From Cereibacter sphaeroides 2.4.1 (lineage in GTDB: Bacteria > Pseudomonadota > Alphaproteobacteria > Rhodobacterales > Rhodobacteraceae): a DNA stretch of 32,000 nucleotides. The stretch is from assembly GCF_000012905.2 (NCBI RefSeq), contig NC_007493.2, forward strand, positions 1,680,001-1,712,000, given 5' to 3'. Positions within the stretch are counted from its first letter, which is position 1; each line of letters begins with the position of its first letter. A program made the position numbers and the translations under genes. Below the pieces are notes generated by a model. It searched no databases and had not been told where the DNA came from. It saw only the letters and a list, made by a program, of their open reading frames with translations. This document shows, piece by piece, positions 1 through 32,000 of the stretch.

Positions 1-69
1 TACATACGAGTCCCGCGAAACTATCAAGTCGATTGCCAGCCTAAATACATTTAATTTAGGCAAGGCGGA

Positions 70-411
70 TTGCAAAACATGGAAGCTTTATTATTTGGAA
101 TTCCGCTATTCGTATTTACAGCCGCCTTTATTGGGGCTCTTTATTCGACTAAGGAATTCAAGTCGAAACGGGGAACCCGAATTGGTCGGATGTTCGATTA
201 CCTGATTCACTTCACATTGGCGTTTTTATCGGCATTGGTTCTGTATTCGCCAATATCAGCCTATTTCGGATTGCCTCCTGATTTGCATGGATTTATGGCG
301 CTCATCCTGTCTATGACATTTCACAATATCGCGAATGGATTCACGAAACTGTCAAAAGATAAAGATGCCATTCGCGACTTCATCATTCGATTGTTAGGCG
401 GCAAAAAGTAA
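70..411 (+). CDS. Small integral membrane protein, holin-like or a moron. The function is unproven.
   Basis: The track start is TTG at 70, with an in-frame ATG at 79. It has three hydrophobic segments (LLFGIPLFVFTAAFIGALY, HFTLAFLSALVLYSPI, FMALILSMTF) and a charged C-terminal tail (KLSKDKDAIRDFIIRLLGGKK). It converges on the tail-tip gene. No family was recognised. Confidence 0.45.
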   Translation: MQNMEALLFGIPLFVFTAAFIGALYSTKEFKSKRGTRIGRMFDYLIHFTLAFLSALVLYSPISAYFGLPPDLHGFMALILSMTFHNIANGFTKLSKDKDAIRDFIIRLLGGKK

Positions 412-435
412 AGGGGACCGAATTAACGATCCCCT
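412..435. terminator. Hairpin between convergent genes, a likely bidirectional terminator
   Basis: aggggaccg-aattaa-cgatcccct forms a 9-bp stem with one mismatch. It starts right after the TAA at 409-411 and is followed by a T-rich run (ctttatcttta). Confidence 0.5.
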
Positions 436-443
436 CTTTATCT

Positions 444-3400
444 TTATCTGCTAATCTGACTGACAATCACCTTCGGACGGTAAACAACACCCTTACCGGT
501 ATCCATCACAACTCGAACTTTCAGGTTAGCAATGCGCTCGAATAAGATGCTTGAGTATACACCTCCAATGAGAAGGCCATTCACCGCCAGCGCCTCACCA
601 CCCTCCAATTCTTTCGAAGCCAAGTAAATGCTATTGAATTCGGAGTTCGTCCCATACAAGTTAATCCAAGCATTCGGGTTTGCCGCAGTTGAAGCCCACA
701 AGGTGACTGCAATTCTGCAACTCGAAACCGATGAACGACGCCCAAGAGAACAATAGAATTCAGTTCTGATCGGGTTAAGCAATGCTCCTCCGTCATCTTC
801 AGCCGCCGCGAAATTCAATCCAGATCCAAGAGGAATGACACCTTCCCAAACCGAAGTGTCGTCTTTCGTGAATGTCTGGAATTGCTGATAATAAGTCTTC
901 GATACGGCACCAGACACGATCATGTCCGAACGGACTTTCAGACTGTTGAATTCAGCATTTCCATTTTGCTGAATGCGCCATCCCGAAGTGTTTGCAACGA
1001 AGTTATTAGATTGCAGCACGTTATTAAAGACAGCCAATCCAGCGGCATTGAAGCTAGAGGTATTGATATGCTCGGCCAGAAGTGAACCAGTAGTGTGATG
1101 GTTCGATGTCAGCGTGTTAGAAGAAATGTGATTCCCCTTAACACTTCCATCAACGATCAATTCGCCTCCTGCTGCTTTACGGACGGCCAATGAACCCATT
1201 TGGACATAGGAAGCCACGGAGTCATTGCGGATATACATCTGAACCCGAGCGAAAGCCGCATTGGCATGAGCAGTTACGTTAGCCGTTTTTCGATCAACAC
1301 CAAGGTTAGCAGTATCGGCATAAACGTTTCTTTGCCCGAGCAAAGCACCAGCGTTATTATAGAACGCCAAACGAAGGATAACGTTGGCACCGCCTGAGCC
1401 TTGCGTTTGGAGCAGAGCCGAAACGTGATAATCGGTGCCGCCTGTAACGGCGAAGGTAGAAGATTGAACACCAGAATAGTTCGTGTCTCCTGTCCCGTTA
1501 ACGCTCAACCGCAGAATATAAGGGCTTGCCCAGACAGCATTACCGGCCACGCTGAAAGCTTGGAACGGGCCAAGCCCGCCACCTCCAACCCAAGTTGCCC
1601 CTCCGCTGAAAAACTCCGAGAAGTCTGCATCAGGAACAAGGTTCGAGAAGTCGCTAATGGCAACTTTCGACGCAACAACCGATTGGCTGGCAAGTTCCCT
1701 AGTTCCGATTGCCCCGGCAGCGATTTGTGCTGCAACCAATTCGCCAATCACATCCGTAGCATTGACGTTCTTGACGTATGCACCATTAGACCATCTATAG
1801 GTTTCACCTTTCCAGAAAATCAGCGATGTCTTCTTAGTTGTTGGAAGTGCAGCACCAGCCCATGGAGTGATTGGCTCAATCCCCAATGCGAAAGAAGCAA
1901 TATCGACACTGCCCGGAGTCGGAGCAGCAACAAGCTCAGATACCCATGCAGAACCGTTCCAGCGGTAAAGCTTGCCAGTCGGAACCTGCATAACTAGTTG
2001 ATCGAGTTGACCGGTAGCCGGAAGAGTCGTCACGGGTTTAACACCATGACGAATTGCCGTTTCCTTCATTTGATCGAAGATAGTGTCGTCAAGATCAATT
2101 GGCGAAATCCGCACATTCGGGGTAGTCACATCAATCCAATTTGAATATCTCCAACGGACACCCGATTCCGGCTCATGCACCTTTGCTCGAACCTGATAGA
2201 TTTCATTCGGAAGAAGTGACTCAGTAATAATAACCGATCCAACATCAGTGGCTTGAGTCGTGCCAGTGACGACAACTGCCCCCGATGATTTGAGCCGAAC
2301 TTGGTAATTCACAGCGTCATAAGACGTCCCGTCGTCTGCGAGATCCCACGAGACTTTAATCCCCGGCATCCGGTCATTACCGGCAGCGTCTTTGACGACA
2401 ACTCCCGCAACTGCCAATCCATCCATTCCGATTTCCTCTTGGGGAACCGGGGGCGGTGGCGGGTAATAAGGCGCAATGGAGTCGTTAGCGGCGTCAATGT
2501 CGTAATCCGCAGGATTCCGCTCTTTGATATCGATTTGAACATTCAGCGTCATCGGGTTTATGCGAATTTGCTGGATTTCAAATACCTTCGCATCATAGAA
2601 TCTGGAAGGCGAAGTCCATGAAATCGAGTCCAACGGCTTCAATCCGAGGTAGCTTGGAGGCAGTGTAAGAGTATGAACACGTCTGCGACGATGGTCTGCC
2701 GCAGCTTCCCGCATCAATCTGCGAACCTGTCTCGGGAACGGGACTGCCGACAGTTTGATATCTGCCACAAGTTCAAGCCCTTGGTCCGCAGTCACCCATT
2801 CCGGCTTACTAAATGGTTCGGCTTCAGTCGATTCCCATACGGCTTTCGGATCGGGATAGGTTGCCCGAACTGTGTTGTAGCTCTCATTCAGCCCTTGGAA
2901 TGGCCGTTCCGAGATCGGATCGGAGACAATGATCACGTCATCGGTGATATGAGCAACTGGTGCAGCCGGAGCCCCGGCGCGGACATAGAAATACCCACCA
3001 GCTTCCGCCATTTCGGCCCCGGCTGCTTTCAACAACTCTTCGATAACTTCCAATGGTTCTGTATCGAGGCTGATCTCGATACCAGCTTGATAACGTTTAC
3101 GGTCTGCTTTCCAGTCGGTGGAATTCGGCTGCGTCCCGTTCTCGTCGCAAACGTTCATCGCTGCGAACCAAGACGACAATGGGAGTTTTTCGGCGGGAGC
3201 CCGAACCCCATAAACAAGGCCGTCCGGCATCGTGATACCTCGAATGAGGTTGTAGACCATGACGATTGGGTTTGCCGTAAACGTCCAAGTCGAGCGGTCA
3301 TTCCACCGCTGCGGACCTGATCCCCCTACTGAGGAGTCTTTACGCGGATCATAGAGACTTGCACCTTTTACAATGAAACGAGTTGAAGGAAGCTGACTGT

Positions 3401-4061
3401 AACGCTCATCATCGTAATAGAAGCTAGAAATTACATAAGCACAGCCCTTAAGGATATGTTGAGTTGTCCAAGGAAATTGAGGATGCTCGCCATAGGACTC
3501 TAACAGATAATCGTCTGCGGCAGTCTGGTTTCCGAGATACCAACGGAATCTAGCTGTCCCGTCCAGATCGCCCGAGACCTTACGTCCAAACTCGTTATTC
3601 CCGTCATCGATGATCGTTTGCTCTTTGCCATCAACGATCACGCCTAGAAGTTCATTGATCGGGAGATCCGAAATCACCGTGACGTAGTTCAACCAGTAAT
3701 TCAGCTTCTTACGATTGGAGCCATGCCGCGAAAGCGGAGCGACGGCCAAACAACCGTTAGTAGCGTAATAGCCAAGAATGATCTTTTGGGGCGTCTTTGA
3801 ACCAGAAAGCGTGACGTCTGTTTGAATGCCCCCGCTCTCGAATGTCGGTTTTGGGGCAAGCAATCGGCTCAGGGTCGAAAACGCAACAGAGAGTCCGACC
3901 TGCACGATGAATGCGGCTGTAGCGGCACTCCATCCCGTAATAGCGACAATGGCACCCGTAACCGGATCTGCATGAGCTTCGCGGACATCTGAAGTGAATG
4001 AGTCAATCGGAGTGATTGAAGTAGTGCATAGAGCAGCGGCTTTGATAATTGAGAAGGACAT
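444..4061 (-). CDS. Tail tip / host-specificity protein (lambda gpJ / RcGTA g15 class), 1205 aa
   Basis: It is the largest ORF and the last gene of the tail module, after the gpM/L/K-like genes. The N-terminus is hydrophobic and Gly/Ala-rich. The central part is FN3-like and beta-rich, and there is a PPPPPVP linker. The C-terminal part looks like a jelly-roll/CBM receptor-binding region (NAVWASPYILRLSVNGTGDTNYSGVQSSTFAVTGGTDYHVSA...). Confidence 0.85.
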   Translation of the reverse strand: MSFSIIKAAALCTTSITPIDSFTSDVREAHADPVTGAIVAITGWSAATAAFIVQVGLSVAFSTLSRLLAPKPTFESGGIQTDVTLSGSKTPQKIILGYYATNGCLAVAPLSRHGSNRKKLNYWLNYVTVISDLPINELLGVIVDGKEQTIIDDGNNEFGRKVSGDLDGTARFRWYLGNQTAADDYLLESYGEHPQFPWTTQHILKGCAYVISSFYYDDERYSQLPSTRFIVKGASLYDPRKDSSVGGSGPQRWNDRSTWTFTANPIVMVYNLIRGITMPDGLVYGVRAPAEKLPLSSWFAAMNVCDENGTQPNSTDWKADRKRYQAGIEISLDTEPLEVIEELLKAAGAEMAEAGGYFYVRAGAPAAPVAHITDDVIIVSDPISERPFQGLNESYNTVRATYPDPKAVWESTEAEPFSKPEWVTADQGLELVADIKLSAVPFPRQVRRLMREAAADHRRRRVHTLTLPPSYLGLKPLDSISWTSPSRFYDAKVFEIQQIRINPMTLNVQIDIKERNPADYDIDAANDSIAPYYPPPPPVPQEEIGMDGLAVAGVVVKDAAGNDRMPGIKVSWDLADDGTSYDAVNYQVRLKSSGAVVVTGTTQATDVGSVIITESLLPNEIYQVRAKVHEPESGVRWRYSNWIDVTTPNVRISPIDLDDTIFDQMKETAIRHGVKPVTTLPATGQLDQLVMQVPTGKLYRWNGSAWVSELVAAPTPGSVDIASFALGIEPITPWAGAALPTTKKTSLIFWKGETYRWSNGAYVKNVNATDVIGELVAAQIAAGAIGTRELASQSVVASKVAISDFSNLVPDADFSEFFSGGATWVGGGGLGPFQAFSVAGNAVWASPYILRLSVNGTGDTNYSGVQSSTFAVTGGTDYHVSALLQTQGSGGANVILRLAFYNNAGALLGQRNVYADTANLGVDRKTANVTAHANAAFARVQMYIRNDSVASYVQMGSLAVRKAAGGELIVDGSVKGNHISSNTLTSNHHTTGSLLAEHINTSSFNAAGLAVFNNVLQSNNFVANTSGWRIQQNGNAEFNSLKVRSDMIVSGAVSKTYYQQFQTFTKDDTSVWEGVIPLGSGLNFAAAEDDGGALLNPIRTEFYCSLGRRSSVSSCRIAVTLWASTAANPNAWINLYGTNSEFNSIYLASKELEGGEALAVNGLLIGGVYSSILFERIANLKVRVVMDTGKGVVYRPKVIVSQISR

Positions 4062-4486
4062 TATTGATCCTCCCCGAAACGAAATACTTTAGTCGCATTG
4101 AACAAGGGGACTCTAATTAGCCCTTTCTCACTCATGGCGAGGATGAAGCTTCCGCCGACTAAACCTACAGTCCATCCGGTCTCGGCAGCATCGCCTTCAA
4201 GCAAGGCCAAATCCCCAAATTGCGCCATGGCAACCGGGATTTCCGATCCGTTCTTTACAAACCAGTCAGCTTGATTTTCGTAACCGTTCTTCTTCGCAAC
4301 ACGAAGACCGCCGAGTGACGTTGTATAACGCCCCTTCCATTCAATAACGGGATTTATCCCGGTAATGGCTTCGACACATTCGCCACCGAACATGGCGCAG
4401 TCTGTAATGCCGTATTGGAATTCTGCGAATTCGTAATCTCGAATTACCGCAAACAGTCGGCTTTTATAATCGGATAGTCTTGACAT
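4061..4486 (-). CDS. Tail-tip associated protein in the lambda gpK / RcGTA g14 position, possibly a degenerate NlpC/P60-like fold
   Basis: 141 aa. Its stop overlaps the start of the host-specificity gene at 4061. It has a GITDCAMF Cys motif and a GDLALL motif, but no clear His dyad. Confidence 0.55.
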   Translation of the reverse strand: MSRLSDYKSRLFAVIRDYEFAEFQYGITDCAMFGGECVEAITGINPVIEWKGRYTTSLGGLRVAKKNGYENQADWFVKNGSEIPVAMAQFGDLALLEGDAAETGWTVGLVGGSFILAMSEKGLIRVPLFNATKVFRFGEDQ

Positions 4487-4488
4487 GA

Positions 4489-4521
4489 AAATACCTCGAA
4501 CAAAGAAGATTCGAGGTATTT
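4489..4521 (-). promoter_or_regulatory. Perfect 11-bp stem hairpin covering the Shine-Dalgarno sequence of the 4061..4486 gene
   Basis: The minus strand reads aaatacctcga-atcttctttgt-tcgaggtattt-tcATG. The GAGGT SD lies inside the 3' arm, 6 nt from the ATG at 4486. Confidence 0.55.
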
Positions 4522-4535
4522 AGATTGTCTATTTC

Positions 4536-5210
4536 TTATGGCTGCGGCTGAACCTTTTTCTTAAAGTGATCCAAGACGGTCCCCATAAGGATGCCAGCAA
4601 AAGAATTAACCTCCTTATCGCCTTTCTTTTTGCGACCCCAGAATACAGTTTGGTTTCCGGCAACCGATGAATACAGACGTCCTTTGTCGTTCGGATCACG
4701 TTTGCGTTGATCGGCATCCGACTGACGAGAATACAGCGGTCTAGATCCATTTCTCAATGAAGATGCAAGAGTAAGGCTTGCAGTCGATTCACTCGTGTCT
4801 GTGGAGATATCGATTGAGTCAATGAAGCCTTCAAATGCCGGGGTGACACCTAGAAAGCCTTCGGTCTCGGGGTCAATTAGCCCAAGGTGAATTTGAATAG
4901 GAGCGAAGGTGCAGTCATACACCCGAATAGCCTCCACCACTTTCGGATCTAGAATGCTCAGAGCAACGTTCTGCGTCTGGATATTGGTTCCGCTTGAGTA
5001 AACCAGATCATCGATACTCAACAGCCCGCCCGCTCCTGCATAAGTTCGAGTTTGACCAGCAACAGAAATGGTCGTCGGACCAATACCATTCCAAATCCCC
5101 GATTCCTCGATTGCTCCCGTTTCCCTATTCTTCGCGGAAATCCACAAAAACCAATATGGCTGGATAGTCGTCCGGGATAATGCGGCCTGTAACGTCGAAT
5201 TCAATTGCAT
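4536..5210 (-). CDS. Minor tail / hub protein (gpL / RcGTA g13 position)
   Basis: 224 aa, second gene after the tape measure. The call rests on synteny and general sequence character. No motif was identified with certainty. Confidence 0.55.
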   Translation of the reverse strand: MQLNSTLQAALSRTTIQPYWFLWISAKNRETGAIEESGIWNGIGPTTISVAGQTRTYAGAGGLLSIDDLVYSSGTNIQTQNVALSILDPKVVEAIRVYDCTFAPIQIHLGLIDPETEGFLGVTPAFEGFIDSIDISTDTSESTASLTLASSLRNGSRPLYSRQSDADQRKRDPNDKGRLYSSVAGNQTVFWGRKKKGDKEVNSFAGILMGTVLDHFKKKVQPQP

Positions 5211-5218
5211 GGATCACC

Positions 5219-5863
5219 TTACTGTGTTGAAAATACTTGTTGGAAATCGAATTGATAGCCACTCGCACTATCTAGCCCAATCGTGCCTGTCTTCATCGAT
5301 CCGGGAATGTATCGGCATGTCGCCCATGGATAAGTGAGGTATGCCGATGCACCATTCGCTGGCACGAAATTGGCACGAAATGGGTTCAACATCTTGATTG
5401 ATATCGTTCCGTTGAATGCTGCCGTTTTAGTTTCCGCAAATTGATAGATCACAGAAACGCCGTTTTGGATCACACTGAAATAATCGCCTGTCGTGATCTT
5501 GTAGTCCGCAGGCAAACCAGCAAGGTTCACGGTGTATCCGGCAACTGGCGAAGTAATCGTTACGGTCGCACTTCCTAATTTAGAACCAGTAGGATCAGCT
5601 TGCGGATATTCGTATTTCGGAGGGCAGAATGCGAAATAGTTTCCGGCAGTCTGAATAGAACGAATTGCAGTTTCTATTTCGCGGGCAACTTCGATACTCG
5701 TCGGAGAGCAAGTAATCGATCCCATCCAGATACGAGGGCCGAGTTGATTGACAGTCATCGCACCCGAATAGGACTGGCTGGAAATTAAGTTTTCGGACAA
5801 GCTAAATGCGTAGTCTCGAATCTTGAGTTTGTATTGAAAGTTTTGAAGGTTATAAACAGTCAT
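5219..5863 (-). CDS. Distal tail protein / minor tail protein (gpM position)
   Basis: 214 aa, immediately downstream of the tape measure with a 3-nt gap. The call is by synteny. Confidence 0.55.
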   Translation of the reverse strand: MTVYNLQNFQYKLKIRDYAFSLSENLISSQSYSGAMTVNQLGPRIWMGSITCSPTSIEVAREIETAIRSIQTAGNYFAFCPPKYEYPQADPTGSKLGSATVTITSPVAGYTVNLAGLPADYKITTGDYFSVIQNGVSVIYQFAETKTAAFNGTISIKMLNPFRANFVPANGASAYLTYPWATCRYIPGSMKTGTIGLDSASGYQFDFQQVFSTQ

Positions 5864-5866
5864 TTT

Positions 5867-8188
5867 TTACCTCTTACGCGGGTCTTTGCTGATAATTGCG
5901 TTTCTTTGGGGCTGCGTTTTCGAATACTGATTCAAGCCCTGTTGTGTGATTTTGACTGAGGTTTGAGCAGACTTATCTAGAATGCGAGCTTCAAGATCTG
6001 GACTCATGCTCAGGTCGAGGTGAACACGTTGAGCAGCCCCGCCCATCATGTTCATGGACTCACGGTTGCTGAGAACCTGTGCCCCACGCGGCATGGACAC
6101 AAGCTCAGGGCCTCTTTCTCCAACCCATGAGAGTCCGCCTCTCCAGCCACTCGTGCCATTCGCATTGGCTCCTATTGCTCCTCCTCCAAGGATCCCGGCA
6201 ACACTTCCCCAGAAGCCACCGCCACCGCCAAGACTGCCGAGGAATGACGTGAATGCCCCGTTAGCGAGGTTACTTGCCAGAGAAGCGAAGAAGTTGCTTA
6301 GGGCCGATCTTGCGCTCTCCGATCCAGTGACGATGCTGGAGAACATGTCTCCCAATTGTCCCTTGAACCTATCGATTGCAGCATCTTGAGTTTTCAACCG
6401 TTCTAGCTCAGTCACCAAACCGGCAATCTTCTGCCCCTGTAGAGACGATGCAGTTACCCCGGCCTGACGTTGGGCATTCCAAATTTGCTCGGCTAGAGCG
6501 GTCTGGCCCATAGTATTTTTCAGTTGCTCGATATCGCCATTAAGAGTCCTGATGGTCTCTTGGTATTTCGAAAGCTTCGCAGAACCACCACCGGCAGCAT
6601 CCCCGCCCGAGATATCGCCAATTCCTTTCGTATTCAGATCAGGCAGTTTCGGAACGTTCGGATTTGAACCGTTTGCATCACGTTCGGCTTTAGTCTTGGC
6701 CTGCATAGCGTCGTAGTCCGACCGGGCTTTAGCCATTGCATCGGCAAATCCTTGACCGGAATCGACCAACGAAGATGCGCCATTCGTAACAGCGGACATT
6801 CCTTCTGACATTGTGGCCTTTGCCCCGGCAATTAATGCCTTAGCATCACCGGACATTTCGACGCCAATGTTGATTTTCGGAATTTTATCACCGGGTTTGA
6901 TAGCGTTTATGCCATCGATTGCTATGTTGATGCCCTGCCCGATTTTCATCATCAGCTTGGCGAATGCAGCTTCCGCTTGACCGAAGGCATAGGCAAACGC
7001 GCCATAGATCACTTTGCCGACGCCCTCGAACATCGAACCAATGGCGCTCAGACCTGTCTTGATCGTGTTTTCGACTCCGGTCCAAATTGTTCCGGCAAGT
7101 TGCATGGCATTAGATACCCCGCCAACGGAGTCCACAAGGTTGAGCGTCTGATAAACGATTTCGCCGATGACGACGGCTAGGGCTCCCCATCCAGTCCGCA
7201 CCAATGCTGCCCGCATGAGCGTCAGAGCCCCGGCAAGGCCAAGGGTGTAGACACTGGCGGCAAGTGTCGCAGCCCCGTAGGCGGCCAGCCCAACGGCTCC
7301 TGTAGCGGCGTAAGTGGCAATCCGACCGATGTTGTCTGCCAGAACCATGAGGCTGGATCCAACTGCCTGCCCCATCGTGGCAAAGACCGTGCGGATACCG
7401 TCTGCCTGAGCTAGGAAGACCTGAAGACGAGTGGAGACTTCGGCCAGCGGGCCAGCGAACCCGGACACGAAGATGTTGCCCCATCCCGAGACAATCCCTC
7501 CGATACCCGACAGGTTTGCCGAGAAGGTCGATAGGTTTTTGATAACTTGATCGGATAGAATTTGACCGGTCGAAAGCAGTTCTGCTTTGATCCGTTTGAA
7601 TTCGGCACCGTTATTTGCCAGAAGAGGAGCGAGCTTCGAAGCCTCGTCGGATAGACTCTCCCACAAGAAAACCTGAGTTTCTAGAGGAAGGTTCATTCCC
7701 TCCATTAAGCTTTGGATCTCGATCAGACGTTGCTCGGGCGGCAGCCTGAGTATATCCTTTGCGGAAACTCCCTGCGGCTTCGCAACCATTTCCATGAAGT
7801 CCTTCATCTCACCACCACCGGTAGCGAGATATTCACCGAGTCGATCTGCGCCATCCTTCAGAATGTCGGACACCTTGTCTGCCTCGATACCATATCGTTT
7901 CGCAGCGCTAGTAAGGGCTTGATATCCCTCAGTAGAAAGACCTAATGCATTGGCCTGACGTTCAACTTCCTTGGCGTTGTTCGCCATCAAAACCGTGCCA
8001 GTAGTTACGGCAGCACCCATCGCCGTTCCAATCGCCGCAGCGGCCTTGCCGATCTTCGCAGCAGTTTTGGTAAACGAGGATTCAAGGTTCTTCGCACCTT
8101 TTACAGCCTTGCGGCCACCGGCCTCGAAAGCCGCTGTATCGAGTGAAAGGTTCGCCCGTAAAGCCCCGACTACTGATGCTAAAGACAT
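5867..8188 (-). CDS. Tail tape measure protein, 773 aa
   Basis: It sits after the chaperone pair. The central part has long Ala/Gly-rich hydrophobic segments, with coiled-coil stretches and a Gly-rich C-terminal region (GGGGFWGSVAGILGGGAIGANANG). Confidence 0.9.
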   Translation of the reverse strand: MSLASVVGALRANLSLDTAAFEAGGRKAVKGAKNLESSFTKTAAKIGKAAAAIGTAMGAAVTTGTVLMANNAKEVERQANALGLSTEGYQALTSAAKRYGIEADKVSDILKDGADRLGEYLATGGGEMKDFMEMVAKPQGVSAKDILRLPPEQRLIEIQSLMEGMNLPLETQVFLWESLSDEASKLAPLLANNGAEFKRIKAELLSTGQILSDQVIKNLSTFSANLSGIGGIVSGWGNIFVSGFAGPLAEVSTRLQVFLAQADGIRTVFATMGQAVGSSLMVLADNIGRIATYAATGAVGLAAYGAATLAASVYTLGLAGALTLMRAALVRTGWGALAVVIGEIVYQTLNLVDSVGGVSNAMQLAGTIWTGVENTIKTGLSAIGSMFEGVGKVIYGAFAYAFGQAEAAFAKLMMKIGQGINIAIDGINAIKPGDKIPKINIGVEMSGDAKALIAGAKATMSEGMSAVTNGASSLVDSGQGFADAMAKARSDYDAMQAKTKAERDANGSNPNVPKLPDLNTKGIGDISGGDAAGGGSAKLSKYQETIRTLNGDIEQLKNTMGQTALAEQIWNAQRQAGVTASSLQGQKIAGLVTELERLKTQDAAIDRFKGQLGDMFSSIVTGSESARSALSNFFASLASNLANGAFTSFLGSLGGGGGFWGSVAGILGGGAIGANANGTSGWRGGLSWVGERGPELVSMPRGAQVLSNRESMNMMGGAAQRVHLDLSMSPDLEARILDKSAQTSVKITQQGLNQYSKTQPQRNAIISKDPRKR

Positions 8189-8229
8189 TATTGAAATCCT
8201 CGCGAAAAAATTACTCCATTATGTATGAC

Positions 8230-8260
8230 CAAACAAAAAGCCCCGGATCTACTCCGAGGC
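8230..8260 (-). terminator. Weak terminator-like hairpin overlapping the chaperone stop codon
   Basis: The minus strand reads gcctcgga-gtaga-tccggggc (one mismatch) followed by tttttgttt. It may attenuate transcription ahead of the tape measure gene. Confidence 0.35.
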
Positions 8261-8925
8261 TTCTGCAATTACGTTTCCAGCCTTAATTAGATGATCGTTA
8301 TATCGCTTCATATCTGCGATCAACTTCTTATTGCGCTCTTTAGGTGAAAGCTTTGGCTTCAATTCCCTATGGCGGATGAGCAGTGTTTCGAGTTTGGGCA
8401 TCTTATCAACACGGCTTAGGACGGCGGTGTAATAAGCAGTTCGAATATCGTTATCGTATTGCGTTTCTGCTTTCTTCCTTGCTGCCTTCATGAAGATCGA
8501 AAATGTTACCTGATTCAAATTCCAGAATGCATCGGGAGTATTTGGATAGGAAATGAGATAGGTCTCATACAGATCAGCGATTGTTGGCGGGGTTACTTCG
8601 CCTTCTTTCTCCCCGCCTTCGGCTTTCCCGCCTCTGCCGCAGCCTCATCGATATCCTTGTTGATCGAAGCAACCAGATCTTCGAAATAGATGGCCAACAT
8701 TTCCCCTGCTTCTTCTAGGGTCACTTCGGGTTGATTCACCTTGAGACCGCAATAAAGCAGCGTTCGCCATTCAGTTACATTAAGCTGGCCCGATGCCATG
8801 CGGGCCATAACTTCGAGTCCGTTCGATCCCTCAACCATGGACTCGTATTCCGCAAGAGCATTGAAGTTCAAATCAAGCTTCATGCCGTTCTGGAATGTGT
8901 AAATACCTTTGCTATTCGTTTTCAT
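8249..8925 (-). CDS. Tail assembly chaperone G-T-like fusion made by a -1 programmed frameshift (predicted 225 aa)
   Basis: The downstream frame is open from 8644 but has no credible start; the track start at 8518 is a TTG with no RBS. It overlaps the end of the 8593..8925 frame in the -1 register. The extension contains PDAFWNLNQVTF, reminiscent of the rcc01693/phiE125 gp8 family motif P-x-x-F-W-x-L. Confidence 0.7.
8593..8925 (-). CDS. Tail assembly chaperone, G-like product (GTA g10-like family)
   Basis: 110 aa, located between the tail tube and tape measure genes. The pattern LDLNFNALAEYESMV...GQLNVTEWRTLLYCGLK resembles the gene-transfer-agent-family chaperone. Confidence 0.8.
   Translation of the reverse strand: MKTNSKGIYTFQNGMKLDLNFNALAEYESMVEGSNGLEVMARMASGQLNVTEWRTLLYCGLKVNQPEVTLEEAGEMLAIYFEDLVASINKDIDEAAAEAGKPKAGRKKAK
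8623..8629 (-). promoter_or_regulatory. Slippery heptamer G GGA AAG for the -1 ribosomal frameshift
   Basis: The minus strand reads gcg gga aag ccg in the zero frame. It is the same heptamer used by lambda G/GT and lies within the 8596-8644 frame overlap. Confidence 0.7.
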
Positions 8926-9051
8926 TCTTATTCTCCAAGATGTGTTTTTCGTTATTCTCTAGCAGACGATCCACGCTTGCGGATTCAATCTTTAGTCTCT
9001 CAATGTCAGGATGCTTTTCGACCTGACATTCAAGCTCATCGTTATTTATGT

Positions 9052-9537
9052 TCAATGCACCCTCCTAAATTCGCCATGAAGTCTCATCGCTGCAGCTTCC
9101 CGGACTGCAATCGCCGTCTCGATATCATCAAAACGCCCCAAATAGTGATTGACGCCTCCACGACCGATAGAGGCTACGAATTTGTTTCCTGACTTAAAGA
9201 TGCCAGCGTAACCGCTTTTGTTACTCGCATAAATTTTTCTATTCAGATTGTTCTCTTCAACTCTCGCCAGTCGGATATTCGATAGGCGGTTGTCACTCGG
9301 ATCTCCCGAAATGTGATCGATGGTCATACCTTTGGGGATGTCGCCGTAATGCATCTTCCAAATTAGACGATGAGCGTAATAGAGCACCCCATCACAATAG
9401 ACCTGCCAGTAGCCTCGTTTATTGATGCAGCCTGCATGACCTGATTGCCCTTTGCGGATCAGATATCCGGTTTCGGAATCGTATTTGAAAACTTCATTCA
9501 GGCGTTCTTGGCTCGGCAATGGTTTTGATTTAAGCAT
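9052..9537 (-). CDS. Free-standing HNH homing endonuclease with a C-terminal AP2-type DNA-binding domain
   Basis: The HNH_3-like core is YAHRLIWKMHYGDIPKGMTIDHISGDPSDNRLSNIRLA. The AP2-like region is SGYAGIFKSGNKFVASIGRGGVNHYLGRFDDIETAIAVREAAAMRLHGEF. It is inserted between the tail tube and chaperone genes. Confidence 0.85.
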   Translation of the reverse strand: MLKSKPLPSQERLNEVFKYDSETGYLIRKGQSGHAGCINKRGYWQVYCDGVLYYAHRLIWKMHYGDIPKGMTIDHISGDPSDNRLSNIRLARVEENNLNRKIYASNKSGYAGIFKSGNKFVASIGRGGVNHYLGRFDDIETAIAVREAAAMRLHGEFRRVH

Positions 9538-9649
9538 TTTGGTTTCTCCGTTATCTTATTGTTATAAAATATTTAGAAAAACCGAGATTTCCGAATGTGA
9601 TATTTAAGCAACAAATCAGGCCATTTGAGAAATAAAATGCAATTTCGTG

Positions 9650-9677
9650 AAATAAAAAACCCGACCTAAGCCGGGTT
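9650..9677 (-). terminator. Rho-independent terminator after the major tail gene
   Basis: The minus strand reads aacccg-gcttaggt-cgggtt followed by ttttttattt. Confidence 0.6.
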
Positions 9678-9702
9678 CTCTTCGTTATTGATGTTGTCGA
9701 GA

Positions 9703-10122
9703 TTACGGGCCAACCACCAAGGCGTTAATGCTGAAGGTAGCTTCGGCTTCCATCACATCGCCCACAGGGATGTTTCTGGAATATCCCTGCATGAAGCCTG
9801 AATAAGTCGAAACAACTGGACCATCTTCGCCCTTGAGCGTGACGCGAACTTTGACAGTCTCGCCGGAGTCCTGAAGTTCAAGCAAAAGGTCATCAGTTGC
9901 GCTGCCCGGAACATAGTGCATTGCAGCGGTCATGTCTGAAAATTCGCCTAGACCGGGAATGTATTCTTTCTTTCCACTCGGACTTTTCTGATGAGTTACT
10001 TCGATTTTATCGCGCGTAAATTCAGGCAACGTGATATCCGTAACGTAAGCCAATTCGGTCCAAGTCGGAGTAGCGCCGCGACCGATTTCGACCTTAGCAT
10101 CAATTCCAATTGCAATAGTCAT
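9703..10122 (-). CDS. Major tail (tube) protein
   Basis: 139 aa, in the position between the tail completion genes and the chaperones. It is followed by its own terminator, which fits a highly expressed gene. Confidence 0.75.
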   Translation of the reverse strand: MTIAIGIDAKVEIGRGATPTWTELAYVTDITLPEFTRDKIEVTHQKSPSGKKEYIPGLGEFSDMTAAMHYVPGSATDDLLLELQDSGETVKVRVTLKGEDGPVVSTYSGFMQGYSRNIPVGDVMEAEATFSINALVVGP

Positions 10123-10185
10123 TTAAATCCATCCTTCTAAGTTGATACCTTTATGCGGTATGTAGAGGATGGGATTTCGGACCCA

Positions 10186-10554
10186 TTAAGAATGGAAAAC
10201 TCGAAAGTCGATTGAATAACGAAGCACGATATCAGCCGGATTGGAAGTGTCTTCGCCCGATCTAACCTTATCCAGAAGAATTACCTTGATAGGATCATCG
10301 CCGGATTGATCGTTGTAACCGTCCAGAACCATGACCGCATTCTTAATAGTCAAGAGATCGGCCATATCTTCGGCCCAAATATCAACTTGAATCATCGATT
10401 GCCGCAATGGCGTTCTACCTTCCATCGTATGATCCCCTAATTCGGTGATAAGGGATAGCCTGATGTATGGACGCGGTGTATTTGCGGGAGCCCGAATCCA
10501 ATGGACTTCGATGCCGGATGCGTCTGTAATGAGTTGTCGAAGTTGTCTTTCCAT
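10186..10554 (-). CDS. Tail completion/terminator protein (DUF3168-like position)
   Basis: 122 aa. The call rests on synteny in an HK97-like connector set. Confidence 0.55.
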   Translation of the reverse strand: MERQLRQLITDASGIEVHWIRAPANTPRPYIRLSLITELGDHTMEGRTPLRQSMIQVDIWAEDMADLLTIKNAVMVLDGYNDQSGDDPIKVILLDKVRSGEDTSNPADIVLRYSIDFRVFHS

Positions 10555-10559
10555 TGGTC

Positions 10560-11024
10560 TTATCCTTTCGCGGCCTTGGCTCTGGCCCGATCTTGTCGTT
10601 TAATGGCCTTTTGAATTCTTGCGGCCATTTCGTCTTTCAGGATGTTAAGCACATTCTCTTTTTCAGTTTGCCACGCGGGGCGAAGATAGGGTTGAGGGGA
10701 AGTCTCCTCAGTTCCAAACTCTAGCAAATGCCCCTTGGGGGAACCTGCCCCGGCATACATCACAAACGAATGCTTGCCCTCTTTTCGCTCAAGCCTCTTC
10801 TGCGTCTTGTTGAGTTTATCCGTTACGATAATAGAATCGCGAAGATCCCCTTCATCAACCGGGGCGGCAGACTGTGCAGCATCAGCTACCGGCTGCATTG
10901 CTTTCTTCATGGAAGTCTTGATAAGCCGCTTTTGAGTAGCCAACTTTTCGAGGGACATGAGGTTCTTTTCGAGTTCCCGAAACGACTTCTTATCGATCTC
11001 CATACCGGACTTGTTCTTCGCCAT
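10560..11024 (-). CDS. HK97 gp10-family head-tail joining protein
   Basis: 154 aa. It has the characteristic LLEFGTEETSPQPYLRPAW motif region. Its start abuts the stop of the upstream gene. Confidence 0.7.
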   Translation of the reverse strand: MAKNKSGMEIDKKSFRELEKNLMSLEKLATQKRLIKTSMKKAMQPVADAAQSAAPVDEGDLRDSIIVTDKLNKTQKRLERKEGKHSFVMYAGAGSPKGHLLEFGTEETSPQPYLRPAWQTEKENVLNILKDEMAARIQKAIKRQDRARAKAAKG

Positions 11025-11342
11025 TTACTTCCGCGCCCCACAAGTAATTTCCATCCATTGCCGGTCATCGGAGATTTTGACGTTCTCAATATCAAGATCT
11101 CGACCATCGTAGCGGATGCGATATTCGTTATTCAGAGACAGAGATTTTGAGTGCCGAATTACAAACCGCATGGAGATTTGCCGTTGAGCGATTGCAGCCT
11201 GAATACGCTCCCCATCAGAGATATAAGAGACCTTTGCCCATACCGATTTCAAAGGCGCATACGTCTCTTTCTTCGATAATCCATTGTCAATCACTTGCCT
11301 CGACAAGATCGTAATCCGCTTATCCAATAGTCCCGTATGCAT
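11025..11342 (-). CDS. Head closure / head-tail adaptor protein (SPP1 gp16-like)
   Basis: 105 aa. The pattern LDKRITI...VWAKVSYISDGERIQA...RFVIRHS...RIRYDGRDLDIENV is typical of the Phage_H_T_join family. Confidence 0.8.
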   Translation of the reverse strand: MHTGLLDKRITILSRQVIDNGLSKKETYAPLKSVWAKVSYISDGERIQAAIAQRQISMRFVIRHSKSLSLNNEYRIRYDGRDLDIENVKISDDRQWMEITCGARK

Positions 11343-11343
11343 T

Positions 11344-11622
11344 TCAGATTGTCCAATTCGTTCTGAGATTGGCGATTAGCATTCCAAGGCCATAGGGGAC
11401 TTGATTGGTTCCACGATCCGATAAAACTTCCCTGTTTGTATACCAATGGAGTGCAAGGATCATAATCGCCAAATCGTATTCAGGCGGGGCATTCTCATCA
11501 TTTGGAACGCCAGTAATTTTAGAGACGTAATTGATAGCGGCATCTAGAAGAAGCTGGATATACGAGTCCTCGAAGTCATCGTCTATCCGCGCATGAAACT
11601 TGAATTTTTCTAAATCGACCAT
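11344..11622 (-). CDS. gp6-like head-tail connector protein
   Basis: I place the start at the ATG at 11622 (MVDLEKFKFHARIDDDFEDSYIQLLL...), which has AGGA 8 nt upstream. The track start at 11685 would run through the capsid-gene terminator. Confidence 0.75.
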   Translation of the reverse strand: MVDLEKFKFHARIDDDFEDSYIQLLLDAAINYVSKITGVPNDENAPPEYDLAIMILALHWYTNREVLSDRGTNQVPYGLGMLIANLRTNWTI

Positions 11623-11651
11623 TGCGCAATTCCTTATAATCTTTCCGGTAT

Positions 11652-11684
11652 TTAGAAAAAGAAAAAGCCCGCCGAAGCGGGCCA
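11652..11684 (-). terminator. Strong rho-independent terminator after the major capsid gene
   Basis: The minus strand reads gcccgc-ttcg-gcgggc followed by tttttctttttct. Confidence 0.8.
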
Positions 11685-11708
11685 TTTTCCTTATGTTAGT
11701 CGCCGAGA

Positions 11709-12818
11709 TTAGGCGATAACGAGCTTCGCGTAAGCGTCACCGTTAAGCACAACAGAACCGTAACGAAGATTGCCTTCAACGAAGATCACGTTCGATTGCT
11801 TATACGGGTTGATCTGGACGGTTACACCTTCGGCGCGAACCGCAGTCAGGAAGGCGCGCTTGTAGTTACCGAACACAACCGGCGTCTCTTCCGGGAGGTA
11901 ATCGTCAACATGCACAGGACGACCGTTGATCATCGTAACGCCCTCTTTGATTTCGAGAACGAATTGCGAGTTAGCCTTGGCTTTCGAAAGAGCCGCAGCA
12001 GTCGTGCCAGCCATCAGGTAAGCGCCGTTGTTGCGATCAACCGTCTTCACTTTGTAAGCAAGATCGATGATCAGTTCCGGCGTAACCGAAGCGCCGCTCA
12101 GTTCGATGCCAGCGGTAAGGATGCCTTGCGGGTCGTCATTTAGGCCAGTGCCGTTGATAAACCCATCGGCCATGTCGGCAGCGAAGTCTTCCGCAAACTG
12201 ATCAGCGATGAACGAGATCACGTCCGTTTGAAGGTCCATAGCGGAATGCTTGGTAACGGCGACGTTCGAACCCACATCGGTCCAGATCGGCTTTTTAGAA
12301 ACGAGCGAAGTAGTGTTTTCGCCGCGAACCGTGGTTTCCCCACCGCGAGTAACAGCCGAACCACCCGAAACCATGATGCCAAATTCCGAAGTGCCGGTAA
12401 CGACATACTTAGCAAGACCAGCAAGAGCCGAATAACCCCGAGCAGCAGCGATAACTTCATCCGAAACAGTGCGCGGAATGACGTTCGCTAGGCCAGTGGT
12501 GGCAAGAGCCTTCTGTTCGAACGCTTGTTTTGCTTCGAAGCTTTCCGGGTTAGCAAGCCAGTTGCGGAACGCGGACTTGCATTCATCGGCAGCTTCGGCA
12601 GCTTTACCCGACACAGGACGCGCGGCGGCGGTTTCCAGAGCGTTCAGGCGAGCTTCAAGAGCCGACTTGGCCGACAGAGACGCCGCAAGTTCGGCTTCCA
12701 TGCGAGCCATTTTTCCTTCAAACAGAGCGTCGGCAGATTTAACGCCTTCGACTTCCGAACGGATAGCTTGAATCAACTGGTTCGAAGCTTCAATGGCATT
12801 TTTAAGTTCAATAGTCAT
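11709..12818 (-). CDS. Major capsid protein, HK97 fold
   Basis: 369 aa. It has an N-terminal coiled-coil delta-like region and directly follows the prohead protease gene. Confidence 0.92.
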   Translation of the reverse strand: MTIELKNAIEASNQLIQAIRSEVEGVKSADALFEGKMARMEAELAASLSAKSALEARLNALETAAARPVSGKAAEAADECKSAFRNWLANPESFEAKQAFEQKALATTGLANVIPRTVSDEVIAAARGYSALAGLAKYVVTGTSEFGIMVSGGSAVTRGGETTVRGENTTSLVSKKPIWTDVGSNVAVTKHSAMDLQTDVISFIADQFAEDFAADMADGFINGTGLNDDPQGILTAGIELSGASVTPELIIDLAYKVKTVDRNNGAYLMAGTTAAALSKAKANSQFVLEIKEGVTMINGRPVHVDDYLPEETPVVFGNYKRAFLTAVRAEGVTVQINPYKQSNVIFVEGNLRYGSVVLNGDAYAKLVIA

Positions 12819-12890
12819 GTTTCTTTCCTTTTTGCAAAATGGAATGGTTTCATTCGTTTTGATGCATTATGTAGGACGTTAAAATCAGGC

Positions 12891-13415
12891 TTATTTCGCA
12901 GTAAGCAGTTCAATCCGCTTAAGCATTAGCGAAAGCAATTCGCGTTCCTCATCGAATTCTGTTTTGACCGCAGTGATAGTGGCGAGTTCGTTTGCAGGAA
13001 ACGTGACAAGCGAGACTTCAAAAAGATCAACTTCTTTAAGCAGTCGGTCGCCGCTATTCGAATACTCGTAATCAAGGGTCCGATAACCAATAGAGAAGCT
13101 ATCGATTGCTCCCATCATTGCTAATTCGCGAATCTCCTTTCCTTTTTCGGTATTAGCAAAGCGGCCTTGGATGAATAGACCTTTATCATCTTCAATCATT
13201 TCATCCCAAACGCCAATAACTTCGCGGGGGTCATGCTGCCAAAGCATTTTGACTCTGCGGCCAGAAGCGAGCGATTTAGTGAAAGCCCCCGCAACGACAA
13301 CATCCCCGACCCTATCGCGATTGCCGAAGATGGAAGCGTAACCCGATACGGTCATATCCCCATCATCTTCAGCTTTGATTTCGAATTTAAAGTGTTTGAA
13401 TTCCATATCGCTCAT
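12891..13415 (-). CDS. HK97-family prohead maturation protease
   Basis: 174 aa with GYASIFGNRDRVGDVVVAGAF...MLWQHD motifs. It overlaps the portal stop by 4 nt. Confidence 0.9.
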   Translation of the reverse strand: MSDMEFKHFKFEIKAEDDGDMTVSGYASIFGNRDRVGDVVVAGAFTKSLASGRRVKMLWQHDPREVIGVWDEMIEDDKGLFIQGRFANTEKGKEIRELAMMGAIDSFSIGYRTLDYEYSNSGDRLLKEVDLFEVSLVTFPANELATITAVKTEFDEERELLSLMLKRIELLTAK

Positions 13416-14638
13416 TTGCTGCTTTCCTCTTTCTGAATAGCGGAGTTTTCATACCCGCCTTTGAGCGGAGTTCTGGCCCATTCATCCGCAATAGGATCAA
13501 GGCCCAATTCATAACGGCATTCGTTGACCGACATGATTGCAGGACTTCCACCAACGCCCGTCACTGATGCGAAGAAATCTTTTAGGGCAGAATGGTCCCC
13601 GCGAAGTAATTCGTGCTCATCAAAATCAAACAACAGATTTGGTTCGGCTTGGAGCAGTGACGCTGCTAATGCTTGTTCAAAACGAGCTACCCAAGGCATG
13701 AGGGTATTGCGGACATGCGCCCGTTGGATCTCGGGAGTGATAGTCCCGGACGCCATCAGATAAGCCGGATGCACCCGGAAGATGCGAGCTATCTCTTCGA
13801 CCTGATACTTGCGGCTTTCGATAAGTTGGCTATCAACCGCGTTCTGTTGGATCGGTTTGAAGTCGGTCGAATATCCAGATGAAATCAGGATACCGCCTTC
13901 CCCATTCGATGAGAATCGGTCCTTCCAAAGTGCGATGATTTTGGCACGGGTATCTTCATCCAGAGCAACGCCGTCTTCTGGATCACCGATGCTCAAGACA
14001 CCTGAAGGTCTTCCACCATTCGAAGCCGTCTGAAGAGTCTGGCCTTCAAGGGCGTTCGCGATACCGACAGCCTTTCTGGCGGTCTCAATAGCGGAGATAG
14101 ACGAATACCCGTCAAGCGACAAACCACGGAAGAATAGACAATCCTTAGCTGCGAATACGCGGCTGGAACCATCGGTAAACCTTACCCGGAAATTGTATGA
14201 TCCATTAGTGAGGATTTCCATTTCCCAAATACCGCTAGGGATAGGCAAGAGTTCGCGGACTTCTCCACCGACAACGGTTTTGAGTGCCAATGCGCCTTTT
14301 CCGAGCACGGCATTTGAAATCATCATTTCAACAAATTCAAATCGGGTCTGATAGGCATTTGGCTTATTAATCAGCTTTGACGCCCAATGATCTTTCCGAA
14401 TTGTTCGCTTTGACAGCCCGTCTACTTCTTTTGTCTCGATAATATTGATAGGCATGGAAGCTACACCTTCCGCGATTGTTCGGACTGCGCACATAACAGC
14501 CGGGTTCTGCATCGCAGTTGTATTGCTTAGTGCCGGGGCAATAGAAGACGATCCGCCCCACCAGCCGAACGCCTCAGAGATCCTACTAATAACGGTCGGC
14601 TGATTGCTGCCTGACTCTCGTTTGCCAAATCCGAACAT
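13412..14638 (-). CDS. Portal protein (HK97 family)
   Basis: 408 aa, located between TerL and the protease. Confidence 0.9.
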   Translation of the reverse strand: MFGFGKRESGSNQPTVISRISEAFGWWGGSSSIAPALSNTTAMQNPAVMCAVRTIAEGVASMPINIIETKEVDGLSKRTIRKDHWASKLINKPNAYQTRFEFVEMMISNAVLGKGALALKTVVGGEVRELLPIPSGIWEMEILTNGSYNFRVRFTDGSSRVFAAKDCLFFRGLSLDGYSSISAIETARKAVGIANALEGQTLQTASNGGRPSGVLSIGDPEDGVALDEDTRAKIIALWKDRFSSNGEGGILISSGYSTDFKPIQQNAVDSQLIESRKYQVEEIARIFRVHPAYLMASGTITPEIQRAHVRNTLMPWVARFEQALAASLLQAEPNLLFDFDEHELLRGDHSALKDFFASVTGVGGSPAIMSVNECRYELGLDPIADEWARTPLKGGYENSAIQKEESSK

Positions 14639-14677
14639 GCTTATCCTCGCAAGTATAATACTTTGCGATATTTAGGA

Positions 14678-16264
14678 TTAAGCAAATAGAGCTTTTCGCT
14701 TGGGCTTTGGCTTGTTATCTGGATCAGCAAGCATTCCGGCGAGCATCGCTAACGTAACAGCGCCGTCAATTCGTCTTGTCGAAGTATGCTTGATGAATTT
14801 GCGGTTGTTTGAAGTGTCCGAAACAACTTTCACGTTTGCCATGCACATATTCATGACGGGGTTGTTCCCATGGCGAATTTTGCCATCCAGAATTAAACGC
14901 TCCAACTCGTTAATTCCGATGCCCATAGAAACGAAGCCCTGCCCATAAGAAACCATGTGCTCGTCAATCCATCGCTCATCAAAACCACAATCAATCATGT
15001 CGCGCTTGAAGTATTTTATTTTGTAACGGTCAAAGGCTACCTTCTGGACATTGGCGTTATCCGCAATCTCCTTAAGCTTGGCAGCGACATCCTTATATTG
15101 GATGGTTCTTCCTTGGCTTAAATGGATTAGTCCACCCTTGGCCCAAATGTCATAAGGAACCTTATCACTTCTCGATTTATCCTCTATTCCCTCATCGGGA
15201 AGCCAAAAGAATGGATGAACGTGAAGCAAACCATTCTCGTCTTTATGTGCTAAAGTAAGAGAAGTGAGATCTCGGGTTTCAGATAGATCAAGGCCAAGCC
15301 AAACATCCTTTCCATGCCATTCTTCGGGATTATCCTTGCCTTCATCCCAAACATCTTTTGAAATGAATGGAGCGTTGACTTCGATCCTCTGGTTGAGGGT
15401 GTAGTTGCGGAAATCCGCAGCACGGGCAGGCATCCGTGCGGCCTCGGCCTGCATTTGCTTGAGTTCCTTGCGGTTCACAAAGGAATTCCATGCAGGATGC
15501 GAGACAGCTAGGGCTTCTTCTGAGAACGGATCGATATTCATCGGACACGAATAGAGCTTAAGAACCTTGGTCGGATCTGCCCCGGTTGCGGCGTCATCGA
15601 TCAACTGACTAAGAAGGTCATTGTCAGTCGGAGCCTGCGTAGAGATCACGAGGGTAAGCGGGTTTGCCTGAGCCGCAGTGGCAAGCTCCAAGGCTTCGTA
15701 GAGCGGATCTACTGGCCCTCTCACCTGCCCTAGCTCATCGTGGATCACGAGGCACGGACTCAGCCCTTGAGCCGTTCCAGCATCCTTGGAGAGAGCCCTA
15801 TACTCTGTCCCTAGCTCGGGCACCTTCAGCCGCTTACTAGTCTCCACAATCCGAACAAAACGCGATATACGCGGACTCATCCTGATCATCTTGACTGCCA
15901 GTTTGAACAACTCCGCAGCTTGATCCCTGCTTCGGGCTGCACTGTATAGTTGCGAGTTGGGCAAGGCTTCTCGACCTACCAGATGCAACAGCATCAGAGC
16001 GGCACAGAGCGTTGTCTTCGCAGCCTTACGGGGCATCGAAATAATAGCCCGACGAGTTCCAGCCGGATTGTCATAGATCGAACGAATGATATCCTTCTGA
16101 AAGTCCACAAGCCTGAATGGCTTACCAACGTCCTTACCTTCTGGAATAAACAGGTTCGACTCAATCCACTTGATATTCTTTTCTGCCCTAGACAGTTTCG
16201 GCTTAGGCGGAATGACGGGTTGAGCGGACGAGAGAACGGGTAAAGATTGATCACTCATCGTCAT
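14678..16264 (-). CDS. Terminase large subunit
   Basis: 528 aa. It has a Walker A-like PRKAAKTT and a Walker B-like CLVIHDELGQ, plus a C-terminal nuclease-type region. It overlaps the TerS stop. Confidence 0.92.
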   Translation of the reverse strand: MTMSDQSLPVLSSAQPVIPPKPKLSRAEKNIKWIESNLFIPEGKDVGKPFRLVDFQKDIIRSIYDNPAGTRRAIISMPRKAAKTTLCAALMLLHLVGREALPNSQLYSAARSRDQAAELFKLAVKMIRMSPRISRFVRIVETSKRLKVPELGTEYRALSKDAGTAQGLSPCLVIHDELGQVRGPVDPLYEALELATAAQANPLTLVISTQAPTDNDLLSQLIDDAATGADPTKVLKLYSCPMNIDPFSEEALAVSHPAWNSFVNRKELKQMQAEAARMPARAADFRNYTLNQRIEVNAPFISKDVWDEGKDNPEEWHGKDVWLGLDLSETRDLTSLTLAHKDENGLLHVHPFFWLPDEGIEDKSRSDKVPYDIWAKGGLIHLSQGRTIQYKDVAAKLKEIADNANVQKVAFDRYKIKYFKRDMIDCGFDERWIDEHMVSYGQGFVSMGIGINELERLILDGKIRHGNNPVMNMCMANVKVVSDTSNNRKFIKHTSTRRIDGAVTLAMLAGMLADPDNKPKPKRKALFA

Positions 16265-16637
16265 CTTCCCATGGCTTGAACGAGGAAGCCCTTGCCTCGG
16301 GAGACTCTTTCGATGATCTAAGTGATTGATTGGAAATCCGAAGCTTTGTTGCGAGGGAAGATACCGCCCTATTTTCGCGGTCCAGCATCGCCGTAAGCTT
16401 GTTCAACAGTTTCGAGAATTCGATAATATCGTCAATCTTGCGATTGTCTTTGGCTTCTCTAATGAGACCGGCAACGTAATCAGCTTGGACGACATGACGG
16501 CAGAAAGCCACGAGTGAATCCCGTTGCAGATCCGTAATCCATCCATCTTCCAGACTGTCTAAGATGCGGCACCAAACCTCCAATTCATCATCCGAAAAGT
16601 CATTTGGCGGAATGAGTGTCTTTTTGTTGTTTTCCAT
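16251..16637 (-). CDS. Terminase small subunit (P27-like)
   Basis: I take the start as the ATG at 16637 (MENNKKTLIPPNDFSDDELEVW...). The track start at 16691 is a TTG. Its position upstream of TerL and its helical character fit the P27 family. Confidence 0.7.
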   Translation of the reverse strand: MENNKKTLIPPNDFSDDELEVWCRILDSLEDGWITDLQRDSLVAFCRHVVQADYVAGLIREAKDNRKIDDIIEFSKLLNKLTAMLDRENRAVSSLATKLRISNQSLRSSKESPEARASSFKPWEDDDE

Positions 16638-16894
16638 TATTGTTGATTCCCAAATAGCAATCTCCCGGTATGTAGGGAATTTGGGAGTCAAGCCGCTTAT
16701 CGGGATCTATGGCAAAAAAAGGAAAAAACTGCCCGTTTAAAACTCGTCACTACCATGCGCGGGAACCCTGTGAAAGGGAAAATCGAATCGACCTCCCCCC
16801 GGTCAAAAATGATTCGAAAATGTCAATTGAAATCGGATTTTTCTTTGCCTTCCGATCAAATAAATCTGCGAGAGAATCGTTTGGCAGATTGCGG

Positions 16895-16929
16895 AAAATG
16901 AAAAGACCGGACCTTAATTGATCCGGTCT
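16895..16929 (-). terminator. Rho-independent terminator upstream of the packaging/late operon
   Basis: The minus strand reads agaccgga-tcaattaagg-tccggtct followed by tttcatttt, directly after the stop at 16955. Confidence 0.65.
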
Positions 16930-16954
16930 TGTGCAAATGCTGTTGATGATCAGA

Positions 16955-17266
16955 TCACTTTTCGGCTTTTAGTTCCTCAAGCAATTTCTCATGCTTCTCC
17001 TTTGCCTTCTCGATACCCCGAACCGCATCCGGGATTGAAAAAAGAATATCACTCCTTACCTCGCGGATGAGACTTTCAAGCTTATCCTCACAATCAAGAA
17101 CTTCCCGTTGAGCTTTGCGAATTTCTTCCAGCTTCAATGCACGACTGCATTTCGCATTCAGAGTCTCATATGCTTGGTCGGTGTTCGCAGCATGAAGTTC
17201 AACTTCATCCAAGATATCAGTCAGGGCTTTTGCAATAGCTTCCTTGTTTCGGATTTCCATTTTCAT
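16955..17266 (-). CDS. Hypothetical coiled-coil protein
   Basis: 103 aa. The sequence is Glu/Lys-rich and helical. No family was recognised. Confidence 0.5.
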   Translation of the reverse strand: MKMEIRNKEAIAKALTDILDEVELHAANTDQAYETLNAKCSRALKLEEIRKAQREVLDCEDKLESLIREVRSDILFSIPDAVRGIEKAKEKHEKLLEELKAEK

Positions 17267-17319
17267 TTTCTCCTTTATGTGTGTGTTGTAATGTTATTTA
17301 GTGTTTCGTTGATTTCCGG

Positions 17320-17826
17320 TCATCGCAGTTGGGCAAGTCTCAAATTGTATTTCGCAGTAGCCTGACAGTAGGCTTCATGGGCCTCTTCGGGAGTATCGAA
17401 TATTCCGAGACGCTTCTTCTTCCCATGCCTTGCGACGATTGCAGCAAAGCGATTGCTAACCTTCTCGACTCCCTGTCCATATGGGTTGACATTCATCAGA
17501 CGGTTCAAACTGTTGTCTGAATGTGTAACTGCCCTGAGATTTTCGATCCGGTTATTAAGTCTGTCGCCGTCTTTATGATCGATAACGAGGTTAGAAATAT
17601 CGACGTCTGGATTGTGCATCTTGAAGATGATGCGATGGGCATAGAATAGCGAACCCATCATATGAACCTGTCGATATCCGAGACTCCTGTTAATCGACCC
17701 CGCTGGACGATCCGCACTCTTGCGACTATTATTGAGATTCTTCCAATATATTTGCCCATCTTCATCATAACGAAAAAGCGCATGTAATTTTTCGGATGAT
17801 GGGAGGTCTTTCGTTTTGAATGACAT
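17320..17826 (-). CDS. Second free-standing HNH homing endonuclease with an AP2-type domain, a paralogue of 9052..9537
   Basis: The HNH core is FYAHRIIFKMHNPDVDISNLVIDHKDGDRLNNRIENLRAVTHSDN. The AP2-like region is GVEKVSNRFAAIVARHGKKKRLGIFDTPEEAHEAY. The architecture matches 9052..9537. Confidence 0.85.
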   Translation of the reverse strand: MSFKTKDLPSSEKLHALFRYDEDGQIYWKNLNNSRKSADRPAGSINRSLGYRQVHMMGSLFYAHRIIFKMHNPDVDISNLVIDHKDGDRLNNRIENLRAVTHSDNSLNRLMNVNPYGQGVEKVSNRFAAIVARHGKKKRLGIFDTPEEAHEAYCQATAKYNLRLAQLR

Positions 17827-17844
17827 TGTGACTCCATGATGTAG

Positions 17845-17879
17845 AATGAAAATAGGCAGACCAATTGAATGATCTGCCT
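17845..17879 (-). terminator. Terminator-like hairpin between the HNH and HNH-AP2 genes
   Basis: The minus strand reads aggcaga-tcattcaattgg-tctgcct followed by attttcatt. Confidence 0.5.
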
Positions 17880-17907
17880 GAATTTGAAATTGAAATTTGG
17901 ATATGGA

Positions 17908-18294
17908 TTAGAGGCTGAATGACTTAGGCTTGAAGTATTCTCGATTACGCTCGGATATTACTTGTTTCCAATCCATTTCCGGGATTGGCCAGCCGGTATC
18001 ATAATCAATGATAGGATCAAATCCGATTAGCCCGTTACTCTCACGTTGCGTTTTCGATCTATGGCAGTCCTTACAAAGCATCCAGAGATTGCTTAGATCA
18101 TCCGTTCCACCACTGTTGACGTTTTGAAGATGGTCGCAGTCTGAGGCCAAGACGATCCTGCCTGTAAGCATGAAACAGCGGACGCATATTCCTTGATCTC
18201 GATTGCGGACGATATCCCGGTTCTTCCGGTAAGCCGCAGTCACCTTGCGCTTTGAACTACTCCAATTGGATTGCTTGCGGTTTGTCATCGCCAT
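17908..18294 (-). CDS. Terminase-associated HNH endonuclease (HK97 gp74-like role)
   Basis: 128 aa containing CVRC...CDHLQNVNSGGTDDLSNLWMLCKDCHRSKT. It lies upstream of TerS/TerL, as in cos-type HK97-like phages. Confidence 0.85.
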   Translation of the reverse strand: MAMTNRKQSNWSSSKRKVTAAYRKNRDIVRNRDQGICVRCFMLTGRIVLASDCDHLQNVNSGGTDDLSNLWMLCKDCHRSKTQRESNGLIGFDPIIDYDTGWPIPEMDWKQVISERNREYFKPKSFSL

Positions 18295-18649
18295 TAGTCA
18301 TAATCGGAAGATGTGTTGCGGTGATCTTGTTCGCGGAAATCGGTCCATCAATGATATTTGGTCCGCGCGGGTTGATGTGGTCGTTGATGCGCGCCAGCAC
18401 GTCGGCCAGATAGGCCTGTGGGTCGAGGCCGCTCAGTTTCGCGCTCTCAGCCTCATCGTCTAGGAGAGTGTTCAACGCTTCCCCTACTGCATCGGCTGGT
18501 GTTGGATGAATGGTTGAATACCGAACGCCATTGGCCATCGCTATCCAACCAGACTCACAATAACAAATCAGGAATTCGCCTTTTGTAATCTCGCGAACCT
18601 CTCTCATGAGATCCGCAAGATGGTGTTGATCGATCTTATCGGGTTGCAT
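18257..18649 (-). CDS. Hypothetical protein carrying an IS66-transposase C-terminal-like segment
   Basis: 130 aa. Residues ~69-96 (AKLSGLDPQAYLADVLARINDHINPRG) resemble the conserved C-terminus of IS66-family transposases. That segment coincides with a local GC-rich patch. Confidence 0.5.
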   Translation of the reverse strand: MQPDKIDQHHLADLMREVREITKGEFLICYCESGWIAMANGVRYSTIHPTPADAVGEALNTLLDDEAESAKLSGLDPQAYLADVLARINDHINPRGPNIIDGPISANKITATHLPIMTNGDDKPQAIQLE

Positions 18650-19097
18650 CGTAGACTTGATCGCTGATCTCGTTTGAGACGCCGCGAACCCTCATGGATG
18701 CAGAACGGATGCGTAAAGCTTCGAAAATCTTGTTACGCAAGGCATCATCGGCATTTTGCTGGAACGTGAGGATCTTCTTAATGGATGGGGTAGGATCGAA
18801 GTTCGGCAGGATACCCGCGATTTGAGCATTGGTAAGGATTCTAATTTCTTTTTGAAGGTTATCGATCTCGCTACGGATGAGTGATCGAATGACGATATCT
18901 TCGATCTTGCGCCATTCTCCATGGGCATAGATGAAAAAGGCTTTATGCATAGTGTCAAAGCGGATTGATCCTGCATGATCGGTCATGATGCGGTCGGCAA
19001 TGCCCTTAATCGAGACCGGGCAGTCGATGGCCTTTGAGACTTGGGCAGCGGTGTAATTCGTGCCGCATTTCGCATTAATTTTTTGGTGATCTAGCAT
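18636..19097 (-). CDS. Hypothetical protein
   Basis: 153 aa, first gene of the minus-strand block after the 19.1-19.6 kb gap. No family was recognised with confidence. Confidence 0.55.
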   Translation of the reverse strand: MLDHQKINAKCGTNYTAAQVSKAIDCPVSIKGIADRIMTDHAGSIRFDTMHKAFFIYAHGEWRKIEDIVIRSLIRSEIDNLQKEIRILTNAQIAGILPNFDPTPSIKKILTFQQNADDALRNKIFEALRIRSASMRVRGVSNEISDQVYDATR

Positions 19098-19133
19098 TGT
19101 TTTTTTCCCTGTGTGTTGGTGTTGTTATTATTT

Positions 19134-19274
19134 TCAGATGAGAAGGATTAGGGCGATGTAAGCTTTGTGGGCGAACATGAAGGCCCATGAGGCAGCTAAT
19201 AGAGCCTCGATAGGATTTGCCGTTGCCTTGTCCGAGATTGAGCGTGTGACTGTTTCAATAAGACTGGATGGCAT
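19134..19274 (-). CDS. Possible 46-aa small protein with a hydrophobic C-terminus (below the track cutoff)
   Basis: My own translation is MPSSLIETVTRSISDKATANPIEALLAASWAFMFAHKAYIALILLI. GAAGGA lies 6 nt upstream of the ATG at 19274. Confidence 0.3.
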   Translation of the reverse strand: MPSSLIETVTRSISDKATANPIEALLAASWAFMFAHKAYIALILLI

Positions 19275-19500
19275 GGCAAATCCTTCGGTTAATGGTTACT
19301 GTTACGAAAATGAGGGAAGCGCCATTACGCCTGCATTATGAAATGGCTTATGACTTCGGCGGCGATAAACGCCTTTCGCTTTCCTCATGAATGTATTTAG
19401 TAATCCGAGGATGCCGAAATTGTCGTTTCAGACGTTCGGATGGAAATTTATTTGAGGAAATGAATTGATGTTGCGTAATGGCAACAATGTGCAATGGGGA

Positions 19501-19542
19501 CAAAAAGAAGCCGGGTCTTACGGATTCATCATCCTGCCCGGC
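19501..19542 (-). terminator. Rho-independent terminator of the DUF2971-like gene
   Basis: The minus strand reads gccggg...(inner ggat/atcc stem)...cccggc followed by ttcttttt. Confidence 0.6.
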
Positions 19543-19619
19543 CAGTCACACACGGAGATTCCGATTGACGCAATGCTAAAACATCAACCGTGCTTTATTT
19601 AGGGGATCGGAAATTTGAG

Positions 19620-20552
19620 TTAGCGCCTAAGAGGGATTTCAGATACCTTCACTCGGAGTTGAGGGTTGTGATAGTGCTCGCTTGTCATAACCTGAATGAG
19701 CGCATCACTTATAACGTCGGGAAATGCCGTTGGTCCGACGATAATGTGATCCAAAATGTCGTTAAGGTTCAACGCGGAGTTGGCTCCATCTAGATTGAGG
19801 AGATAGACCTTCTGAGGGACTCCGCCAACCGAGGCGACCATACATGGAAGCTTGTTGTATGGGGTAGGACGGTGAATCACACGCCATTCCTGCTCCTCTT
19901 CGAATCCGGGATGTTTCGTGCTGAGAACTGCGGCATCCAGAGCACCAAAGAGATATGCTAGCGATAAGTCCTTATTCCCCTTCAATAGCTCAATATTTTC
20001 GGCAATGGATTCCATAACCTCCATGAATTCTCTACGGAACATGAAAGCGTCTGCGTAAAGAACCGGACTTAGTGTCGTGGCCGTGCTGTGATCGTTGAGC
20101 ACTTTTTCCCGATCAAATACCATAGCAACATTGGTGTTTCCACCATACGCTCGCCACATGGAGAGACGTCCAAGCTTATCCTCGCTAATAGCTCCGCCAT
20201 TAGGTCCATGCTCACTCAAGCATGTCAGGTAGGTATCATGCAAATCGGTAGGCATTGCATAACGGATCATGATGCTGTTGAATGCTGTCGGGTGGATCTC
20301 GTTAACAAGGTTCGCAAATTGCTTTCCGACCGTATCAGAGTCCAAAACCTTTAGGAGACAATTCAGGCCATGTTCAATTTCATTGAAATCATTCATCACG
20401 GATGCATTCCGCAACCACACTGACTTGTTCTTCAATATCGAGACGGCGACTTCTGCACTTGTGTAATGTGCAAATTTCCTATCGTTATCACGGATTTTTT
20501 GCACCCGCTTATTATAATTGGGATAGAATATCTCTTGAATGTTCTTAGACAT
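19620..20552 (-). CDS. DUF2971-like protein (310 aa)
   Basis: I take the start as the ATG at 20552 (MSKNIQEIF...), which has GGAAG upstream. Recalled family motifs are present: FAHYTSAEVAVSILKNKSVWLRNASVMNDFNE, LSMWRAYGGNTNVAMVFD and KHPGFEEEQEWRVI. Confidence 0.75.
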   Translation of the reverse strand: MSKNIQEIFYPNYNKRVQKIRDNDRKFAHYTSAEVAVSILKNKSVWLRNASVMNDFNEIEHGLNCLLKVLDSDTVGKQFANLVNEIHPTAFNSIMIRYAMPTDLHDTYLTCLSEHGPNGGAISEDKLGRLSMWRAYGGNTNVAMVFDREKVLNDHSTATTLSPVLYADAFMFRREFMEVMESIAENIELLKGNKDLSLAYLFGALDAAVLSTKHPGFEEEQEWRVIHRPTPYNKLPCMVASVGGVPQKVYLLNLDGANSALNLNDILDHIIVGPTAFPDVISDALIQVMTSEHYHNPQLRVKVSEIPLRR

Positions 20553-20635
20553 GGCTGCTTCCGGCTGCGGTTGATGGTCCCTTCTGCTTCGCAAGGGCGA
20601 GGGCCAGCGGTCAAGCGTCAAGGGGCCTGTGAGGC

Positions 20636-20820
20636 ACTATGCGGCGGCGGCGGGGCACGGAACTGGCGTGGGGGGACGAGCGGAACGAGGGGGGCAAAGG
20701 ATTGGCGGAATGAGGGACGAGGGAACGAAGCGCAAGCGAAGTGACTGAGGATCGAATGCAGACGTTGACCGAATGAAGAAACGGAGCGGAACGCGGAGTG
20801 ACTGAATGAAAGGCAACGAT
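20636..20820 (+). other. Strand-asymmetric purine tract
   Basis: A hand count gives 133 of 180 nt as purines on the plus strand at 20641-20820, and T is rare. GGAACG, GAATG and AGTGACTGA recur, with about 11 GGA triplets and several G4-6 runs. Confidence 0.8.
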
Positions 20821-20830
20821 GTATCAATCA

Positions 20831-21431
20831 TGAGATCGGAACATGAGTCTGCTCTCGAATAGAGGTTGAGATCAGGATTTAAGACAAAGTAAACATTTTT
20901 GGTATTCTTAAGTGATTGATTTTATTGAATAAATCAAGGGTGTCATATGGATTTGTTTTTCTTAAGAAAATCGTTTAAGTGATTGATTTTATTGATTTAT
21001 TAAGAAATGGATGAATCGAGATTTGATGTTCATGGTTCTTGAATGGGTATTCCATCAATGAACATGACGAGAAGTGCATTTTGGCGTAAGTGAGCGAAGC
21101 GAACGGAACGCCACCTTTAATCCACATAGAGGTTTTGAGATCAGGAAAGGAGTCTTCTTTCAGATAAAGGTTTGAGATCAGGAAAGGAGTCTTCTTTCAC
21201 ATAGAGGTTTTGAGATCGGATAAACCTTTAATCCACATAGAGGTTTTGAGATCGGATAAACTGCATCGAATAAGGGTCACCATAAGCAATCTGGCCGCAG
21301 GCCGCGCGAAGCGCCAATGGAATCGTTTATCCAATAGAGATTTGGACTCATACAGATCGGATAAATGATCTATGCTCAGATAGAGATTTTGAGATATCAA
21401 ATTTCATCAGATAAAGGTATTTTGGATCTTC
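20831..21431 (+). repeat. Iteron-like repeat family with core ATAGAGGTTTTGAGATC
   Basis: Copies start near 20858, 21123, 21161, 21198, 21234, 21332, 21377 and 21408. Four tandem units at 21123-21263 have a 36-38 bp period. In those units the inter-core segments are pairwise duplicated: aggaaaggagtcttcttt twice and ggataaac twice. Confidence 0.85.
20908..20995 (+). repeat. Two perfect 21-bp direct repeats in an AT-rich segment
   Basis: ttaagtgattgattttattga occurs at 20908-20928 and 20975-20995. The first copy also forms the inverted repeat ttgattt-N8-aaatcaa. Confidence 0.9.
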
Positions 21432-21504
21432 AAACTTCCTTTCTCTAACTCAGATCTCATCTGGACCTTATAGTTAAGATTCTGATTATAGCTCTATTTC
21501 TATA

Positions 21505-21525
21505 GGGGGACGAAACCCCCATTTT
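21505..21525 (+). terminator. Short GC hairpin plus T-run (terminator-like, plus strand)
   Basis: ggggg-acgaaa-ccccc is followed by attttc. The stem is only 5 bp, so this is weak. Confidence 0.3.
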
Positions 21526-21526
21526 C

Positions 21527-21623
21527 GTGGTGACGATCCCGGTGACGATGTGGTGACGATCCCGGTGACGATGTGGTGACGAAACCCAACCATAAGTTGT
21601 ATGGTGACGATGTGGTGACGAAA
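21527..21623 (+). repeat. Array of seven GGTGACGA octamers
   Basis: Octamers start at 21529, 21541, 21552, 21564, 21575, 21603 and 21614. The spacings are 12, 11, 12, 11, 28 and 11 bp. The 23-bp unit gtggtgacgatcccggtgacgat is exactly duplicated. Confidence 0.9.
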
Positions 21624-22097
21624 CCTCAATCCTCCTCTCCTCTATCCGAGCAACCATACAGCCTCGATTTTCATCCTTATCCATCAACGCCTTCGATGCC
21701 ATTTACGAAATTCCGAAATCCATACTGTCGAAAAGTAGAAGTGCGAGCGAAGAAACACTTCATCTGAGCATCGTTCCATTGCGACTATCCCACTCGAATC
21801 CTTTACTTACGCATTCACATTCGTTATGTGCGGCATCGGCCTTACGTCGGTATGAATTCGATGTTGCTATTTTGCAACGCCAATCCGAGAAATGAAAAAA
21901 TTCATGATCGGACGCCCGATTTTGGGCAGTCGGATTCCTATATACTTCGTCAAAGGTTGAGAGACTTTCGATTGTTATTTTTGCTTTGTGAAGGGATGGG
22001 GAAGTCATGAGCCTCATCCCGACACTACCGAAAAGCAATAACAATCCCCTCACAAATTGGAGACAGCAAAAATGATTTAATACGAAGAGGACTCCCT

Positions 22098-23216
22098 ATG
22101 TGCAACAGCAAATTCCCATTATTAGATACGTTGCTTCGCTGCCGTTACTGCGGCATTCAGCTTGAGGCGACGACAAACGGTCGGCAGCGCAAGTTTTGCT
22201 GCGATAGCCACCGCAAGATGTTCAATAAACGCCAATCAACATCGTCGCTAGCAAAGCTTTATAAGGCTCTTGCAACCGAATTTTTCTCCATCAACAACGC
22301 CCATGATCGGCAAACTCAAATAGAAGAATGGGGCATCAAATACGCTTACTGGTGCAATGGCGAAATGCCTTCATTCTTCAAAACGAAGGAAGCTCTTCTA
22401 AACTCATTCATTCCACGAGATAAAGTTTGGAACGAGGAAGGTAAGAACATCAATGTTAGGCTTGTCGCCCATCTTCGCGAGAAGGTTCCGAATAAACAGA
22501 TCTACGACCGTCTAGCAGTTGTTCGCGCGTTCGGTCTTGAACCGTCTGCATCGCTTCTGGCAGAGCAAGACGCCACTGAGACCCCTGCCCCATCCAAGCC
22601 CGTAGAACGGTCACAGAAGCCCTCTGATCCTGCCAGCCTCATCCATGCTCCGAAGCCCGCAAAGCCCGTCCAGCCCGCTCCTGTAGAGGCTGACGAGGAT
22701 GCAGAGCTTCTAGCTGCTTTCTCGGAATTTTTCGGCGATGACTCTGACCGTAAGGAACCGGCTCCGGTAGCCTGCGAAGAAACTCGTCCTGCGCCGATCA
22801 AGATCAATCCGTCCTACGCCGCCTGTGTGAAGATGTCGTTCGACAAGATCGGAGACATTCGCGAGGATTTCTTGTTTCGCAAATTCGAGGAGTATGATTA
22901 TCCGCTGAAAGCCACTCTATCCGCAATGGTCGAAGAAGGATCAATCATTAAGACGAAGAAAGCCGAAGGAGTATTCTATCGTATCGCCAACAACGAAGCG
23001 AACGAGAAAGCCGATTTTTGGGCTGAATGCCTTCGTTATGCCAAAGGCGACATGACTAAGGCGAGGGCTTCTTTTAGAAACGTTTTCGATCTTTGGCCGT
23101 CAAAGGAAATTCAAGAAACTTCAGTGGATTTGTCCATTGAACCAAGTGTTGCGAACGTCAGGCGGATTGAAGAAGGGCGCAAGCGGTATTTTGACGAAAA
23201 GAAGAAGGCTGCGTAA
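22098..23216 (+). CDS. Zinc-ribbon (FCS/TRASH-like) protein with a Pro/acidic linker and a winged-helix-like C-terminal region; candidate DNA-binding regulator or initiator
   Basis: 372 aa, with AGAGGA 6 nt upstream of the ATG. The N-terminus has CRYC-x17-CCDSH. The linker is PAPSKPVERSQKPSDPASLIHAPKPAKPVQPAPVEADEDAE. The C-terminus has DYPLKATLSAMVEEGSIIKTKKAEGVFYRI. Confidence 0.75.
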   Translation: MCNSKFPLLDTLLRCRYCGIQLEATTNGRQRKFCCDSHRKMFNKRQSTSSLAKLYKALATEFFSINNAHDRQTQIEEWGIKYAYWCNGEMPSFFKTKEALLNSFIPRDKVWNEEGKNINVRLVAHLREKVPNKQIYDRLAVVRAFGLEPSASLLAEQDATETPAPSKPVERSQKPSDPASLIHAPKPAKPVQPAPVEADEDAELLAAFSEFFGDDSDRKEPAPVACEETRPAPIKINPSYAACVKMSFDKIGDIREDFLFRKFEEYDYPLKATLSAMVEEGSIIKTKKAEGVFYRIANNEANEKADFWAECLRYAKGDMTKARASFRNVFDLWPSKEIQETSVDLSIEPSVANVRRIEEGRKRYFDEKKKAA

Positions 23217-23217
23217 C

Positions 23218-23523
23218 ATGCAAATCAAAATCATCGGCCCATCGATGGGACCGACGTTACCGGAAGGCTCAGTTCACGACGTCAACTTAACCGATCAATT
23301 CGGGCTAGGTGATATAATCGTCTTCCCCGATCCGAAGGACAGTTCCCGCCTTCTAGTCAAACGACTTCTGCGGAGCGAAGATAAAGGGCTATTCGTCATT
23401 GGGGATAACGTGAGAAACAGCCGAGATAGTCGCCATTTTGGCTTGATCGATCCGGCATCAGTTATCGGGAAAATCGAAATTTGCCGGTTTCCAAAATTCG
23501 TTAATTCAACCTCAACCAAATAA
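23218..23523 (+). CDS. Anchorless S26 (signal peptidase I-like) serine peptidase, 101 aa
   Basis: The ATG is 1 nt after the upstream TAA. All S26 boxes are present: GPSMGPTL (Ser), GDIIVF, VKRL (Lys) and GDNVRNSRDSRHFG. There is no N-terminal hydrophobic anchor. Confidence 0.8.
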   Translation: MQIKIIGPSMGPTLPEGSVHDVNLTDQFGLGDIIVFPDPKDSSRLLVKRLLRSEDKGLFVIGDNVRNSRDSRHFGLIDPASVIGKIEICRFPKFVNSTSTK

Positions 23524-23586
23524 CACTTGCCAATCCGAAACAATGGAGCAATATATCCACTCATTAGAATCACACGGAGATTATCA

Positions 23587-23997
23587 ATGCTTAAATCAAT
23601 GACCCTCGCCATCTTCCTTGCCCTCGCCTCTACTTCGGCTCATGCGTTCCCGTTCCAATCTGAGACAATCGATTGTTCGAGCGAAGAAGCATTCAAGCAA
23701 TCTTTTGAGCGCATTGCCGAGAATGAGAGCAAAGTTGATACTACGGCAATCCTCTTCGGCACGATTCAAATGCTGTATGCGAACCTGCCGCCCGAACGTC
23801 GTGCCCGTCTATACGAAGGTGGAGGGCCAGTTGACAATCCGTTTCTAAATGTTGCTCAATCCCTCGAATATGCGTATGAGACCGATTTTCATCTGTCGCT
23901 TTCAGACGTGAAGGAATACGTCCGCGAGAATGGGCTTACCGAAATGGCTGCTCAGTGGATTGCCGAAAGGGAAGCCGAAGAAGCGAAGAAAGAGTGA
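23587..23997 (+). CDS. Secreted/periplasmic protein of unknown function with a Sec signal peptide
   Basis: I take the start at 23587 (MLKSMTLAIFLALASTSAHA|FPF), with GGAG 7 nt upstream. It has an A-X-A cleavage motif, and the mature part is helical and acidic. Confidence 0.7.
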   Translation: MLKSMTLAIFLALASTSAHAFPFQSETIDCSSEEAFKQSFERIAENESKVDTTAILFGTIQMLYANLPPERRARLYEGGGPVDNPFLNVAQSLEYAYETDFHLSLSDVKEYVRENGLTEMAAQWIAEREAEEAKKE

Positions 23998-24011
23998 CTA
24001 AATCAAAAAGA

Positions 24012-24045
24012 CAAAGCCCCCGGCAATCGCTAGGGGCTTCTTTCA
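24012..24045. terminator. Bidirectional terminator between convergent genes
   Basis: aagcccc-cggcaatcgcta-ggggctt is flanked by an A-run upstream and a T-run downstream. Confidence 0.7.
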
Positions 24046-24060
24046 TTGTTCGGCAGTTGA

Positions 24061-24456
24061 TCAGTCTTTGTTGATCAACAGGTCTTCCATGTTGCCCCCC
24101 GCTTCAAGGTGAGCCTCCACCCACTTCGGTTTTCGTCCGCGTCCCGACCAAGTTTCCGAAGGGTTCTCCGGGTGCCGGTATTTCGGCGCTACAGGCTCGC
24201 GTTCTCCATCCTTGGACTTGCGGTTGTAACTCCGTTTCCCCGTCCCTTCCGACTTCGGCAGCATATCGCCGAAGAGATCCACGAGGTTGAAGCCCGACGA
24301 CTCCACGAGTTCCTTGATCTTGTCCTTAGCAGCTTGCTTTTCGCGAGCTTCATTGGCCCTAAGAGCTTCTTCGACATTCGCCCTCAGTTTGAGCAAATCA
24401 CCGCGCGGAACGTCAACGAGGTCTTCAAGGGTCGGCAGTCCGGTAGTCTTAGCCAT
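24061..24456 (-). CDS. H-NS / HvrA-family nucleoid-associated protein
   Basis: I take the start as the ATG at 24456 (MAKTTGLPTLEDL...), with AGGA upstream. It has an N-terminal coiled coil. The C-terminus carries the signature KYRHPENPSETWSGRGRKPKWVEAHLEAG. Confidence 0.9.
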   Translation of the reverse strand: MAKTTGLPTLEDLVDVPRGDLLKLRANVEEALRANEAREKQAAKDKIKELVESSGFNLVDLFGDMLPKSEGTGKRSYNRKSKDGEREPVAPKYRHPENPSETWSGRGRKPKWVEAHLEAGGNMEDLLINKD

Positions 24457-24510
24457 GGAGAATTCCTTTCCAAATCGCTGAGTCGGATATTGTTTCATTC
24501 GTTCGGAATG

Positions 24511-26259
24511 TCAATCGCTTTCGTATTCGTAGGCCGATCCCTCAACTCGTCTCGTCTTTTCACCCGCATAAACACTCACTCGAATATCATCAGGATTACT
24601 AGGATTCGGGACTACCGTCTGCACCGCACCATTGCGGAAAGTTACGATGAAGTAAGGATCATCCTTCAACCGTGATCCCGCATTCATTGCCGCAATGATC
24701 TTTTCGGCATCAGGATCTCCCGAAGCGCGCACAAGATCAATCGCCGGATCATCTTTGCGGATTTCACCATTCGGATAGACGTCAATGCGCTCAATGATCG
24801 ATTTGATACGATCCGCAAGCCTAATACGATTTTCCCCGCATGGATTTTGGAACGTCGAAATCAGGGATGCTAGTTCCTCGTCGGTCACGTTATCCGACTT
24901 GATCTTCGAAAGAGCATCATTCGATTCCTCGATAGATCGAACAAGATCATCCTTCTCGGCTTTCAATTCCCGAATGCGCTCCATGAAGATTTCCGCAAGA
25001 TCGGGAGCACCTTCGATCTTGATCAGATAATCCCGAATTCTCTCATCTGCCTTTCTAACTTTCTCTTCATTGACCGTTATCCGATCCGCAATCGTCTTTG
25101 CTTCGGACTTGCGCTTTGCACCTTCCAGAAGTCCCCTCAAATCAACATCCCGAACAAATGTCAGGAAGGAGCGTTCGAAGGCAGCGTAAGGGAGAGGTTT
25201 GCAATCGCATCCCGGACCATTAAAGCGGTTGAAGCATGTCAGGTAACGATGCGGAGGATTGCCCTTTACCCGTGATCCTTTCGACCGATGGCGCATCTTT
25301 GATCCGCAATAGCCGCAGAAAGCAACATGGGTGAAGATGTTCGATTGACCCTCTCCCCTTCTTCCCCCGGCAAGCAACCGCCCTCTCAGCGATGCTTGAA
25401 CAATGTCGAAAAGCTCTTCCTCGATTACGGGAGGGAAATATCCCGGAATAGGATCACCAGCCGGTTGACGCTTTCCACTGACATACTGCCCCGGCTGAAA
25501 TTCCCCGAGGACTGCACGATTGCGAAGCGTCTTGGAGACGAAAGCTTCGGCCCACAAAGCGCCCCTTCCGAATGTCGGAACCTTGTCGCGATTCAGTTCT
25601 TTGGTGATGAGGTTCGCACCTTTACCCGATGCCGAAGCTTCGAAGATGCGTTGAACGATTTTGGCCCGTTCCTTATCGATCAGGTAAGACTTGCGATCAA
25701 CGGACAGCTTAAGCCATGCAGGGCATTGACTCGACATTTTGACGCCATGTTCGGCAGCAAGCTTCCGCTTCTGCGACCAGTTGGCGAGACCACGAGTCGA
25801 TTTGATCTTAGACTCGTCATTGGACCGGATCATTACTGAAATGGCGTAGTAAATGCTTCCAACCTGATCTGACGATCCATCGTAAACCTGCCCATCCGAC
25901 AGGGTAACGATCTTCACCCCGGTCTTGAGAATGCGAGCAAACAGGGAAAATGCATCAAGGATCTTGTCTCGACTCAAACGGTCAAGGCTTTCGATGAGAA
26001 GGAACGATCCTGCCTCAATCTCTCCCGCCTCACACTCGGCAACAAATCGTCCGAGAGCCCCGGTAGTCAGGTTGTCCGACTTGAAGGCAGAGACCCCGAG
26101 ATCGGCAAGCTTGTAGTCATCGATAAGGTCAAGATCATGTTCGGCGGCATACTTCGCGGAAGCTTCTGCCTGCCGTCTAAATGAGTCCCCTTTGATCTGG
26201 ATAGCCGAGGACATACGAATGTAGCTGTATGCCTTCGGTCGGCTTGCTGGATTGGTCAT
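24511..26259 (-). CDS. Large serine recombinase (phage integrase)
   Basis: 582 aa. The resolvase-type N-terminus is [12 protein letters not shown]...GDSFRRQ. It also has a recombinase domain, a zinc ribbon (FCGYCGSKM...[15 protein letters not shown]) and a long coiled coil. It is the last gene before the GC shift. Confidence 0.93.
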
Positions 26260-26289
26260 GGCTCGGCCTCATCGTCTCTGATGGGGTCA

Positions 26290-26315
26290 CAATACCAATC
26301 ATGTTCAAGAAGATG
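26290..26315. other. Approximate prophage-host attachment junction (attL or attR)
   Basis: The loss of pirin similarity and the compositional switch coincide here. The exact crossover dinucleotide cannot be determined without attB/attP. Confidence 0.5.
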
Positions 26316-26467
26316 AAGGGGCCCACCATCTGCCTCCGGGCCGAGGGCAGCGCGCGGCGCACCTCGAAACCGCCGAGATCGCGGGCGCGCGGCACGATGA
26401 CGGTCTCGATGGCGTCGACGGCATCGCCGAGGGGGATGTCGGGGTCGAGGGCGGGGTTCCAGCTCAT
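26306..26467 (-). pseudogene. N-terminal fragment (~54 codons) of a host pirin-family gene, truncated by prophage insertion
   Basis: [53 protein letters not shown] matches the pirin N-terminus as I recall it. Similarity and high GC both end at ~26305, where the frame continues into AT-rich phage DNA ([11 protein letters not shown]...). Confidence 0.75.
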
Positions 26468-26641
26468 GATGTCTCTCCCTTGCTGACCTCACCCTAACCG
26501 TGCGGTGCCGATGCGCACAGCGGCCTCCGCGCGCGGCACTTGTGCACTGAGGCACAGGACGCCGTCCTCGGCCAACTCTTGCCCTTGGCGCAAATCGCGG
26601 CACCCCCTTGCAGAGTCCCCCTCTCCCGCCTATGGGACGCC

Positions 26642-28198
26642 ATGACCCAGCACGACCGTCTCCTCATCATCGATTTCGGGTCGCAGGTGACCCAGCTCAT
26701 CGCGCGCCGCCTGCGCGAGCTGAATGTCTACTGCGAGATCCATCCCTATCAGAACGTGACCGAAGCCTTCCTGAAGGGCTTCGCTCCGAAGGCCGTCATC
26801 TTCTCCGGCGGCCCTTCCTCGGTCTTCGCCGAGGGCGCGCCGATGCCCCCCGCGGGCGTGTTCGACCTCGGCGTGCCGATCCTCGGGATCTGCTACGGCC
26901 AGCAGGTGATGATGCACTGCCTCGGCGGCAAGGTCGAACGCGGCCACGGCACCGCCGAATTCGGCCGCGCCTTCGTGACCCCCACGGCGGAGCGTCTGGC
27001 GATCCTCGACGGCTGGTTCGAGGAGGGCCGCGAGCAGGTCTGGATGAGCCACGGCGACCATGTCTCGCAGATCGCGCCGGGCTTTCAGGTGTTCGGCACC
27101 TCGCCCAACGCGCCCTTCGCCATCACCGGCGATCCCGCGCGCCATTTCTATGCGGTGCAGTTCCACCCCGAGGTGCACCACACGCCGAAGGGCGCGAAGC
27201 TCTACGAGAATTTCGTGCGCCTCGCGGGCTTCAAGGGCGACTGGACGATGGGGGCCTACCGCGAGGAGGCGATCGCCAGGATCCGGGCCCAGGTGGGCGA
27301 CCAGAAGGTGATCTGCGGCCTCTCGGGCGGCGTCGACAGTTCGGTCGCAGCGGTGCTGATCCACGAGGCCATCGGCGATCAGCTGACCTGCGTCTTCGTC
27401 GACCACGGCCTGCTGCGCCTCGGCGAGGCCGAGCAGGTGGTCAAGATGTTCCGCGACCATTACAACATGCCGCTGATCCATGCCGACGAGTCCGATCTCT
27501 TCCTCGGCGCGCTCGAGGGTGTCTCGGACCCGGAAGTGAAGCGCAAGACCATCGGCCGGCTCTTCATCGACGTGTTCCAGAAACATGCGGCCGACGTGGG
27601 CGGCGCCACCTTCCTCGCGCAGGGCACGCTCTATCCAGACGTGATCGAGTCGGTGAGCTTCTCGGGCGGTCCCTCGGTCACGATCAAGTCGCACCACAAT
27701 GTGGGCGGCCTGCCCGAGAAGATGGGTCTGAAGCTGGTCGAGCCGCTGCGCGAACTCTTCAAGGACGAGGTCCGCGCCCTCGGCCGCGAGCTCGGCCTGC
27801 CCGAGAGCTTCATCGGCCGCCATCCCTTCCCCGGCCCCGGCCTCGCGATCCGCTGCCCCGGCGAGATCACCCGCGAGAAGCTCGAGATCCTGCGCCGGGC
27901 CGATGCGGTCTATATCGACCAGATCCGCCGCCACGGGCTCTACGACGAGATCTGGCAGGCCTTCGTGGCGCTCCTGCCGGTGCGCACCGTGGGCGTGATG
28001 GGCGACGGTCGCACCTACGACTATGCCTGCGCGCTCCGCGCCGTGACGAGCGTCGACGGCATGACCGCCGACTACTATCCCTTCACCCACGACTTCCTCG
28101 GCGAGACGGCGACGCGGATCATCAACGAGGTGCAGGGCATCAACCGCGTGACCTACGACATCACCTCGAAGCCGCCGGGCACGATCGAGTGGGAATGA
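26642..28198 (+). CDS. guaA: GMP synthase (glutamine-hydrolysing)
   Basis: 518 aa from the ATG at 26642 ([26 protein letters not shown]...). The GATase domain has GICYGQQ and HPEV. The ATP-PPase P-loop is SGGVDSS. The C-terminus is the canonical PPGTIEWE. Confidence 0.97.
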
Positions 28199-28228
28199 CC
28201 CGGCCTGCGCGCGCCTGAAGACCCCCTG

Positions 28229-28258
28229 CCCGGCTGCGGACGCATATCCGCGGCCGGG
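28229..28258 (+). terminator. GC-rich hairpin downstream of guaA (probable terminator, no T-run)
   Basis: cccggctgcgga-cgcata-tccgcggccggg forms a 12-bp stem with one mismatch, 30 nt after the stop. Confidence 0.45.
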
Positions 28259-28664
28259 AACGCTCCCGTCTTCCGAAGCCCGAGAGACACGGCGGCCCCG
28301 CGCCCCGGCGGCCAGAGATGCGCCTCCCTCCGCCTTGTCACGACCTCCCCGTGAGCCTCAGCCGCGCGGGCAGACATCTCCTGGCCCCCCATCCGATCGT
28401 CCCCGCCCCCGAGCCCGCCCCGAGGCACCCTCCTGCATTCATTCTGGCCCAAATATCCTCGGGGGTGCGGGGGCAGACAGCCCCCGCCCTTTCCGCACGC
28501 GCCGCCGCGCGGCCCTGCCTGCGCCGCCCCCCATTGCCCCCCTGCGACATAGCTCCGGTCCAGGCCCTGCGCCCTTGCGAACGGCTCCCCCGCCTCGCCC
28601 CGGGCCGTCTGGACAATCCGCCGCGCGCGAGCCATGGTGGCCGGCCCTAGAACCGGACCTGCAA

Positions 28665-29552
28665 ATGCCTGCCCAGCAAAGCCTTCTCTCGGCCACCTTC
28701 TGGATGGCCGGCGCCATCGCCTCCTTCTCGGCGATGGCCGTCTCGGGGCGGATGGTCTCGGGGATCCACGACACGTTCGAGATCATGGCCTGGCGCTCGC
28801 TGGTGGGGCTCGCGGTCGTCCTCCTCTGGGCCACCCTTTCCGGGCGGCTGGGCGAGATCCGCACCCGGCATTTCGGGGGCCATCTGGTGCGCAACCTGTC
28901 GCACTTCACCGGGCAGAACCTGTGGTTCTGGGCCCTGGGCCTCATCCCGCTCGCGCAGGTGATCGCGCTCGAATTCACTTCTCCGCTCTGGGTGATCCTG
29001 CTCTCGCCCTTCCTCCTGGGCGAGCGCATCACCTCGCTGCGCGCCCTCTCCACCGTGGTGGGCTTCGCGGGCATCCTGATCGTGGCCCGGCCCGACTTCG
29101 CCGCGCTCGATGTGGGCGTGCTCGCGGCCGCGGGCTCGGCCGTGTTCTTCGCGGGCTCGATCATCCTGACCAAGCGGCTGACGCGCCACGATTCCATCGT
29201 CACCATCATGTTCTGGCTCACGCTGATCCAGGCGGTGTTGGGCCTCCTGTGCACCTTCGCCGACGGCGAGACCACCTGGCCCACGACCGTCTCGGGCTTC
29301 TGGCTCGTGATGATCGGCCTCTCGGGCCTCGCGGCCCACCTCTGCCTCACCCAGGCGCTCGCGCGGGCCTCGGCGGGCTTCGTCGTGACGGTCGACTTCC
29401 TCCGCCTGCCCGTCTTCGCGATCCTCGGCATGATCCTCTTCTCCGAACCGCTCGATGCCATGGTCATCCTCGGGGGCGGCATCATTCTTGCAGCGAACTG
29501 GATCAGCATCCGCGCGGCCGGACGGGCAAGCCGGCCACAGGACGCAAGGTGA
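28665..29552 (+). CDS. DMT-superfamily (EamA-type) transporter
   Basis: 295 aa from the ATG at 28665 (MPAQQSLLSATFWMAGAIASFSAMAVSG...), with about ten hydrophobic segments. The upstream track extension is Pro/Arg-rich and looks like non-coding sequence. Confidence 0.8.
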   Translation: MPAQQSLLSATFWMAGAIASFSAMAVSGRMVSGIHDTFEIMAWRSLVGLAVVLLWATLSGRLGEIRTRHFGGHLVRNLSHFTGQNLWFWALGLIPLAQVIALEFTSPLWVILLSPFLLGERITSLRALSTVVGFAGILIVARPDFAALDVGVLAAAGSAVFFAGSIILTKRLTRHDSIVTIMFWLTLIQAVLGLLCTFADGETTWPTTVSGFWLVMIGLSGLAAHLCLTQALARASAGFVVTVDFLRLPVFAILGMILFSEPLDAMVILGGGIILAANWISIRAAGRASRPQDAR

Positions 29553-29636
29553 CATACGCCTTCCGTGGCGTAATCAATTGACCGAGAGGAGCAGCCCCCA
29601 AATGATGCAGTCTCGTCTGGCTAGGGGAGGATGCCA

Positions 29637-30755
29637 ATGAAAGTCTGGACCATGGCGCTGGGAGGGCTGGCGCTCGGCGCCGGGGCTGCGGCGGCGGGCG
29701 ACATCGAACGGTCGCAGCAGAGCGTGGGCATCCTGTTCGAGGAAGGGCGCTATGCCGAATTCACCTTCGGCGCGGTCAACCCGGACGTGAGCGGTTCGGT
29801 GGGCGGGCTCGGCTCGGGCAACATGGCGGGCAACTTCAACACCTGGTCGCTCGGCTACAAGCAGCCTCTGGGCGCCAACATGGATCTCGCGCTGATCCTC
29901 GACCAGCCGATCGGCGCCGACGTGGACTACCCCGACGAAGGCCTCTACCCGCTGGCGGGCACGACGGCCGAGCTGCGCTCGAACGCGATCACGGCCCTCC
30001 TGCGCTACAAGTTCCAGAACAACGTCTCGCTCTACGGCGGGCTCCGCGCGCAATCGGTCGAGGGCAAGGCCCACATCCTGTTCGACATCTACCAGAGCGG
30101 GACCTTCGTCGCGACGACCGACTACAATCTCGAGACGAACCGGGACTGGTCGCTGGGCTATGTGCTGGGCGTGGCCTGGGAGAAGCCCGAGATCGCCGCC
30201 CGCGTGGCACTGACCTACAACTCGGCCATCGACCATACGCTCGAGGGCGACGAGAGCGGCACCAACGCGGTCTTCGGCAATTTCTCGGGCAAGAGCGACT
30301 TCGACACGACGGTGCCGCAGTCGGTCAACCTCGAGTTCCAGACCGGCATCGCCGAGGACACGCTGCTGTTCGGCTCGGTGCGCTGGGTGGACTGGACCGA
30401 GTTCCTGATCGACCCCGAGATCTACCAGTATTACTTCCCCGGCATCCCTCTGGTGGCCTACGAGTCCGACCGCTGGACCTACACGCTGGGCGTCGGCCGC
30501 CGCTTCAACGAGCACTGGTCGGGCGCCGTCACCGTTTCCTACGAACCCCAGACGGGCGACGACACGGGCAACCTCGGGCCGAACGACGGGTTCCGCTCGA
30601 TCGGGATCGGCGCGACCTACACCCACGAGAACATGAAGATCACCGGCGGCATCCGCTATGTCGAGCTCGGCAATGCGACGACGCGCGGCGTGGGTGCCGA
30701 ATTCGACGACAACAGTGCCGTCGCCGCGGGCATCCGCGTGGGCTTCACCTTCTGA
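29637..30755 (+). CDS. Outer-membrane beta-barrel protein, FadL/OmpP1/TodX-like
   Basis: GGAGG lies 6 nt before the ATG at 29637. The signal peptide is MKVWTMALGGLALGAGAAAA. The sequence has alternating beta-strand patterns and a C-terminal aromatic residue (RVGFTF). Confidence 0.6.
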   Translation: MKVWTMALGGLALGAGAAAAGDIERSQQSVGILFEEGRYAEFTFGAVNPDVSGSVGGLGSGNMAGNFNTWSLGYKQPLGANMDLALILDQPIGADVDYPDEGLYPLAGTTAELRSNAITALLRYKFQNNVSLYGGLRAQSVEGKAHILFDIYQSGTFVATTDYNLETNRDWSLGYVLGVAWEKPEIAARVALTYNSAIDHTLEGDESGTNAVFGNFSGKSDFDTTVPQSVNLEFQTGIAEDTLLFGSVRWVDWTEFLIDPEIYQYYFPGIPLVAYESDRWTYTLGVGRRFNEHWSGAVTVSYEPQTGDDTGNLGPNDGFRSIGIGATYTHENMKITGGIRYVELGNATTRGVGAEFDDNSAVAAGIRVGFTF

Positions 30756-30852
30756 CATCCCTCCCGCCGGGAGGCAGAGCCGGGGCCCCTTCGGGGGCCC
30801 CTTGCGCATGTTCCGGGTCGCGCACAGGCGCGCTTCCTGCCAGAAGCGCGCC

Positions 30853-31773
30853 ATGGCACAGACATCCCTCACTCCCCGCGCCTCGGCCGAGCTGCTGCTG
30901 CTCGGCACTATCTGGGGCGGCTCCTTCCTCGCCAACGGCCTGGCCCTTCCGCAGGCGGGCGTGGCGGGCACGGTCGCCGTCCGGGTGGGAGGCGCGGCCC
31001 TCGTGCTCTGGGTCGCGGTGCGGCTCCTCGGGCTCGCGGTGCCCCGCAGCCTGCGGATCTGGGCCTCCTTCCTCGTGATGGGGCTCCTGAACAACGTGAT
31101 CCCCTTCACGCTCATCACCTGGGGCCAGCAGTCGATCCCCTCGGGGCTCGCCTCGATCCTGAATGCGGCAACGGCGATCTTCGGCGTGCTGGTGGCGTCG
31201 CTGGTGCTGGCCGACGAGCGGCTGACGCCGCGCCGGATCGCGGGCGTCCTGCTGGGCTTCGCGGGTGTCGTGACGACCATCGGCCCCGACGCGCTCACGG
31301 GCTTCGATCCGCGATCGGCGGGGCAGCTCGCGCTTCTGGGGGCCGCCCTGTCCTATGCCTGCGCGGGCGCCTTCGGGCGCAGGGCGCTGGCCGGGCTCGA
31401 TCCGCGCATGGCGGCGGCGGGGATGCTGACGGGCGCGAGCCTCATCGTCCTGCCGGCCGCGCTCCTCCTCGGCGGGCCGCCGCGGCTCGATCTGTCGCTG
31501 CAGGCCTGGGGCGCGCTCTTCTACCTCGCGGTCGTGGCCTCGGCCTTCGCCTATCTGCTCTATTACCGCATCCTGGCCGTGGCAGGTGCCGGCAACCTCA
31601 GCCTCGTCACCCTCATCGTGCCCCCCGTGGCGATCCTCCTCGGGGCGCTGGTTCTTGGCGAGCGGCTGCCACCGCATGCCTTCGCAGGCTTCGGACTTCT
31701 CGTCGCGGGCCTTCTGGTGCTCGACGGTCGCATCCTCCATATTCCGCGTGAACTGGTCCGCCGGGCACGGTAA
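30853..31773 (+). CDS. DMT-superfamily (EamA-type) transporter
   Basis: 306 aa from the ATG at 30853 (MAQTSLTPRASAELLLLGTIWGGSFLANG...), with multiple TM segments. Confidence 0.8.
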   Translation: MAQTSLTPRASAELLLLGTIWGGSFLANGLALPQAGVAGTVAVRVGGAALVLWVAVRLLGLAVPRSLRIWASFLVMGLLNNVIPFTLITWGQQSIPSGLASILNAATAIFGVLVASLVLADERLTPRRIAGVLLGFAGVVTTIGPDALTGFDPRSAGQLALLGAALSYACAGAFGRRALAGLDPRMAAAGMLTGASLIVLPAALLLGGPPRLDLSLQAWGALFYLAVVASAFAYLLYYRILAVAGAGNLSLVTLIVPPVAILLGALVLGERLPPHAFAGFGLLVAGLLVLDGRILHIPRELVRRAR

Positions 31774-31805
31774 CAGGGCCCGATCCGAGGCAGGGGACGC
31801 AAACG

Positions 31806-32000
31806 ATGATCTACAGGACCGGGGCGGAGTGGCGCGCGGCGCAGGCCAAGCGGGTGCTGCTGTTCGGCATGTCGGGCCTGGGCAAGACCCATGTCTCGAC
31901 CCTGCTCCGCGACAGCGGCGACTGGTTCCACTATTCCGTCGATTACCGGATCGGCACCCGCTACATGGGCGAGCATATCGCCGACAACTTCAAGCGCGAG
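31806..32000 (+). CDS. P-loop NTPase, 5' partial (runs off the window)
   Basis: My own translation is MIYRTGAEWRAAQAKRVLLFGMSGLGKTHVSTLLRDSGDWFHYSVDYRIG..., which includes a Walker A GMSGLGKT. There is no stop before position 32000. Confidence 0.55.
   Translation, partial: MIYRTGAEWRAAQAKRVLLFGMSGLGKTHVSTLLRDSGDWFHYSVDYRIGTRYMGEHIADNFKRE

Follow-up and report, generated by a model that had tools for sequence, protein, structure and literature searches.

Initiators adjoin iteron-type theta origins, as exemplified by lambda O, P1 RepA and the Rep_3 plasmids F, pSC101 and R6K. Winged-helix and ribbon-helix-helix proteins, including PhoB/OmpR, P2 Cox, 186 Apl, TubR and ParR, polymerise on repeats placed one per helical turn, and the rep genes of R1 and the IncI-alpha/IncB plasmids are controlled by a stem-loop together with a leader peptide. 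Here we analysed a 32-kb stretch of the Cereibacter sphaeroides 2.4.1 chromosome (32,000 nucleotides, hereafter the window, from whose first letter all positions are counted), in which a long gap between genes resembles each of these systems in part. The gap lies in a temperate siphophage-type prophage of about 26 kb and 48% GC within a host genome of about 68% GC. The prophage spans RSP_2989 to RSP_0003 and is inserted in the pirin gene beside guaA. For this prophage, the interval is an early control region that acts in cis.

Located between divergent transcription units, the 1545 bp from 20553 to 22097 separate RSP_6250 (DUF2971) from RSP_7542 (372 aa) and constitute the largest gene-free gap of the prophage. 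The next gaps measure 522 bp (19098–19619), 263 bp (16692–16954), 165 bp and 126 bp, and the rest are below 100 bp. This agrees with the original prediction, which described a gap of about 1.5 kb as exceptional in a tightly packed prophage. No ORF is kept across the four related versions of the block (L001, L002, L003 and L055), and no relative carries an intact gene across the interval. In tblastn searches, matches between the gap ORFs and the related blocks fell in every frame and on either strand of one and the same DNA, which indicates conservation at the nucleotide rather than the protein level; coding potential was rejected on this ground, and the statement that the gap contains no credible gene holds. 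Its left boundary requires adjustment, because the first ~90 bp (20553–20640) belong to the insertion of the DUF2971 gene and are absent from L001, which lacks that gene. In L001, positions 8410–8545 match 19468–19602 of the window and then directly enter the purine-rich tract. The non-coding region of L001 extends over approximately 1.95 kb between called genes, or approximately 1.8 kb if a small ORF is real. The left flank of L055 contains a DUF2971 gene with 52% identity and about 400 bp of extra DNA. The features of the locus are summarized in the table.

Table. Features of the gene-free gap and the adjoining early genes, in window coordinates.
Feature	Position	Strand	Basis or remark
GC-rich upstream flank of DUF2971 (RSP_6250)	20553..20639	.	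gene insertion, outside conserved block
Hypervariable purine-rich, T-poor tract; GGA/CGGAA motifs abundant	20640..20830	+	composition, lineage comparison
AT-rich segment, candidate DNA-unwinding element	20880..21010	.	composition and stability
Conserved box GGCGTAAGTGAGCGAAGCGAACGGAACGCC	21083..21112	+	comparison of core CGAACGGAACGC
Family-A direct repeats of ~37 bp (CACATAGAGGTTTTGAGATC...)	21113..21260	+	repeat search, TRF
Twin GC mini-hairpins GGCC[GCA]GGCC and GCGC[GAA]GCGC	21293..21314	+	sequence reading
Candidate leftward-promoter -10, perfect TATAAT	21485..21490	-	sequence reading; putative
G5/C5 hairpin followed by ATTTTCG, terminator-like on + only	21505..21527	+	terminator scan
Array B, 7 helically phased GGTGACGA units (5 + 2)	21529..21621	+	repeat search
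Conserved spacer, array B to RSP_7542 promoter region	21631..21946	+	93% identity to L055 7465–7780
Candidate RSP_7542 promoter and AGGTTGAGA box	21925..21962	+	alignment; putative activity
Three-tier RNA hairpin in RSP_7542 leader	21983..22036	+	RNAfold and covariation
Shine-Dalgarno GGAG (22059–22062) and mini-uORF ATG ATT TAA (22072–22080)	22059..22080	+	sequence reading
RSP_7542, 372 aa, proposed initiator or regulator	22098..23216	+	sequence and AF2 model
RSP_7543, 101 aa, S24/S26 autopeptidase-type domain; no DNA-binding domain	23218..23523	+	

The same module order is found in all five versions (the window, L001, L002, L003 and L055). The proteins adjacent to the block in the other versions are 98%, 56% and 38% identical to RSP_7542, apart from the mosaic L055, in which the array and the protein are both replaced and the 316 bp in between remain 93% identical. 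Between the window and L001, positions 21133–21625 show zero differences, while the flanking DNA diverges. These comparisons support the view that the gap is functional non-coding DNA, conserved and tied to the adjacent zinc-ribbon/winged-helix protein. The previously proposed link between block and protein is supported by both the retained order and the change of the array unit with the protein; since only three to four independent lineages are available, this co-variation represents a correlation without statistics. This family is exceptionally rare, with no homologue that carries an annotation. Searches of phage and plasmid collections with the block and RSP_7542 (blastn, tblastn) gave no match, and pattern scans found neither the hairpin motif in viral, genome and metagenome contigs nor the twin hairpins in viral contigs. 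A scan for the 5'UTR motif yielded 58 matches in metagenome contigs, of which only L055 is real; its three matches in viral contigs lack the stems and were dismissed as chance. A protein-pattern scan of the GTDB representative genomes produced 30 candidates, none of which was confirmed. Two further Logan contigs, L008 (equal to 21553–24430 of the window) and L009 (21896–23239), may be transcript assemblies and were left out of the analysis.

The seven units of array B follow one another at spacings of 12, 11, 12, 11, 28 and 11 bp, all on the same strand. GGTGACGA occurs nine times in the 32-kb window against 0.93 expected, a count reached by none of 100 shuffles, and the 16-mer core of family A gives five matches against 0.26 expected, again reached in 0 of 100 shuffles; the block is repeat-dense, as claimed. 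Neither GGTGACGA nor the family-A core appears elsewhere in the prophage, indicating a single cis locus rather than dispersed operators. No dyad-symmetric operators were detected, and the sites are direct repeats. Array B is proposed to be the binding array of the RSP_7542 protein. The array unit reads GTGACGA in the window, GCGTCGA in L002 and GCGACGA in L003, the latter two with an 11-bp period. The array of L055 comprises five 20–21 bp copies of CCTGTTTTTGTCCGATAAAC, spaced at 19–21 bp, and accompanies the replaced protein, so that four array types are paired, as a correlation, with four protein types. Array B is separated from the RSP_7542 gene by about 480 bp and from the AT-rich segment by about 500 bp. 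On its left, a degenerate unit, GGGACGA (21507–21513), occupies the -35 position of the candidate leftward promoter. The terminator-like hairpin here belongs to the pattern TATA(A)GGGG-N3-GAAACCCC-NN-TTTTCG, which is kept in the window, L001, L002 and L003; its stem never varies and therefore provides no covariation evidence. The spacer to the right of the array is conserved in L055 although both flanking segments have been swapped, and it includes an inverted copy of family A.

The left and central parts of the block contain the other repeats. Originally described as purine-only, the first tract is in fact purine-rich: its 191 nt comprise A57 G81 C33 T20 (72% purine, 10% T), and its longest uninterrupted stretch of purines measures 10 nt. 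Its minisatellites differ in each lineage (15-mers in L001 and four copies of the 9-mer GCGGAAGCT in L002), and it is the segment that diverges most between the window and L001. The AT-rich segment carries a perfect 21-bp direct repeat (20908–20928 and 20975–20995) and tandem 13-mers, TTAAG-N8, at 20962–20987. Within it, 20909–21010 is 78% AT, the maximum of the prophage per 100 bp, and this stretch holds its least stable 80 bp according to nearest-neighbour values, a test of composition only. The block TTTGTTTTTCTTAAG-N8-TTTAAG is kept in L002, which also has tandem 13-mers. The core CGAACGGAACGC of the following box does not vary between the window, L001 and L002, and L055 has it as well. 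TRF resolved family A as 3.5 copies with a period of 37 at 21123–21253. Degenerate copies lie at 20829/20863, 21334, 21380 and 21416, and a further same-strand copy at 21954; the inverted copy is at 21753–21776. L055 contains seven family-A copies, and the counterparts in L002 and L003 are GGTGAAG and CATGAGG, respectively. Long-range complementarity (21367–21390 with 21753–21776 in the window; 9177–9218 with 9685–9726 in L002) was considered as a covarying RNA helix and discarded, as it is better explained by inverted family-A copies. Two family-A copies (21118 and 21229) include a near-DnaA box, TAATCCACA, which matches at eight of nine positions and lies inside the repeats. The block has two copies of the DnaA-box core ATCCACA and the remaining 24.4 kb have one, and a perfect DnaA box, TTATCCACA, is located at the -35 position of the RSP_7542-type promoter in L002 and L003. 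GANTC is enriched in the block (6.5 versus 3.6 per kb), too weakly to be retained as evidence for an origin. Scans for CtrA boxes (TTAA-N7-TTAA) and alphaproteobacterial LexA boxes (GTTC-N7-GTTC) found none. The twin mini-hairpins are kept in L002, where the second loop is GCA, replaced in L055 by GGC[GAAA]GCC and AAGCC[CGCA]GGCTT, and absent from L003.

RSP_7542 is predicted to carry at its N-terminus an FCS-type zinc ribbon and a conserved helical domain, followed by a Pro/Ala/Lys linker and a variable C-terminal winged helix. The AF2 model is poor overall (pLDDT 48), with residues 238–296 arranged as H-H-H-E-E at a block-mean pLDDT of ~63–80. Foldseek returned generic winged-helix matches only (E >= 0.14), the weak hits including the centromere-binding protein AspA. 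The N-domains retain 75% and 56% identity where the C-domains retain 41% and 23%, and hence the C-domain diverges far faster. In size (294–385 aa) and in having two domains, RSP_7542-type proteins resemble initiators such as lambda O and P1 RepA more than small late activators. No known initiator family was recovered for RSP_7542 in Pfam, PHROGs, PDB sequences, phage and plasmid collections or PADLOC; Pfam gave no significant family and only faint zinc-ribbon matches, a PDB sequence profile search gave nothing meaningful, and the protein matches none of Phage_rep_O, Rep_3, RepA_N, TrfA and other Rep families. Among 5.8 billion and 1.84 billion proteins, its relatives form three to four clusters only, and a family profile run against the 1.84 billion representatives brought in just two more, P0003 and a zinc-ribbon protein of 93 aa. 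According to published Tn-seq data, RSP_7542 is dispensable in the lysogen, with 63 insertion sites at a density of 0.070 (PMC5513736 Table S1). This tolerance counts against a lysogeny or immunity repressor, with the caveat of prophage inducibility, and the density is as expected of a function in the lytic phase.

The leader of RSP_7542 is approximately 140 nt long. Its candidate promoter includes a -10-like TATACT near 21945–21950 and the conserved AGGTTGAGA box at 21954–21962, and the region aligns with GACTTATCCACAGGCC-N-CTACATAC of L002 and L003. The downstream hairpin is built from an outer GCUUU/AAAGC tier, an invariant GUG/CAC tier and a stem of 9 bp, GGGAUGGGG/CCUCAUCCC. The hairpin loop reads AGUAGCUA in the four related versions and differs in 2.4.1. 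RNAfold predicts the identical fold at all five loci (z-scores -2.6 to -5.35), 95% of cells are paired compared with 31–53% in slid controls, and compensatory changes affect 7–8 pairs, with 0–1 of 500 shuffles matching the main measures. The G.U pairs fit the plus strand only, and neither an antisense promoter nor an antisense terminator is recognisable at the leader. Whether or not the block is an origin, the hairpin is a well-supported candidate for a new cis-regulatory RNA. A scan of Rfam 15 for known structured RNAs, one of the checks suggested originally, yielded no match, either at gathering thresholds over the whole window or at E <= 1 over 20400–22300. The mini-uORF ends 17 nt before the RSP_7542 start, and 17–23 nt before the main ATG across the versions. 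It is present in L001 too, and its counterparts are TTG-TAG in L002 and ATG-TAA in L003, so that a start-stop or two-codon ORF is maintained along with AGGAG; L055 has no mini-uORF.

Across the ~26-kb element, no gene can be recognised as a primase, helicase, partition or classical cI/Cro gene, none encodes a ParA, ParM or TubZ-type NTPase domain, and RSP_7542 is the only candidate replication gene. The original prediction of these absences was right in that none was found, and incomplete in that RSP_7543, starting 1 nt past the RSP_7542 stop, is recognisable as an S24/S26-type protein (Peptidase_S26, E=1.5e-15) with a weak CI-like PHROG match (E=1.9e-6). RSP_7543 is 73% identical in L055 despite the swap of the protein encoded upstream, and, unlike RSP_7542 and RSP_0002, this 306-bp gene has a low insertion density, 0.014 (nominal p=7e-4; PMC5513736 Table S1). 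The neighbouring 153-aa and 294-aa proteins are orphans as well. PADLOC matched neither the DUF2971 protein nor the cargo genes of L003, and a tRNA/tmRNA search gave no match. In terms of immunity, no HTH_3, CI or Cro gene was found and the sites are direct repeats rather than dyads. The earlier proposal of an origin or an immunity/control centre stands as regards functional non-coding control DNA. The dispensability of RSP_7542 counts against this protein as the immunity repressor, and the candidate leftward promoter beside the array is in keeping with a control centre. The prophage itself encodes an H-NS-family protein, RSP_0002 (spbB), on C. sphaeroides chromosome 1. By analogy, silencing by this protein could take the place of a classical CI repressor, which would account for the absence of an immunity gene from the block. 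In its GC content below that of the host and its own H-NS-family protein, the element recalls prophage-encoded xenogeneic silencers such as CgpS. CgpS of the Corynebacterium CGP3 prophage is described as essential in PMC5137423, whereas RSP_0002 is dispensable in the published Tn-seq data, its insertions being 4–5-fold over-represented at a density of 0.245 (PMC5513736 Table S1). In the literature searched on this prophage, its locus tags and its sRNAs, only Tn-seq and RNA-seq tables were found, and no paper mentions RSP_7542, RSP_7541, RSP_7543 or RSP_6250.

We read the block as an iteron-type origin beside the gene of its initiator, with a structured leader that controls initiator synthesis, and we hold this reading with slightly less than even confidence. 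The locus exhibits same-strand helix-phased direct repeats, an AT-rich segment and repeats that correlate with the type of the adjacent gene. Further points in favour are the module order shared by five versions without an ORF, the joint swap of array and protein in L055, the DnaA cores and the covariation in the leader. What we infer beyond these observations is binding by the protein, unwinding of the DNA, recruitment of host factors, where the promoters lie and replication itself. RSP_7542 would bind array B head-to-tail through its variable C-terminal winged helix, with the seven GGTGACGA units taken at one per turn. Since the phage encodes no helicase or primase, the conserved N-terminal zinc-ribbon domain may recruit host replication proteins. 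Unwinding would start close by, in the AT-rich segment with the stability minimum of the whole phage, and would be assisted by the 37-bp family-A repeats and DnaA-box-like sites, which would be read by a factor that stays unchanged when the protein swaps. The supply of initiator would be limited post-transcriptionally by the three-tier hairpin and the start-stop mini-uORF. Against an origin are the lack of initiator-family homology, the low confidence of the winged helix, DnaA-like boxes that in the window match at only 8/9 positions and a layout looser than that of classical origins in the distances of the array to the gene and to the AT-rich segment. In addition, a minus-strand TATAAT abuts two unrelated array types, which suits promoter control at least equally well. 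It is possible, though rather doubtful, that the locus exemplifies a previously undescribed phage replicon type with an orphan zinc-ribbon/swappable winged-helix initiator, a two-tier repeat origin, no phage helicase or primase and a dosage-setting hairpin plus mini-ORF. The two tiers would be protein-specific one-per-turn repeats and a second family constant under protein swap, and the dosage RNA would combine the hairpin, with its palindromic GUAGCUAC loop, and the mini-ORF.

The array could instead belong to a transcriptional switch, with RSP_7542 as a master early regulator and array B as the upstream sites of a leftward promoter; this is unlikely, yet a serious contender. The promoter with TATAAT at 21490–21485 would then drive a long leftward lytic transcript across the repeats into RSP_7541, HNH, terminase and structural genes, in a mode similar to that of PhoB/OmpR boxes or P2 Cox/186 Apl arrays. 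This perfect minus-strand hexamer lies 16 bp from the degenerate unit, the other units are centred at about -55 to -140, and in L055 a TATAAT is positioned directly left of the unrelated array; however, the -10 is weakly kept in L002 (TAGAGT) and L003, and a simple sigma-70 scan did not report the site. A switch would suit the location between divergent transcription units, the co-variation of the array with the RSP_7542-type protein and the dispensability of RSP_7542 in the lysogen, which fits an activator; tandem direct repeats are also an established target of winged-helix proteins, which occupy them at one per helical turn. For an activator, five to eight units on one strand are nevertheless a large number, and this explanation leaves the phage without a candidate origin or initiator and the family-A repeats, AT-rich minimum and DnaA-type boxes unexplained.

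It is improbable that most of the block is transcribed rightward as an ncRNA or long leader ending at the 21505–21527 hairpin. Such an RNA would work by its structure or provide RNA-based immunity, as P4 CI RNA and P1 c4 do, and would fit a conserved plus-only terminator-like hairpin and a phage with no recognisable CI-type repressor. The covarying structure in the RSP_7542 leader is real, and the spacer of L002 forms mutually exclusive hairpins (z = -2.1), but those of the window and L003 are no more stably folded than shuffled sequences (z = +0.9 to +1.0). For the hairpin and array together, RNAalifold gave a covariation term of +4.23, with many predicted pairs broken in L002. The left and central direct repeats vary in number and sequence between lineages, as is typical of protein sites, the long-range complementarity reflects inverted family-A copies and Rfam is silent. 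Of the long structured ncRNA offered earlier as an alternative, only the ~55-nt covarying leader hairpin survives; the repeat-dense left and centre consist of direct repeats with neither covariation nor an Rfam match. Quite improbable, too, is a packaging or partition site, in which array B would be bound by the terminase small subunit (pac/cos) or serve as a centromere for a winged-helix adaptor (TubR-tubC, ParR-parC). The phased 11–12 bp repeats in a 5 + 2 arrangement do resemble tubC/parC, and AspA is among the weak Foldseek hits, but no partition NTPase is encoded and an integrating prophage needs no centromere. The cos site of HK97-like phages usually lies upstream of terS near HNH genes; here terS is at 16251–16691, about 4 kb from the block, with the 263-bp gap (16692–16954) directly upstream and beside HNH genes. 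Moreover, the partner with which the array co-varies is RSP_7542 and not terS, whose identity in L001 is 97%. That the block is decayed coding sequence or a repeat expansion without function is very improbable, and the comparative data largely refute it. Decay or expansion would account for the purine-rich tract, a fast-evolving minisatellite, and for a site that takes insertions (DUF2971 and, in L055, one more ORF). However, the relatives have no gene here, translated matches fall in all frames, 21133–21625 is identical in L001 amid diverging flanks, the module order holds even where the adjacent protein has only 38% identity with RSP_7542, and the leader RNA shows compensatory changes.

C. 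sphaeroides 2.4.1 is in heavy use as a model, and the early region of this prophage, made up entirely of orphan genes and a 1.5–2 kb non-coding block, is undescribed in the literature searched. If the origin reading is true, it would define an initiator family not described before, together with a replicon that is compact and depends on its host, and the natural specificity variants of window type and L055 type might be turned into compatible vectors for Rhodobacterales. Translational control could be tested on the start-stop mini-ORF, and the joint swap of array and protein on either side of a conserved spacer provides a clean natural experiment for mapping the specificity of DNA recognition.

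Among known systems, array B can be compared with the PhoB/OmpR boxes, the P2 Cox and 186 Apl sites, TubR-tubC (7 x 12 bp) and ParR-parC (10 x 11 bp), with which it shares a 7-bp core and a 4–5 bp spacer, a single orientation, five to eight units and a winged-helix protein alongside, the latter predicted here. Cox/Apl and PhoB arrays abut a promoter, as the TATAAT at 21490–21485 would. RSP_7542 exceeds Cox, Apl, TubR and ParR in size 3–5 times, has an extra conserved N-domain and no partner NTPase, and resembles none of the proteins of these systems in sequence or, with confidence, in structure. The leader resembles those of R1 (CopT/tap/repA) and IncI-alpha/IncB (RNAI/repY/repZ) in its stable hairpin with a conserved loop ahead of a putative initiator gene, and in a Shine-Dalgarno sequence followed by a tiny ORF just before the main start. 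It differs from them in that no antisense promoter or terminator was identified, in that the mini-ORF is a start-stop or two-codon ORF ending before the main start instead of overlapping it, and in its palindromic loop, which is different in 2.4.1; L055, moreover, has no mini-ORF. Relative to O, RepA, TrfA and pi, RSP_7542 has no detectable homology and begins with a zinc ribbon. Classical iterons are 17–22 bp long, whereas the block has cores of 7–8 bp at 11–12 bp spacing, with L055 alone at 20–21 bp; it also contains two repeat families, and its array is distant from the gene rather than within it or across its promoter. With the iteron theta origins of lambda (ori/O), P1 (oriR/RepA), F, pSC101 and R6K, the locus shares same-strand helix-phased repeats, an AT-rich segment, candidate DnaA-type boxes, an adjacent (here putative) initiator gene and portability as a module. 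As in the lambdoid O/iteron pairs, the repeats and the predicted DNA-binding domain of the putative initiator change together between relatives.

The block, the gene-free interval between the DUF2971 gene RSP_6250 and the 372-aa gene RSP_7542, is 1545 bp long, in line with the ~1.5 kb of the original prediction, and is the largest gene-free gap. It is followed by gaps of 522 and 263 bp; of the others, most stay below 100 bp. The repeats of the block, namely GGTGACGA, the 37-bp repeat and the perfect 21-bp direct repeat, are all real. GGTGACGA occurs seven times in a phased array (array B) with spacings of 12, 11, 12, 11, 28, and 11 bp. The window holds nine copies against 0.93 expected, a number reached by none of 100 shuffles. 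The second group, family A, comprises 3.5 copies of 37-bp period besides degenerate copies, and neither GGTGACGA nor the family-A core occurs elsewhere in the prophage. The DnaA-box core ATCCACA is found twice in the block versus once in the remaining 24.4 kb, and the enrichment of GANTC in the block is only mild. Two details of the description needed revision. The tract called purine-only is 72% purine and T-poor, with a longest pure purine run of 10 nt. The gap itself stands, but its leftmost ~90 bp belong to the insertion of the DUF2971 gene, which is missing in the C. sphaeroides-type version L001, where the region without called genes extends over 1.95 kb.

Positions of features (window coordinates unless a contig or accession is named)
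Feature	Coordinates	Remarks
RSP_2988	beyond left edge of window	pirin, host
RSP_2989 onward		prophage
HNH and HNH_3/AP2 genes	9052-9537; 17320-17826; 17908-18294	homing-endonuclease-type
HNH-type extra copies	L055 8837-9241; 9508-10569	directly after 294-aa gene
Non-coding gap	16692-16954	263 bp
RSP_6249	18257-18649	130 aa
Gap with 46-aa ORF	19098-19619	522 bp
46-aa ORF	19134-19274 (-); L001 ~8081-8224	MPSSLIETVTRSISDKATANPIEALLAASWAFMFAHKAYIALILLI; in L001 MPVSLSDAVRNSISENAKRDPIKTLLAATWAFLFTQKAFVALVMLI
RSP_7541		153 aa; followed by RSP_6250
RSP_6250	19620-20552 with flanks; L001 site 8400-8560; L055 site 5031-6481	DUF2971
Block	20553-22097; CP015287.1 ~1,700,535-1,702,079	gene-free
21-bp direct repeat	starts 20908 and 20975	perfect
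AT-rich minimum	20909-21010	highest AT (78%) and lowest stability of the whole phage DNA
Family A	21123-21253	37-bp period
Segment identical to L001	21133-21625	zero differences; flanks differ by several percent
L055 left match	20647-21260	84% identity
TATAAT	21490-21485 (-)	perfect
Array B	21529-21621	GGTGACGA x7
L055 right match	21631-21946; L055 7465-7780	93% identity
L002 alternative hairpins	L002 9651-9714	in spacer
Leader hairpin	21983-22036	three-tier
Hairpin loop	22002-22011	AAGUCAUGAG in 2.4.1
Shine-Dalgarno	22059-22080 with mini-ORF; L002 ~9955-9975; L003 ~9955-9985	AGGAG
Mini-ORF	22072-22080	ATG ATT TAA; TTG TAG in L002; ATG TAA in L003
RSP_7542	CP015287.1 1,702,080-1,703,198	372 aa, AGY32418.1
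RSP_7543	23218-23523	101 aa
RSP_7544		follows RSP_7543
RSP_0002	24061-24456	spbB, H-NS family
RSP_0003	24511-26214	serine integrase
RSP_0004	26177-26467	annotated pseudogene
RSP_0005		guaA, host
L008	21553-24430	short assembly
L009	21896-23239	short assembly

AGY32418.1, the protein adjoining the block, is also present in many other assemblies of the species, and its family is extremely rare, forming two clusters among 5.8 billion proteins. Searching 1.84 billion representatives with a profile yielded one further cluster and a 93-aa zinc-ribbon protein. Scans for the conserved hairpin pattern in GTDB representative genomes, IMG/VR, and JGI metagenomes, and for protein patterns in GTDB genomes, found nothing. 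Four further versions of the block were available for comparison: L001, whose adjacent protein is 98% identical to RSP_7542; L002, a Logan contig with a different gene context (56%); L003, a C. changlensis prophage (38%); and L055, from another C. sphaeroides strain, recovered by a leader-motif scan. Conservation of the repeats among relatives had been named as a check, and the order of modules proved to be the same in all versions. A hypervariable purine-rich, GGA-rich minisatellite is followed by an AT-rich stretch with local direct repeats, family A, small GC hairpins, a G/C hairpin with TTTTCG, array B directly behind it, a spacer of ~320 bp, and the leader of the adjacent gene. Family A consists in C. 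sphaeroides of ~37-bp units containing AGGTTTTGAGATC, with seven copies in L055; the corresponding motif is GGTGAAG in L002 and CATGAGG in L003, some copies being inverted. In the L002 spacer, the segments ACTTCACC, GGTGAAGT, and ACTTCACC are able to form two mutually exclusive hairpins (fold z-score -2.1); nothing comparable is seen in the window or L003 (z about +0.9 to +1.0).

The left edge of the purine-rich tract is a hot spot for accessory genes. RSP_6250 is an insertion at this edge, and its L055 counterpart is only 52% identical and accompanied by another ~400 bp that contain a 135-aa ORF. The cargo of L003 at the same site is unrelated and spans ~9 kb; it encodes, among others, proteins of 789 aa and 439 aa, neither of which has a PADLOC match.

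The unit of array B changes between versions, from GTGACGA in the window and L001 to GCGTCGA in L002 and GCGACGA in L003, always on the same strand and with a period of 11-12 bp. The N-domain of the 372-aa family retains 75% (L002) and 56% (L003) identity, while the C-domain retains only 41% and 23%. The sole confidently folded element in the AF2 model is an H-H-H-E-E winged helix in the C-domain (residues 238-296, block-mean pLDDT ~63-80), for which Foldseek returned generic winged-helix proteins only. L055 is a mosaic. Between its two segments matching the window lies a different array of five 20-21 bp units, CCTGTTTTTGTCCGATAAAC, and to its right there is a gene for a different orphan protein of 294 aa, of which only the N-terminal zinc-ribbon domain is remotely alignable (hhalign E = 0.004). 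We infer that the adjacent protein binds array B. Replacement of the protein leaves the family-A repeats unchanged, so these must be read by some other factor. The extra endonuclease genes of L055 may have helped this module exchange.

All five versions fold into one three-tier hairpin upstream of RSP_7542, composed of an outer helix, an invariant GUG/CAC helix, a small internal loop, and a 9-10 bp stem, with RNAfold z-scores of -2.6 to -5.35. In two alignments, 95% of cells are paired versus 31-53% with slid partners, compensatory changes occur in 7-8 pairs, and the observed values of the main measures were reached by 0-1 of 500 shuffles. The G.U pairs fit the plus strand only, and thus the hairpin is an element of the sense transcript. 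The loop is AGUAGCUA in four versions, including L001, and is part of the palindrome GUAGCUAC; the 2.4.1 copy, whose loop diverges, may be defective or a regulatory variant. Downstream of the hairpin, a conserved Shine-Dalgarno sequence precedes a start-stop or two-codon mini-ORF, which lies before the main Shine-Dalgarno and 17-23 nt ahead of the RSP_7542-type start codon; the mini-ORF is absent in L055. In L002 and L003, the perfect DnaA box GACTTATCCACAGGCC occupies the -35 position of a plausible promoter, where the window has diverged. Two short assemblies from Logan runs SRR515922 and SRR515923 (L008 and L009) contain only RSP_7542 and its leader, L008 also including downstream genes. 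A 1-nt indel separates each from the window, and they could be transcript or enrichment assemblies.

The element lies on chromosome 1 of Cereibacter (Rhodobacter) sphaeroides 2.4.1, is only ~26 kb long, and has a GC content of ~48% versus ~68% for the host. Its structural module is HK97-like (TerL, portal, S78 protease, and capsid), and its TerL shares 53% identity with that of Klebsiella phage ST16-OXA48phi5.3. The 263-bp gap separates HNH genes from the small terminase gene, being downstream of the former and immediately upstream of the latter, where HK97-like phages usually have their cos site. Several such endonuclease-type genes are scattered in the element, one within the tail module. 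RSP_6249 matches the IS66 C-terminal element (PF13817) significantly over a short stretch (E = 5e-9), with no transposase around it. The 46-aa ORF has a hydrophobic C-terminal tail, and its frame is kept in L001 despite many amino-acid changes; it probably encodes a real small tail-anchored membrane protein overlooked by gene callers. At the tail end, the 110-aa gene RSP_2989 separates a 1205-aa tail gene from the pirin gene of the host. At the other end, the integrase abuts the RSP_0004 fragment, which shows a faint Pirin N-terminal match only (E = 0.15), with guaA next; guaA also adjoins the L003 prophage. The prophage probably interrupts a pirin gene, and if so, the attB of the serine integrase lies inside pirin.

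The locus-tag order follows published tables, which also report Tn-seq data (PMC5513736 Table S1). RSP_7542 contains 63 insertion sites (density 0.070) and is therefore not needed for survival of the lysogen. The prophage-encoded spbB is 4-5-fold over-represented (0.245), insertion density is likewise high in the integrase (0.098), and the listed tail-end genes (RSP_2989-RSP_2991) and RSP_6250 are low (0.011-0.028) (PMC5513736). This pattern points either to silencing of the AT-rich prophage or to better fitness once spbB is lost. The 306-bp RSP_7543 is under-represented (3.5 sites, density 0.014, nominal p = 7e-4; PMC5513736). It starts 1 nt after the RSP_7542 stop and is kept in L055 at 73% identity despite the swapped upstream gene. 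The original prediction saw no recognisable cI/Cro pair, primase, helicase, or partition gene between integrase and terminase. Replication, partition, and classical immunity genes are indeed not recognisable anywhere in the element, and the remaining early proteins are orphans, but RSP_7543 has an S24/S26-type autopeptidase domain, without a DNA-binding domain, and a weak CI-like PHROG match. It could be the SOS-sensing part of a switch.

The best-supported reading, held tentatively and at somewhat less than an even chance, is that the block is an iteron-type origin, with RSP_7542 joined to it as the initiator gene. This reading agrees with the protein's size and domain logic, with its being dispensable in the lysogen, and with the portability of the module, which in L002 sits among different genes. 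The variable C-domain of RSP_7542 would bind array B, and the conserved N-domain would engage host replication proteins. Melting would occur in the AT-rich minimum, assisted by family A and DnaA-type sites, and the amount of initiator made would be limited by the leader hairpin and the mini-ORF. The main rival, which we consider possible but rather unlikely, keeps the protein-array pairing and assigns array B to a leftward lytic promoter as its upstream array of sites. The minus-strand TATAAT lies 16 bp from a degenerate array unit, and a TATAAT also occurs just left of the unrelated array in L055, making a leftward promoter controlled from the array plausible. The two readings do not exclude each other. 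What is observed are sequence patterns, conservation, covariation, and the published Tn-seq numbers; the functions named here are inferred from these.

An RNA-centred function of the block is improbable. The covarying hairpin supports the proposed structured RNA only for the RSP_7542 leader, which has no match in Rfam, and not for the rest of the block. A packaging or centromere role is, if anything, slightly less probable still, as the position of the block and the missing partner genes speak against it. Decayed coding sequence is largely excluded and hardly credible. When the blocks are compared in translation, the same DNA gives matches on both strands and in every frame, the 23-bp period of the array cannot be divided by three, and no ORF of the block is kept in any of L001, L002, L003, and L055. 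The intact gene across the interval that would have marked decay is found in none of these four.

What is new here is an orphan protein family and a candidate cis-regulatory RNA, in a model organism that allows direct testing. The adjacent protein differs from known initiator and regulator families in having no homology to any of them. By analogy, the block may nevertheless work in a manner similar to an iteron origin with its cognate initiator, and a Cox/Apl/PhoB-type array with one site per turn would be the likeness for its alternative mode.

Follow-up and report, generated by a model that had tools for sequence, protein, structure and literature searches.

The non-coding gap of ~1.5 kb at positions 20553-22097 of the window (the whole stretch of 32,000 nucleotides that was analysed) lies between a leftward gene for a DUF2971 protein and a rightward gene for an orphan protein of 372 amino acids, and it holds three repeat systems, one of which is the 37-bp family. 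The repeat arrays are real and occur far above chance expectation. As the best explanation, we tentatively propose that the gap and the 372-aa protein may together constitute an iteron-type replication origin with its initiator, a reading of the sequence that we consider quite possible while placing it somewhat short of probable. This explanation was ranked first because the locus combines repeats, meltable DNA bearing IHF sites and an adjacent gene for a predicted DNA-binding protein, and because no other replication gene was recognised in the phage. Several protein-binding arrays would then be present in the region from which this compact temperate phage is replicated and controlled, the 37-bp repeats being one such array.

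The gap lies within a small prophage next to guaA

The prophage is ~26.3 kb long, with a GC content of 48% and HK97-type head genes, in host DNA of ~68% GC; in the GC profile, flanking DNA of 64-74% GC begins near 26.5 kb of the window. It adjoins guaA in chromosomes of the Cereibacter sphaeroides 2.4.1 type, identical copies being found at ~1.70 Mb in 3.19-Mb chromosomes, and its relatives in C. johrii and C. changlensis are likewise located beside guaA. The hosts are Cereibacter, which are alphaproteobacteria. The stretch from 20552 down to 444 is occupied by one leftward operon, which encodes terminases, portal, S78 protease, HK97-type capsid and tail genes, including a tail-tip protein of 1205 aa. 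On a contig with the same tail-tip gene, a small reverse gene and then the host pirin gene follow directly, which places the left end of the prophage at the left edge of the window and gives the element its length of ~26.3 kb. The first-pass annotation had allowed for an unseen left part carrying early genes, another origin or a Dam gene; no such part exists. The genes to which we refer below are as follows.

14678-16264, leftward operon: terL, large terminase
16251-16691, leftward operon: terS, small terminase
17908-18294, leftward operon: HNH gene
19620-20552, leftward operon: DUF2971 gene, first gene of the operon
22098-23216, plus strand: gene for the orphan 372-aa protein, a candidate iteron-binding initiator or regulator
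24061-24498, right end of the prophage: H-NS-like gene, a conserved phage gene
24511-26259, minus strand: serine integrase gene, at the right end of the prophage before guaA

Annotation of the whole element with Pfam, PHROG and similar resources revealed no recognisable replication, lysis or CI/Cro-type genes. The phage encodes no helicase, helicase loader or primase, and the 26-kb element contains no gene for an NTPase of the ParA, ParM or TubZ type. Since neither lysis nor repressor genes were recognisable, the element could be defective or could spread without autonomous replication, which would count against an origin. A literature search returned no description of the prophage, or of sRNAs or TSS inside it.

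The architecture of the gap is conserved across three lineages

We compared the locus with those of C. johrii (L001), a Logan contig (L002) and C. changlensis (L004). Three divergent lineages, the only ones in the databases searched, have kept the non-coding region and the 372-aa gene as an inherited unit: C. sphaeroides/johrii, the Logan contig and C. changlensis. The upstream non-coding architecture is common to all of them. Between the window and L002, the non-coding blocks are 69-72% identical and the conserved 5' part of the gene is 74% identical. Variable cargo is inserted between the gap and the packaging genes, and a leftward terminator-like hairpin at 19502-19547 is conserved. The elements of the region are listed here from left to right.

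19098-19619: left portion of the non-coding region in its ancestral form, split off by insertion of the DUF2971 gene
20613-20830, plus strand: tract rich in G and in purines, asymmetric between the strands, in which the short degenerate repeats GAGCGGAACG and GCGRAGTGACTGA occur
20855-20873, plus strand: isolated first core of the 37-bp family, TCGAATAGAGGTTGAGATC, left of the AT-rich tract
20877-21060: AT-rich tract, a candidate unwinding element, between iteron copies
21113-21262, plus strand: four tandem units of ~37 bp with the core CACATAGAGGTTTTGAGATC
21283-21322: GC-rich conserved block with two adjacent mini-hairpins (4-bp stem, 3-nt loop)
21293-21303: mini-hairpin GGCC-GCA-GGCC
21304-21314: mini-hairpin GCGC-GAA-GCGC
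21328-21428, plus strand: three further cores of the 37-bp family, of more degenerate sequence, with starts at 21328, 21376 and 21407
21467-21527, plus strand: most conserved non-coding block, CTTATAGTTAAGA...CTCTATTTCTATAGGGGGACGAAACCCCCATTTTCG
21529-21621, plus strand: seven GGTGACGA units with start spacings of 12, 11, 12, 11, 28 and 11
21935-22097, plus strand: structured 5'UTR of the 372-aa gene, together with its putative promoter region

Several other identities for the gap were tried and rejected. A comparison of frames across lineages found no conserved reading frame in the gap, and a hidden coding sequence is contradicted by similarity that extends over all frames and both strands and by indels that are not multiples of three. 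A search for CtrA boxes of the form TTAA-N7-TTAA found none. An attP site was rejected because the gap is internal to the prophage, while the att sites of serine integrases lie at the ends.

A 37-bp repeat family with conserved cores and a lineage-specific tandem array

The core CA(C/G)ATA(G/A)AGGTTT(T)GAGATC is present in seven strict copies, all on the plus strand (starting at 20855, 21122, 21160, 21197, 21233, 21376 and 21407), and an eighth, degenerate copy at 21328, also on the plus strand, brings the number of same-strand copies to eight. TRF reported a period of 37 with 3.5 copies at 21123-21253, and a search with an ungapped 17-mer, allowing up to three mismatches, gave four matches in the window versus 0.09 expected. 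These results bear out the statement of the first-pass annotation that at least eight degenerate copies of the core are present, four of them in tandem. The tandem units have two types of spacer, GGATAAACCTTTAAT and the GANTC-containing AGGAAAGGAGTCTTCTTT.

Across the lineages, the core GGTTT(T)GAGAT is similar and its copy number differs, with two cores of the family 37 bp apart in L002 and scattered cores only in L004; judged from these loci, the tandem 37-bp array is lineage-specific. Of five other C. sphaeroides records checked, the four that were compared over this region are all identical to the window there, so that no variation in iteron copy number was seen. The lineage-specific nature of the tandem array argues against an origin, as does its period, since 37 bp amounts to ~3.5 helical turns, unlike the ~22-bp phasing of classical iterons.

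GATC sites and DnaA-like sequences are not enriched

The first-pass annotation had assembled iterons, DnaA-like boxes, clustered GATC sites and an adjacent AT-rich stretch into the grammar of a theta-type origin. Its count of ten GATC sites in 20831-21460 is correct, but the proposed clustering beyond expectation did not survive comparison with the phage background, which is 7.9 GATC per kb: other 600-bp bins of the prophage hold 11-15 sites, and at least ten are found in 5.6% of its 601-bp windows. Dinucleotide shuffles of 20831-21431 contained 5.3 ± 1.9 GATC versus the nine observed, a number that was reached in 28 of 500 shuffles. Most of the GATC sites here are part of the repeat unit, and they are not conserved in L004, where the corresponding region contains four in 1037 bp. 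The significant GATC cluster that characterises a Dam-controlled origin of the P1 oriR or oriC type was therefore not found. In Alphaproteobacteria, the cell-cycle methylase is CcrM, with GANTC as its site, and not the Dam/SeqA system.

For the DnaA-like 9-mers, TAATCCACA (at 21118 and 21229, one site duplicated within the repeat) matches the DnaA box at 8 of 9 positions and TTATCCAAT (at 21327) at 7 of 9, as had been claimed, but the three minus-strand TTATCCGAT sites match at only 6 of 9 rather than 7-8. Nor is there enrichment: with up to one mismatch, seven such 9-mers occur in the window versus 4.6 expected, and with up to two mismatches, three occur in the region versus 2.2 expected. A perfect TTATCCACA is absent from the window and from L001; exactly one is present in each of L002 and L004, at the same position ~175 nt upstream of the gene, by the promoter. 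That neither the GATC nor the DnaA-like sites are significant in the window also argues against an origin. From the theta-type grammar, the iterons, the AT-rich tract and the adjacent gene are supported in the window, and the GATC sites and the DnaA boxes are not.

Duplex stability in the prophage is lowest in the AT-rich tract

Nowhere in the 26.3-kb prophage is the duplex less stable than in the segment 20877-21004, in agreement with the AT-rich stretch noted earlier, and the homologous AT-rich tracts of L001, L002 and L004 are likewise the least stable duplexes there. The tract contains two identical 21-bp direct repeats, TTAAGTGATTGATTTTATTGA, at 20908-20928 and 20975-20995, and in each copy the minus strand matches the IHF consensus perfectly (AATCAATCACTTA); the window contains five matches to the IHF consensus versus 1.1 expected, and the identical 13-mer is found again inside terS. 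Two features expected of an iteron-type origin are thus seen in the gap, namely direct repeats in the same orientation (8 + 7 units, all on the plus strand) and an adjacent, easily unwound AT-rich element.

An 11-bp array keeps its position and changes its sequence

All seven plus-strand copies of GGTGACGA in the window fall within 93 bp (21529-21621), and a degenerate eighth unit lies within the preceding hairpin. Counting both strands, nine matches to the motif were found window-wide versus 0.93 expected, and, like the 37-bp-family motif, it occurs nowhere else in the prophage, for example not upstream of terS. The array directly follows the conserved hairpin, and its position and period are kept between lineages, whereas its sequence is changed: the unit is GGTGACGA(T) in the window, GCGTCGATCCT in L002 and GCGACGA(A/T) in L004. 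The earlier annotation had missed this array, together with the IHF-consensus repeats, the G-rich tract, the mini-hairpins and the 5'UTR hairpin.

Direct-repeat arrays of 11 bp resemble R1 parC, and IHF sites occur in lambda cosB. The array, the IHF sites and the presence of AATCAATCACTTA in terS could accordingly be read as a parC-like centromere or as recognition sites for the small terminase subunit (cos/pac accessory sites), and the best Foldseek matches of the 372-aa protein, although non-significant, include the centromere binders AspA and TubR. We nevertheless consider a role in segregation or packaging very improbable. No NTPase of the ParA, ParM or TubZ type accompanies the array, and the element is integrated by means of a serine integrase; the lack of such an NTPase also speaks against a type II (ParMRC) centromere, which would be expected to have genes for a partition NTPase and an adaptor beside the array. 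A cos/pac site was rejected because HNH, terS and terL lie at least 3.9 kb to the left of the arrays, where cos sites of the HK97 type are expected, with the variable cargo between the gap and these genes.

The array is also reminiscent of P2 Cox, 186 Apl and R1 ParR-parC in that winged-helix or small DNA-binding proteins coat six to ten direct repeats spaced by one helical turn in those systems. However, the Cox and Apl arrays overlap switch promoters or att sites and the R1 array lies upstream of parMR, and no such overlap or partners are evident here.

Structured elements and a possible non-coding RNA

In every locus compared, the G-rich tract (48 G versus 14 C per 100 nt and GC skew +0.33 in the window) ranks with the stretches most strongly biased to G over C; its position and composition are kept in all lineages, its sequence is not. 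The GC-rich block with the mini-hairpins is near-identical in L002 and absent from L004. Inside the most conserved block, a hairpin at 21505-21520 (GGGGGACGAAACCCCC) is followed by an invariant TTTTCG. In the 5'UTR of the 372-aa gene, compensatory changes are seen in all lineages in a hairpin at 21993-22020; of the 29 predicted pairs of the 5'UTR, 13 are changed on both sides among four sequences. The loop of this hairpin is not the same in the window and in L001, although the two are otherwise near-identical. An outer helix of the 5'UTR may occlude the ribosome-binding site.

One interpretation of these structures is that the gap produces one or more non-coding RNAs in which the repeats serve as RNA modules, for example a plus-strand transcript ending at the hairpin at 21505-21520 and its U-run; by analogy with the P4 CI RNA or with plasmid antisense systems, such an RNA could have a role in immunity or copy control. 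In its favour, the plus strand of 21100-21530 folds better than shuffled sequences (z = -3.1), the terminator-like hairpin is conserved, several stems contain pairs of the G-U type and the 5'UTR hairpin clearly covaries. Outside the 5'UTR, however, consensus folding yielded no covariation support: the covariation term there is positive and the GGGG/CCCC stem is invariant. Moreover, the T-run is only 4 nt long, the iteron array is not kept in L004, and Rfam yielded no hit, either in the window with the gathering thresholds or in 20400-22200 with E values of up to 5 allowed. No RNA structure was predicted for the purine tract, which also weighs against this interpretation and led us to reject a CsrA/Rsm-type sponge RNA for the tract. 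We therefore regard a non-coding RNA as improbable.

An orphan protein with a conserved N-terminal part and a divergent winged helix

The 372-aa protein begins with a CxxC...C...H zinc ribbon and a helical domain that is conserved (together residues 1-160); a Pro-rich linker follows, and further on lies a winged helix (residues ~236-298). Sequence and profile searches gave no match in Pfam, PHROG, NCBIfam or the PDB, none of the known Rep families (Rep_3/RepA, TrfA, Pi, lambda O and others) matched it, and reading the sequence for motifs disclosed no recognisable NTPase, primase or HUH motif. That the protein belongs to no known initiator family argues against its being an initiator. AlphaFold was confident for residues ~235-300 only, the predicted winged helix, with a pLDDT of ~48-49 for the full protein and for the N-terminal domain; a Foldseek search returned only generic wHTH matches (AspA, ArsR/MarR, TubR), all with E > 0.08.

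Relatives of the protein are few. Its exact sequence is present in 126 contig-index blocks, and the cluster within 90% identity has six member sequences. A word-indexed search of 5.8 billion proteins found only two relatives, and an exhaustive HMMER search of 1.84 billion representatives added one more full-length relative and a 93-aa zinc-ribbon fragment. The distant relatives are 56% identical (the Logan contig, L002) and 38% identical (C. changlensis, L004). Scans of GTDB genomes and IMG/VR, and DNA or tblastn searches of GenBank phages and PLSDB plasmids, produced no further relatives, and the conserved hairpin block had no further occurrences in GTDB genomes, IMG/VR or JGI metagenomes.

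Identity to the two distant homologues (P0002 and P0003) is unevenly distributed along the protein. It is 77% and 53% in the zinc ribbon and 74% and about 57-58% in the helical domain, so that the N-terminal parts stand at 74-77% for P0002 and 53 to about 57-58% for P0003, but only 27% and 27% in the winged helix. Identity should be distributed in this way if DNA specificity resides in the winged helix and the contact partner of the N-terminal part is conserved. The sequence of the 11-bp array differs in each lineage alongside the divergent winged helix (27% versus 53-77% N-terminally) in the three lineages available, and, with only three independent lineages, this covariation of repeat and winged helix rests on few events.

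A possible transcriptional switch as the main alternative to an origin

The same arrangement could instead serve transcription. The 372-aa protein would then be a master repressor or activator that polymerises on the arrays and controls divergent promoters, leftward for cargo and late genes and rightward on the other side, and it may displace the phage H-NS-like silencer from the AT-rich region, with IHF assisting in looping, so that the gap would be a switch or counter-silencing platform. The gap does lie between divergent transcription units, and, since no CI/Cro-type repressor was found, the 372-aa protein and the phage H-NS gene are the only candidates for regulators. Direct repeats phased at 11 bp and bound by winged-helix proteins are typical of the switch regions of P2 Cox and 186 Apl, which the array resembles. 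In addition, the C-rich (rut-like) leftward leader and the conserved leftward terminator suggest controlled read-through, and a gene for a PrtN-type activator follows the homologue of the 372-aa gene in L002.

Against this stand the distances: over 300 bp separate the arrays from the putative promoter of the 372-aa gene, and the leftward gene starts at least 0.6-1 kb away from them. The region contains a single weak match to a sigma-70-like site, which is not conserved (conservation having been judged partly by eye), and both repeat motifs are confined to this part of the prophage. Finally, a switch would leave the phage without any origin or initiator. We consider it possible but unlikely that this explanation is the correct one.

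A model for the proposed origin

Under the explanation that we favour, an iteron-type origin with its initiator, we infer binding, unwinding and replication from the arrangement of the elements described above. The adjacent orphan 372-aa protein would be the initiator, and its fast-evolving winged helix would read the lineage-specific 11-bp array at 21529-21621. The conserved GGTTT(T)GAGAT cores, which flank the AT-rich tract, would be read by the N-terminal zinc-ribbon domain or by a host factor. IHF would bend the AT-rich tract at its two consensus sites, the duplex would open at 20877-21004, and the conserved N-terminal domain of the 372-aa protein would recruit the host replisome. The structured 5'UTR would hold down expression of the protein, with a DnaA box at the promoter in two of the relatives.

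A broader, more speculative proposal, to which we assign a low probability, is that of a minimal temperate phage that runs both replication and the lysis-lysogeny decision from one hub of ~2 kb. A single orphan protein with two DNA-reading modules, a zinc ribbon and a swappable winged helix, would serve this non-coding hub, and an H-NS-like silencer of the AT-rich phage genome would replace a CI-type repressor. The G-rich tract beside the unwinding element might in that case act through transcription, an R-loop or a Rho-dependent element. To our knowledge, such control logic has not been described for any phage of Alphaproteobacteria.

Comparison with known replication systems

The overall combination appears most to resemble iteron origins of the pSC101/R6K type. 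As in pSC101 ori/repA and R6K gamma ori/pir, an AT-rich tract with an IHF consensus is followed by repeats in the same orientation and then by the gene for the putative binding protein, transcribed away from them, and a DnaA box lies near the gene, here in two relatives. Unlike those systems, the 372-aa protein is not a double winged-helix initiator of the Rep_3/RepA type, the periods are 37 bp and 11-12 bp rather than ~22 bp, two or three distinct arrays are spread across 1.5 kb, and the element is an integrated phage and not a plasmid. P1 oriR/RepA shares with the gap its iterons, an AT-rich stretch and an adjacent candidate initiator gene, but P1 oriR requires Dam-methylated GATC heptamers and DnaA boxes, whereas here GATC is at background and not conserved, the DnaA-like sites are non-significant and the host is an alphaproteobacterium.

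Two other systems offer further parallels. In the ori/Rep of SaPI (staphylococcal pathogenicity island), an AT-rich region is flanked on either side by short iterons, immediately beside the gene for Rep, in this case a candidate initiator gene, and lineage-specific specificity matches a variable DNA-binding domain, as the sequences suggest here; SaPI Rep, however, is a helicase with an associated primase, and the 372-aa protein has no NTPase motif and no sequence relationship to it. Lambda O and its origin combine a variable DNA-binding domain, a flexible linker and a domain that contacts a partner with repeats beside an AT-rich segment, and a similar layout is predicted here. In contrast, the lambda origin is part of the O gene itself and depends on P, the helicase loader, whereas the present arrays precede the gene in non-coding DNA and nothing like P is encoded.

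Significance

An iteron-type control region is a known kind of feature. What is new in this instance is the orphan zinc-ribbon/winged-helix protein, the presence of three repeat systems over 1.5-2 kb and the phage-borne H-NS gene, in a prophage of very small size and low GC content whose alphaproteobacterial host is GC-rich. If transcriptional control proved to be its function, the prophage would be one that is controlled by its own H-NS-like silencer and counter-silencer. If the gap and the 372-aa protein are an origin and its initiator, the protein would represent a new initiator family without detectable relatives among ~15 billion predicted proteins, and the locus would be a compact replication module from a prophage of the genetic model C. 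sphaeroides 2.4.1. The lineage-specific repeats and the swappable winged helix offer a ready system for studying the evolution of initiator-site specificity. Such an origin would account for the propagation of a 26-kb phage without recognisable replication genes, and the module could be put to use as a new replicon in Rhodobacterales.

GATC and GANTC density

The first-pass annotation had described GATC sites as clustered across the 37-bp iterons, at a density far above expectation. Counts in 600-bp bins showed that three stretches of the window were each richer in GATC than the iteron region (20831-21431): 18601-19200 with 13 sites, 24601-25200 with 15 and 25801-26400 with 11. The host DNA carried 10.7 GATC sites per kb. 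The density of GANTC was 3.8 per kb in the prophage versus only 0.9 per kb in the host.

Sequence elements in the control region

Two structural elements of the non-coding control region were compared with relatives of the prophage region in C. johrii (L001), a Logan contig (L002) and C. changlensis (L004):

21293-21314, also 21093-21099: mini-hairpin sequences of the GCGAAGC type and with a GNA triloop
21993-22020: hairpin in the 5'UTR of the 372-aa gene

Mini-hairpins of the GCGAAGC type and those with GNA triloops are exceptionally stable in single-stranded DNA. One such pair, situated amid the iterons, was kept in the window and L002 and was missing from L004. It may serve as a signal for single-strand initiation, or it may be an element that was inserted.

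The 13-mer AATCAATCACTTA fits the consensus for IHF. It occurs in the AT-rich tract at 20909 and 20976, and a third exact copy was found inside terS (16319-16331, minus strand). Such exact recurrence is unlikely to be due to chance.

A perfect DnaA box, TTATCCACA, is present once in L002 (9820-9828) and once in C. changlensis (9828-9836), in each case inside GACTTATCCACAGGCC and, in these two distant relatives, at the same position, approximately 175 nt 5' of the gene homologous to that for the 372-aa protein. This box has been lost or replaced in the window and in C. johrii. Closer to the gene, the loop of the 5'UTR hairpin is AGTAGCTA, containing the palindrome TAGCTA, in all three relatives. 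The window carries a different 10-nt loop, despite 98% protein identity between the window and C. johrii, and this change may reflect a difference in specificity or immunity.

The left boundary of the control region

Two features were located at this boundary:

19502-19547, functional on the minus strand: hairpin GCCGGG...CCCGGC, followed on the leftward strand by TTCTTTTTGT; conserved in C. changlensis (776-820)
19620-20552: DUF2971 gene, an insertion that splits an ancestral non-coding region, whose left part now lies at 19098-19619

The hairpin looks like an intrinsic terminator separating the control and cargo region from the genes for the 153-aa protein, HNH proteins and terminase, which hints at control by read-through (antitermination) or at insulation of the late genes. 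In C. johrii, the stretch at 8046-8560, which aligns with window 19098-19615, runs unbroken into the G-rich tract. At the DUF2971 junction, C. changlensis carries approximately 8 kb of cargo (DUF2441, Rap1a and others). In L002, cargo genes that lack annotation come first, and after them a resolvase, a DUF3800 gene and type III restriction-modification genes. The junction resembles an insertion hot-spot for defence or cargo genes.

Gene content and possible self-silencing

The head, tail and packaging genes of the 26.3-kb prophage (window 1-26300) are complete, and no lysis, replication or repressor genes were recognisable across it. Other genes included:

9052-9537: HNH_3 gene, the third HNH gene, amid tail genes
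17320-17826 and 17908-18294: two HNH genes
23121-23523: stand-alone S26/S24 peptidase-like ORF without HTH, 3' of the 372-aa gene
23587-23997: conserved 136-aa protein that carries a signal peptide and is secreted, 3' of the 372-aa gene
24061-24498, minus strand: H-NS-like protein gene, beside the serine integrase

The peptidase-like ORF and the gene for the secreted protein, which has homologues in C. johrii and C. changlensis, are probably lysogenic-conversion genes.

Three lineages keep a prophage-encoded H-NS-like protein, with counterparts of the gene in C. johrii (11950-12351) and C. changlensis (12454-12834). Because the prophage carries this gene, has a GC content of 48% versus approximately 68% in the host and contains no recognisable repressor of the CI type, it is possible that the phage-borne xenogeneic silencer silences the prophage itself, in the manner of CgpS of Corynebacterium CGP3.

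Follow-up and report, generated by a model that had tools for sequence, protein, structure and literature searches.

A SodX-like, anchor-less S26 peptidase in a prophage operon between two candidate substrates

What might a signal-peptidase-like enzyme do in a prophage when it has no membrane anchor and the next gene encodes a protein with a secretory leader? The question is raised by three plus-strand genes in the window (the whole 32,000-nt stretch of DNA analysed; Table 1), which the initial annotation had read as a tight operon and a functional module of a zinc-ribbon/winged-helix protein (gene 1), an anchor-less mini S26 peptidase (gene 2) and a protein with an A-X-A leader (gene 3). The operon itself is confirmed: genes 1 and 2 are 1 nt apart (TAA-C-ATG) and genes 2 and 3 are 63 nt apart, a plausible Shine-Dalgarno sequence precedes each of the three, and a consensus scan found no plus-strand terminator-like sites between them. 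Because the first gap is a single nucleotide, genes 1 and 2 are expected to be translationally coupled. The inverted repeat that sits between gene 3 and the convergent H-NS-like gene is probably a bidirectional terminator, left uncalled by the consensus scan because its loop exceeds 8 nt. The three genes form a single transcription unit, which belongs to the non-structural arm of a prophage-like element.

Table 1. Features of the operon and its surroundings, in window coordinates.
Feature	Position	Strand	Remarks
Repeat-rich non-coding region upstream of the operon	20622..22097	.	Direct-repeat families
Five copies of ATAGAGRTTTKGA	21126..21392	+	0.19 chance matches expected in the window
Seven phased copies of GGTGACGAW	21529..21622	+	Spacing 12, 11, 12, 11, 28, 11 nt
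Gene 1, orphan protein, 372 aa	22098..23216	+	
Gene 2, anchor-less mini S26 (SodX-type) Ser/Lys peptidase, 101 aa	23218..23523	+	
Gene 3, orphan all-alpha protein with N-terminal leader, 136 aa	23587..23997	+	pLDDT 80
Gene 3 leader, residues 1–20, MLKSMTLAIFLALASTSAHA	23587..23646	+	Predicted cut after A20
GC-rich inverted repeat (AAGCCCC...GGGGCTT)	24014..24039	.	Read from sequence; followed by a T-rich run
H-NS-family gene (context)	24061..24498	-	Pfam Histone_HNS, E 3.5e-19
Large serine recombinase (integrase), right end of element, adjoins host guaA	24511..26259	-	Context

The element spans about 26 kb, is AT-rich and lies beside guaA in a chromosome of 68% GC, probably that of Cereibacter/Rhodobacter sphaeroides, with GC content rising from about 0.48 to about 0.68 at about position 26000. 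This host seems to be a model organism amenable to genetics and one of those used in standard mock communities. The element is unusual in itself: beside a full set of head and tail genes it has an H-NS gene and the portable combination of repeats with a DNA-binding protein, and no repressor, replication or lysis genes could be recognised in its ~26 kb. The operon occupies a cI-like position: it lies leftward by the integrase, and the structural genes diverge from it. Relatives of the integrase in IMG/VR are just 25–28% identical and are useless for positional comparison. No conjugation genes, Rfam families or tRNAs were detected in the window, and PADLOC defence models gave no matches for nine proteins at E ≤ 0.01.

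Gene 2 was described from the start as a 101-aa S26 enzyme with all its catalytic boxes and no anchor, and both statements stand. Its product scored 58 bits against Pfam Peptidase_S26 (PF10502, gathering score 22.9) and 54.3 bits against the NCBIfam signal peptidase I model TIGR02227 (cut-off 47), and a profile search of the PDB returned SPase I (E 2e-19). S9 and K48 are the catalytic residues and GDNVRNSRDSRHFG is box E; an alignment with 15 relatives shows no change at S9, K48, G62-D63-N64, S68, D70 and S71. The maximum 19-residue Kyte-Doolittle hydropathy is 0.83, against 2.2 in the anchored mini-S26 proteins P0010 and P0011, and the in-frame upstream extension is hydrophilic, with no hydrophobic segment. 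An alternative annotation has M10 as the start (92 aa) and would lose Ser9; in favour of the 101-aa start are the Shine-Dalgarno sequence, agreement with 114 other contigs and the conserved IIGPSM of a distantly related locus, L003. Compared with locus L002, dN/dS is about 0.28, indicating purifying selection, and box E carries synonymous multi-base changes (Ser68 AGC to TCA, Arg69 CGA to AGG). The sequence shows an intact, anchor-less enzyme maintained by purifying selection, and we expect it to reside in the cytoplasm.

The peptidase belongs to a known kind of enzyme, and anchor-less mini-S26 proteins are common, with about 1,600 mini-S26 clusters at 50% identity in an exhaustive search. Type I signal peptidases such as LepB and SipS share its family (PF10502, TIGR02227), its catalytic boxes and A-x-A specificity, but they have 50–150 residues between the KR and GDN boxes where gene 2 has 12, and gene 2 has no transmembrane anchor. 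Lacking both the anchor and the KR-GDN segment, it cannot sit at the outer face of the membrane, where Sec substrates are cleaved. Scores were below the cut-offs for Pfam S24 (18.9 bits, cut-off 23.3) and the TraF-type model TIGR02771 (16.2 bits, cut-off 100.25), and PHROG CI-like repressor families matched just the peptidase core (E 3e-6).

The nearest relatives of gene 2 are SodX proteins, at 36–48% identity, a likeness that the initial annotation had already drawn. The best full-length match among 1.84 billion representative proteins (P0005, 48% identity) is encoded by sodX in locus L038, where a Ni-SOD gene follows after 97 nt, and 40 of the 49 GTDB loci with a near-full-length relative of gene 2 have a Ni-SOD gene within 4 kb. 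SodX enzymes share with gene 2 a mini S26 core of ~90–110 aa without domain II, 12 residues from KR to GDN, the Ser/Lys dyad and the GDNxxxSxDSRxFG box; they too are often anchor-less, act in the cytoplasm and adjoin one substrate, whose N-terminal leader ends in [A/V]-x-Ala, mostly A-H-A. To our knowledge, Ni-SOD maturation by SodX is the only established job of anchor-less mini S26 peptidases. Gene 2 differs in scoring 55.0 bits against the SodX model TIGR02754, under the curated equivalog cut-off of 63.25, but this shortfall is not decisive because SodX proteins adjacent to a Ni-SOD score 44–82 bits and two of them also fall below the cut-off (62.2 and 44.4). It differs further in being carried by a proteobacterial prophage and in having no Ni-SOD in the window. 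As had been claimed, no Ni-SOD-like substrate is present: the HC[DE]xPCG Ni hook is absent in every frame of the window and of the related loci L001–L004.

The claim that no described phage system matches this one also held across INPHARED, IMG/VR and the literature. Using tblastn, gene 2 matched nothing in PLSDB and gave one 35-residue partial match in INPHARED, and a literature search for prophage or cytoplasmic S26 systems found nothing relevant. A degenerate box E pattern led to 32 IMG/VR contigs with phage-borne S26 proteins, which we rejected as counterparts because they are of a different type, 124–205 aa long and with a hydrophobic N-terminus (all but two contig-truncated fragments).

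Gene 3 does begin with a Sec-type leader ending in the A-X-A site originally described, ASTSAHA↓FPF. Its hydrophobic core covers residues 4–14 (Kyte-Doolittle 2.23 over 11 residues) and A-H-A occupies residues 18–20 (SAHA 17–20). The gene occurs as two alleles with 52–55% amino-acid identity. At the nucleotide level the leader plus FPF is 97% identical to allele B and the rest of the gene 56%, and this comparison indicates that the mature part is swapped behind a conserved leader. We found no fold or profile match for gene 3 (best Foldseek E 0.5 against the PDB and BFVD). A disguised Ni-SOD, of similar size and likewise helical, was considered and rejected at an hhalign probability of 0.4%. 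The topological puzzle of an anchor-less peptidase beside a Sec-type leader is real, and host LepB would be enough to cleave that leader.

The product of gene 1 comprises a conserved helical domain (residues 1–155) that holds a zinc-ribbon-like N-terminus (Cys-x2-Cys...Cys-Cys-x2-His), a disordered Pro/Ala/acidic linker (156–235) and a winged-helix domain (~238–296). The winged helix proposed for it gained weak support from structure: the AlphaFold model is poor overall (pLDDT 48) and usable in the winged-helix segment only (pLDDT 63–80), and the Foldseek matches are weak (all E ≥ 0.14) yet consistently winged-helix proteins. The zinc ribbon proposed with it stayed sub-threshold in Pfam (E 0.04–0.1), and its similarity to the zinc ribbon of the integrase is negligible. 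We found no homology to Rep, repressor or partition families in Pfam, NCBIfam or the PDB, no tblastn match among PLSDB plasmids or INPHARED phages, and, in pattern and tblastn scans with the gene 1 alignment, no match in IMG/VR, in GTDB representative genomes or in JGI metagenomes. Against L002, dN/dS of gene 1 is about 0.28, and identity to L003 is 75% in the N-terminal domain, 44% in the linker and 28% in the winged-helix domain. We also considered a programmed frameshift that would join the peptidase to gene 1, and rejected it because the spacer in L003 measures 28 nt and includes a separate Shine-Dalgarno sequence.

A single prophage-like element of ~26 kb, represented by two alleles, accounts for every occurrence of the trio. 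Word-indexed searches with the three proteins returned only the same prophage, one gene 1 relative at 56% identity and one gene 3 allele at 55%. In the single distant relative, L003, gene 1 (56% identical) is intact and the upstream repeat-rich DNA is kept, the peptidase is frameshifted and has lost GDN and SxDSR, and a PrtN-like gene stands in the place of gene 3. Mining genomes for co-occurrence had been set beforehand as a test that could refute a functional module, and the outcome speaks largely against one: the three genes do not co-occur outside one prophage lineage, and L003 combines a decayed peptidase with the absence of gene 3. The trio is therefore not conserved as a module. We regard it as a tractable curiosity and not as a demonstrated new system; its interest lies in a selected, intact SodX-branch enzyme in a Ni-SOD-free prophage, flanked by two candidate substrates.

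Our preferred, if tentative, reading is that the peptidase acts as SodX does and processes a partner from its own operon, with the gene 3 leader as first choice of substrate and a site in gene 1 as second; like every substrate proposed here for the peptidase, both are putative. The model is taken from SodX enzymes, which trim a single protein, encoded by an adjoining gene, by cutting off its N-terminal leader behind [A/V]-x-Ala. Gene 2 would remove the 20-residue leader of gene 3 at S-A-H-A↓F-P-F (A20↓F21), a cut that would compete with Sec export and LepB and would leave the all-alpha product, released or retained, on the cytoplasmic side. As second choice, it would cut gene 1 at V-R-A144↓F145. 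The order of sodX, 97 nt and sodN in L038 parallels that of the S26 gene, 63 nt and gene 3. Among 50 Ni-SOD leaders, Ala occupies P1 in all 50, P3 is divided between Ala (34) and Val (16), and P2 is His in 21. A-H-A is the commonest P3–P1 at SodX sites; the commonest four-residue motif is TAHA, to be compared with the SAHA of gene 3. The leader and FPF of gene 3 are nearly unchanged while the mature part has diverged, and L003, which lacks gene 3, has a decayed peptidase.

Several observations weigh against gene 3 as the substrate. The comparison set comprises just three loci. Since A-x-A is a generic motif, its presence counts for little, and the loss of both peptidase and gene 3 in L003 is not independent evidence because one deletion could explain both. 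In its basic n-region, its hydrophobic core of 11 residues and its AXA, the leader resembles any ordinary Sec signal peptide, so a dedicated enzyme is unneeded because host LepB would cleave it, and a cut in the cytoplasm would abolish export. Ni-SOD leaders, in contrast, are not hydrophobic and have Pro at P6 and P7 in 27 and 36 of the 50, respectively, a feature missing from gene 3, which also lacks the Ni hook and any similarity to SodN. The peptidase is coupled to gene 1, and the two are still neighbours in L003 at 56% identity, which points to gene 1 instead. Operons in which an S26-family gene stands beside the leader-bearing protein that it serves include tapA-sipW-tasA of B. subtilis and the streptococcal pilus islands with SipA/LepA, but there the peptidase is anchored in the membrane and works outside it, with matrix or pilus proteins as substrates, and the streptococcal SipA/LepA, unlike gene 2, lack the catalytic residues. 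If partner processing is correct, a cytoplasmic cut of a Sec-type leader would be a new way of controlling protein localisation, and a cut of a DNA-binding protein a new kind of prophage switch.

An about equally likely, and likewise tentative, explanation is that the three genes have no functional link and are independent accessory or early genes under one promoter. Gene 3 would then be exported and cleaved by LepB and could, for instance, serve in exclusion in the periplasm or in interaction with the host while evolving under diversifying selection, and the peptidase would act on some other host or phage protein or have a non-proteolytic role. The standard Sec-type leader of gene 3 fits this explanation, as does the swapping of its mature region between prophages that are otherwise 95–98% identical. 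So do the lack of conservation of the trio, with a PrtN-like gene replacing gene 3 in L003, and the orphan or near-orphan status of the three proteins, for which we found no defence or phage-family match implying a joint system. Harder to accommodate are the tight spacing and coupling of the genes, the nearest relatives of the peptidase, which are overwhelmingly single-substrate enzymes adjoining their substrate, and the purifying selection on the catalytic box, which implies that the peptidase does something. Were the genes unrelated, the finding would shrink to three orphan accessory genes.

We consider it unlikely that the peptidase works as a switch by cutting gene 1 at V142-R143-A144↓F145 and parting the N-domain from the linker and winged helix. 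Such a switch would be a two-polypeptide analogue of LexA/CI/PrtR or BlaI-BlaR1 logic with a trigger such as RecA*, and translational coupling would supply gene 1 and the peptidase in equal amounts. Both products would be cytoplasmic, and their genes are syntenic in L003 though gene 1 is just 56% identical there. VRA↓F is the sole one of four [A/V]-x-A sites in gene 1 that is conserved in L003, and it falls at the boundary between N-domain and linker, but it is predicted, with low confidence, to lie within a helix. That the linker outconserves the winged helix suggests functional linear motifs, and the cI-like position of the operon in an element with no recognisable repressor would suit a switch. 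Box B of the peptidase (IIGPSMGPTLPEGS) hardly differs from the one in phage CI-type S24 repressors, but the protein as a whole scores as S26 and not as S24, and its closest relatives trim N-terminal leaders and not internal linkers. In L003 gene 1 is intact beside a dead peptidase, which argues that gene 1 functions independently of the enzyme, although this still fits a peptidase with a purely negative, inducing role.

A more specific version, in which gene 1 and the peptidase form a split analogue of CI, LexA or PrtR, seems slightly less likely still. The iteron- or operator-binding master regulator of a prophage without a conventional repressor would there be bound, 1:1, to a latent clan-SF peptidase of the S26 (SodX) branch, which would cut it in trans at VRA↓F, between N-domain and linker, and so switch the element on. 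LexA, lambda CI, PrtR and UmuD (S24, the same clan SF) share with gene 2 the Ser/Lys dyad, the fold and a near-identical box B (SMxPTLPEGS), and they too pair with a DNA-binding regulator at an integrase-proximal, cI-like prophage position. Unlike them, gene 2 is a free-standing polypeptide with an S26-specific box E and a sub-threshold S24 score; set against LexA and CI, its partner has a zinc ribbon and winged helix and not a lambda-type HTH, and we identified no autocleavage site. If the split-switch version is true, it would be the first case of an S26-type enzyme working as a genetic switch, and also the first of a LexA-like switch whose protease and DNA-binding parts are separate chains.

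It is highly improbable that gene 2 is a genuine SodX, carried as an auxiliary gene and maturing a Ni-SOD encoded elsewhere in the host genome, since R. sphaeroides relies on Fe-SOD, the score against TIGR02754, the best family match, lies within the Ni-SOD-adjacent range but under the curated cut-off, the Ni hook is absent from the window and related loci, and the nearest SodX proteins, at 48% identity, come from unrelated phyla (Acidimicrobiia, Thermoplasmata, Chloroflexota), which argues against recent capture from the host.

The DNA upstream of the operon looks like an iteron array or an origin. It includes an AT-rich trough (24% GC at 20900–20999), and from ~20950 onward it is common to L003 in conserved blocks, which we did not find in metagenome or viral contigs. 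Seven of the eight window matches to GGTGACGAW fall in the phased array, with 0.42 expected by chance for the whole window, and L003 carries copies of CGTCGATCC at the equivalent position. Two of the ATAGAGRTTTKGA copies lie within 30-nt units containing TTAATCCACA, which is DnaA-box-like. Homology between the window and L003 is confined to 20950–23310, and this alignment indicates that gene 1 and the 1.1–1.5 kb of phased direct repeats upstream of it are a portable module. Iteron and initiator modules (lambda O/ori; P1 and F Rep) similarly place the gene for a large DNA-binding protein beside direct repeats phased at 11–12 bp, with an AT-rich tract and DnaA-box-like sequences, and the module in the window likewise moves as a unit between unrelated elements; gene 1, by contrast, matches no Rep family in sequence or, with confidence, in structure. 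Position and repeats suggest a role for gene 1 in replication or regulation, and its product may be an iteron-binding initiator or a master regulator whose winged-helix domain contacts the upstream repeats, though the arrays could equally be read as operators or a centromere. The repeat core, like the winged-helix domain of gene 1, differs between the window element and L003.

The trio occupies exactly the plus-strand coordinates claimed in the initial annotation: three ORFs with gaps of 1 nt (TAA-C-ATG) and 63 nt, each preceded by a Shine–Dalgarno-like sequence. A scan of the plus strand found no terminator-like site between the genes, and a GC-rich hairpin (24014-24039) ends the unit, facing the convergent H-NS-family gene. 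The middle ORF of this operon encodes an intact, selected, anchor-less S26 peptidase of the branch of SodX, the protease that matures Ni-superoxide dismutase (Ni-SOD, SodN).

Features of the inserted element (window positions) and nucleotide identity to its other allele at locus L002
Feature	Position	Strand	Remarks	Identity to L002
Tail fibre, tape measure, tail and head genes, portal, TerL, TerS, two HNH genes	444-19097	-		
DUF2971 gene			between the 444-19097 block and the non-coding stretch	
Repeat-rich non-coding stretch	20622-22097		1.5 kb, between DUF2971 gene and trio, upstream of gene 1; several direct-repeat families	
Gene 1	22098-23216	+	372-aa ORF	98.2%
Gene 2 (peptidase)	23218-23523	+	101-aa ORF	95.1%
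63-nt spacer				98.4%
Gene 3	23587-23997	+	136-aa ORF	
Gene 3, first 69 nt			leader + FPF	97.1%
Gene 3, remainder				56.5%
H-NS-family gene	24061-24498	-		
Large serine recombinase		-	beyond H-NS-family gene; abuts host guaA	

The 101-aa product retains the complete signal-peptidase-I boxes attributed to it, with S9, K48, GDN, S68, D70 and S71 invariant against 15 relatives, and scores 58 bits with Pfam Peptidase_S26 (gathering score 22.9) and 54.3 bits with NCBIfam signal peptidase I, above the cut-off of 47. The membrane anchor is missing, as first noticed: the 19-residue hydropathy maximum is 0.83 versus 2.2 in anchored relatives, and extending the ORF upstream in frame adds no hydrophobic segment. 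One assembly's annotation starts the protein at M10 (23245, 92 aa) instead of 23218, which removes Ser9; the 101-aa form is found on 114 contigs, most other annotations use its start, which has its own Shine–Dalgarno sequence, and the N-terminus is conserved in the distant relative L003. Comparison with the L002 allele gave a dN/dS of ~0.28, indicating purifying selection, and in box E Ser68 (AGC to TCA) and Arg69 (CGA to AGG) are kept despite multi-base changes. We infer a cytoplasmic location for the peptidase and a dedicated partner as its target. Its identity as a signal peptidase of the type of the host LepB is ruled out by the missing anchor, and family searches excluded an S24 repressor and a TraF peptidase; a PADLOC search excluded the trio as a defence component.

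A word-indexed search with the peptidase returned only the protein itself, and exhaustively searching 1.84 billion representatives with HMMER returned 1,596 proteins at E <= 1e-3, none below 1e-30. The best 150 matches were almost all mini S26 proteins of 85-180 aa with 35-48% identity, and because many of these relatives are anchor-less (others have one N-terminal hydrophobic helix), anchor-less mini S26 proteins are a large, known kind. Scanning GTDB representative genomes yielded 80 loci, 49 with a near-full-length match; a Ni-SOD gene with the HC[DE]xPCG hook lies within 4 kb in 40 of these 49, and three of the other nine lie at contig ends. The best full-length match overall (P0005, 48% identity) is an ORF with a Ni-SOD gene 97 nt downstream. 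The suspected SodX affinity is thus borne out by descent, yet two tests of SodX membership came out negative. The peptidase scores 55 bits on the SodX model TIGR02754, under the cut-off of 63.25, where seven Ni-SOD-adjacent SodX proteins score 44 to 82 bits. No Ni hook occurs in the window or related loci, in agreement with the initial annotation, and gene 3 did not match a Ni-SOD profile; it is very improbable that the peptidase is a genuine SodX acting on a Ni-SOD encoded elsewhere in the host genome.

Phage-borne S26 genes in IMG/VR are of a different, anchored type. IMG/VR viral contigs (L133-L139, ~7536-8270) encode canonical HTH + S24 CI-type repressors with a box, GESMEPTLPEGS, almost identical to the peptidase's GPSMGPTLPEGS; the C-terminal half of the peptidase is clearly S26. 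In three relatives (P0014, P0019, P0060) an anchor-less mini S26 domain is fused C-terminally to a VKOR-like multi-transmembrane domain with paired cysteines, which is unexpected in this peptidase branch. A Saccharibacteria MAG (L076, 2727-3577) carries a 100-aa mini S26 protein with GEH replacing GDN; no Ni-SOD lies near it, and it stands back-to-back with an ORF bearing the Cu/Zn-SOD-like motif HAVHIHEKGDC.

The textbook-type leader described for the 136-aa gene 3 product is present, with a basic n-region, an 11-residue hydrophobic core and A-H-A at residues 18-20. The peptidase would cut this leader at S-A-H-A|F, a possibility that we hold tentatively. The leader end fits 50 Ni-SOD leaders (P1 Ala in 50/50, P3 Ala or Val in 50/50, P2 His in 21/50), and the order and spacing of the peptidase gene and gene 3 mirror sodX-sodN. 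Against this reading, LepB would cleave the leader, which is a Sec signal of the ordinary kind, and Ni-SOD leaders differ from it in being non-hydrophobic, with Pro at P6/P7. SodX-SodN is the closest known system, sharing with the trio its enzyme branch, gene layout and site logic and differing in substrate, leader nature and host context. The mature part of gene 3 is all-alpha in a confident AlphaFold model (pLDDT 80) that had no match in PDB or BFVD. Gene 3 has two alleles, one in the window (136 aa) and one in L002 (131 aa, 11490-11885) and L037, which are 52-55% identical in amino acids. They nearly coincide over the leader and the first three mature residues, followed by a sharp break; flanking genes are 94-98% identical. 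From these alignments, the gene 3 cargo appears to have been swapped behind a conserved leader, and the leader's retention through this swap also favors its being a peptidase substrate. The pattern suggests either the replacement of a cassette or diversifying selection acting on a protein that bears a leader.

That the peptidase has no link to either neighbour is possible and is held just as tentatively. The co-occurrence check did not support a conserved three-gene module: outside this prophage lineage the three genes were not found together, and within it L002 and L037 have the complete trio, at the same guaA site. Among 5.8 billion proteins, gene 1 has only two relatives, the 98% allele in L002 and a 56% homologue in L003, and IMG/VR, GTDB representatives, JGI metagenomes, PLSDB and INPHARED returned nothing. 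L003 is a different element, with a small resolvase, type III restriction-modification genes and a DUF3800 gene; 28 nt after its gene 1 lies a peptidase remnant with two frameshifts, GDN changed to GAN and SxDSR lost, and a PrtN-family (PyocinActivator) gene occupies the gene 3 position. Its tblastx homology to the window is limited to 20950-23310, and because this span takes in only the non-coding repeat region, gene 1 and the peptidase gene's 5' part, the trio is not a conserved module; the conserved, portable unit is repeats + gene 1 (+ peptidase). In line with the initial annotation, databases and literature yielded no described phage system made up of these components, nor did we find evidence that they form a system at all.

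Gene 1 as the peptidase substrate is rather unlikely. In its favor are the translational coupling of the two genes, their synteny over long divergence and a single conserved [A/V]-x-A site in gene 1 (VRA144|F145), located where the N-domain meets the linker, but gene 1 of L003 is intact although the peptidase there is not working. An S26-based split switch resembling CI/LexA is improbable, and other readings share the remaining probability. The N-terminal domain of gene 1 (zinc ribbon sub-threshold) is 75% identical to the L003 homologue, the Pro/Ala/acidic linker is disordered yet 44% conserved, and the winged-helix segment 238-296 (pLDDT 63-80) is the most divergent part (28%). Foldseek matches were weak and all winged-helix proteins (ArsR, MarR, BlaI, MecI, AspA).

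In the region upstream of gene 1, GGTGACGAW occurs seven times with a phasing of 11-12 nt (chance expectation for the window, 0.42 matches) and ATAGAGRTTTKGA five times. The region also contains two copies of a 21-nt AT-rich repeat within a 24% GC trough and two DnaA box-like TTAATCCACA sequences. L003 has the same repeat architecture with a different core, CGTCGATCC, and the repeat region and gene 1 are the sole part common to these unrelated elements. This region may be an origin, operator array or centromere. Gene 1 would bind the repeats via its winged helix as the element's initiator or master regulator, a role for which we found no backing homology. Right before the phased repeats, a highly conserved block (21460-21527; L003 9441-9509) ends in hairpin GGGGGACGAAACCCCC followed by ATTTTCG, and another conserved block, rich in GC, is located at ~21270-21330; neither matched Rfam, and the two might represent either a small RNA and its terminator or part of a structured origin. 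The G-rich, GGAACG-rich stretch at 20640-20810, immediately downstream of the DUF2971 gene, is replaced in L002 (8500-8720), where no DUF2971 gene was called, by tandem GGAAAATGACGAAAC-like repeats, and is a variable tandem-repeat region.

The inserted element lies almost wholly inside the window, where GC is ~0.48 up to ~26000 and ~0.68 after. In a second copy the host Pirin gene directly follows the small ORF beyond the tail fibre, so the element is only ~26 kb, and it encodes a full head, packaging and tail gene set. No repressor, Cro, replication, anti-termination or lysis genes were recognisable in the element (~1-26260); in the phage whose TerL is closest (53% identity), the int-terS interval holds every one of them. 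The element may be defective, GTA-like or an otherwise unusual particle-forming element. Its exact proteins occur on 82-129 contigs, including a JGI mock-community assembly. The H-NS-family gene adjoins the serine integrase in this 48% GC element of a 68% GC chromosome, and its product might serve as the element's own silencer of AT-rich DNA in place of a conventional repressor. Between orphan early genes and the HNH genes, a 130-aa ORF (18257-18649, minus strand) has a short IS66 C-terminal element motif (PF13817, E 5e-9) and no accompanying transposase. In one strain (L123, GCA_009797605.1, 2248-9050), the integrase is split into two ORFs (268 and 106 aa), no DUF2971 gene is called and the called gene 3 is shortened to 118 aa, which suggests decay or sequence errors in some element copies.
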